A stretch of 61,858 nt of DNA, filler included, from Hausera hauseri (lineage: Eukaryota), in assembly GCA_046269625.1 (NCBI GenBank). It is 11 parts of 11 records of this genome, joined end to end, with 100 filler letters (N's around TTAATTAATTAA, not from the genome) between each part and the next. Parts side by side here need not be neighbours in the genome. Positions count along the whole stretch, not along the records: positions 20,102 to 25,525 come from JBJURY010258178.1; 10 more parts are not named here. One strand, 5' to 3'. Position 1 is the first letter of the stretch. Each line of letters starts with the position of its first letter. Below the pieces are notes generated by a model, which saw only the letters and a list, made by a program, of their open reading frames with translations, had not been told where the DNA came from and made no database searches. Below, in pieces: positions 1-61,858 of this stretch. The position numbers were made by a program, and so were the translations under genes.

Positions 1-1138
1 GTAATGATGATGCTTCTCGAGGATGTAGTACCGAAAGGCTAGCACTATAAAACCGCATTTGACAACTTCTTCACTAGAATCCCGTTGTTAGAAGACATGT
101 GTCGGCTTGGATGGCTCGCCCTGGGAACCATTTGATCCAATCGCCTGAAAGGAGCTTTCACTATTCTGAAATCAGAAAGCCAACTAAAGAAGGAAGGGCG
201 TGGTTCGCATGATTGGGTCAGTGATTCAAAGTCAAACGTGACTGTCGTAAGATGGTTTGACAGATGTTCAGCTCAGATTGCCTCAAACTATATCAAAGGC
301 GATGTAGGAAATCTGGTTTCCAGATTCTCTAACAAGAATCGCAAGAAAATAAATATCCCTTGCCCAAATATTGTTCAAACTTACAATAAGAATATAGGCG
401 CGGTAGACCTTGCTGATGACCTGGCCAGCTATTATCTAGTGCAGATAAAGATAAGGAAGTTGTACAGACATCTTCCACCTTGTGCACTTGATCATTACAA
501 CAGCTGGCTGCTGTATTAAGGAGACGGTGATGTGAAAAAGATTCCCACAAAGAAACAGTTGTCTATCATACATTTCCAAGCCTCTATCGAAAACTCTCTG
601 TTGCAGCAAAACAAATCCACACATGCAACCATGGCACGAAGGCGCGGAAGACCCTCCAGTTCATCAACTTTATTAGAAGCTCAATGCTCATCTGCAAAAT
701 TGTGACGGAAAGCTATAGTTCCGGCACCTGAAAAAACGATTCAACAGAACTTCATGGATTAATTCCCTTTGTTTGCAGATAAGCAAAAAAGATGCCGTCT
801 CTGCACTCAGTGTCATAAGAGAGGACAGACCATCGTTATGTACTCGAAATGCAACATTCCTCTGTGTCTCGTCAAAAATAGAAATCGTTTTTACGATTGG
901 CATCATTGACCATCTATGCATTTTATACATTATATTCAGTTTTATCATGTTATCGACTTCGTGAAATAAATGTTCTTTAGTTGTCCGCTGTCTTTTTGAA
1001 AAGACAAATTTAAAAAATAGTTTAGAATATTGCTACGCATTTCTCAATATCAAAATAACTCATGGGGACCTCTAAACATCTTGAAAACAAATTTTGTCAT
1101 GTTTTGGACAAATATTTCAAACTGGCGAGGATAAGTGG
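1..1138 (+). mobile_element. piggyBac (PGBD-type) transposon, 3' part, with decayed transposase
   Basis: DNFFT motif at 61-75 and YNKNIGAVDLAD (third catalytic D region) in ORF 238-519. C-terminal Cys-rich domain (KRCRLCTQC...KCNIPLCL...FYDWHH*) at ~790-910. The element ends ...AGTGG followed by TTAA at 1139-1142. Stops and frameshifts are present. Confidence 0.88.
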
Positions 1139-1711
1139 TTAATGACTTTTCTTTTTCGGACCTTTAACCGCAAACTACCAACATTGATTTATTTGGTTAC
1201 AAAGGCCTCTACACACATCCACTTGCTTATAGGAAGTGATTCGAGCGGAGTAATTGGCTCTACTATAGCTGAAGTTCTATACAAATAACCGCAAATAAAG
1301 TGAAGGCCATTCTTTCGTACGAAACATTCTCTCACTTTAGTTTTATCGAATTCTGATTCTTGAAAGACGTAGTATTCTTTATTAGTTACTGCAGTCAATG
1401 ATGCCCTATTGGCATGTGGACATGTTTCTAAATCTAACAGAGAATATATGGGACACTATTTCGCTTGCTGCAGTCATGGGCGGTAATTGAAAATGTTTTC
1501 GTCATAAATATGAACAAAAAGAATATGGGTAAAATTGTAATTACCCAAGACCAGTTGATTCTGCTGTCTCTCTTATTGACGATATGAATGGTTTTCTATC
1601 GTTTATCTCTGAGCGATTGGTACCGATTCTTGCATTGTTTGGATTAAGCTATTGATCAATCCATCTCTACAATTTACATTAGTTTTTAGAGTTCTTGTGG
1701 AAATTTCTGTT

Positions 1712-2353
1712 TCATTCTATCTCTTCTTGGTTTAGATTGATACCGTTCCTCATCATTATTTTATATAGGTGATAAGATATAGTTGTTACAATTTTACTAC
1801 GAGATATACCGGTTCCCATCATTCTTGATAAAACAACTCTTTCTTGAATTTCATTTATCATTTCATCCGTAGGGATATCTGCAAATTGCTCATTAATCTT
1901 TGCAAATTCATTCCTTATAGTTTGCATTAATGGGTCTGGTATTTGTAGGTTAGTGTTGAACTCGACGAATGCATTATGTATTCTTATTAACACGGTTTGT
2001 AGTAATGTTGCCAATGGTACATTATCTACATCATATTCATCTTCTGTTGTTAGCAACATTCGGACAACTTCATCGTCTCTGGCTTTTCTACCTTTTAATT
2101 GATAAAGTTTTGTCGTTCCTTTAGGTCTTCCACGTGTTCTTTTATTTGTTTGTATTTGTTCTGATATAGGAATGTTCATTGCAGCTTCTACTTGTTGAGT
2201 CTGATGTTGATATTCAATCTCGTGTGTATCCCTTCGCCTAACATCAGTGATAATTTCATCAGTCATTTCTTGTTCAGTCTGTTTATAAGTAATACACACA
2301 GGATTGTATCGGTTTTCCCAGATACCCTCTTCATATAAAGTTTCATAATCCAT
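1712..2353 (-). CDS. Unknown 213-aa ORF with AT-hook-like motif, downstream of gag inside a putative LTR element
   Basis: Open frame containing RTRGRPKG. Same strand and codon style as the upstream gag; flanking frames (1143-1700, 2354-3100) look like decayed coding sequence. Confidence 0.45.
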   Translation of the reverse strand: MDYETLYEEGIWENRYNPVCITYKQTEQEMTDEIITDVRRRDTHEIEYQHQTQQVEAAMNIPISEQIQTNKRTRGRPKGTTKLYQLKGRKARDDEVVRMLLTTEDEYDVDNVPLATLLQTVLIRIHNAFVEFNTNLQIPDPLMQTIRNEFAKINEQFADIPTDEMINEIQERVVLSRMMGTGISRSKIVTTISYHLYKIMMRNGINLNQEEIE

Positions 2354-3129
2354 CAGCGTTCATCCATAGAAACGCAAGTCTAATTCTCCTTGAGGCTGTT
2401 TTATTTCATTAATTCTATGCTTCAAAACGACTATCGTATACAACGACGTCATTCTTAAAACATGAAAGTCCTGACTGTATTGTTGATAAGTGACCATTAC
2501 TTATGGATTTTCTCCAACTATCCTTACTCTATCTGCATACCGCTAAATTATATACCGTACGACATTCTGATATGGACTTGTGCCAGCAGCATACATTAGC
2601 AACAAGTCTAATAAATTAGCAAATTGGTGGTGGCTAATTGTTGGTGACAATAACATTGAGAGGTCCTGTCTAAACTGAATTCCATCAATTAATTCCTGGT
2701 TCGCATAGTTGGATATCGTCCGAACTATTTCTATATCATCCTGATCTAAGTTTATGGGTGAGCTGTCAAACTCTGGTGACCTTTCTTTTGCTTTCTTTCT
2801 TCTTATTCTTTTTATCTTTTCCTTCGATTTAGATTCGCTTTCCTCAGTTTCGCTTCCAGAAGGTAAATTTAATTCAGGAGTGTTTAATTCTTCTTATATG
2901 AGAAGTTTATCTTTTCTCTTAATTTTCTTCTTTTCGGTTTCTGATTCAGACTCAGGGAAATTTTTGGGCCTACAACTGGGGCTATGGTGGTATTTTCACT
3001 TAGCATTTTGTGCCTTTCTTCACCAGTCTGCTGTTCTTTTAATTCGGGGTACAGCCGTTTTAATTCAACTGTGTTATTCTCATCATTTAATGTATTAGTC
3101 TTGCTTTCTTTTAGCTTAGATCTAATCTT

Positions 3130-4170
3130 TTACTGAAGTTTTTCTATCGTATCTTCAGGTTCTGTATCTGTGGTCTCACGTTCTTTATTTGTGTCGGATA
3201 TATTTCCAATCATTTCGACCTGCTTTTTCTTTTGGTTCGATTGTCCTTGCTTAGGGCAGGAACGACCCATATGTCCATATTTCTGACCTGAAAAACATAA
3301 TGGCTGTCCATCTTGATTTACCGTAGGCTTTCTCATTGCAGATTTCTGAAGTTGGTTTTGTCAAGAGACCTTTTTTTGTTGTTGTTCCGGTTGACCAGAA
3401 TACTTCTGAGAAGGCTTTTGCTGAAAATTTTTCTGTTGGAATTTTTGCGATTTTTTGTGATCATTTTTGGGATGTTTCTTAATATTCTCAAGTGTTTCGT
3501 AATTTACTTCAATCTTTCTGGCCTTATTGATGGCTTCTTTATATATATCCGGATCTGCAACAATAATATATTTCTAGATTTTCTTATTGACACCATAATA
3601 GAATTGAGCGAAAAGGGCATCTTCCCTTATATCATCATTTGCATAAACTCTGTGAGCCAGTTTCTGAAAGGCACATGCAAACTCTTGCACGATTTTGCCT
3701 TTCCTTTGACGCTGCCTGTTAAACTTTTCTATTCGACCTTTTCCTGATGGGTTTACTAAGAGATTTTTTTTCGAGGGCGTCCTTAAGGCTGGTCTAAACA
3801 GCCTTATCTTTATTGTCCTTTTATTTGTGCATAAGCACTTAGTGCTATATCTTTAAATTGTAAAGGGAGTCTCTTTATTCTCAGTTCATCTGTCCAGTTA
3901 AAGCTTTCCGAATACATTTCGTATTGCATAATAAACTCTGCATAATCTTGATCAGGTTTGGCCTCGTATTTATCCATCGGTAACCTCATGGTTCCTGATA
4001 GATTACTGCCAATACTTGCACCTAATCCTGAATTTGATATTTCTGGTTTCTCGTTAAGATTTATCTGTGGATTTTCGTCTGATTCGGAACTACTCCTTGC
4101 CGAATCAGTACTCGAAGCCGTATTAGTAGCGTGTATACGTTTACATCGTAAAGAATACGACGCCAGTGTG
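3130..4170 (-). pseudogene. Gypsy-type gag (capsid domain plus degenerate zinc knuckle), disrupted
   Basis: Minus-strand translation MRLPMDKYEAKPDQDYAEFIMQYEMYSESFNWTDELRIKRLPLQFKDIALSAY resembles a Gypsy capsid. Knuckle CFSGQKYGHMGRSC (CX2CX4HX4C with one C lost) lies in ORF 3130-3336. Confidence 0.75.
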
Positions 4171-4172
4171 CC

Positions 4173-4196
4173 TCCTCATTCGGGACACCAGTGACA
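4173..4196 (-). promoter_or_regulatory. LTR 3' end (...TGTCA) followed by primer-binding-site-like TGGTGTCCCGAATGAGG
   Basis: Minus strand reads TGTCA-C-TGGTGTCC immediately upstream of gag, the canonical LTR/PBS geometry. The cognate tRNA and the LTR 5' boundary were not determined. Confidence 0.65.
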
Positions 4197-7100
4197 AGTT
4201 TATAGGTTAAAAAAGTTTGGATTTTCTCAATCCTAAACTTATACTCTAGGACAATAGTAGGAAGAGTCTAGGGAGTTTTACTCCCATGACTTGACTTCTT
4301 ATTTATTCTTTTGAGCAGCCTGTTGGGTCTGCTCAATAGATTATTTATTGGGTGTGCGCTTCGAACACTAGGAGGTACACCGGTGTCGTGTTCTTTTATT
4401 TATTGGATTTTAGACAACCGTCTTATGAACGGAATACCGATAAACGCCCTTTTATTTAGTTTAGTTAACCTTATATCAAATAAGTAGTTTGAAAATAAAA
4501 CAAATATATTAATCAAATTGAATAACCAAGCAATGATTTAAAAACTTACATAAATTGTAATGATGCATAATACGATGATGATTCAAAGAAAAATGAAATA
4601 TTGTGTTTGTCTTTTAAAATACATGCTTATATAGCATATTTCATTGCACCAAAATTATAACATAATTCCTTATCACTTTTCTTATAACCAATAGAATTGT
4701 CAGCCAATAAAAAGAAATGAAAATAAAATCAACAATAATCAAGCGTTTTATTGTTACATCCAATAGTAAATCAAATATGATTTTACTGCATTAATCAATA
4801 GTCAATAATTCACTAGTTGTCGACATATAGGTATTACATTCGGATTGCATAGACAATGAGGATACACAATCATTATTAAAATATTTATTCAATTATTGAG
4901 TATTTTGTTTAATATTGTTCTTCATCATTTTGCATGTTTTTTGAAATCATTCCACAATTGATTTTATTTATTTTTAATATCTCACCTTTTTAACATCAAA
5001 CTTTCATTAAATTACAAAAAAGCAATATTTATGTTACAACTCGAAGTTGAACTAATTTAACGCGAATTATGACAATGTATTTGATAATATATCAGTTTTT
5101 CGCTTTCATTGTTGTCAATCGGATTAATCAATTAAACTCAGTAAGTCAGTATTGTTCACGTTTACTTCGTGGCTCTAACTTTAGCAGATACCACAGGTTC
5201 AGTTTCTTATTTAGAATGCCCCTGGATATCGGACATATCATGACTGTCAGAAGTTATTTAGAAATAGTACCAGATATGCATAGTATTTAAGTTTAACAAT
5301 TTGTAAGCAAGGTTATCAAAATAAAGTAAAATCTTCCAAAGTATGATTCACGATACAAAAATAATTCCAGAAAAATTTTATGATTTGTAACACAGGCAAA
5401 ACCCATTAAACAGTCAACAATGTAGTTATTTTCCGAAGAGAAATATGTATGTGTCCAGGATATTCGTTATTTTCTTAGAGAAATTGTGTGTGTAATAACA
5501 TTTGTTAGTCAGAGATAATAGATTCTAAATGGCCAAAGTCATGAGACTTCTAAAAATAGAGTTTGTTGGCAATTAGACAAAACAGGTCATGATCGAAATG
5601 TACTTATTAAGTAATTAATTTTCTTTCATTATATTGGGCATTTTAAACGGTAACAACATGTGAAGTCGAGACGTCGTACATATCCTTTTTATGTCCAACG
5701 TCGTCTGAACCAACACCAATAAATATAATTGAGGTATGAATTATTTTTAATTAACATCTGCAGCTAAATAATTTTATTTTATTCGTAATTATTTTCTGTA
5801 ATAATATGTAATATGAATGAGTGCAATAAAACTTGTTCGAACGCGTGTAGTTCTATATGACGGGTGTTAGGGTTTGTTAATAAAATAAACCAACAAACTC
5901 GAACTCGAATTGAGGTCGAACCGATCCAGAATATCCCAGTCAAACAGAAAACGGATACACATTAACGTTTATTTGAGTTATCCGAGATCAATGTCATTAA
6001 TAATTATATTTATGATTTGAAACATTACAATCCAGAATAATTGACTATCACTATGTGAATATTTCTGCCTAAGTAATAAATCCTTCTGTATATAAATGTC
6101 TTGTTTTGATTATGTTAAACCCCTTGGTGGGTATCTCCTACATTCCTGCAAATTGTAAATTATTGTTATTCAAAGCGTAAAATTATCAATTAATCAAAGT
6201 AATTATTGAATAATTAATATCCAAAAATTTTTTAATCTCGAAACAAACAAATTGCAAAAACTAGTTGTTATAGCACAACGTACAAATTTACTAGAACCAG
6301 AAATAAAATTAAACAATGTGATAGGCAAATTCAAAAATTTTAAGTCGTCAACAGGCTCAAAATACCCTTCTTATCAAAGTATCAATAGCTAATTAACCGT
6401 GATTTTCGTTAATGAAATAAAAGTGCAAACAAGTCAACAGTAAATTGCTCGTCTCAGTAAATCACACAAATTTCAAATGTTCCTTACGGTTCACATCATT
6501 GCACAAAATTAAGTACCCCGATTTGAAGAAAAACTAGAGGTTACACACGCACCTCGACACGCCGTTCTAAAAAATCAAATTTAGACCAAATGCACATAAA
6601 AATACACTCCATTGCAAAAAGTAAAATCCTTAGCGACATTTTCACATAGCCTGTTCAAGAAAATGCCAATCATGGAAATCTATGAAAAATACAGTCCGTG
6701 GCATTTTTCAATTCCTCACAGTAGCGCAAGAAATCCTCATGAACTTTAAACTGTTAAACAATGCATATGGCGGATTTCGAAATTAGTTTTGTCTAAAAAT
6801 CTCCATTCTTTCAACGCTAGCCCAAGACATTGTTTTTGGACATTTTAGTATAAAAATCAGCTATTAATCAGCAAAATTTTGCCGAATATTGAAAATCCAT
6901 GTCTGACCCGATAATTTGTTATTTAAACATAGAAATTTCATTTTTTATAATTCTAATTTTTCGGCAGTATATAAACTGCCACTAACGCCTAAAGCTACCA
7001 TTAAATTCTCACTATCATGCGAAAATTTTCCTACGACAAATTTTTCGAAGAACATAATCGAATACTTCTGTATCAAGCAGACCTAGTGGCAATTAAATTC

Positions 7101-9209
7101 CTAATTAACTTTATTACAGTTATTTTAATAATTCGACGATGAATCATCCAGTTTATACCGCCAAGAAATTGTTATTGATGTGTTTATTATCGGGCGTCAA
7201 GGAATCAATATTACAATTCTGATGCTCGACGAACTTCGAGAAGCGTTCAATATAATCAAATACGAGACGACCACTACAAAATCGTCACTAAAGGTATAAG
7301 ATATTAAACCTTAATACAGAGGTTTCCATTGACAATCTGAACAGAAATATTGGAGCAATCAATAATACGGAGAAAGTAATACGGATAATTAAAAATGTTT
7401 ATTGAATTAATTTGTTTAATTTAAAATTGTTATGCCATCTGATTATGTACGTCGTTTGTTTAATAAAACTGAATTTTTCTAGGTTAATTGTTAGCTTGGG
7501 GGAATTTATGCACCAAGCACGAGTTTATTTATTTATATGTAGTTCGGATCAATCAACCCTAAACTTTATCTTACTCAGTTCTAGAGTAGCAATCTGTGGA
7601 TTGCTATGACTTATTTAGTTATTTTTATTTGTCCTTACTGTGTGAGTACGATACCAGGAGTCAGACTGGTGGTCTCTCTCCTATTTAAGGTAGTTTAAAA
7701 TTAGCGTCGTTATTGACGCTAGAAAAAGTCGGGCCCTGTTTCAAAATTTATTTATATCTACTATTAAATGTTACTTTTAATACTAAAAATAAATGAAATG
7801 ATGCTACTAAAAATTTAATATTTATGACAAAATAACAAACAGAATAAAGAAAGCGAATCAATAAAAGGTACACTTACAATTACCAAGAGAATTTGATATC
7901 ATGTCTCGAAGGGTTCTTTTATTGTGTGTTTATATAGCATAATGCAGAGGTATTTATACCCCTTTGAAAAACAACAAAAATGCCATTTTTACAAGAAATT
8001 TTACAGATAATTTTTCTAACAACAAAAACAATTTTTATCACAAAAACAAAGATCCAAAATAATGAATCACGGATTTCTAGTTCATGTCACAAAAACAAAT
8101 CTGTTGATTCTCATTTAATAGACTGATGGATGTTATCGAAAGGATATACTGTCCTTTGAGGATATTATCTTAGGGAATATTGTTCAAGGAGGATTTATAC
8201 GGTAGATTTATATATATTAAAGAATAATCCACACTAAATGTCAATTCCCGAATATCCTGAAGAAGGCAGTATCTGTTGAATTATCGATTAATTAAATACC
8301 ATATTATTGGTCTTTCTTCTTATATGATAATTTTTATTATTTTTATTCACCACCTACCGTATTATTTCACCCATTCATTTCAGTTACAGAAACGGTGCAA
8401 TAAAACTATTAATTGCTTCATGAGAAACTTTGCTTTTGAAAAGTTTCCAAAACATATTGTTCAGTTGGATACAAAAGCATATAAGCCAATTGTCATCCAG
8501 GTTAATCAATGTTATTATTCGGAATAAGTCAATAATTTGATAAGATGCTGCTGAACGATTTTGATACGATTATCTGGATCGATATTTCTCAAAATAATTT
8601 AAAGCCAGTATCTGGTTTTGAATCGATATGGAAAGAAATACTGTTAAATGCATCAGTTACGGGAATTAAAGTTACGGATTTACGCCCATTGATCGTGTAA
8701 TGAAATTATCCTTTAGGGTTGGTCTTTGAATTGGCCTTCATCTAGTATTACACATCCGAAAATGTATCAGGCTCTTAATGTCAATGCTGAACAATTTTAT
8801 TTTCAGCGAATGATTAGTTCGAAAACAATTGTGATTTGTAGATCAGATTTTATTAAAGAGAAGGTATCCTTTATACATTTGAATTTCAATGAGATATTTT
8901 TTGTGAGAAAATAAACTTCAACGGGAAATATTTAAACTATTCGTGAAGATTAACAGTATCCATTACGCGATTATTCTTCATTGTCGTATAGTCTCTTTTA
9001 TCACTGTGTGCTTTAGTCATTATATTACATATAGTGACCAACTAGGGAAGTATTCGAATAGTGTCTAATGAAGTTTTATAAAATTTGGCAATTTAAAAGG
9101 GTTTCCATGCTGAAGTTGCAAATTTGTAACGAATTCGATCCTAGCCAATCATAAACATTAAATATTTTGACTAATATAAATTGCATATAGATTTTATTAT
9201 ATATGCACA

Positions 9210-9309
9210 NNNNNNNNNNNNNNNNNNNNNNNNNNNNNNNNNNNNNNNNNNNNTTAATTAATTAANNNNNNNNNNNNNNNNNNNNNNNNNNNNNNNNNNN
9301 NNNNNNNNN
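9210..9309. other. Artificial contig linker (N44-TTAATTAATTAA-N44). Also at 15061-15160, 20002-20101, 25526-25625, 29794-29893, 36150-36249, 41771-41870, 47877-47976, 52624-52723 and 57854-57953; plain 10-N gap at 26161-26170
   Basis: Identical 100-nt spacer with a multi-frame stop 12-mer, repeated ten times. Confidence 0.98.
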
Positions 9310-12300
9310 GGTAGGTTAAATGCTTTGCGTTATCGAATGTTGTTCTGTATGTTAAACAAAGACCAAGATATAGCAAAACCCTTTAGAGAAGAACGCAAAG
9401 AGCACGTTAGCAATACGAAGGTGCAGGAAAGAGAGTCGTCGCAGAATATATTCCGTATGGTAAGTAATACAATAAATTATTGGGCAAATAAGGATACAAA
9501 CGATGAAGCCAGTAAGAACGAAGAGGTCCACACTCAAGAAACCTCTTCAAAGTTGCCACCAGTAGAAAAGCAATTAGACGCCCCTGTAAATCAACGATTA
9601 CCAGAGGAACAGCACGAAGAGCAAACACAGTCTGATGATGGCCATTCTAGTCTAATACACATAATGACGGAACATAGAAACAAGAGTACACCTCACGAAT
9701 GTTCTGATCATCTAGAAAAAAGATCACCATACCCAGGTCAAAAGGAGGATTGGGAAGGCATTGATCCTACATATAAACCTCCACCGAAAAAAGGGAAATA
9801 TAGTTGTCCCAAGGAAATATTACAAAAAAAACCACGTTGACACTGAAGAATGGAAAAAGTTACCAGAGTCGCTAAAGGAGGCAATGGAAGAATTAAACGA
9901 GAACGGTTACGAATGGGAACCATATGAAACTAATAAACGTATAGCACCAGAGCTAATAAGGGTAATACGAGAAGATATGAATTTAACACTCAAGGAAACG
10001 ACTTATGAGACAAAGACGATCCTAACCATTATAACGAAGACGCTGTACCCTAAGGGAGTATATAATTACACAACGGCCAATGAGATAATTCCTTATTTTA
10101 GATTAATAAATAGCTTAAGGACAAGTCCAGCAGTCCTACCATCGTTGAGGGAAGAAATGAACCAAGTCTTATGCAGACTAGTACATCAGCCACCACATTT
10201 CCCAGTAAATTCAAAAAGAATAAGTGCAGAAGAAAAAGATATTCCAGACACTATAAAGAACTTACGCATTATAGCTGACAGGAATGAACAATGGTTAGAT
10301 GATATCGAACCGAAAACAGAATATGCTGCCCTGTCTAATCCCGACTACCCTGATACAAAATTGCGTATATATGGGGAAACTCCCAGAGAACGGAGTAGAG
10401 ATATCGTTAACTGCCTGTTGCTCCAAGGTAGCATAGACCAATTACCTTACGAGGATAAGGAAAATTTTATGAAACTGTATATGATTTTATACGAATCATA
10501 TTTTAATCGGTTGAGACAAGAAACAGGAATAGATCTTAGGAAATCAACCTATGATCATCCGTTACTCTTAATATCCAGTCTGTTATATATCTCATATAAG
10601 ATGCCGATAGACGATATACAATTCAGCCCATGGGTAGATTTTCAAACTAGGGTATATTACCAAGGATTTCGTTTATTACAACGAGTTATAAGAGAAATAC
10701 AGTTACAACCTATATGGTTACAACCAGCCAAGATTATGATAGGAACATGGAATGAAATGATGGGAATATCAGGCATAGAACCTATGTGTCCGAAACACGA
10801 GTTATTAATAAAGAACCGATTGGAAACTCATTCTATACTACAGATAATTCGTTGTTTACGATCATTCGATTTTCTAATAGAAAACCATAATTTAATGTAC
10901 GAAGAAAGTATAGTATATGGAGACAGAAATAAATATCAACCTTTATTCATTGGTAGTCGAAGGGAACGGATGATGATTACTCAATTTTTGCAAGAAAAAT
11001 CACAGTTGCATAAAGTAACTGATACAACTGACTCATCTACAGCAACTGATATAATTAACTATATCCAAAGATTATCTCCGAAATTAATAGTGAGTAGAAT
11101 TCCAAAAAAGATATTAAAAGCAGCCAATCAGTGTCTGGACTTGTTTAAATATTATGGCGAAGAGTTGAGTACTAACTCCCAGTCTGAAGCCTACGCGATT
11201 AAATGTTGGATGACTTATACACTCATGACCATAAAAGATAATGTCGTTCAAGAAGATATAAAACTTTTTGAGAAAGATGAAGCACAGGTAGTATGGAACG
11301 ATTATTTGAAACGAGATACGAATACTATATTGACCCCAGAGGACTATATGGATATAGATAGATTCGACACAGTGAATGCCAGTGGATTTTCTGGAAAATT
11401 AAATGCAATACGGTACCATACAATATTCTGTGAACTAAATGATAACGTCGAAATAACAAAACCATTTAAGGAAGAGAGAAAAAGAATAATAAACACTCGC
11501 AGACAAGAAATAGATAATAATAGAGAGACAGCAACGGTTAAGACAAGGGGCCACCGAACACCAAACGCTCTTGATAAACGAATCCTAAATTTATATTTTA
11601 ACAAAAACTTATCCAGAATGGAGGAAGATATAGATGAAAAGAAAAGAAATGGTGAGTTATGGTCAGAAAGCGATGACGATGACTCTATTGGCCAGATAAG
11701 TGTTAGTAGTAACGCTAACACAGATAAATTCGAACCTACCAAAGAAAGCATCTCAAATGCTACTAGAGAAAAAGAAGCACGGATAGTATGGAATGATTAT
11801 TTAAAACGGGATTTGAACACTATATTGACCTCAGAGGATTATATGGATATAAATAGATTTGACACGGTAAATGCAAGTGGATTTTCAGGAAAACTAAATG
11901 CAATACGGTATCATACGATATTCTGTGAGCTAAATGATAACAATGAAATAGCGAAACCATTTAAAGAAGAGAGACAAAGAATAATAAACATTCGTGGACA
12001 AAAAATGAATAATAATGAAAAAACGACAATAATTAAGACAAGGGGCCTTCGAACATCGAATGCTTTTGATGAGCGAATTCTGAATCTGTATTTTAACAAA
12101 AAGTTATCCAAAATTGAGGAAGATACAGATGAACCTTACAAGAAAGGAAATGATGAATTATGGTCAGAAAGCAATGATGATGACCCTATTAGCCAGATAA
12201 GTGTTAGTAGTAACGCTAACACAGATAAATTCGAACCTACCAGAGAAAACACCTCAAATGCTAGTGGAGAAAAAGAAGTACATGAACCAGTGTTGTCCAA

Positions 12301-14991
12301 CAGTCGCCAGTTCAGTATAATTGGTACCGGATTGAGATACCCAATGTTAATATTACTCATTATTCCATTTATATTATTTGGAACAGCTGAAGCCGCTCCA
12401 ATAACATCGAAACATACACCGGAGAATTCGTTGACTTGGATGATATTATTGATTTTTATTAATCTTATGTTCTATACGAAACCAACTAAACAATCAACTA
12501 GCGATGAGGATACCACTCCGACTGAAGGACATACTGTAATAGAAGAGGTCCCAACTATTAGACCAAAATTAATAAAACGCCGAACTACAGCACAATTAAA
12601 GGAGTTAGCGATTAATAAACCCTTGCCACTTGAGCAAGAAAACACTGATCATATAGATAATTGCCGCATTAAACAATCAGAAGAGAACAAATCTCAAAAC
12701 ACTACTATAAATACATATTTACCGTTATCTCGACAAATAGAGAAATATGAACGCAAGAGAATACAAGAAGATAAAGGAGAACAACAAGTCTTCGTTAGAG
12801 AATTTGAACAGGATGAAGGATGGTTAGATTTGAATACTTCAGTTCAGTTAAACCTGGCTATTTATGCTAAAGATCCGAAACTTAATCAACACTATTTACA
12901 ATTAATAACTAAAAATGAAGATATAATCAACTATATAAAAGAGGAAATTTATTCTCCTTTTGACGTACTCTCGGAAGAGACGCAAATAATCATAGCATTA
13001 ATTGCCCAAGGAGTAGAATCAATCACAGATCACCCATATTTAACTGTTAACGAAGTCGTCCCAATATTTCGTCATATAAATAAGCTTCGTAGAGAACGAC
13101 ATAAATTATCAACGGAAGAATACGAATTATATACTGTTGCTAATCGAGTAGCCCACTTACCTTTGAATAATAGGAACCCTGTAATTACACTTGATAATGC
13201 TCCTGATAAACGAATAATGATTAATGATCTTAGACAAGCGCACGTAATGCAATTGGAATGGAAAAAAATATTAGACGGCTCAATCCGAACAGAAATGGTA
13301 TACTGGAAATGTATCAAAATGAGATAACTTCTCGTCAAAGAAACAGCTGGGATATTCACCAAAGTGTTCAATACGCAAATTATGTATGGAGTTCGCCAGA
13401 CCATATAAGAAAGGAACTTATATCATTTCACCTTGACATGTATAAGAAATATCTCGAACAATATCAAAGGGAGTCGAATTACAACCCCAATACCCATCCA
13501 ATGAAAGATAATCTATTACTAATCACTAGCTTTCGACGTTCTCTAGCTAAGGAAGCAATAATTGAAGGCAAATCTTTTAGAGAAAAGTATGAAAACGAAA
13601 GAATAATTTATAATTCTGGCTTAAGAATATTTGATGAAATTATGAATGTATCAGGAATAAAACTTCCATGGTATAATCCCATGTATGAATTGATTAAAGC
13701 CTGGAATTATAGATGCGGAATACGATCAGTTTGTTTAAAGAATCCAATACATAAATTAATAATCATACACGAGTTACAACTATTAACCATACCACAATTA
13801 ATAGAGAAGATACGATCTGTGGACTTAATAAATATAAGGCATAGCTTCGATGAGAGTGAAACACTTGTAATTGGATCCAATGAGGATTTCCAACCTTTAT
13901 TCATAGGAAGTGAAGCCGAAAGAAAATTTCTAACGAGATTTCTACGAGGAGATAGAGCACCGTTACCAGTAAAGCATGGCAAGAGACAAATCGAGGATGA
14001 ATTACCTGGCATAAATGATTACATAAATGATCATGAAATGTGTAGCATAATTAACTATAACTTAACCTTATACGAATGGTTTGGATTGGAACTAGTAAAG
14101 CAATGCAAAGGAGAAGTATATGTACCATGCATTACAGCTTACTCAATAATGGAATTGAAGGATAAGTTAGATGATGAAGCACTACAAATAATAGAAGGAA
14201 AGGAGATCAATATCTTATGGAATAAATACTTAGAACGAGATTTAAACCAAGAAATATCAAAACAAGATTATCAAGATATATATTCATTCTGCAACGTGAA
14301 TGCCGAAGGGTTAACTGGTCGAATAAATGCTATTCGATACCGCTTAATATTTTGCTCGTTAAATATACCTAATGAGAAAGCAAAGCTCTTTAAGTTGGAA
14401 AGAGAAAGGCTAGTATCTCAAAGGAAAACAGTCGTTCGAAACCGAATTAACGGTTTAGTAAAATTCGCAACCAAATCCCTCACTTTATTAACACCTATGT
14501 TTATACTGTCACGACTAATCAAGAAAACGGACGCAAAAATGATCACCAGTACTACTATACTGACTAGCAAACCAGCGATGTCTTCGATTTCCATATCGGA
14601 ATATACCATTTCTGCAGTAATATTGACACTTCTAATTAGCCTTATAATAGGAGCGTTAGTGTTTTTCAATAAGAGGATTAATCGATATAAGCAATTTAAT
14701 TCTACTGGACGAGTTATACTACCAACGATTAGTGGATACATAATTGTAACTAGCTTATTACCCACGGTTAAAGCTAGAGCCTGTAATAAGGAGATATATG
14801 CTTATAGTCGAGCTATGAAAGTAATGTCATTAATGCTACTAATAACGTTCATTTTAGCGTGGACTAGTTACATTGCTATACTGATCAGGAGATCGTATAA
14901 AATACGAAAAGAAATGAAAAGAAAGGAACAATTAATGTTGGATATAGAAGCAACAAAGGAGGAACCACCTCCAAAATACGACGATATCTGA
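9310..14991 (+). CDS. Large (~1900 aa, 5'-truncated) repeat-containing membrane polyprotein, split into three overlapping ORFs (9310-9840, 9761-13327, 13258-14991); probably a retroelement accessory region
   Basis: Intronless open frames overlapping at A-homopolymers (~9824 and ~13262). Motif G(R/K)(L/I)NA(L/I)RY..(L/I)FC.LN occurs four times and QPLFIGS twice. Hydrophobic pairs at ~12343-12475 and ~14480-14885. No recognisable enzyme domain. Confidence 0.7.
11279..12277 (+). repeat. In-frame tandem duplication, period ~495 nt (165 aa)
   Basis: EAQVVWNDYLKRD...NANTDKFEPTKE repeated as EARIVWNDYLKRD...NANTDKFEPTRE, with copies starting at 11279 and 11774. Confidence 0.95.
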
Positions 14992-15162
14992 AACAAACTG
15001 CCACGTGTTTACAAACGACTGGCAGTCCCTATAGCTTTATCAGCACTCAATGTAACTACANNNNNNNNNNNNNNNNNNNNNNNNNNNNNNNNNNNNNNNN
15101 NNNNTTAATTAATTAANNNNNNNNNNNNNNNNNNNNNNNNNNNNNNNNNNNNNNNNNNNNCA

Positions 15163-15476
15163 CCGGATTTTACATGCATCGTATTTCAATCGAGAAAGTG
15201 TCGTATTATGGGTTGTCGCAAACCAATCACAGCTGACCACAGTAACAGTAAACTACTGCCATTCGGAATTGTCATTGACCAAATCCAATTAATAACGGTA
15301 ACGACTTAGTTATACTACCAAACAATCAATCTGTACAAATTAGCAATGGCTACTACTAAATGTAAATATGAACCCGAACTGCTTCCTGCACTGAAACTGA
15401 CATCGTTTTACCCACTTTGTGTTAATGTGTATAGCAGTGGAAAATTGCTGTACTTGGTATTCGGACAGTGGACTAG
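15163..15476 (+). pseudogene. Divergent TATA-binding-protein (TBP)-like gene fragment
   Basis: Translation TCIVFQSRKCRIMGCR...INLYKLA...KYEPELLPALKL...VNVYSSGK/IAVLG matches both TBP half-repeats (LIFxSGKxxxTG and YEPELFPGL). One stop and one frameshift. Confidence 0.7.
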
Positions 15477-15510
15477 GAACTATTAGATTAAAAACCACAC
15501 AAATGTTTTA

Positions 15511-15900
15511 GTGAATCAAAATAATGTACTCTGCGCAACGACAACAAACTATAAATACCATGGTCATTCAGACTTTACTTCCATGGAAGACGACGGTAAA
15601 ACAATTCTGCTCAATGATGATGTGGTTGTGACAATGATGAAAGTTCAGATTGGTCCTGGTTGTTTGGCTACAAAAAAGGACAATTCTAATGTCAAATTGC
15701 TGGAAACAAAAACCGAACCTGTCGAACAATTAGAAAAGCCGTGTTATTGTCTGCAGGTCGATTGTCTGGAAACAAAAAAGGGACTTGCTCAGAAATCATC
15801 ATCAGCAAAACAGAAGTTAAAAAGGAAAAATGCAACAAACATCACATCCGTCGAGACAAACACAGATATTTTTACCGAAACGACTTTTTCGCACGTATAA
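15511..15900 (+). CDS. Small unknown ORF between the TBP-like and dUTPase genes
   Basis: Open frame, likely ATG at ~15583 (MEDDGKTILL...), in a compact co-oriented gene run. No family recognised. Confidence 0.3.
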   Translation: MNQNNVLCATTTNYKYHGHSDFTSMEDDGKTILLNDDVVVTMMKVQIGPGCLATKKDNSNVKLLETKTEPVEQLEKPCYCLQVDCLETKKGLAQKSSSAKQKLKRKNATNITSVETNTDIFTETTFSHV

Positions 15901-16173
15901 AGTGCATTTTCTGCAAACGCTTCTACTGATTTCATTAAATAATCCCGTGTATCTATGCGCACCCAAGTACGGCTATCATGTAAAATGGCTCTCGGGTGGA
16001 AATTTGGATAAATTTTCCGATGCTCTACATGAATTAAACGTGGATTTAAACTTGAACGAAACTACCGTGCAACAGCAGTCTGTCGTTTTACCGGCTTAAA
16101 AAACGAATTTTTTTATTCTATCGGTTGCGAAATGTTTAATGTACCCAATAAAGATTTAAAAAGAATGATGATA

Positions 16174-16528
16174 ATGGATTGCAAATATAATCTTAACAGA
16201 CGTAAATGCCTTTGAACCGAGGCGTGTTACAGCAAAGAGTGCAGGTTACGGTGTGTTTTCCAATGTCAATACGACAATTCCGGTCAGCACAATAAAATGC
16301 ATAACGACTGGGATTCAATTGGCGATTACACCCGGTTACTACGGCCAACTTTTATCGAAATGCGGATTGGCAAAACTCGGACTGATGGTTGTGGGCGGTG
16401 TCATTTTTTGAGATTTCCGCGGTGAAATTAAGTTGTTGCTAGAAAACCAATCTGGAGAGCCGTATGCTTTTTTGAAGGTCAGTGCAATCGCACAAATCGT
16501 TTTCTTCCATATAATTTGTAATATGTAA
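16174..16528 (+). pseudogene. dUTPase (trimeric type), disrupted
   Basis: AFEPRRVTAKSAGYGVFS (motif I), GYYGQLLSKCGLA (II), GGVIF*DFRGEIK (III) and AIAQIV (IV). Motif V absent and an internal stop is present. Confidence 0.88.
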
Positions 16529-17224
16529 TATGGCTGATATGTTTATACCTGCATAAAAGAAATAAGTTAGTGTATATTAATTTATTATATAATTTTATTT
16601 AATGTTTTCAATTTAAAGTTAACATTTACTTTAATTTGTTTAAATTTAGAAATGTTCACAATATCCCATGTACTGCATCTCTCGCATACATGAGGTAGAT
16701 CAGTGCCATCAAGCGATGGCGAAATATTCCAAAATCGGAACGGACACGTATGTGTGTCCGACGTGTGTTTTTCCAACGAGCTGTCCGCACCCCGATTTTT
16801 ATGAGGTGCACAAGCACCATCTCGGACCGTTTGCACGGTAATTTTTTAAGAATTACATTCTGTATGCCTTGATTAATCTATTATTCAGTTACTTTTTAAT
16901 CTTTTCAAATATACGTTGTGCTATTAAAAACCTTTTGAACTCCAGCACTTCAAATAGCTGCATTCGAGTGAAATGTAGTATGCTTAATCTGCAACATGTG
17001 ATAGTTTAAAAAAAATTGTTTCATTATTCCGAATGATTTCTATCCAATTTGGTGCTCAATGTTAAAGTAAGCTCTCCATCGTGAGTGGGAAATAAATTAC
17101 AAGCTGTTTATCAAGATCAGAGTCCTTCAAGAAGTTTTGTTTACAAAAGCTTCGTGGACTTGAAAACGTGGAAAAGAGATTATTTAACACATGTATTGTG
17201 ATACAGTAATATATGATTGTTATT

Positions 17225-18236
17225 TTTCAATGTAAGAACCATGTCAGTCAATGCATTTTTGCCGTCTACTGTAAAGTTCATCAAAAGCCTTTGCAAAATT
17301 ACACGGTGATAAAGTCTGTAGATAATCTTGAACACATAGTTTGACTTCATCCCCTTGCAGAATTTTCTTCAAATACTTAAATAAATGGAAATCTGATGCA
17401 GCTAGATCAAAACGGTAAGGCGAGCGATCTAGCTGCACCATTTCCAATGTTTGAATCGCTTCCTGTGTTGTTTATGAGGAATGAATCTAAGCATTATCGG
17501 GGAGAATCCAATAAGTCAAAGAATGAAGCTTCCGTTTTTTCTTCTTGGCCTGTGTTAGCAACTTGATATAATATATGGAATCCATTTTCGAGCCACGATC
17601 AACAAAATCAGCAAAAACAATTCCGTGATAATCCAAAAAATTGAAAGCATGAAACTCTCTGTGACTAGCGCCTTAACGCAATTTTTGAGTGGGCTTTTCA
17701 GTCGGAAACTTCCATTCAGTACTTTCTCGTTTAGATACAAGTATGTAAAGGCTAAGAGCTGTCTCATCTTGAGTAAGAATATTTTTAAGGAATAAATAAC
17801 CATGATGCTTTAAAAGATCGAGAAATAATTGAGAACAATGTGCACGACGATTCATCATTTCACCAGTAAAAAATTTAGGCACGAACCTTGATGCCAATTT
17901 TGGAATACCCATTGACTTTCGGATATTTTGGCATGGCCCATAGCTTAAGTGTCCTCTGTCTGCTAATTCTCGAATGGAAATGCGCCTTTGGTAGGGAACA
18001 ATTTCGGCAATTTCGTGTTCATTTGCTTCAGAAATTTCTGTTGGTCTGCCACCAGATTTTTCATCCAGCACTGATGTTCGTCCACATCGAAACTCTTTCA
18101 CCTATTTGTAAACAAAACTTCTTGATGAACTCTCATCTTGATAAACAGCTTTCAATTCTTCTACAGTTTCTTTCTTACACATATTTTTCTTCATAAGTTA
18201 CATAATGATACTTCTAAATTCAACTTCTGACGTCAT
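17225..18236 (-). mobile_element. mariner (DD34D) transposase pseudogene
   Basis: N-terminal HTH (EFRCGRTSVLDEKSGGRP), RFVPK, TQDET, LPDNA and SPYRFDLAASDFHLF (YSPDLAPSDF-like). TIRs not identified. Confidence 0.92.
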
Positions 18237-20617
18237 TATCTGAAAATAAAATTAAATAATAAAACATCCGGAAAATGAGAGCTTAGCTTTAAATTGCGCG
18301 CCAAATAGGACAGAAATCATTTGGAAACAAAACTTTTTTCAACTATCGCATGTTGCAGATTACGTACACTATATTTCACTCGAATGTATTTATTTAAAGT
18401 GTTCGAGTCCACGAGGTTTTTCATCGCACAACGTATTTCATAATATTTATGAAAAAGATGTAGCTGTGCTTTTTGTAGTCTGTCTGTATTGTCGAAAACA
18501 TCATCATTTGTAAAAATATCTTGCTCTACTGATAGTTGGGTGTCTGAATAGTACAAATAGTTGTGCGTAAAGGACTGAAAAAGGCGCGCATATATTGTTT
18601 TGTTCATGCCGAAATATCTGCCCGACTGATGTTTAAATATTTCTCTGTCGAAAATCTGACAAAGGGATGACAATTGCAATTACTAACTTCAAAAATTGCT
18701 TAGGATGAAAATTTGAAGAATGAAGAAACAATAAAAATTTCATGGATTCTATGTAATATGAATTTTATTTAATTTTGGGTGTTTATAATTATAATACGAT
18801 ATTCACACACGCTACTTTATAATATTTTACATTTGGAATTGGATCGAAGAAACACAGCTGTTCTGCAAAGAAAATGCATAAAGTGTCAAGACTGCGTTCA
18901 GTCGGTAGAAAATGCATTTATCACAAAGTATGGTACATAGTATTCTTGAAAACGACATTTTTGCGTAATGTTATTCAAAATCGAAATAAATCTGGTACTT
19001 ACTAAATGTTTGCATTTCAATTACTCTATACAGACAGCACTTAAAATAGTACTTTTCATCCTCAGCACTCTTTGACTATAGATACACTATCTTGATAACA
19101 TTATCTATCTTCATGAATATTTTCACAGCTTGAATTTGGTGACTAAAATGATACTTAGTAGTAGAATTGCGCAATGTTTGGCGTACATGTGAAATCAATG
19201 TCGGAAAATTGATTTCGCACAATTTCAACTTTGTCTGACCATGGGGACATGAGGAAAAATTGATTGGAAAATGTCACACTCTAAAAATTTCCCATTGTTC
19301 AAGTCTGCTGGTTGTGGAAATTAGTTGAGCACGTAGCCCATCAGTAGTTGAGCATTTTATATTATAACCGCCTCACGATCAGGCCAATGGATTCGGATGA
19401 AAAATGCCACCGAACGAACGAACTAAAAGTCGAAATTATCGTCGTTGTAAATGCGTTCCTTTTGTAGAAAAATCGTGAATTTTATTTTGTACGACGACGA
19501 CAACGACGAACACACAAATTACCACGAGCTCATAATTGAGTACTACTACTACTCGGAAGGTGGTGGTGGTAGTGACAGTCTGCCTACAAACTAATAAGTA
19601 CCATCACCACCACCAAATGTGAAGCTAGCATTAATGAAAATATAATATTATTTCTCATGATTTGTTCGCTCTTTAGTCGAAAATTCATTCCCGAAATATA
19701 GGACATTTAAAGTCGAGACTGTTGTTTTTTGGAAGCACTGTTTTCAAAATCAGCAACGTGTGTCAATAAATTATGACCACTACACATACTAGCATATAAA
19801 ATACCATGGCACTTAGTTTATCGTCATTTCGAAAATTTTCGACAACCGAAAATGGATCATCCAGTAAATGTTCGTTTTTTTCTTTTAATAATTTTTTTTG
19901 TATCAAAATTTTATTATTAATTTTAATATTTTATTAATTTTTCTTTTTATTATTAATTTTTATAAACGATTTAGCTTCAGGCACCTACATAATCGGACTC
20001 ANNNNNNNNNNNNNNNNNNNNNNNNNNNNNNNNNNNNNNNNNNNNTTAATTAATTAANNNNNNNNNNNNNNNNNNNNNNNNNNNNNNNNNNNNNNNNNNN
20101 NGATTAAAACATCATGAGTTAAATAAATTTTTGTATAATCATAAATTACTTCATTGCATTTTATTCCAAACTTCTTGATCATATTGATAATCATTGTCTT
20201 CTGAACGTTAATAATTTATTAAACTAAATCATTGTATTCAATAGATTTGGAGTTATTAACAATTTATTTAATAAAACATTTTTCGACACCCAGAAGAACC
20301 TATTATTAAAAGCCTGAATTTACCTAGAAAAATTTAGTGTGAATATTCTATTTTGTTTAAATTTCGAATGTGTTATTTTTATACATATAATGTTATAATG
20401 TTAGCGCAACACTTACACCGAATCCAAATATATTTATCGCCAAATTTTACATATTTCGCAAATTTTACAATCAGACTTATTTACAGACATTTTTAACTGT
20501 ATTAAATTTATCATCTAACAATTTTATGATTTATCAGTCATTAGTGGTTGTTTGTTAATGATCGAGAAACCGAAGGTTGTTTTTTGATGAAACTTTATTA
20601 AAAATGAGGAGGATGTT

Positions 20618-21800
20618 TTATGGATTTTTGACAAATAATGATCCAAAATAGGTGGAAATGTAAAAATTGACGAAATTTTGTGAAAAATGTAAAAAACGTG
20701 GCGGTAATTTGTGAAAAATAGAAGAAAAGCGGTCAAAATGATCAAAAATGTCAAAAATATGTGAAGATGGAAATCTTACATGGCCAAAACGTCGTAATTT
20801 ATCGTAATTTATGTAATTGTGTATTGATTGGTACTCATAAGGGAACTCTAAGGGCGATTTTTTCAAATACTCCGATTGTTTTTGCATTGGTGTATTTATA
20901 TCATCCGAGGAGGCTTGATTTGACGTATTGCTTATTCCGTCATTAACAGTATATGTTCCATCTTCTTCCTCATTGTCAGGTGTACTTTTTAAAGGATTTG
21001 GGACTTTTATTATTTTCCCATGCTTAGTAAAACGTTCATCAGATTTGTCACCGTCGTTGCCAAAGAATTTACTCATTATTAGTAGTAAAAATATCCATAA
21101 CAATATTGAGGTCCATGAAGAACTAGGGCGATAAGAGGTAGTTTCCACTGCTTCTGCTACACTAATTATGGAAAGAAAACATACTCCCATAAGGAATAAC
21201 GTTCCCAATGAAAATGTGGAATAACCCTTGATACCTGATGATTCCCGTTTTTTATCCTCTTTCTGAAGGCCTTGGATGTGCATAGCCCTTGTTTCGTTAG
21301 CAATTTCATCCATATATTTAATACTATTTCCTGCGCATTGTAATCGGTCTATCATCATCCACTGTTCCTGAGGGAGATTATTATCTAAAGGTTGTCCCAT
21401 TCTTCTATTCCAGACTTGTTTAACTTCCTCTACTCCATTAATGAGTTCTCGCCCTCCTATATTTATATTGTGATGTTTATAAATTTTTAATGCTCGGCTG
21501 CCAGCTACATAATCATGGTGTTGTGATTTTCCTGGACTAGCTAAATCAGGAATAGTATAATATACCTCTTCGCAGCTTAACTTTATAAGAAGTTTATGCA
21601 GAGTGGCTAATGTATTAAAATCCAATTTTAGATCTTCGCAAATTAATTTTATTATGGGTCTATACTGTTTGTCCCTTATTCCGCACTTTTCGTGGTATTT
21701 ACTAAGGAAGTTTCTTAATTCCGTTATATTGTTTATAGGTCCTTTGACTAGTTGTTGTGCATGATTTATGCATTCTGGTGTAGCTAACTGTAAATTCCCC
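20618..21800 (-). CDS. Accessory membrane module of the Gypsy 3' extension (soluble domain + internal signal peptide + TM)
   Basis: ORF 20618-21625 extends upstream in frame (…HEKCGIRDK…). Contains LFLMGVCFLSIISVAEA|VETTSYRPSSSWTSILLWIFLLLIM. The final ~50 codons are low-complexity and may not be real. Confidence 0.55.
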
Positions 21801-21812
21801 AGCCGGTGTCGG

Positions 21813-22502
21813 TTAGCGGCCTCTGGTTAATGGGAGTGGTGGTAGTTTCCCTGCTTTTTGTTGAGGCAATTCGAAATAATTCTGCTCAATTGGTTTAACT
21901 TCTTTGCGTTGGACTTGCTTAGTAAGGTCTATTTTCCTTAACTTAGTATCATTATGTGTTAACGATTTTTGGCTCTCTTCCGGTTGATATTTTTTAATTT
22001 CCTCTCTTAGTCGTTTAATATTTTCTTCTGCTTCTTCCAACGTCTTGCTTAGGACAGTATAACTTACGGGTGGCTGCATCTCGCTTGTGGTTTGAATTTC
22101 CATTAAATCAGGATATATTGAGGTTGTTGATACAGGTCTTGATAAGACTTGAAACAAATTTCGTGGTGGTTTCTGTGGAATGCTTGCTATACTACTTATC
22201 GAACAAGTATCCATGTCGGTTATTGAGGGTAAGGGTACTTGTTTTCTTGTTTGATCATTCAAGGAGGAATTATCTGTTTCCTCATCATCAACTACCATAC
22301 TGCTATTAAACATATAATATGCTGATATCAGCAATAACATGACCGTACTGCTCCACGCATTTGTAGCAGTAGTCGCGTGCATTGGTTGGGCGTCCGCACA
22401 TCCAAATATTATAAGCAATATTAACGTCAACAGTGTTATTGTAGACAACTTAAAGAGATTTCCGAAAATTGTAGGTGGGGTATTAATTGTAGGTATTTCC
22501 AT
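21813..22502 (-). CDS. Accessory membrane module in frame with the integrase/protease region
   Basis: LLTLILLIIFGCADA|QPMHATTATNAWSSTVMLLLISAYYMF followed by a Ser/Pro-rich tail containing YPDL and a coiled-coil-like segment. Confidence 0.6.
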   Translation of the reverse strand: MEIPTINTPPTIFGNLFKLSTITLLTLILLIIFGCADAQPMHATTATNAWSSTVMLLLISAYYMFNSSMVVDDEETDNSSLNDQTRKQVPLPSITDMDTCSISSIASIPQKPPRNLFQVLSRPVSTTSIYPDLMEIQTTSEMQPPVSYTVLSKTLEEAEENIKRLREEIKKYQPEESQKSLTHNDTKLRKIDLTKQVQRKEVKPIEQNYFELPQQKAGKLPPLPLTRGR

Positions 22503-22689
22503 TATTCGCGTTTGCGTTATCCTTTGTGCTAGTGTAGATTCTGTATTCTGTTAGCTCATTTGCTTTAATGTAACATAATTTAATGGGGGTGGAACAGTCT
22601 CTTCTCTTGGTGCGAACCACCATTGATCATTAGGTTGAGGCTTGGTATCTTGGTAACCTTCGCAATTAAATATGATTGATCTTCCGATA

Positions 22690-23498
22690 ACTTTGAGTTC
22701 TGCTCCCGTCAGTTTGTATAGCACATCTAAACCAATAATAAGATCAGAATACGATTCTTGTGGATTGGCATAACAGGTAACATCAACATAACCTATAGTT
22801 AGATCTAATTTTCCTCATGCTTCGGGTATATAATGTGTAATTCGTCTATATATTCGTAATTTTATACGACTCAGCGGGGTAGTGGTATCAAGTTCCGCGT
22901 TAACGTACTTACCGTACACCTTAACCAATATTGGTATCAACAAAGGATAATCATTATAATTCTGACGATAATGCATATTATATAATAACTCTAACCTTTT
23001 TATCTCTTCTTCCAGCTCGTTCACATTTTTTCGATATTTCTCCAAATCTTTCGTTTTCTCCAACGAATTTGTAGCTACGTCTATTACTATATCGTAATCT
23101 ATTAGCGTATCTCTGCCTATGATACAAGGAATGTTGGAATTTTCTAGTATGTGGTATAAAATCTTTGATCGTTTGTTTTTTAATTTGGTCAAGGCTGTAA
23201 CTACGCCTATCACCTTTAGCTGATTGCCGTTTATTAGTTTGTGGTTTATCTCACTACTTTCATTTAATTTTAGTTTTAAAATTTCTATTGTAGTCTTATT
23301 TAAGTAATTTTTTGCTGCTCCTGTATCTATTATTGCTTCAATTTTAACTTTGTTAATAGTTATAGTTGTAGTTACCATATTATTTGATCCATCTTCTATG
23401 AATGCTATCGTTGTATTTTTATCCTCCGATTGCATTCTGTTCCTTAACGGGTATCTACAAGATGGTGGTTGTTCCGTATTTTCATCCTCCAACTGCAT
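22690..23498 (-). CDS. Two tandem retropepsin-like aspartic protease domains downstream of integrase
   Basis: First domain AIIDTGAAKNYL...CIIGRDTL. Second domain AELDTTTPLSRI...DLIIGLDVL, read through the TGA at 22815. Confidence 0.8.
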
Positions 23499-23582
23499 TC
23501 TACTCCTTAATGGGTACTTGCAAGGTGTTGTTCGCTCCAGTTTGCGTTCTTTAGCTACTAGTCTACATCATTGTACACTCAT

Positions 23583-24623
23583 TCAAGAGGTTTTGTTTGG
23601 ATTGGACAAATTCTTCAATTCTACACTTGATTCAGTTATTTGTAATATCTTGTATGGTCCTTTGTATGGTAATTTCAATTTAAAGCTTTCGCCGGGTTTA
23701 TAAATCTCATCTAGTATGTTAACCATGTCTCCGATTCGGTACACACGAGGTTTTGTTTTCTTGTCGTATTGATCTTTGTAGTTTTCCTGGTGGTATTTAA
23801 TTTTTATCTCTGCTCTGATCCATGCTTCTTGTAATCTTTCCTGTAGAATTGTTGCATAATCCGGTTTCTCCATCAGTTGAGACTGTGGCGATCTATATTC
23901 AATGTCGATTGGCATAATATCTCGTCTGCCATACAATAAAAAGAAGGGTGATTCTCCAGGTGTTGTATGAGGACTTTGACAATAAGTGTATACACAAGGT
24001 TTTATATATAGATCCCAATCAGCTGGATGGTCGTAGGCATAATTGGATATCATAATTGAAAATTGTTTATTAAAGGCTTCTACTGCACCGTTGGCTTGTG
24101 GGTGGTATGTTGATGTAAATTTATGATTAATTCCTAGTATTGCCAATACTTTTTCCATAAGTTCGCTGCAAAAATTACTTCCTCTATCAGATATCATTGT
24201 CATGGGTACTCCATATTCAAATATTACGTCGTCGACCAATCTTCTGGCCATAACATCCGTGGTTTGGTTCACCATTGGCATCGCTATTGGAAATTTTGAG
24301 TGATAGTCAATAGCTGTAAGTACACATGTATTTCCTCTAGCGGTAGTTGGTAATGGTCCCACTACATCAACGCCTATACAAACGAATGGTGATGCTAAAA
24401 CTGGTACCGGTTTTAATGGTGTTTTTCTTGCTTGAAAATTTCCTCTTCGTTTTGAATAAACTTGACAATTTGTACACCAATCTTTCACATCATCTGCTAT
24501 CCTTGGCCAATAATATTTTTGCTTAAGTCTACCCAATGTGGCTTTATAACCTCGATATCTGCCGAGCTGTCCATCATGATAGTGTAGTAAAAGTTTTGCG
24601 CGCATGTGTTTTGGCACAACCAT
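23583..24623 (-). CDS. Gypsy integrase (zinc-binding region, DDE core, GPY/F motif)
   Basis: YHDGQLG..YYWP..WCTNC; GVDVVGPLP; ISDRGSNF; YHPQANGAVE; PYKGPYKI. Confidence 0.96.
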   Translation of the reverse strand: MVVPKHMRAKLLLHYHDGQLGRYRGYKATLGRLKQKYYWPRIADDVKDWCTNCQVYSKRRGNFQARKTPLKPVPVLASPFVCIGVDVVGPLPTTARGNTCVLTAIDYHSKFPIAMPMVNQTTDVMARRLVDDVIFEYGVPMTMISDRGSNFCSELMEKVLAILGINHKFTSTYHPQANGAVEAFNKQFSIMISNYAYDHPADWDLYIKPCVYTYCQSPHTTPGESPFFLLYGRRDIMPIDIEYRSPQSQLMEKPDYATILQERLQEAWIRAEIKIKYHQENYKDQYDKKTKPRVYRIGDMVNILDEIYKPGESFKLKLPYKGPYKILQITESSVELKNLSNPNKTS

Positions 24624-25104
24624 GAGTAAGTGTTCACTTTCCTGATAGTATATATTTCCCTATCCATTGTTTATTTATTTTTTCTCCCTTCTTTGTTTAG
24701 ACTATTAAGGATTTTACTCATTTCCTTATCCTTTGCTTGTTCTTTAGTTATGGCTTCGTGTGTAATTGGTATTGTCAGGAATGTGTGCATCTCTTCGATA
24801 ACTTCTGCATTATCTACTTCATCTATCATGGTCTGAATTAAGTCAATCATTTTATTATACTCGTATAAGATGTCTTCCACTAACGGATCTTTGTAGTCAC
24901 TTTGTTTTGTATTTTGTTGATTATTTTGTTGAGTGTTTGAATAATCATACTTATGAGTTGGCCTGTATCTTTTGTGCATTTTTTTCGTGTTGCTTTGAGT
25001 ACCTCTTGGTGAACGCTCTGCGCATAATATTCTTTTAGTTCTTGCATGTCATCATAATCCGGGTTGATGCAATCGTCATAATTTTAATAGAGGTCACTTT
25101 CTTG

Positions 25105-25525
25105 AAGTCTTGATAGAAAGTCTGCATTAGCGTTTGCTTTTCCTTGTCGGTACTGTATTGAGATTTCTAAGTCTTGGATTTCTGCAGCCCATTTCATTAA
25201 TTTTCGGCTGGTGTCTCATTGTATCATTAGCCACTGTAAAGGTTTCTGGTCAGTATATAGGATTATTTCTCGCCCCGTTAAATAATATCTAAAATATCTT
25301 AGAGCATATACTATCGCATAACATTCTCGCTCGATTTTTGACAATTTACACTGTGTTTCACTTAGCGTTATACTAAAAAATGCTATTATTCCTTCACGCG
25401 GTCTGTCGGGGACACATTGTCCTAAAACTGAACCTATAGCGTAACCGCTGGCATCTGTCATTATAATATATGGATATTTAGGGTCAGAAAACTGTAGTAT
25501 TGGTGGAGAAGTTAGGACTTGTTTT
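25105..25525 (-). pseudogene. Gypsy RNase H domain (contig ends before RT)
   Basis: LTSPPILQF...TDASGYAIGSVLGQ...ERECYAIVYAL...YTDQKPL...GKANANADFLSRL, with one stop. Confidence 0.95.
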
Positions 25526-25707
25526 NNNNNNNNNNNNNNNNNNNNNNNNNNNNNNNNNNNNNNNNNNNNTTAATTAATTAANNNNNNNNNNNNNNNNNNN
25601 NNNNNNNNNNNNNNNNNNNNNNNNNAGTGAAATGGACAATACTCTTTGTATTTGAAGATCCGAAGAAAAGCTCCGTTGACCCGAAACAAAAATAATTATT
25701 TGGATAT

Positions 25708-25983
25708 TTGTACCAAGATCGAAAGGGATTAGTATTCGAGCGATTTGAGGTAGATGCCTGGATAGATCTAGACGCTGCTGGGGAACAAGGATGCCCCGTA
25801 TGTGAAGATAACCTTTACCAAGAGTACGTGGTCTTAGATAATAAATTCTGTATTCATAAATACTGTCGATTTTGTCTTGAAACCTGGACGTTGAAAAACG
25901 AAAAAACAGCCTGTCTAATATGTCGGACGAAACGGCCAAGCTTATATATTACTCAAACGGCGAAAATAAGGGAAGTCCTTTGA
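25708..25983 (+). CDS. C3HC4 RING finger ORF fragment
   Basis: CPVC-x14-CIHKYCRFC-x11-CLIC spacing. Confidence 0.8.
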   Translation: MYQDRKGLVFERFEVDAWIDLDAAGEQGCPVCEDNLYQEYVVLDNKFCIHKYCRFCLETWTLKNEKTACLICRTKRPSLYITQTAKIREVL

Positions 25984-26869
25984 TTAAACCAAGTACCGGT
26001 TATCACGTGGAAATAAATCCTCAGAACGCGCTGACAAATTCTGAAGCACGTTTACAAAGAAGATTAAACCAATTACGGTTACCCAGTAACCGTGGCTCCT
26101 TTGCTGAGGAAAGTGGCACTTTCGAGGTCGCCACATAGGGAGGAGAAATGAGGTGAAAGTNNNNNNNNNNATGTACAGAAAATTATTTTGAAAAGTTGAT
26201 TGAAGTTAAAAGCAATTACCAAAATTTATGAGGACAAGTCCGCAAGAATAAACGCCTACAAAATTCGCAAACATAATTATTCACCCGCAAATGTAAATAA
26301 TTTCTGAAGAATTATTTACGAAATTACTCATTTACAATTACGCCCACTAAATGCTGCACCATATATACTGACTTAATAAATCAGATAGTGTGAATATTTT
26401 GATAGAACTTCGAGTTAGACTTGTCTTCAGGAGTAGAATAATCAGAAGGATATTCGATAAAACATTGAAGAGGGCAATCGATTTCAGAAGAAAATTTGCC
26501 GAATACTAAATTAACTCGTAGCTCGTGGAGAATTATAATCTGACGCTGTACGTCGGAGAAGTATTTGTTATTTGTGTTAACCAATATATTTTTTGTTCTT
26601 CAAAATTTTCATAGTTTTCTCACCGTCCATTAAGGAAGATTTTTCGTCACAAAGGTCATAATCAAAGTAAAACTTAAGTAGATAAGTATTAGAATTATTT
26701 TAAGCATCCGTAATAAAACCGCTTTGCACGAAGTACCTGCACAATAACCTTATAGACACAATCGATTGAACGAGAACGTCAATCCGCTCTTGCAATTTAA
26801 CTTATCTTAGAGTTTGAAGTTTTGTTATAGTTCTGGTGTTGTTTACGACCCACTGAAACAACATATATT

Positions 26870-29093
26870 TAGGGTGTTCAAAAAGTCCGGATACAGCAAA
26901 TAACTTCGAAAACCAAGAGTCTAAGAAAAATTCTGTCTAGATATGGGTATAGGTTTTTTTATTACCTATTCGATGGTCATCTTGAATTTGACTTTGACCT
27001 TCAAGGTCATTGCAAGGTCAAGTCCATTTTTTCAAATGAAACCTTTGAAGGTCAAGGTCAAAGTCAAATACCTGATCATTAAAGTAACGCAATCAAAAAC
27101 GGTAAAATAGAAATTCGACACTGGTATTTCATATAAATTGGTATTTATAATATCAATTTACAGTGACTCGGTTAAAGTAAGTGTTCAAAATTTTCACCAT
27201 TTACATGTTGACAATGTGCTAATCGTTGATAAATGTCACCTATGGAATTTTGGATGGTTAATGGATCAAGCAGTTCTACTTCATCTGTGATATTTTGTTT
27301 CAGTTCTTCAATATTTGTAGGCTTTGATCTATATACTCCATCCTTCAAATATCCCCATAAGATGTAATCAAGCAAAATGAGATCAGGAGATCTCGCTGGT
27401 CATTCGATCCTGCCTCTTCGGCCTATCCATTTTTAATGGAACATATTATTTAAGTATGCTCGAACATTGCGTCCATAATGAGGAGCAGAACCATTCTGCT
27501 GAAACCAAGTATTTCTAAAATCATTGCCTACAATACCCCCGATATCGTCTCTGAACATTGTCTCATACTTTTCAGCAGTGAGATTACTCAGTGAAAAATG
27601 ATCCAACAATTCTATCATTAAGGGTGCCTGCCAAAACGTTAATTATCTGAGGGTATTGAATTAATCTGAGTCAATCATCCAGTTTGGATTTTTATCACTC
27701 CAATACCTCATGTTGTGCCTATTGACATGACCGTCCAATTGTAATGTAGCTTCGTCACAAAAAACAATACATCTTGGAAAACTATCATCAGCAATTATTA
27801 GATCCATCATCTTGTCACAGAACTCAACTCGTCTATCTGGATCATCCTCGTTCAGTTTATGTACGAGTGTTACTTTGTACCTATCGTACTTGAGTTTCTT
27901 TTTCAAAATATTATGAATCGAACCAACGATGAGATCGTGTTTTGATGTAATTTTCTTACTCATGTATGACAATCGTCCACGACGGACTGTGCAACATTTA
28001 ACTGGTTCTCTTCATTCGTAGCGATTGCGACACGGCCTTATCTAGGGCGATCTTTTACACTACCTGCATCATTAAAGCAGTCGAGTGTTTTCTTAACGGT
28101 CATATTAGAAATTGTTTAATTTCTTTCTGGAAACTCCATATTAAATAAATCCTGTGCATCTTGAAAAGATCTCATTTTGTCACCGTAACCTCCCATCATG
28201 AGAATGGTTATTCGCTTACGCTCAGTAAGCACTATTTTTTAAGATATTAATATTCAACTAGTTACTTGAATATAAGTCAGATTTGGAAAAATTACTAAAA
28301 TAAAATAACTATTTGAAAATTGTTGAAGATAGAGGAAAAAATCAAAAACAAAACTAAGTGAAAATAAAGTGAAAGGAAAATTTTCTCCGATAAAAGATTT
28401 TCTGACAATTATGAAATTTGTACCTCTAAAAAATGTTTAAATTTGGCAAATATTGAAATGTTTACTCATGTATTCACAAGAATTCAAAGGTATAACGCAT
28501 ACGCAATATGATATCAAATTAACTAATGAGATCAGTTGCACATTTACACTAAAAAAACGATTTTCTGCTTTAACGGATAATGAGATAAATTGTGCGTGTG
28601 CAAACTTGTTTGAATCTTTGTTAAGCGTTTATTGTTCATTATTGAGTTTAAATAAATGATTGAGTAAATAATTAAGTTTATGAATTTTTTCAAAATTAAG
28701 GCGTTCTGATTTACTAGATTTTAGGATAATTACATTCATATAAATATAAAAAATATGAAATACCAGTGTCAAATTTATATTTTACCGTATTTGATTGAAT
28801 TATTTTAATGATAAGGTATTTGATCTTGACCATGACCTTCAAAGGTCAAATTATTTTGAAGGTCAAGGATATATCTGGACGTACAATTTTCTGCTTTATC
28901 TATTTCCGGTGTTAAAAGTATAGGGTGCCATTTGAAAAAATGGACTTGACCTTGAAATGACCTTGAAGGTCAAGGTCAAATTCAAGGTGACAATCGAATA
29001 TCCAAGGAAAATCCTATACCTATACCCAGGTAGAATTTTTAGACTCTTGGTTTTCGAGATTATTTGCCGTATCTGGACATTTTGAACACCTTG
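26870..29093 (-). mobile_element. Tc1/mariner-superfamily DD41D (rosa/visitor-like) element with long TIRs; transposase pseudogene at ~27172-28236
   Basis: Inverted termini (T)AGGGTGTTCAAAA...TTTTGAACACCTTG-TA. Inverted similarity extends ~270-340 bp with internal TGACCTT/AAGGTCA repeats. Motifs FCDEA, WFQQNG and PARSPDLILLDYILWG, with 41 residues between the 2nd and 3rd catalytic positions. Confidence 0.92.
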
Positions 29094-30868
29094 TATAATG
29101 TCATTTATTTATGAAAGCATTTTTTTTCTGAATTACCTTTAGCATTGGTGCTTTTGTCTACTTATACAAGTTTGTAACTTTGTCTCGATCGTACAGATTG
29201 ATATTTCCAATTAGGTCATATATTTTGTCTTCTAGATCAGATTTATTTCCAAACTGTGGTCCGTTATATTTTTTTCTGATAGAATTCTAGGTGGCCAGTC
29301 CAACACATCAATATGATTTTCAAGCATCAGCAAACACAAACAATAAAATAAATAAATAAAAAACATGACTTGATTTATGGAACAGAATAACTGTACTATT
29401 CAGGTAAAAAGACATAAAAGTTAGTTTTTTAAGGGAGTCTGATCAAATCAAAGCTAGAATAAATTTCAAGCAGAGAAAAAAAAAGGACGTAATTTATATC
29501 AGTTACAAACACAGCTTTTTAAAAACAATTTTATTTATCCCTGAAAAGAGATCAGTACACTTAATCTGTGCAGTTTATGGTCTTAAGTCAATAATAAATT
29601 AAATGATTAACTAAATTTCAATGGGCTAGATTTTTAAAATTTCTGTCTCATGTCTAACAATTCTTAGAAAGCCAAAACCACTTCAGTACTTAAAAAAAAA
29701 CCCTCACACTTTAATAGTTAGTTATCCCTACTGAATATAAATTGTTAAAAATGGTAATTATATCCTTTAAAATATGGGTAAATATACTGTACCNNNNNNN
29801 NNNNNNNNNNNNNNNNNNNNNNNNNNNNNNNNNNNNNTTAATTAATTAANNNNNNNNNNNNNNNNNNNNNNNNNNNNNNNNNNNNNNNNNNNNCTATCGG
29901 GAAATAGTATTTATCCCCTAGTATTTATCTAATCTTGTTTTTCTATAGGTAAATTCAAATTAAGAATTAAATTTCGTCAGATACGCAAGAAAATTGCGTG
30001 CGGTTAAAACTATTTGAGATGTTCATAATAATTTAAAAAATATGTCGTGCCCAATCAGAAATCATGAGTTCCTTAAAATTATTCTATAGTAACATCTTCA
30101 TACTCAATTTATGACCAGGTATTTAGCATAAAAATGAAACAAAATTCTCAATAATTCTTAAATTGGCTTTCGTATTGATGGAATTATTCCTCATAAAATA
30201 CAGTTAATATAAGTGCTTTCACGTCAAAACAAGCATATAATACAATGAACATATATCATCTTACAAAGATATAAATTATATCTATCTTTATGCATACTGA
30301 AAGTAAAGGCCTTAATCATCTTGCAAGATTTTATGTAGTTATACCAAACAAAAGACCCAATTTTAATACACATCACAATTAGTAAATATATGTTAAAAAA
30401 TTCTCCAATAATATGTAATGTAAAATATTGAATTATTGTAAAATAAACTTCTATGCTTAATGTAAATAAAACACAATAAATAAAATATCAAGGCATTTAA
30501 AATTTACTATTATCTTGATCACACTACAACGCATACCGTTGCTGTGTGGTCAAACTAAAATACCAGTCTACCGTTTATTTTCCAATGCACTATCACAAAT
30601 GAAACGATTTTGGACATAAGTAACGGTATGTACAAAACAAAATATTTTTATCTAAATTTGTTTTCCTTATAGAGTGATTATACATAAGTGCCGCTAATTT
30701 TTTTCTCGGTGTTATTGAAGTAAATGTATATAGTAAACTATTTTACACACATATTTGAATATAAGTTTTTAAAAATACCTGTTTTTCAAAGATTTCAAAT
30801 TTTCATGTTATGCATTTTACTTACAAATTAATTGAAGAAATTATAGTTAAAATATTTTTATTTTAGAA

Positions 30869-33800
30869 ATGGAATTACCAGTTGTTTCTAGTCTGACGCC
30901 GTCTCCAGTTTGGTATTCTTCATGTGCTTTGGACACTTTAGAATGGAATCATGAAAAACGCTATGGGATATTTTATTTTGCCACAAGAAATCATATGTAT
31001 TTCATGAAATTATCCGAACAAATTGAATCATTTGATACGGATGTTAATAAAAAGTTAACATATGATTCCCAATTGATTTGTTACATTCGTGCTCATGAAA
31101 ACTACATCGGGGGTATTTGTACCATTATCAATGGAATTTCTCTGCCATTCGAAAACCAACGATTTCCATCAAAAATCGTTTCATATGGTCAAGATAAACT
31201 AATTAAAATTTGGTCATTCAATGACGATACTAATGCATGTTGCTGCTTGAAAATTTTCGAGTTGGATTCAACGAAAATCAAAGAGAATTTCTCATGTATA
31301 ACGGTCGTTTCGTCGACACAAACCGTTATTTGTGGTTTTAAACAGGGATTTATTCTAACGTGGAATTATAGCGTTGAATCAGAATTCAAAGAGTTTAAAA
31401 CAGAATCGCAAGATGTCAGTCAGATTTTGTCACATGACGATAAATTTGCTGTAGCATATCGTCAAGGATTAGTAGCGGTCTATGTGTTAAAAGCATACAA
31501 TTCCATTGAGAAATACGCTCGATTTCGGGCACATAACGGTGACGTTTGCAGCATGTCCTGGAATCCCCACGAAGATTCGATTGGTCAGTGGGGAGATTTT
31601 GTTACGTCGGGAAAAGATCGGAAACTAAAATTTTGGGATTTGTCGAAAAATTCCACAATAAGATCGATGAACGTTCCAACAATGAAACAGAAAGTTGTAA
31701 AAGATGGTGATGAAAATGTTGCCAATCCATCGAGTTGGATATCGGTTTGTTGGTCTGTCGATCATTCGAGATGCATTATTTTATCTACGGGTTCCGGTTC
31801 GCTCGGAATTTTAAAATCTCCTGATTCTGAATTCAAATTTTTCAGTTATAAACCAACGATTAAAATTCACATGAGACCGGTTTTCAGTATTAAGGAATTT
31901 CATAACAGTTCCGGTTTGTTCGTTAGTCACAGTATGGATCGGGTTATTTGCGTTAGTCATTTGAAGTCGGATAAATGCGAAGGCGAACATGTTATTTCAG
32001 TGCCGTGTTTAGGATCGTCCGTTACGGCGCTGGATGGTACTGATTTGAACAACCAATTGGCCGTTGGTTGTGCCGAACAAATGATTAAGTTATGTCGATT
32101 CGATACCGATAATAAACGGCCATTCGATGTGATGAACGTTTGGAAAGGTATATCAAGCGAGATTTCATCATTGGCATGGCATCCGTATCGAGAAGGGATT
32201 TTGGCATTTGGGACTGCCGATGGACAGGTGGGACTCATTAACATATTGAAGGATAAAAAAATTGTTAATGAATCTACTCTGCATCATAAAGGAAAGATCT
32301 ACCGTTTGAGTTGGGGTGCGGACATTCGTCGGCGAGATGTTCGCCAGTTGAGTTTTGACGATCTGCAAGATAATTTAATCGTTTACAGTATCGGGAATTA
32401 TTCGTTGTTTGCCCATGATTTTCGCAATGAAAAATATGCCGATGTATCGGAATTCGTGTGCGATTCAATCTGTCGGATTTCGGAAATTGTCGTGCATCCG
32501 CTGTTGCGGTACTTTGCAGTCGGCTACGGTGATGGTATCGTAACGGTGTTCAGTGTCACCGGCTCTACGCCAATTCTGTCAATTCACAATCACTCGAAAG
32601 GCATTAGCAGACTCCGCTGGTGTCCCAGTCGTTTGTCGGATACCAATGGGAATTTCCGTTTAGCGATCGGATCGAACGAACGATTCGTAACGGTTTCCGA
32701 TTTATCCAAGGTCATAAGGGAATTTGAAAAGTACGACGAACGGACTAAATGGAACGTTGTCGATATTGAAGAAACGATGGCCATGTTGAAAGGTCATGGC
32801 GATCGAATCACCGACATCAGCTGGTGTCCGTTCGATATCGATCGGCTCGTATCCGTATCGTATGATCACAGTGCATTCGTATGGAGTATCGCTACGAACC
32901 AGCCGCTGGCGACGTTTAATTACCATCAAGGGAAATTGTTCTGTTGTAAATGGAGCGATCGGGATCGAGATTTGATTTATACCGGTGGTGAAGACGGCAA
33001 TTTGTTCGGTTGGCAACTGTCTAAACAGAAGGTCGTCAGTAAATTCAATCGACGCCGACAGAAGGACATCATTGCGCTCGGTGTCCGACATAACCAACCA
33101 ACGAAAGAATTGGAAAAGCCGAGCACTGTTAAACACAAAACGGACGACACTGCGTCAATGGACACGATATCGGATACACAGACGATTGAGTCGTCGGCAA
33201 GTCATGGCACGAATTTCACCAAAAAACGGACGAGTCTCTTTCCAACGACTATTTTCAACACTCATCATTCGCTAGAAACGTATCAGAATGCCGTATTGGA
33301 TTATGCGTATAAGCGAGACTCGTTGGCGTGCTTTACGATATTCGATGACCGATCGGCGATATTGCGGCAAATTGACGTGGAATTGAATCATTTCGCCATC
33401 GTTCCTGGCCATTTAGACAATTATTTTTTGTTGCTGATATGGACGAGTAAAATTGGCCGGGCCATGACCGAATCCGTTGACAAGAATTACACACCGGATT
33501 GGCTGTTGACGTTACTGTTTGGATCGGTTGCCGGTACTTTACCGGATAGTCTCGTTCGTGCCGCAGTCAGTAATGTGCTCGTCAACAAGAAGGATCCCGT
33601 GTTGGCGGCCACATACTGGCTCGTTGCCGATCGAACCGATCGAGCGCTTGACGTACTTGTTACGAATAACCTTCTACGTGAAGCGTTCATTCTCGCCAAA
33701 CTACGGCTTCCTCCGAACAACTCGTTTCTGTCCGAATTACATCCGCAACTGCAATCGTATTATTACAAAAATGGAGCGTTTGAAATGTCGGCCGTCAGCT

Positions 33801-34438
33801 GTTTGGTACAGAATAATTTGAAAGGGTTTGTCGAGTCACTCAATCGAAGAGATTCGCTCATGGCTAAATGGACGGTCGTTGTTGTGCTGTTGTTGCACGA
33901 CACGGATGCCGCCCATCAACATGCGATGATGTTTATGAATGCCTGTCTGCATGAACTACTTTCCAATGAGGAATTTGATGGGACTTGTTGGATAAGTCGA
34001 CTGAAAGAGTACCATGAATTGGCCCATTACGGGACTTTGTGGACAGTTCATCATGCAATTTGGGTGGATGGGGCTGTTCTGGGAGGGGTTCATGGGTTAG
34101 TGAAACAGGCGTATGATAATTACGGGAAAACTCGAATGAGGTTGCTGCGCAGTCAGATTGAACAGAAACTTACGACGGAACAAATCAATCAGTCGGAAAC
34201 TCAGATTGCTCTATATATAACATACGAGTTATTTTATGTGTTTGCATCCAGCTTAGATGGGGTTGTTGTTGATCGTATCAGACTAGAATCAGTGAGACAA
34301 CTCGTGCGACTATTCGAATCAGTAAGTGCAAAGGGGAGTTGCGCCATAGCCAGATTGGTAACGACCGATACTGGTGACAGTAGTGAAATTGTTTGGTTGC
34401 TGTCTGACATTTTGAAGGATAACCCCGCAGAAAACTAA
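30869..34438 (+). CDS. GEMIN5: Gem-associated protein 5 (WD40 repeats + TPR-like dimerisation region), single exon, 1189 aa
   Basis: N-terminal LTPSPVWY (cf. Gemin5 LPPSPNWY), LAWHPYREGILAFGTADGQVG, LKGHGDRITDISWCP...RLVSVSYD and LREAFILAKLRL. Intact ORF. Confidence 0.9.
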   Translation: MELPVVSSLTPSPVWYSSCALDTLEWNHEKRYGIFYFATRNHMYFMKLSEQIESFDTDVNKKLTYDSQLICYIRAHENYIGGICTIINGISLPFENQRFPSKIVSYGQDKLIKIWSFNDDTNACCCLKIFELDSTKIKENFSCITVVSSTQTVICGFKQGFILTWNYSVESEFKEFKTESQDVSQILSHDDKFAVAYRQGLVAVYVLKAYNSIEKYARFRAHNGDVCSMSWNPHEDSIGQWGDFVTSGKDRKLKFWDLSKNSTIRSMNVPTMKQKVVKDGDENVANPSSWISVCWSVDHSRCIILSTGSGSLGILKSPDSEFKFFSYKPTIKIHMRPVFSIKEFHNSSGLFVSHSMDRVICVSHLKSDKCEGEHVISVPCLGSSVTALDGTDLNNQLAVGCAEQMIKLCRFDTDNKRPFDVMNVWKGISSEISSLAWHPYREGILAFGTADGQVGLINILKDKKIVNESTLHHKGKIYRLSWGADIRRRDVRQLSFDDLQDNLIVYSIGNYSLFAHDFRNEKYADVSEFVCDSICRISEIVVHPLLRYFAVGYGDGIVTVFSVTGSTPILSIHNHSKGISRLRWCPSRLSDTNGNFRLAIGSNERFVTVSDLSKVIREFEKYDERTKWNVVDIEETMAMLKGHGDRITDISWCPFDIDRLVSVSYDHSAFVWSIATNQPLATFNYHQGKLFCCKWSDRDRDLIYTGGEDGNLFGWQLSKQKVVSKFNRRRQKDIIALGVRHNQPTKELEKPSTVKHKTDDTASMDTISDTQTIESSASHGTNFTKKRTSLFPTTIFNTHHSLETYQNAVLDYAYKRDSLACFTIFDDRSAILRQIDVELNHFAIVPGHLDNYFLLLIWTSKIGRAMTESVDKNYTPDWLLTLLFGSVAGTLPDSLVRAAVSNVLVNKKDPVLAATYWLVADRTDRALDVLVTNNLLREAFILAKLRLPPNNSFLSELHPQLQSYYYKNGAFEMSAVSCLVQNNLKGFVESLNRRDSLMAKWTVVVVLLLHDTDAAHQHAMMFMNACLHELLSNEEFDGTCWISRLKEYHELAHYGTLWTVHHAIWVDGAVLGGVHGLVKQAYDNYGKTRMRLLRSQIEQKLTTEQINQSETQIALYITYELFYVFASSLDGVVVDRIRLESVRQLVRLFESVSAKGSCAIARLVTTDTGDSSEIVWLLSDILKDNPAEN

Positions 34439-37400
34439 TATGCATTTATGAATCCACAAAATTACACTTTATGTCAAGTAGAATTTGCAGTGACTGTTTT
34501 TTTTTACAATTCATCTTTTGTGGTTTTATTTCTCTTAAACATGAAACAAATTTCACACAAGATTGGCAGTCAATACTCATAAAAATGCCGCAACATGAAA
34601 CAAAAAAAATACCAAGTAAAAATCAGAACAATAATCATCATCTGACATTTTGAATTCCATCATCGGATCGACTAATAGGGATGATTCCTTTTTTCAGAAT
34701 CTGTACATTCCTAGGACTATCTTATCCACGGAGGATATTAGCTTACATATTACCCCCATAACCACCATGCAGTCAAAGTAATTTCCTTTTCTTCACTACG
34801 GATGAAATCTTGGATCCACGACGGACTGGTTCTATGTGGATCTCCCTAAGGAAGGGTGGTCATTCTTTTGAAAAAACGGAAACCCATCTGCAGATCTTTG
34901 CACTCCGTGTAATCGAAGTAAGACTGTAGGATATTGCTGCTTCCTTTCCCATATTGGGCTTTATTTTTATACCTGCTTGTGCATTGGTAGATAATTTGAT
35001 TGTCACACTTGTCAGGATTAACTGGAGCACTGTATTTCTAAATACTAGAGACAAGCCTGTCTCCATGTTCACGGTTCACAGGAGTGTTTCCAGTTGAAGT
35101 TTTCTTCGGTCATAGGAATTTCCGAATTTTTTGTTTAAATCTTCGTTTGCTTTTTGTTTTGATACTTTTTTCTTCACATGTTGGTCTAAGGATTTCAACA
35201 AGCGAATTTAAATCTACAGATTTTTGTTTCAAGCTGCTAATTTTAGTTGGTGATGTACGCAGAAAAATATTTCGGAAGGGATATTTTTCAAATGATAATC
35301 ACTGACCAACGGCGAGCTATGGCTTGCATGTGATTTATTATGTTATGTAATTAATATTTAAAAATGAGGTTAAATACGGATACTATCGTATTCGCTTTAC
35401 CAAAAATTACTCAATTATGCTTCTGAAAACTTACAATTTTAACATTATTCAAATTTCGGGGAGGGATTTATCTCCCAAATCACCCTCTTCCGTACGTCAC
35501 TGATTTCAGTGAATTCGTTGTAGTATTTTGCGCTTTACATCATCTCTTGTCCGTTCTCCGAAGTTTGTTGCTTGATGCGAATCCAATAATGTCGATTAGC
35601 TGGTATTTCGTTGATTTACAACTGTTGTCTGAATAATTATCACTTTTGGTAATTAAATCATTATGAGTAGTTCATATCTCAATTTGTTTTTGACAGTTAT
35701 GTTAGATTACCGAAGTTTGATACGGGTCAACTTATGCAACATGTAAAATCCAGTATAAACTGTCTACCTAAGTCAGTCCGACATTAGTTACATCAGTCTC
35801 ATCCAGATTGAATTACACATTCATTTTATGGCCATCGTTTGTGCTGCTAATAGTGTTCCATAGAATTATCTCCGTGAGGATATAATCGAAAGCTAAAATT
35901 CTAAAATTAAATTAAAAGCATTTTTAAATTTTAAAATTTGTTATTGTTTTCTATAACATTTTAATTATGGTAGTTGTGCTGGTGCAACTTTTTACCCTGT
36001 GGGTTCGTGCGGTGGTTCAGCTACCATACAGGCTAGCCTGCACCTATTTTCTATTTTTCTAAACAAATCTAAATTCAGTGATAAAAATAAATATTTCAAT
36101 AAATTTAATTACAATAGCTTTGGCGGCACATTTAAATAATTATTCATCTNNNNNNNNNNNNNNNNNNNNNNNNNNNNNNNNNNNNNNNNNNNNTTAATTA
36201 ATTAANNNNNNNNNNNNNNNNNNNNNNNNNNNNNNNNNNNNNNNNNNNNGCTCCATTTCTTACATCCAAATCCTTATAACCATTATGTGCTCCTCACTCG
36301 GGGCACCAGTTTATATGTTAGTATGCGCATACAATTAGTATCCCTACAAGTTAGTGCACACCAACATATAAATGATCAATTGTTTCATCCTTATTAATTT
36401 TATGTAGCATTTACTAATTGTTTCATTATGCTTAAGAATCGTGAGTTCTTTGGGCGGTCTGACCTATTAAAGATCCAGCGCCTTATTTTAGTTCTGAACT
36501 TCTAAGAATAATTTGTTTTCCTCTGCTTATATCACCCTTATTATTACAGGCAGGTTATTGAGATTTCCATTATTAATATCTTCTTTCCTTATTTCAATGT
36601 TTTGATTTAGTTATTCTTAATAGGATTCTGAAGATATATTTCTAAAGGTGTATAATAGTTAGTAAATGTAGAGCCAATGAATAGTTTAGGATTCCTAATA
36701 GATTTTCACAACATCTTGGGGTTAGTATAATTTCTTTAATGATATCCATATCCTTTCATTGGTTAAGATTCACACACATATAATTCCCCATTTCAATAAC
36801 CTTCGGACTCAAGTTATCTTCTCCAACATACATGATATACTCTTATACCCGTGGTTAATAATGCCATTATTCGAGGTCCATGTTTTAATAGTATTTAATA
36901 TAAATATGAGTAGGCCTAACTATATATTGTTCTGAAGATTGAGGTAATTTTTATTCTCCCATCGTCTTCTACTCGCATCATTTTAGAATTCGATACAATA
37001 TCTTTCCTCGAATCATTTTTTATTTATTGAGTTTTTTATTATATTTCTTTATCCATTTTCTTACTCCTTTGCCTCCTGGTTGATTTAAGATCTCTAGATC
37101 TTGTTTAATGATATTGTGACTTCATGTGTTCTGTTAAGTGTGTGCTATGTTGATGTTTGTATTGTTGTTTGTTTGCTTAAGATTTTTTCACCAATATTTT
37201 GGTATCATCCCTGGCCCATTAAGACTCTATTTTTATACAACATACTAAACAAATTTATAAATACTTTAATGGTATGGTTTAAATATATCTTATATCCATT
37301 AAGTTATCCGACGTTTTTATTTATCAATGATGCTAATCTTCAAAGCTGTTTGTATCGTAATTATTTATTATTCATATATATTTGCATATAGCCTTACTAA

Positions 37401-39640
37401 ATTTTTTATCTTAGGAAACTTTAACTTAATCATCCTAGCTAGTTACTCTATCATATACTATAATATTCACCCCAACTTGTGATATACTGGTAATCGGATT
37501 TCCAAATCTTGCTATCCTTGTTCAAACCCAAAGGTCATATTTCGTTTGGATAAAATTTCGTTTGGATAAAACGACCACTTGAAATGAGTATTCACAACTC
37601 CAGACGATCTTTAATATTATTAAACAATAGTAATAATTTAATATTATGAGAAAACAAAATCAATTAAAGGAGGATATGATTTAACTCCGATAACACAACT
37701 GTTCACCGAAAAATAAAGAGAAATGATTATTTGTGGTAACATAAAGGGGTGATAAAAAATTTAATTATTCTCTATGATTCGAGAAAACTACGCAACAAAA
37801 TAATCATTTGTGGTAAATTGTGAAAATTGATATAATGAAATAACCGTTCATATAAACTCAAAGAAATGATCATAATATGAAGGCTTGCGGCTATCCATAG
37901 AAATAGCACAGAATTCATTGCTCCTTGAAGTAACGCAAAGTTAATTGTCCACAGTAATTTTGCGGAAACAGTACAATATTTATAATGTGATTATGATCGA
38001 AGGTTACATTTTATAATATAAAAACATAAATTTCACATCAATATAATTAATTACTTTCCTGTAATTTCTTTACAATTATTTACTTTCTATCCATAACAAT
38101 ATCGGGCTTTCCATCTACAACAATTCACAACACGACATCAACTCAAATAGCATTGTTAGATTGAACACATCGTCTGCAGTTATCCCACCTGTTAATCTAC
38201 ACCACTAAGTCTCGTGTAACACTTTCCTGAAGGCATGACCTCAATGCAGCATATGCTAGTCTAGATCTGTATCCCGACCCACATCGTCACGGATATCACG
38301 ACTGCTACTTCCATGTAATTATACAATAGTATGATGTGTTGCTATGTCGTCACTGATTACATTAGATTGGTTGACTGATTCCCTCTGGCATTGCTCACAA
38401 GGTTGTTTTACACATCATTCCGGAGAATACTCGTATTAAACTGTATTCTTTCGACTCGTGTGATATCAGATTTCGGGCAGTGTTTTCCACGAATCGTTTC
38501 CACTTGACGCATAAAGGAGTTCGGAGTTATGCAATGAATGTCGTTTCCCGATCAATAAAATGAGGTCATTTCCCATAATTATCTTACCGTGCTCCTGGTA
38601 ATTATTTTGGACTTTGCTGAGCATCCTTCAATCCTCAATTTCATTGGACTCACCAATTATTATTTCAAATTATAATTTTTTATTTATATAAAACAAATAT
38701 TCACATATACAAATTTACAAACATCTTAAAACGACAAGTATGGGATAATGAATCATTACCGTTTGTTGATTGCTGGTCATTCAATTCCTCTGTTCGTTGT
38801 TCAGCCATGTATATTTTATCAGTGATGAATTTGAGACAAGAGTAACGATTCTATAATTTGGGATAACTGTCTTTAGATGCTTTCTTCTTTCTTTAACGGT
38901 TTCAAATATCTGCTATCTCAGTTAACTAAAGAAATGTCTATTAAAATGTATAACGAAATCTATCCTCAACCTGCTATGTTTACAGGGAAGTTCTTTTAAA
39001 TCGTAGTGCACAGGCAAAATCGAATAGGTAAGTAAAATATTTCGTGTGTTCTGCGTCAAATTGTTTCTCCTTTTATAGGTTGTTCTTAGTTTTAAAAATG
39101 TGATTTTAGAATTTAATTTCCTGTTGGTTTCCTGTTTTCTTTAAATTTCTAAATGGATTCTTGAAATCAATTTTGATTTTTGTTCACAACATTAGATGTT
39201 TTCAGGAAATTGCTTTCCTGTTCTTGTCCCGTTTTCTAAAATCAATTTTAGAAATCGTCGACCACATATCCGTTCTGATTTACTTTACCATTACGCTAAT
39301 GCTTCGCAAGACCACGTATCCGTTTCAATGTACATTATTGCCGCACCGATCTCCGGATGTTTCTGTCTACCTCAGTCTCTATTATTTCACAGAAATGTAT
39401 GTGTCATAAGTGACTGTTTTAATTAGAATGGTTTTCGTTTAATTAAAAATTTTTTATCATCCCATACTGTCGGCTGTTCATGGTTACAGTTTATGTACAT
39501 GCAGCAGTGAAGGAATAGATACCCATCAAGGGGTTTTAACATAAACTAAGAACTAAGAATTGAGATGAATTAAGAATTGAGATGTCAAAATATTTATTAG
39601 TTATAAAAATTCACATGTTAAAGTGTAAAAAGAGTTCAAA

Positions 39641-39720
39641 TGTCAAAGTGATTATGGATAAGGTTTTCAAATTGTTTTTCTGTCAAAGTGATTATGGATA
39701 AGGTTTTCAAATTGTTTCTC
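39641..39720 (+). repeat. 40-bp tandem duplication
   Basis: TGTCAAAGTGATTATGGATAAGGTTTTCAAATTGTTT.TC occurs twice. Confidence 0.9.
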
Positions 39721-40560
39721 TGATCATGCGAGGAGTCGGTTGAATCGGTTCAAGCCTCAACAAAATTAAGAATATTTCAAAATGACAACAGATCTTTTCT
39801 CATAATATTTCTACTCTAATTTTTCTAATTAATTGAAAAACTAATTTTCATGTGTAACATTCAGAATGTTTTGTATCACTACGTCACTACTTCACGCATG
39901 GCATATTTCCGTATCAACCTGTTATCGCTTGTCTTCCATTTTTGTCCATTTGGGATTTTAATTTCTGTATTGAATTCGATAAATGTTTGGCCCTGATTTC
40001 ATCATTTATTTGTCTGCAAATATTTTTGGAATACGAGTTCATGATGATTAGATGTCAGAATTCGTTGATATCTGGTTGAATTTGAATATCTTCGACCACT
40101 AAGGTATACCCTGTCGAATCTATAAAATAAATAAATTTAATTTAAGGAAGAGCTTACTTCTTACTTATCCTATTCTGTGAGTAATGTGTCGGGTCAGTAA
40201 CTGTTCTCACGTATGTTTATTATCTTACGGTTTAATTATCTTGCATTACTTTTCTTTGGACGGGAAGAAGCCCAACTGTACGCCGAAGTGTTCGTGGGCC
40301 TCATTGTCCACATAAGGTGTTGCGAATTTTTGGTTATTTATCGCAGCAAAGACTTCTTATTGAGCAACCAACATTACATCCGTTTTCGATTGGCGAAATA
40401 TTTTCACATTATCAGTCAGCATTATATCCAAGTTTTGACAACAATTATTTATCTGGGAGTTTTGTGTGTACGCTCAACATGTAATTTCCTGCATCCAAGT
40501 TAGTCTTCCATTTTCATCAATCATTCTTCGTTGGTACTTACAATGTCGCTCATAAGTTTA

Positions 40561-41770
40561 CACTCACGGTAATTTTTTTTGAATCTTTTGAATGATTTGA
40601 TTTAAAACGTAAAAAATTCTGTAATTTAATGAAACATTTATTAATTTTTATTGAATGAGCAAAATAGCATATTATAGCAACACTAAGATATCAAAATCCG
40701 CACAATAGTCAATAAAGCTCAGTACTTGGTTTCATATCTTCGGTTTAACAAAACAGCATTAATTCGTCTGGGCATGCAACTTGTTCTTGACAATTCGCCA
40801 CATTTTTTCAATCGGATTGAGGTCTGAACTGTTTTCTGGCCAGTCCAAGACCTCAATCCGATGTGTTCGGAACCATGCTAGGGCTGCTTTGGATATATGT
40901 GCAGTTCAAAATATCCATAAATGTTTTAAGCTTTTCCTCAAGTATTTCCAAATAATATTGGGTGTTCATTGTTGTTTTTTGTTTAAGAAAGGTTAATGCT
41001 CCAAGACCTTTGTATCAAAAGCAGCTTCAAACCATAACAGAAGCAGGGTGCTTTGTTGTCTTAAAAGTGTAATGTGGATTTAATGGTGAGGCATAACGAG
41101 CAATTCTAACAAACTAGTTTTGAGGTTTGAGACATGCGAAGGAGCACTTGCCACTGAACATGACTCTCCACCATTGTTCTTTGAAATTTTGTCAGAATTC
41201 TAATCGCTTTTATCTCATTGCCAAAGTTGTAAGATGTTTCTTCTTGGGACGCTTAGCAATCAAGTTAAAATCGTCATGTAATTGCCTATTTATTATGCTT
41301 ACGGAAACTGTACAACCTAACTTCACTTTCACTTCTTTTGCAGTGGCAAAAGGATTTTTCATGGCTTCATATCTGAATCGCCTGTCAAACCGCTTTGTTG
41401 TATTTTCTGGATCTTCCAGATCTTACTTTAGATTTGATTGAATCAGTCTGTTCGTGCCCTTTGAACCATAAAACTACAGAGCTTTGAGAAATATTTAATA
41501 ATTTGGCAATTTTCCTTGTTGATTTAGAAGAATGCTCCTTTAACGGAACGATCTTCCCTTAATAACGTCATCAAGTTGCTTTTTTTACCCATCACAAGGC
41601 GAACAAATTTGTTAAAAAACTGTTAAAAACCTCCAAATCAAACAACTAACTACCTGATAGATGAAGTTTGTGTTTAACTAACTGAAATTTTTAACGCCGG
41701 GAGTCTGACAAATTGCTGTTATTAAAATAACTGTGCGTATGCGCTAAAAATAGAAAAATATTAAGTGAGT
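40561..41770 (-). mobile_element. Tc1 (DD34E-type) transposon with decayed transposase at ~40719-41592
   Basis: ATG GGT AAA start, VMFSGK (FSDE-derived), KTTKHPASVMV, LDWPENSSDLNPIEKMW and terminal TKY*. Candidate terminus TA-CACTCAC at 40559; the other end is at the contig break. Confidence 0.88.
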
Positions 41771-41871
41771 NNNNNNNNNNNNNNNNNNNNNNNNNNNNNN
41801 NNNNNNNNNNNNNNTTAATTAATTAANNNNNNNNNNNNNNNNNNNNNNNNNNNNNNNNNNNNNNNNNNNNT

Positions 41872-44800
41872 CGAAGGTGAGGTGGGGCGGACTTCCTATA
41901 GGTTTTATTTGCCCTAAGGAGTCAAAATTCGATATAACATTGAGCGGGAACAAATAGGAAGTCGAGTATGGAGATCTCGAATATCGAGTTGAATATTCGA
42001 AATTCAAACATTTTCCCTTCGAATATCGAATTTCTAACTTTTAGAAAAATCTAATGGCGGCATTCGATTTCCCATGTCCGAAAACTCCTTGATGAATTAA
42101 AATTATTCCAGGAAAATGTGCTATACGCATAAAATCAATATTTCGAATTAAGCAAAATGTGCATTTTCAGCCCAGTGAAGCGGAAATCGATAAATCTAAT
42201 AGCATATACATATAGGAAGCCATATATGGCGAATCAGAATATGACGTCAGATATTCTAATTCGAGCTTTAAAGTCGAATATTTAGCTATTCGAACTCGAA
42301 AACTCGATCAAACATGCATTATTGGAAGAATCTGATGACGTCATTCGGTTCTCCATGCGCGAAAACCTATAAGCAAATCGAATTTGGCTCCGACGTGCAT
42401 TTAAATTATTTGATGTATTAAAACAAAGTGTTCTAGAATGTTCAAAAAATAAACGAAAATCAATAAATTCGAAATTTAAAAAATCTATAAAGGAGGCAGT
42501 GTACGTTGATATGGTTATATTTTTCATTATTTCAGAAATCACTTCCAAGAATGGTGAGTTTTTTAATGGTACTCCACAAATAATTGTGCTTTTTTCTAGA
42601 ATTACAAATCGATGATATCATACGCTCCACAAAAACTTCAAAACTGCGGTTCCTTTGTGTATTGCAGATCCGCAGTACACAATCCGCAGAACTGTCATAA
42701 TACCATGAGGAGCTATTATGGATACAAATTCAACAGGATCCTCAATTATATTTGCCCAAGATGTGAGGCTGTATGTGATGGAGAATACGTGCAGTTTTAT
42801 GAAGATCATATTGCCAATTTGACAGACTTCACGTCAAAGTCAAAGAAAGTTATCTTTAATGAGCAACATAATCTTGATGCATCTGCTTCGCAGTATGATG
42901 CTTTGAAGTATTCTGTTTCGCACTAAGCTGCTGGATCTGGTGAAGCAGCTGTGAAGCATATTAGAGAATTGAAACACGCAGCCGCATCAGGCGCAGCGGC
43001 TCCACCAAAAAGTCAAAAACAGCGACCAGTTGATGCTGCAGCATTAAAGAGAAAAGTCCGCAGATGTTATTCTTGCAACTGGTCAAACAACCCTCATAGA
43101 GTTCCTCTTATACACAAAGGAAGAAACAATAGGCATTCTCCAGAATAACATGGCGGAGCTCAAAGCCCTTAAGGTCAATATGAAACTGGAGGTCACATAC
43201 ATCAATGTTGACGGTGAAGAATCCAAAAAGGCCTTCAAGACCCAAAATAGGCCAATATTGGAAGCCACCAATATAGTACAATGGTTGCATGAGGAACGCA
43301 CGAAGCTGATCCATGAGGCTGAGGAGAGCCAGGATAGGAAGAGCGTCTGGACTCTGGCAATCATCAAGAGATTGCTTGTGTATGTGCACAAGTACTCTCC
43401 CATGCAGGGCAGTTCATATATTCAGCTCCCTGAATGGATTCGGCAGAAAAACGAATGCATTAATGTCCATAATAATGGCAACATGTACTTCATATATGTC
43501 ATTCTATCAAAACTCGTACGGGATCAACATAATGCTTCACGAGTTTGGTTATACAAGGATGTGCAGCACAATTATGACTTCCAATGTATTAAGTTCCCGC
43601 TATCCATAGATGAAGTCAAGAAGTTCAGTCGAACAAACAATATATCCATCAACATCATTGGATTAGATGATGAAGACAAATTCTATTCGCTGCAGATGTG
43701 ATACTAAATTGGAAGAGCATAGGGATCTGCTCCTGCTAGATGATGGTGAAAAGAGGAATTTCATCTGGATGAAGAATTTTAAACGTCTAATCAGATCCCA
43801 AATTACGAAACAAGGAAAGAATCGAAATATGCAAAAGGTGCCTGTCACATTTCAATGGCAAGTTAGCTGTGGAGAAGCTGAAGGAGCACAAGATGTACTG
43901 CAGCAACAATTATTGTATCAGGCCAGAATTTCCCAAGGAGGATTACATTGAAATTAAATAGTTAGAGAAGGAGCTCAAGGTCTCAATAGTCATCTATTGC
44001 GACTTTGAAGCGATCCTGCGTCCAGTTCAGGGTTGCAGCCCTAATCCACAACACAGGAGCACAACAGCATACTAATATCATGAGCTCTCATCATATTGTA
44101 TGTATGCAAAAGGACTGAACATTGAACCACATCTATTCAGGGGTCCTGGCGCAGCAGCTCATTTCATGAAGCGACTTGAAGACATAGCTTATAGGCTTGG
44201 AGATATGTTGCAGCGGAATAAGGATACAATGAGCATGTCGAAGAAACAAGAGTGGCACAAGACAACAGCATGTTACTTGTGCGACAAGTCCTTCACAGCA
44301 GAGAATTGGAAAGTCAAGGATCACTTCCATTTTACAGGCACATATCGAGGCGCAGCCTGCAACAACTACAATCTACGTTGCAAAACATTTACATATGTGC
44401 CTGTAGTGTTCCACAACCTCAGTGGCTATGATTCCCACTTCATTGTTCGGGAACTGGGAAACATTGAGGGGAACATTAATGTGATTCCCAATAGTAAGGA
44501 AAAGTATGTCACATTCACGAAGCATGTTGGGAAAATCAGGCTCCGCTTCGTAGACAGCTTCCGTTTCATGTCGTCTTCACTTGACACTTTAGTGACGAAC
44601 TTCCCTGCAGAAGAACTCAAGGAGACGAAGCGGTTCTTCATCACTACATTTGACCTTGTCAATAGGAAAGGCGTGTTTCCCTATGACTACATAACCTCAT
44701 GGGAAACACCGGATGAGACCTCATTGCTGGCCAAGAAGGACTTTTACAATATATTATCAGATAGCGATATCAGTGATGAGGACTATCAGCATGCCCAGCA

Positions 44801-47464
44801 CGTCTGGCATGCATTCCAATGCAGGACAATAGGGGAATATAGCGACATATACCTCAAGACGGACGTGCTGCTGCTAACGGATGTCTTTGAGAGTTTCAGG
44901 GATGTTACAATGATGAGCCATGCTTTGGATCCGGCTCATTTCTTTACGGCTTCATGGATGAGCTGGGCAGCAATGCTGAGATATACCGGGATTAGGTTAC
45001 AGATTATAAAGGATTACGACATGATCCTCATGATCGATAGGCATTAGAGGCGGAATATGCCAGGCCATTCACCGGTATAGTGAGGCCACCAAGTATATGG
45101 CCGAATACGACTCAGCAAAGGCTTCCTCGTATATATCATACCTAAATGCCGACAACCTATATGGTTTGGCAATGAGCGCCCCATTGCCATACGACAACTT
45201 CAAGTGGGTCGACATCCTGAAACGATCCCTATACTGGACCTGGATCTCACTGGAGATACGGAATACATACTGGAGGTGGATATTGAATATCTGACTTCTA
45301 TCCACACAAGGCATCAACAGCTGCCTTTCCTCCATGAGGGCAAGCCTCCTCCTCATGGGAGGCATAGAAAGCTACTTTGCCATCTGGGTAGTAAAGAGAA
45401 GTATGTAGTCCACTACATAAATCTCCAGAAAGCGGTCGGGAATGGACTCCGCATTACGAAGATCCATCGGTCCCTGCAGTTCAGCCAGTCCAACTGGCTG
45501 CAGCCGTATATAGATCTTAATATGAAGAACGACTTTGAGAAGGACCAGTGCAAGCTTTACAACAACAGCTTTTTTGGCAAGACCATGGAGAATATCCGCA
45601 ACAGGATGAACATAGAGTTGGTCTGTGAGTCGAAGCGGGCAAAGAAGCTCATTGCCGAGCCCAACTTCCACAGTAGCACCATATATGCTGAGAACTTGGT
45701 AAGCATCCATATGATGAAAACATCCCTGCAATTGAACAAGCCCATATATGTGGGTATGGCAATACTGGACCTGTCAAAGACCTTGATGTACAAATTCCAC
45801 TATGACATCATGGTCCCCAAGTTCAAGGAGCTGCAGCTGATGTATATGGATACTGATAGTTTCATATATTAGATCCATACAGAAGATATTTATGAAGACT
45901 TTGCTCAATTAGCCCAGCATATGAATACGTCTGACCATCCAAAGGAGCATCCCAACTATTCAATTACCAACAAAAATGTCCTTGGGAAATTCAAAGACTA
46001 GGTGAATGGGCAGACATCTCGCGATTTGTAGCTCTTGCGTCCAAAACGTATGCCCTTGATGTGACCAGATCAAAAAGAGAGCCACGGGCGTTCAAAGGGC
46101 TACCTTGGCTAAGAAGATCACCTTTGCGAATTATGTGAGAGTTCTGCAGGAACAGAATCACATCGTATCTAAAATGAAAAGGATCCAGTCTAGGGATCAT
46201 AACATTGAGACAGTAACACTGCAGAAGAGCCTAGATTGGAAGGACGACAAAAGGCAGATCCTGGATGATGGAATAAGCATACTACCTCACGGGCATGTCG
46301 CACTGTAAATATATGGCTTCCTATATGTATATGATATTAGATTTGTCGATTTCCGCTTCACTGGGCTTTAAATGCACATTTGGCTTAATTCGAAATATTG
46401 ATTATATATATGTAGCACATTTTCATGGAATAACTTTTATGCATCAAGGAGTTTTCGGACATGTGGAATCAAATGCCGTCGATATTCGAAGGGGAAAATG
46501 TTCGAATTTCGAATATTCAACTCGATATTCGAGATCTCCATACTCGGTTTCCTATCTATCCCTGCTCAATGTTATATCAAATTTTGAGTGCTTAGGGCAA
46601 ATAAAACCTATAGGTCTGCCCCACCTCACCTTCGCGTCGATATTATTCGAAAATCAATCGACCGATTTAAATTCTAATTGCACATTTGTATAGTGCACCA
46701 TTTTTCCAATCGATTGCACCCGGTCACGTGCTAATTATCAATATTAAAAATATCGGAAAACCGATATTATTGATTTTTGTACACTTGCACATGTGCAGTA
46801 TACCTGAACAGTACACACCTAGAGGCATCTCGACATGCTATATCCACCTGCACGTGGTCCTGATCGATTCGATCAATCCTAGGCCGTACAGGTATAAAAA
46901 TGTGAAAAGTGCAAAAGTGCCATAGCAACGGTGCCAAAGGGCACCTCAACCTTTAGCATTTCCCGATCAGTAGTGCCCCGGGTGCACTACCGACCAGTAC
47001 ATGTGACGTATCGATTTTATCGATTTTTATTTTATGCCGGAAAGGCCTATGGACATAATGCCTCAGTTGACATTTTATCGAAAACCAACCGATAGATTTA
47101 AATTCTAATTTCACATTGGTGTAGTGCACCGTTTTTCCCATCGCTTCACCCGGTGCCGGATGCTAATCATCAATATTGGAATTAAAAAAAATTCGATATT
47201 ATTGATTTTTCCCACTGGCACCTACACAGTGCACAGATCGATGCGCCTTGATGTGCATTATCGAATAGCACTTTGCTCCGATCGATTCGATCAATACTGC
47301 ACTGTGCAACGATCGATAAGTGAAAAGTGCAAAAATGTGCTTAGCACATTACCGGTCGATAATGAACCGGATGCACTATCGACTGGCACATGTGCAAAAT
47401 CTATTGGCCCATTAGCAGTTTCCACGAGGAGGGGGTGAGGGAGAAACCCAATATTTCCCCTACT
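41872..47464 (+). mobile_element. Small Polinton/Maverick-like element bounded by long inverted repeats
   Basis: 41872-42226 is an inverted copy of 46309-46634. The right arm continues with subterminal direct repeats and ends ...CCCCTACT (AGTAG-type terminus) at 47464. The left arm is cut by the contig edge. Confidence 0.75.
43150..46308 (+). pseudogene. Protein-primed family B DNA polymerase (Polinton type) with endonuclease-VII-like Zn insertion; frameshifted
   Basis: ExoI IYCDFEA; CYLC..VKDHFHFTGTYRGAAC; ExoII FHNLSGYD; KGVFPYDY; ExoIII YLKTDV; motif A YLNADNLYG; motif B KLYNNSFFGK; motif C YMDTDS; terminal DDKRQI. Confidence 0.95.
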
Positions 47465-47499
47465 TCAGAGTATAGGTTGATTGTTTAAATACTTTATTT

Positions 47500-47690
47500 C
47501 CTGCATAAATGATTCATCAACATGGCAATTTTTGTGATATTGGTACATCCTGTATAAATGGTTCATCAATATGACATTTTTGTAATATTGTTACATCCTG
47601 CATAAATGGTTCATCAATATGACAATTTTTGTAATATTGGTAGATACTTCATAAATGGTTCATCAATATAACATTTTTGTAAATGTTAGT
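47500..47690 (+). repeat. Minisatellite, ~48-bp unit x4
   Basis: CCTGCATAAATGGTTCATCAATATGACA.TTTTTGTAATATTGGTACAT repeated. Confidence 0.9.
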
Positions 47691-47976
47691 AGATCGCGTC
47701 TCTACAGTACCGACCTCAAACTTATTCGACGATTGTAAGAGAATTATCCATAAGATATTCATTATTCCTTCACTCGGGAAATGAAGCTTATTTTCCTTCT
47801 TTTCTGAATTTCGTGACTTTCTTTTGACTATTTATTGAATAATCTTCGAATTAAATTTAAACATTTCATCCGTTTTNNNNNNNNNNNNNNNNNNNNNNNN
47901 NNNNNNNNNNNNNNNNNNNNTTAATTAATTAANNNNNNNNNNNNNNNNNNNNNNNNNNNNNNNNNNNNNNNNNNNN

Positions 47977-48168
47977 TATATAGATTTTATATATGTATGA
48001 CTCATTACTGGCTCGGCTCAGTAATATATAGATTTTATATATGTATGACTCATTAGTGGCTCGGCTCAGTAGTATATAACTATTATATTCGTATGACTCA
48101 TTACTTGTATGACTCATAACTGGCTCGGCTCAGTAGTATATATATTTTATATTTGTATGACTCATTAT
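47977..48168 (+). repeat. Minisatellite, ~48-bp unit x4; inverted copy at ~52411-52475
   Basis: TATATAGATTTTATATATGTATGACTCATTACTGGCTCGGCTCAGTA repeated. Confidence 0.9.

Positions 48169-61858: not shown

What the first reader, a model, noticed from the sequence alone, without database searches (positions are those of the whole stretch)
9310..14991. ~1900-aa unknown polyprotein built from tandem copies of an unrecognised ~450-aa domain
Seen: a unit running from T.NE(I/V)(I/V)P.FR.IN.LR through W.....GI...C and QPLFIGS..ER to WN.YL.RD...NA.G..G..NAIRY..IFC.LN occurs twice in full (from ~10070 and ~13040). Its tail also appears at 9310 and in a recent 165-aa duplication. TM hairpins separate some units. 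The frames are nearly intact despite strong unit divergence. Inference: the accessory region of an unusually large LTR retrotransposon related to the 20102-25525 element (shared TM-hairpin design, CGIR and VWN motifs). The contigs are not physically linked here.
Basis: partly seen in the sequence, partly recalled or inferred. Interest (0 to 1): 0.75.

Follow-up and report, generated by a model that had tools for sequence, protein, structure and literature searches.

The report
Repeat-built polyprotein of probable giant retrotransposon
A many-copy stretch of an animal-like genome codes for a very long protein made of repeated helical domains of no known family, punctuated by membrane anchors, and it is most likely the cargo region of an unusually large jumping gene.

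Summary
The repeats are real. A 5.75-kb contig (9310-15060, cut at both ends) is almost all one coding strand of about 1,890 codons, broken twice at its only two long A-runs. The unit is about 550 aa, not 450, and probably consists of three ~165-aa helical sub-repeats. It matches no Pfam family and no solved or viral fold, and has one outside relative (P0001, 24%). The DNA is a high-copy family under purifying selection (22 of 39 variants synonymous, 10.5 expected; duplicate dN/dS 0.28). The link to a Ty3/gypsy element is indirect: a hairpin profile built without it finds the pol-bearing contig 20102-25525 (E 2.8e-6), base composition matches, and that contig holds a weakly similar single domain. 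That contig has the odd order RNase H-integrase-protease-hairpin-domain-hairpin. The hairpins read like an internal signal peptide, an A-x-A cut site, a short peptide and a stop-transfer helix. Best reading (about 0.6): the 3' accessory polyprotein of a giant gypsy element, cut by host signal peptidase into membrane-anchored cytosolic proteins. No physical link to pol or LTRs was shown, and the domain's activity is unproven.

The parts
9310..9840 (+). ORF A: last ~40 aa of an earlier unit (cut by contig end) and an acidic/low-complexity linker
   Evidence: tail vs other tails E 1e-8 to 1e-7
9824..9831 (+). A8 run at the first frame break
   Evidence: contigs of two other runs differ in length by one base here (table 4)
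9836..11497 (+). Unit 1 (~550 aa), probable sub-repeats s1 9836-10303, s2 10379-10873, s3 10934-11497; predicted almost all helical
11270..12281 (+). Recent tandem duplication of 165 codons (second half of s3 plus linker), 85% DNA identity, dN/dS 0.28; absent from other copies
   Evidence: joints 11307>11815 and 11638>12138
12338..12480 (+). Hairpin: hydrophobic helix ending in A-E-A (signal-peptidase-like site before 12395), 12-aa peptide, second helix
   Evidence: cleavage inferred from the recalled A-x-A rule, not tested
12806..14421 (+). Unit 2 (s1 12806-13261, s2 13327-13827, s3 13888-14421), interrupted by the second frame break
   Evidence: P0001 covers both sides in one frame
13262..13268 (+). 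A7 run at the second frame break
   Evidence: contigs of all four runs differ in length by one base here (table 4)
14464..14886 (+). C-terminal hydrophobic block: two further signal-like/anchor pairs (weak helix ending T-D-A; strong TM 14608-14667; helix ending V-K-A; strong TM 14827-14886 followed by a basic patch)
14965..14991 (+). PPxY-type motif (PPPKY), YDDI and stop codon
   Evidence: sequence; motif label recalled
23586..25524 (-). Separate contig: decayed gypsy-type RNase H (25219-25524) and integrase (23586-24659)
   Evidence: Pfam RT_RNaseH E 2e-25; Integrase_H2C2, rve
23067..23369 (-). Separate contig: retroviral-type aspartic protease lying AFTER the integrase, same frame
22311..22457 (-). 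Separate contig: hairpin homologous to that of the finding
   Evidence: E 2.8e-6
21059..21796 (-). Separate contig: single ~180-aa helical domain weakly similar to s1, s2 and s3 (21251-21796), then a second hairpin (21059-21214)

Best explanation
The contig is an internal piece of the 3' accessory region of a very large, high-copy Ty3/gypsy-type LTR retrotransposon of the same lineage as the pol-bearing contig 20102-25525. How it likely works: (shown) one long coding strand, under purifying selection, built by repeated duplication of a helical domain, with hairpins between blocks; (inferred) it is translated as an extension of, or an ORF after, pol; each hairpin acts as an internal signal peptide plus stop-transfer helix, so host signal peptidase cuts at A-x-A and frees products that carry a tiny lumenal N-terminus, one membrane anchor and a large cytosolic array of helical domains; the last product would be a ~70-aa membrane peptide with a basic patch and a PPxY motif; (most speculative) the arrays are protein-binding scaffolds that tether particle assembly to membranes or bind host defence/trafficking factors, and PPxY recruits NEDD4/ESCRT. 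The two frame breaks are lesions or homopolymer errors of this copy, not programmed shifts.
For: High copy: 11,220 contigs of run X1 (and 2,141, 295, 158 of X2-X4) lie on it, most under 95% alike, 30 of 30 bins covered in each, transitions dominating. Selection: of the 40 variant rows shown (1,529 not shown), 39 lie in the ORFs: 22 synonymous, 17 missense, 0 stops, against 10.5 +/- 2.7 synonymous expected, 1 of 2000 simulations; duplicate dN/dS 0.28, 0.12 in the domain part. Coding-strand composition A .40 C .17 G .18 T .26 matches the pol contig (.40/.18/.18/.24) and the gag contig (.41/.17/.19/.24), and not Gemin5, the Polinton-like gene or the other gypsy fragment (A .28-.32). A hairpin profile from the finding and P0001 alone ranks the pol contig first of 1132 sequences, E 2.8e-6. 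Separate profiles of s1, s2 and s3 each match the same segment of that contig's single domain (0, 2 and 1 of 500 shuffles). The closest integrase relative found, P0002 (46%), also continues in frame into a signal-peptide-like stretch and a TM protein. P0001 has hairpin plus unit and reads through the second break.
Against: No contig links the unit to pol, gag or an LTR; no whole genome is held and no listed piece spans the stretch. Against 2,264 real and reversed decoys the single domain ranks 1st for s1 (E 0.09) but 56th for s2 and 5th for s3; a joint profile aligned without it scores it only E 2.3, and the E 1e-11 score comes from an alignment it guided. s1, s2 and s3 do not match each other pairwise (18 of 18 tests, 35 or more of 500 shuffles). 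The hairpin profile scores the second hairpin of the pol contig (E 2.9) and the C-terminal block (E 3.2) at background, and hydrophobic segments match easily. None of the 106 long integrase relatives carries the unit. Cleavage and topology rest on hydropathy and a recalled rule; the inter-unit hairpin has no positive-inside bias. No function is shown.
Confidence: 0.6

Rival explanations
1. Cargo of another mobile element (Polinton/Maverick, Helitron, other large DNA transposon) or a non-autonomous derivative that shares modules with the gypsy element by recombination.
For: High copy and selection fit any mobile cargo; the window also holds Polinton-like and DDE transposon remains.
Against: Composition matches the gypsy fragments, not the Polinton-like ORFs; the only homologous module in the window follows an integrase and protease.
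Confidence: 0.15
2. An expanded, fast-evolving, intronless host gene family (for example membrane-anchored effectors or immune receptors of a parasite or invertebrate).
For: Purifying selection; this genome has long intronless host genes (Gemin5-like, 1195 aa); no transposon domain inside the contig.
Against: Thousands of divergent contigs; A-rich strand unlike the host gene; hairpin shared with a retroelement; polyprotein layout with internal signal-like sites.
Confidence: 0.13
3. An endogenised polyprotein gene of an RNA virus (signal-peptidase-processed, flavi- or nido-like) that was later amplified.
For: Internal signal/stop-transfer hairpins and PPxY motifs are typical of viral polyproteins (recalled).
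Against: No replicase, helicase or glycoprotein match; ongoing selection among many genomic copies is not expected of a dead viral insert.
Confidence: 0.07
4. It is the element's env gene, expanded.
For: Position expected for env if the link holds; signal-like peptides, TM anchors and a PPxY tail.
Against: Domains predicted almost all helical, few cysteines and sequons (7 Cys and 3 sequons in 554 aa); paired helices would leave the large domains on the cytosolic side; no fusion-protein match.
Confidence: 0.05

Closest known systems
Burro giant gypsy LTR retrotransposons of planarians (PMC6431247, passages read)
   Same: Thousands of copies, very long polyprotein (4,873-5,140 aa) with accessory domains of largely unknown role added to gag/pol.
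   Different: Burro cargo is recognisable (BIR, ankyrin, MATH, BCL2-like, env-like) and the env-like region lies before protease-RT; here the cargo has no Pfam or fold match, is self-repeated, and on the related contig follows integrase and a protease. Burro sequences were not compared directly.
sORF2/FAST-like small membrane proteins of MDG1-group retrotransposons (PMC11952523, passages read)
   Same: The predicted last product has a short ectodomain, one TM helix and a juxtamembrane basic patch, and is about 70 aa.
   Different: No N-myristoylation start; ectodomain about 15-18 aa rather than about 30; released from a polyprotein (inferred), not a separate small ORF; no sequence evidence of kinship.
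Signal-peptidase-processed viral polyproteins (flavivirus/hepacivirus structural region, alphavirus 6K; recalled)
   Same: Alternating internal signal and stop-transfer helices with A-x-A sites.
   Different: There the large domains are lumenal glycoproteins; here the lumenal piece is about 12 aa and the large domains would be cytosolic.
P0002 (unnamed metagenome gypsy integrase, 46% to the pol contig)
   Same: Integrase continuing in frame into a signal-peptide-like segment and a membrane protein.
   Different: Its extension is unrelated to the unit and has no protease.

Membership tests
Ty3/gypsy LTR retrotransposon (Metaviridae) | RT-RNase H-integrase pol in the same element | tested here: inconclusive
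   Absent from the cut contig; RNase H and integrase present on an unlinked contig with a homologous hairpin; RT not seen on either
Ty3/gypsy LTR retrotransposon (Metaviridae) | Two LTRs, primer-binding site, target-site duplication | not testable with these tools
   Contig is cut at both ends; no genome held; no long non-coding direct repeat in 1-29800 among the families shown
Ty3/gypsy LTR retrotransposon (Metaviridae) | Dispersed multi-copy family | tested here: met
   Thousands of divergent contigs in four runs; dispersal itself not mapped
Ty3/gypsy LTR retrotransposon (Metaviridae) | Canonical order protease before RT-RH-IN | tested here: inconclusive
   On the related contig a protease follows integrase; 53 of 54 relatives with both domains have it before. 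An upstream protease cannot be excluded because the contig is cut
Burro | BIR/ankyrin/MATH/BCL2-like/env-like cargo in a ~5,000-aa ORF1 | tested here: inconclusive
   None found by Pfam in the finding or by fold search, but only a fragment is held and Burro sequences were not compared
FAST/sORF2 fusogens | N-myristoylation start and ~30-aa ectodomain | tested here: not met
   Predicted product starts at an internal site with no N-terminal glycine; 15-18 aa before the TM
FAST/sORF2 fusogens | Single TM with juxtamembrane basic patch, under 200 aa | tested here: met
   6 K/R in the 15 residues after the last TM, if the inferred cut occurs
FAST/sORF2 fusogens | Cell-cell fusion activity | not testable with these tools
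   Needs an assay
Bcl-2-like or retroviral capsid fold (considered for the helical domain) | Whole-domain structural match | tested here: inconclusive
   Model pLDDT 68, pTM 0.57; best Z 6.4 over 66 residues, no Z of 8 or more, neither fold among the listed rows of the PDB searches

The most novel reading that the evidence does not exclude
An undescribed lineage of giant LTR retrotransposons that places a protease after integrase and then runs on into many kilobases of cargo, uses host signal peptidase to cut it into membrane-anchored arrays of a new helical domain that expands and contracts like an accordion, and ends in a small FAST-like, PPxY-bearing membrane peptide that lets env-less particles bud or pass between cells.
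Probability: 0.12. Interest if true: 0.85.

Novelty: new variant of a known kind. Interest (0 to 1): 0.55.

Why it matters
Giant LTR retrotransposons with selected multi-kilobase cargo are known from few animals, and their cargo is usually captured host genes. A cargo built from a self-amplifying domain with no known relatives, laid out for host signal-peptidase processing, would add a new domain family and a new expression strategy for retroelements. It also offers a testable case of why some elements grow large and how env-less elements use membranes. If linkage fails, it is still an unknown, selected, high-copy protein family.

Tried and rejected
Word-index search with part of unit 2 among longer proteins: 0 of 2,113 candidates. 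Search with the alignment among shorter proteins covered only 30-43 residues and is uninformative. HMMER over 1.84 billion representatives with unit 1: one hit, P0001. Atlas: no usable hit for unit 1 or unit 2; this shows neither absence nor novelty. Pfam: nothing under E 0.03 for any part. PDB sequence searches: 0 and 12 hits, best E 0.076. Phage tblastn: none. Viral contigs: none in three scans; prokaryote genomes: none. The one metagenome locus, L001, is a chance match on the strand opposite another gene; rejected. Whole-unit model: pLDDT 41, pTM 0.25; its fold search is meaningless. Single-domain model: no Foldseek match at E 0.001 in PDB or viral libraries, VIA best Z 6.4; a missing match does not show a new fold. 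No single-sequence control model was run, so the better model cannot be credited to the alignment. No RNA holder listed. Earlier findings: none in four answered look-ups. No tRNA genes. Host taxon not identified. Literature: no paper held all of gypsy/unusual domain order/protease/integrase/signal peptide or retrotransposon/signal peptidase/polyprotein/internal signal; one search gave one unrelated listing; some searches gave the analogues cited. The library lacks most subscription papers and Repbase, so this is weak evidence of novelty. Programmed frameshifting rejected: other copies differ in length at both A-runs and P0001 reads through the second. CGIR as a shared motif rejected (out of register).
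Full report
Context. The window is a string of short contigs joined by N-linkers; the finding fills one of them, 9310-15060, cut at both ends. Other contigs hold a Gemin5-like gene, a Polinton-like DNA polymerase, a DPAGT1-like glycosyltransferase, DDE transposons and gypsy fragments, which points to an animal-like eukaryote (inference). No whole genome is held and the taxon was not identified.

Observation. Three overlapping frames (176, 1203 and 585 aa) cover 9310-14991, about 1,890 codons. Unit 1 and unit 2 align at 28% over 416 aa (E 1e-44), the tail occurs four times, and 11270-12281 is an 85% identical tandem duplication. The two frame breaks fall on the only two runs of 7 or more A in the contig. 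Contigs of other runs show one-base length differences at both places (2 of 4 runs at the first, 4 of 4 at the second), and the one outside relative, P0001, covers both sides of the second break in one frame. The breaks are therefore features of this copy or its assembly.

Copy number and selection. Four public runs hold the stretch; 11,220, 2,141, 295 and 158 contigs were laid on it, most under 95% alike, with all 30 bins covered. These depths are not copy numbers, but the diversity shows a large family. Of the 40 variant rows shown (1,529 were not shown), 39 are in the ORFs: 20 at third positions, 22 synonymous, 17 missense, no stop; 10.5 +/- 2.7 synonymous were expected. The duplicate gives dN/dS 0.28 over 165 codons, 0.12 in the domain part. 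Joints in three runs skip one copy of the duplicate, so repeat number varies among copies.

Identity. The unit has no Pfam match, no PDB sequence match of note, and one hit among 1.84 billion representatives: P0001, 622 aa, 24%, unnamed, from a 2-kb contig. P0001 has the same order of hairpin, linker and unit, and is 49% identical to part of unit 2. The 560-aa model failed (pLDDT 41).

Sub-repeats. The pol-bearing contig has a single ~180-aa domain between two hairpins. Profiles of the first, middle and last thirds of the unit each matched the same segment of it (0, 2 and 1 of 500 shuffles), and an alignment puts all in one register. Folding that domain with the seven sub-repeat rows gave a seven-helix model, pLDDT 68, pTM 0.57, with no clear structural match. 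Against this: the thirds do not match one another pairwise; against 2,264 decoys the domain ranks 1st, 56th and 5th; and a joint profile aligned without it scores it at E 2.3. I put the sub-repeat reading at about 0.6.

Link to a retrotransposon. The contig 20102-25525 reads, on the minus strand, RNase H, integrase, aspartic protease, hairpin, linker, helical domain, hairpin. A protease after integrase is unusual: 53 of 54 relatives that have both domains put it before (the exception is a weak 24% match). A hairpin profile from the finding and P0001 only ranks this contig first among 1,132 sequences (E 2.8e-6, next 0.51), though not its second hairpin (E 2.9). Coding-strand composition is nearly the same in the finding, this contig and a gag-bearing fragment at 1712-4175, and differs from three other coding regions tested. 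The closest integrase found, P0002, also runs in frame into a signal-like segment and a membrane protein. None of the 106 integrase relatives carries the unit. The link is thus homology and composition, not contiguity.

Mechanism. Each hairpin is a hydrophobic helix ending in small-x-small residues (AEA, TEA, ADA, AEA), about 12 polar residues, and a second helix followed by an acidic or low-complexity linker. By the recalled signal-peptidase rule this is an internal signal plus a stop-transfer anchor, which would cut the polyprotein and leave large helical arrays anchored on the cytosolic side; few cysteines and sequons fit that. The C-terminus has two more such pairs, a basic patch and PPPKY. 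This is inference throughout; no cleavage, topology or binding was tested. My best guess for function is a membrane-tethered protein-binding scaffold serving particle assembly or host-factor antagonism; repeated duplication under selection fits such a role but does not prove it.

Comparison. The closest kind is the Burro giant gypsy family (PMC6431247; matched passages of the giant-LTR section read), whose long polyprotein carries recognisable domains, unlike this one. The last predicted peptide resembles sORF2/FAST-like proteins in layout (PMC11952523; passages read) but lacks the myristoylation start. PMC6338049 (three passages) lists other accessory domains, none like this; 10.1101/2023.02.08.527609 (one passage) describes a different linker. 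Other papers were seen as search listings only; no supplements were read, and those of the Burro papers could hold related sequences. Searches found no description of this layout, in a library that lacks most subscription papers and Repbase.

Verdict. Observation confirmed; interpretation partly supported. A real, selected, high-copy polyprotein of an unknown repeated domain, most likely cargo of a giant gypsy-type element with an unusual pol layout. New variant of a known kind; interest 0.55.

Noticed in passing
window 1712-4300 (-): Decayed gag-like region with a degenerate zinc knuckle, followed not by protease but by acidic/basic ORFs including an AT-hook-like RGRPKG (labels recalled; weak blastp to a gag-pol, E 4e-4). 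At about 4192-4175 a TGG-starting stretch resembles a primer-binding site. Same composition as the finding; may be the 5' end of the same kind of element.
   Followed up: partly
window 22818-23070 (-): After the protease, a second degenerate protease-like stretch (AELDTTT) aligns to the start of the protease profile but scores at background.
   Followed up: partly
window 30851-34438 (+): Intronless 1195-aa Gemin5-like gene (WD40 propellers plus GEMI5 TPR); exact sequence not in the protein collection.
   Followed up: partly
window 41872-47109: Decayed Polinton/adintovirus-like DNA polymerase B with endonuclease VII domain, between ~350-bp inverted repeats 41872-42227 and 46309-46634 (83%).
   Followed up: no
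window 16911-18436 and 26873-29090: Two decayed Tc1/mariner-like transposons with terminal inverted repeats; piggyBac-like DDE fragment at 136-519.
   Followed up: no
window 52730-55032 (-): A second, compact gypsy fragment (DUF7041-like gag, protease, RT) with different composition.
   Followed up: no
window 57954-61858: Contig of about 60% GC with ~200-bp tandem repeats, unlike the 30-40% GC of the rest; possible contaminant.
   Followed up: no
window 16175-16500 (+): Decayed dUTPase-like reading frame (label recalled).
   Followed up: no
P0002: Unnamed metagenome gypsy integrase fused in frame to a signal-like segment, a ~330-aa unknown region and a C-terminal TM helix.
   Followed up: partly

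What the first reader, a model, noticed from the sequence alone, without database searches (positions are those of the whole stretch)
20618..22502. Repeated internal-signal-peptide / short-loop / TM modules extend the retroelement polyprotein
Seen: two modules of hydrophobic helix ending in A-x-A (GCADA, VAEA), a ~12-aa polar loop, W and a second hydrophobic helix. The same design occurs at 12343-12475 (GTAEA|APITSKHTPENSLTWMILLIF). Established: A-x-A is the signal-peptidase consensus, and viral polyproteins use internal signals for processing. Inference: host signal peptidase cuts the extension into several membrane-anchored proteins with large cytosolic domains and almost no ectodomain, unlike a classical Env.
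Basis: partly seen in the sequence, partly recalled or inferred. Interest (0 to 1): 0.72.

Follow-up and report, generated by a model that had tools for sequence, protein, structure and literature searches.

The report
Retrotransposon polyprotein with signal-cut membrane anchors
A decayed copy of a very abundant gypsy-type jumping gene carries, behind its integrase, an extra protease and two signal-peptide-like membrane modules that the host's signal peptidase likely cuts into membrane-anchored proteins predicted to face the cytosol, an unusual substitute for a viral envelope gene.

Summary
The two modules are real (hydrophobic helix, A-x-A, 10-13-residue loop, second helix; 22448-22302 and 21208-21059, minus strand). 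No unrelated hydrophobic segment of the window has this design (0 of 69). This copy is dead (4 stops, frame changes, cut off near 20815), but the family is very abundant in two sequencing runs, and other copies link protease and module 1. Module 1 is homologous to the module at 12344-12478 (another contig) and to an independent protein, P0097, which keeps the -3/-1 cleavage pattern. The two closest integrases (P0001, L001; one clade, SH-aLRT 97) also run in frame into signal-like helix, ectodomain and TM, so this lineage has a swappable membrane-protein slot behind integrase. Signal-peptidase cleavage, topology and function are inferred, not shown; the second helix of module 1 is weak. Not a classical Env, not a standard FAST/sORF2. 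Verdict: new variant of a known kind; interest 0.58.

The parts
25219..25524 (-). RNase H domain of Ty3/gypsy pol; the contig begins inside it
   Evidence: Pfam RT_RNaseH E 1.9e-25
23586..24659 (-). Integrase (zinc-binding domain partly decayed, core, GPY/F region)
   Evidence: Pfam Integrase_H2C2 E 7.8e-16, rve E 3.9e-13
23436..23519 (-). Two tandem copies of an [RK]YxLR motif ending the integrase tail; the two closest relatives have one copy
   Evidence: motif in 3 of 97 relatives: P0001, L001, P0019
23073..23405 (-). Retropepsin with intact D-T-G and C-terminal G-x-D motifs, DOWNSTREAM of integrase
   Evidence: Pfam gag-asp_proteas E 1.4e-07; 51 bits against a profile of 34 retropepsin segments
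22980..23057 (-). Charged helical linker, coiled-coil-like by eye
   Evidence: sequence; not tested with a predictor
22665..22955 (-). Probable degenerate second retropepsin (D-T-T at the catalytic motif; one stop inside)
   Evidence: 8.5 bits, above all 2000 shuffles (best 6.7), but no Pfam match
22389..22448 (-). Module 1: signal-like helix and A-x-A site (22397-22389)
22302..22388 (-). Module 1: short polar loop and second, marginal hydrophobic helix (about 22358-22302)
   Evidence: covered without gaps by a contig of another copy with 41 differences in 317 nt (record 3)
21816..22301 (-). Acidic, S/T/P-rich tail and coiled-coil-like stretch behind module 1; frame change near 21820
   Evidence: length difference in other copies at 21820
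21227..21826 (-). 200-residue soluble domain of no known family, predicted all-helical
   Evidence: AlphaFold pLDDT 60 from one sequence; no informative fold match; weak likeness to the repeat domain of the 9310-15060 contig (p=0.0015)
21149..21208 (-). Module 2: signal-like helix and A-x-A site (21157-21149)
21059..21148 (-). Module 2: 13-residue loop and transmembrane helix (21109-21059)
20815..21058 (-). Acidic low-complexity tail behind module 2, cut off where the copy ends; no 3' LTR in this copy
   Evidence: depth falls from over 1000 to about 10 across 20645-20825; a flank contig with 0 differences ends at 20815
12344..12478 (+). Homologous module on another contig (signal-like helix, A-x-A at 12386-12394, loop, TM)
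   Evidence: conserved in P0097
14473..14988 (+). Two further, less regular signal/loop/TM modules ending ORF 13234-14991, with basic patches after both TMs and a terminal PPxY motif (other contig)
   Evidence: 5 K/R 0 D/E and 8 K/R 2 D/E after the TMs

Best explanation
This is a dead copy of a very abundant Ty3/gypsy retrotransposon whose pol frame continues past integrase into a retropepsin, a probable degenerate second retropepsin and two internal-signal/short-loop/TM modules, which host signal peptidase likely cuts into ER-anchored proteins predicted to face the cytosol. Shown: the domain order, the single frame from integrase to module 1, the -3/-1 pattern and its conservation, the abundance of the family. 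Inferred from the established biogenesis of flavivirus, hepacivirus and alphavirus polyproteins (own knowledge): the first helix of each module engages SRP and the translocon, only the 10-13-residue loop enters the lumen, the second helix stops transfer, and the cut after A-x-A would give (a) a Pol-protease piece held in the membrane by the first signal helix, (b) a two-anchor protein of about 400 residues with a helical cytosolic domain, (c) a single-pass protein with an acidic cytosolic tail. Most likely job (inferred, untested): tethering the translating RNA, Pol and the protease to ER membranes to nucleate particle assembly and to display accessory domains to the host cytosol; the element's own protease would free integrase from the anchor. 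The slot is the one that sister elements fill with signal-ectodomain-TM proteins.
For: One frame with 4 stops in 948 codons from integrase to module 1, against 90 and 72 in the other frames. All three frame changes in this contig (near 21820, 24660, 24925) coincide with length differences in other copies, and 29 listed private differences fall 10/12/7 on codon positions, as for neutral decay. Contigs of other copies bridge the degenerate protease and module 1 (X1 record 4, X2 record 9) and the integrase end and the protease (joints 23475-23619, 23516-23625). Four of four modules have h-region end at -6/-7, small residue at -3, Ala at -1, D/E at -2; Pro at +2 in three; 0 of 69 other hydrophobic segments have the design. 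Module 1 matches the 12344 module and P0097 with -3/-1 left out and the hydrophobic pattern kept (p=0.0008). P0001 and L001 form one clade with this integrase (SH-aLRT 97) and run in frame into signal-like helix, 330-470-residue domain and TM. The domain between the modules is predicted all-helical, and glycosylation sequons are near chance (2 against 1.1 expected in each of two parts). Precedent for ER-targeted retrotransposon assembly: Ty1 (PMC3945221, abstract).
Against: No signal-peptide predictor or experiment was available; the test is rule-based. The second helix of module 1 is marginal and is followed by acidic residues, against the positive-inside rule. Module 2 is not significantly similar in sequence to the 12344/P0097 modules (p=0.11). 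The cleavage codons could not be read in other copies of this very family (one search shows 40 of 1063 places). The signal-like helix of L001 has no clean -3/-1 site and that of P0001 is only weakly hydrophobic (11-residue hydropathy 1.63). The 5' half (gag, usual protease, RT, LTR) is not in the contig, so it is unknown whether the downstream protease is extra or moved. The assembly-tether function rests on analogy only.
Confidence: 0.58

Rival explanations
1. The modules are uncleaved helical hairpins that anchor one long polyprotein in a membrane; only the element's own proteases process it.
For: Loops are very short; two protease domains are at hand; L001's helix lacks a clean -3/-1 site.
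Against: Fixed spacing and small-x-Ala kept in 4 of 4 modules, with a conservative A/T exchange at -3 in P0097, against 0 of 69 background segments.
Confidence: 0.15
2. The second helix of module 1 does not stop transfer: the 360 residues behind it enter the lumen as an ectodomain and the next helix is its anchor, so this is a diverged Env-like protein as in P0001 and L001.
For: Weak helix and acidic flank in module 1; the sister elements have signal-ectodomain-TM in the same slot; 5 Cys in the 200-residue domain.
Against: The homologous helix is stronger in the 12344 module and P0097 (1.78, 2.03), so the weakness may be decay; module 2 has its own A-x-A site, which this topology would leave unused; predicted all-helical, no Env family match.
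Confidence: 0.12
3. The released proteins are FAST/sORF2-like small fusogens or viroporins that let particles pass from cell to cell without an Env.
For: Tiny ectodomain plus single TM is the FAST layout; env-less MDG1-group elements spread this way (10.1101/2025.03.14.642691, passages); FAST-like proteins released from polyproteins have been proposed for pistolviruses (PMC12945298, passages); the two terminal modules of the other contig have 20-27-residue loops, basic patches and a PPxY tail.
Against: In the two modules of the finding there is no Gly for myristoylation at +1, the patch after the TM is acidic or neutral (1/6 and 4/4 K+R/D+E), the ectodomain is 10-13 rather than about 30 residues, and the first endodomain is about 360 residues.
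Confidence: 0.1
4. The protease and modules belong to a second element or a captured host gene that landed behind this integrase in this one copy.
For: A protease behind integrase is not the usual order; the extension has no relatives in the protein searches.
Against: Same frame as integrase; high depth over the whole stretch in two runs and bridging contigs; sister elements also extend in frame at this point.
Confidence: 0.05

Closest known systems
P0001 and L001 (unnamed Ty3/gypsy elements from metagenome assemblies)
   Same: Closest integrases (46% and 42%), one clade; RYxLR motif, then an in-frame hydrophobic signal-like helix and a TM helix.
   Different: One 330-470-residue lumenal domain and a short tail, no protease behind integrase; their ectodomains are not detectably alike; L001 has a separate ORF3.
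Atlas virus and other nematode belpaoviruses (PMC9094657, passages)
   Same: Single Gag-Pol-Env polyprotein whose C-terminal membrane proteins are released by cellular proteases.
   Different: BEL/Pao, not Ty3/gypsy; large phlebovirus-like Gn/Gc ectodomains.
Burro/GYPSM1 giant gypsy elements of planarians (PMC6431247, passages)
   Same: Gypsy polyprotein enlarged by many accessory domains, membrane protein in frame, very high copy number.
   Different: Env-like region lies before PR-RT; MATH, BIR, BCL2, ankyrin domains are not seen here; no short-loop modules were mentioned in the passages read.
sORF2/FAST-like proteins of MDG1-group retrotransposons (10.1101/2025.03.14.642691, passages)
   Same: Small ectodomain, single TM, cytoplasmic tail, in env-less Metaviridae.
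   Different: Separate short ORFs of 60-210 residues, about 30-residue often myristoylated ectodomain, basic patch; here polyprotein-embedded, no Gly at +1, acidic flank.
Errantiviruses with F- or gB-type Env (PMC13524379, abstract, passages, section 5 part 1); TM-bearing ORF3s of bdelloid elements (PMC5408684, passages)
   Same: Ty3/gypsy elements with membrane proteins.
   Different: Large structured ectodomains or separate ORF3; none described in what I read with repeated signal/short-loop/TM units or a protease behind integrase.
Flavivirus, hepacivirus and alphavirus (6K) polyproteins (recalled, no call)
   Same: Internal signal sequences cut by signal peptidase; a signal helix left as C-terminal anchor of the upstream protein.
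   Different: RNA viruses; the signals mostly precede large glycoproteins.

Membership tests
Ty3/gypsy (Metaviridae) | RNase H followed by integrase (H2C2 + rve core) | tested here: met
Ty3/gypsy (Metaviridae) | gag, protease and RT upstream; LTRs and primer-binding site | not testable with these tools
   contig starts inside RNase H and the copy is cut near 20815; no genome held
Cleavable signal peptide (von Heijne rule, recalled) | h-region ending at about -6, small residues at -3 and -1, no Pro at +1 | tested here: met
   4 of 4 modules; 0 of 69 background segments with the full design
Cleavable signal peptide (von Heijne rule, recalled) | cleavage by predictor or experiment | not testable with these tools
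   no SignalP, Phobius or DeepTMHMM; no protein data
Errantivirus Env (F or gB type) | large ectodomain of F or gB family between signal and TM | tested here: not met
   loops of 10-13 residues; no Env family at E<=1, whereas P0064 gives Baculo_F at 7.8e-05 in the same library
sORF2/FAST proteins | ectodomain of 10-50 residues and a single TM | tested here: met
   predicted products of both modules, if cleaved (criteria)
sORF2/FAST proteins | N-terminal myristoylation motif (in 4 of 6 Drosophila sORF2) | tested here: not met
   +1 residues are Q, V, A, T
sORF2/FAST proteins | basic patch after the TM; endodomain under 150 residues | tested here: not met
   1/6 and 4/4 K+R/D+E; about 360 residues after module 1. 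Met only by the two terminal modules of the other contig
Burro giant elements | env-like region before PR-RT; MATH, BIR, BCL2, ankyrin domains | tested here: inconclusive
   none of these domains in the ORFs scanned, but the 5' half is missing
Retropepsin (first downstream domain) | D-T-G and hydrophobic-hydrophobic-G-x-D motifs, family match | tested here: met
Retropepsin (second downstream domain) | intact D-[TS]-G and family match | tested here: inconclusive
   D-T-T in this copy; above 2000 of 2000 shuffles but only 8.5 bits, no Pfam match

The most novel reading that the evidence does not exclude
A Ty3/gypsy lineage has turned the end of pol into a swappable membrane-protein cassette; in this family it became a chain of signal-peptidase-released, nearly ectodomain-free membrane proteins plus a membrane-tethered tandem (single-chain pseudo-dimer) protease, building a membrane-bound assembly factory and, through FAST-like terminal modules with a PPxY tail, an Env-free route from cell to cell.
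Probability: 0.12. Interest if true: 0.82.

Novelty: new variant of a known kind. Interest (0 to 1): 0.58.

Why it matters
Ty3/gypsy membrane proteins are described as large fusogens or as small separate ORFs. A polyprotein-embedded chain of signal-cut, cytosol-facing membrane proteins behind a post-integrase protease would be a third design, borrowed in logic from RNA-virus polyproteins. With P0001 and L001 it points to a lineage in which the slot behind integrase swaps unrelated membrane payloads, which makes the question of how retrotransposons gain and lose envelope-like genes testable in one clade. Surveys that look only for F/gB homology or for short myristoylated ORFs would miss it.

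Tried and rejected
No whole genome held. No relatives of the module-2 ORF or of residues 200-800 of ORF 9716-13327 in the word-indexed protein search; the profile search of 1.84 billion proteins gave 1 hit, P0097. Viral contigs: nothing with integrase, P0097 or the protease; prokaryote genomes: 2 distant integrase loci only. No RNA holder listed. Earlier findings: nothing in 3 look-ups. ESM Atlas: no usable hit for the 200-residue domain; a weak family-B polymerase/DUF1744 lead for the repeat domain of the other contig (score 0.90, recognition under threshold) was not supported by hhalign against T4 gp43 (probability 0.2), PDB sequences, phage records or Pfam; its AlphaFold model was unusable (pLDDT 38.5) and was not searched. 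Fold searches with the 200-residue model gave only generic helical bundles (best Z 6.6) and no viral match under E 0.1. Homology of that domain to the other contig's repeat stayed weak (hhalign probability 3.3; rank 5 of 3002). A fibronectin-III look of P0001's ectodomain, by eye, was not confirmed. Literature searches that found no description of this design; most subscription papers, Repbase and the bioRxiv supplements were not visible, and a Repbase entry may exist. PMC13238120 and PMC2996953 (passages) added nothing.

Full report
Setting. The window is a chain of short contigs joined by N44-stop-linker-N44 spacers; no whole genome is held. An intronless Gemin5-like gene, mariner remains and polinton fragments point to an animal (inference). 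The finding lies on the contig 20102-25525; the comparison module at 12344 lies on another contig, 9310-15060, and the two are not physically linked.

Observation. Both modules are present on the minus strand: h-region ending at -7 (module 1) and -6 (module 2), Ala at -3 and -1, an acidic residue at -2, a polar loop of 10-13 residues and a second hydrophobic helix. Of 73 hydrophobic segments in the six frames of the window, 4 have the full design: the two modules, the one at 12344, and the antisense frame over module 1; 0 of 69 others. The interval is two ORFs in different frames, and its last 200 bases are flank. The second helix of module 1 is marginal (hydropathy 1.54) and has an acidic flank.

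What the element is. Upstream lie RNase H and a Ty3/gypsy integrase. Behind integrase come two [RK]YxLR motifs, a retropepsin with intact catalytic motif (Pfam E 1.4e-07), a charged linker, and a probable degenerate second retropepsin (D-T-T; above all 2000 shuffles against a profile of 34 retropepsin segments, but 8.5 bits and no Pfam match). Integrase to module 1 is one frame with 4 stops in 948 codons (at 23585, 23570, 22817, 22553), against 90 and 72 stops in the other frames. Two public runs of two studies hold the stretch; laid at 80% likeness, 20,324 and 2,280 contigs give depth of 1,200-99,000 and 18-1,810 over 20826-25525 against 10-16 and 0-8 over 20102-20644. The tool warns that depth is no copy number and that the best holder may be the source sample; the contrast still marks a very abundant family. 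The three frame changes in the contig each coincide with a length difference in other copies (low share of depth: 7% and 10% at 21820, where local depth also collapses), and 29 listed differences private to this copy fall 10/12/7 on codon positions: a dead copy of a coding element. Contigs of other copies bridge the second protease and module 1, and one covers module 1 without gaps at 41 differences in 317 bases. Only 40 of 1063 variable places were shown, so the cleavage codons could not be checked across copies.

Conservation of the module. A profile search with the repeat domain of the other contig found 1 protein among 1.84 billion, P0097. It carries the same module with T at -3, Ala at -1, Pro at +2 and the same loop length, and it runs in one frame over a region that the window splits between two ORFs. 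With the -3 and -1 positions left out and the hydrophobic pattern kept, module 1 matches the 12344 module and P0097 (p=0.0008), while module 2 does not (p=0.11). The other contig is itself protein-coding under selection (15 synonymous against 4 non-synonymous single changes in 68 codons of an internal duplicate; a second duplicate in a low-complexity linker gave 2 against 11) and is built of repeated units of about 570 residues with modules between them and two more at the end. Whether it is the 3' part of this family or of a sister family is open; the soluble domains are only weakly alike.

The clade. Among 96 longer proteins with a related integrase, P0001 stands out (46%, E 7e-102; next 36%); L001 (42%) came from 13 metagenome loci. 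In a quick tree of 60 of 98 rows (89 passed the coverage filter; the 60 best by BLAST order were kept) the window, P0001 and L001 form one group (SH-aLRT 97). Both relatives run in frame from integrase through an RYxLR motif into a signal-like helix, a 330-470-residue domain, a strong TM and a short tail. Their ectodomains are not detectably alike; P0001's helix is weak and L001's lacks a clean -3/-1 site. Of the 96 proteins only P0001 and P0064 (a baculovirus-F-type Env) have a strongly hydrophobic tail (17-residue hydropathy above 2). So the in-frame membrane-protein slot is a trait of this small clade, with different payloads.

Mechanism. Shown: domain order, frame, the -3/-1 pattern, its conservation, abundance. 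Inferred from known viral polyprotein biogenesis (own knowledge): the first helix of each module acts as an internal signal, the loop alone crosses the ER membrane, the second helix stops transfer, and signal peptidase cuts after A-x-A. The products would be a Pol-protease piece anchored by its C-terminal signal helix, a two-anchor protein with a predicted all-helical cytosolic domain (pLDDT 60, no informative fold match), and a single-pass protein with an acidic tail. I think the most likely job is to tie translation, Pol and protease to ER membranes for particle assembly and to display accessory domains; Ty1 RNA is targeted to the ER by SRP to nucleate assembly sites (PMC3945221, abstract). 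Confidence 0.58. Rivals: uncleaved hairpins (0.15), a translocated ectodomain after the weak helix of module 1 (0.12), FAST-like fusogens (0.10; the finding's two modules fail the myristoylation, basic-patch and size criteria, the terminal modules of the other contig meet the basic-patch criterion), a one-off chimera (0.05).

Comparison with what is known. It works like the Gag-Pol-Env polyproteins of nematode belpaoviruses (PMC9094657, passages) in being released by host proteases, and resembles Burro elements in its load of accessory domains (PMC6431247, passages), but has neither's Env. Env-bearing Ty3/gypsy elements surveyed across metazoans carry F- or gB-type ectodomains (PMC13524379; abstract, passages, section 5 part 1); bdelloid TM-bearing ORF3s are separate ORFs (PMC5408684, passages); sORF2 proteins are separate, short and basic after the TM (10.1101/2025.03.14.642691, passages; supplements not seen). 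Five searches found no description of a post-integrase protease with repeated signal/short-loop/TM units; Repbase and subscription journals were not searched.

Verdict. Observation partly confirmed, interpretation partly supported and extended. New variant of a known kind; interest 0.58. The bold reading (membrane-bound assembly factory with tethered tandem protease and an Env-free cell-to-cell route) has probability about 0.12 and would merit 0.82.

Noticed in passing
window, N runs at 9210, 15061, 20002, 25526, 29794, 36150, 41771, 47877, 52624, 57854: The window is a concatenation of short contigs joined by N44-six-frame-stop-N44 linkers; neighbourhoods across them are artificial.
   Followed up: yes
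window 9310-15060 (+): Long ORFs (1203 and 585 aa) made of repeated units of about 570 residues of no known family, under purifying selection, with three signal/loop/TM modules and a terminal PPxY motif; weak, unconfirmed family-B-polymerase lead from the ESM Atlas.
   Followed up: partly
window 1712-4175 (-): Decayed gag-like region with a zinc-knuckle-like motif followed, by eye, not by a protease but by acidic and helical stretches with an AT-hook-like motif; possibly the 5' part of another enlarged element.
   Followed up: no
L001 3308-5437, 5977-6525, 7344-7749: Behind the integrase-membrane-protein fusion: a 709-aa ORF with a faint exonuclease match (PHROG E 0.078), an array of 8.6 x 64-nt repeats, then by eye a primer-binding site and the gag of a tandem copy.
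   Followed up: partly
P0064: Daphnia element with a baculovirus-F-type region in frame behind integrase.
   Followed up: no
window 30851-34438 (+): Intronless 1195-codon Gemin5/Rigor mortis-like ORF (Pfam Beta-prop_RIG_2nd, TPR_GEMI5).
   Followed up: no
window 41895-46614: Polinton-like polymerase B fragments (Pfam DNA_pol_B_2) between long inverted repeats.
   Followed up: no
window 16911-18436 and 26866-29097: Decayed Tc1/mariner-like transposases (by eye) inside inverted repeats.
   Followed up: no
window 52668-55032 (-) and 56140-56727 (-): Fragments of another gypsy-type element (RVT_1) and a decayed-looking glycosyltransferase family 4 (DPAGT1-like) ORF.
   Followed up: no
window 57954-61858: Contig of about 60% GC against about 33% elsewhere, with a tyrosine-recombinase-like ORF by eye (no Pfam match) and 200-nt repeats; may come from another organism.
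   Followed up: no
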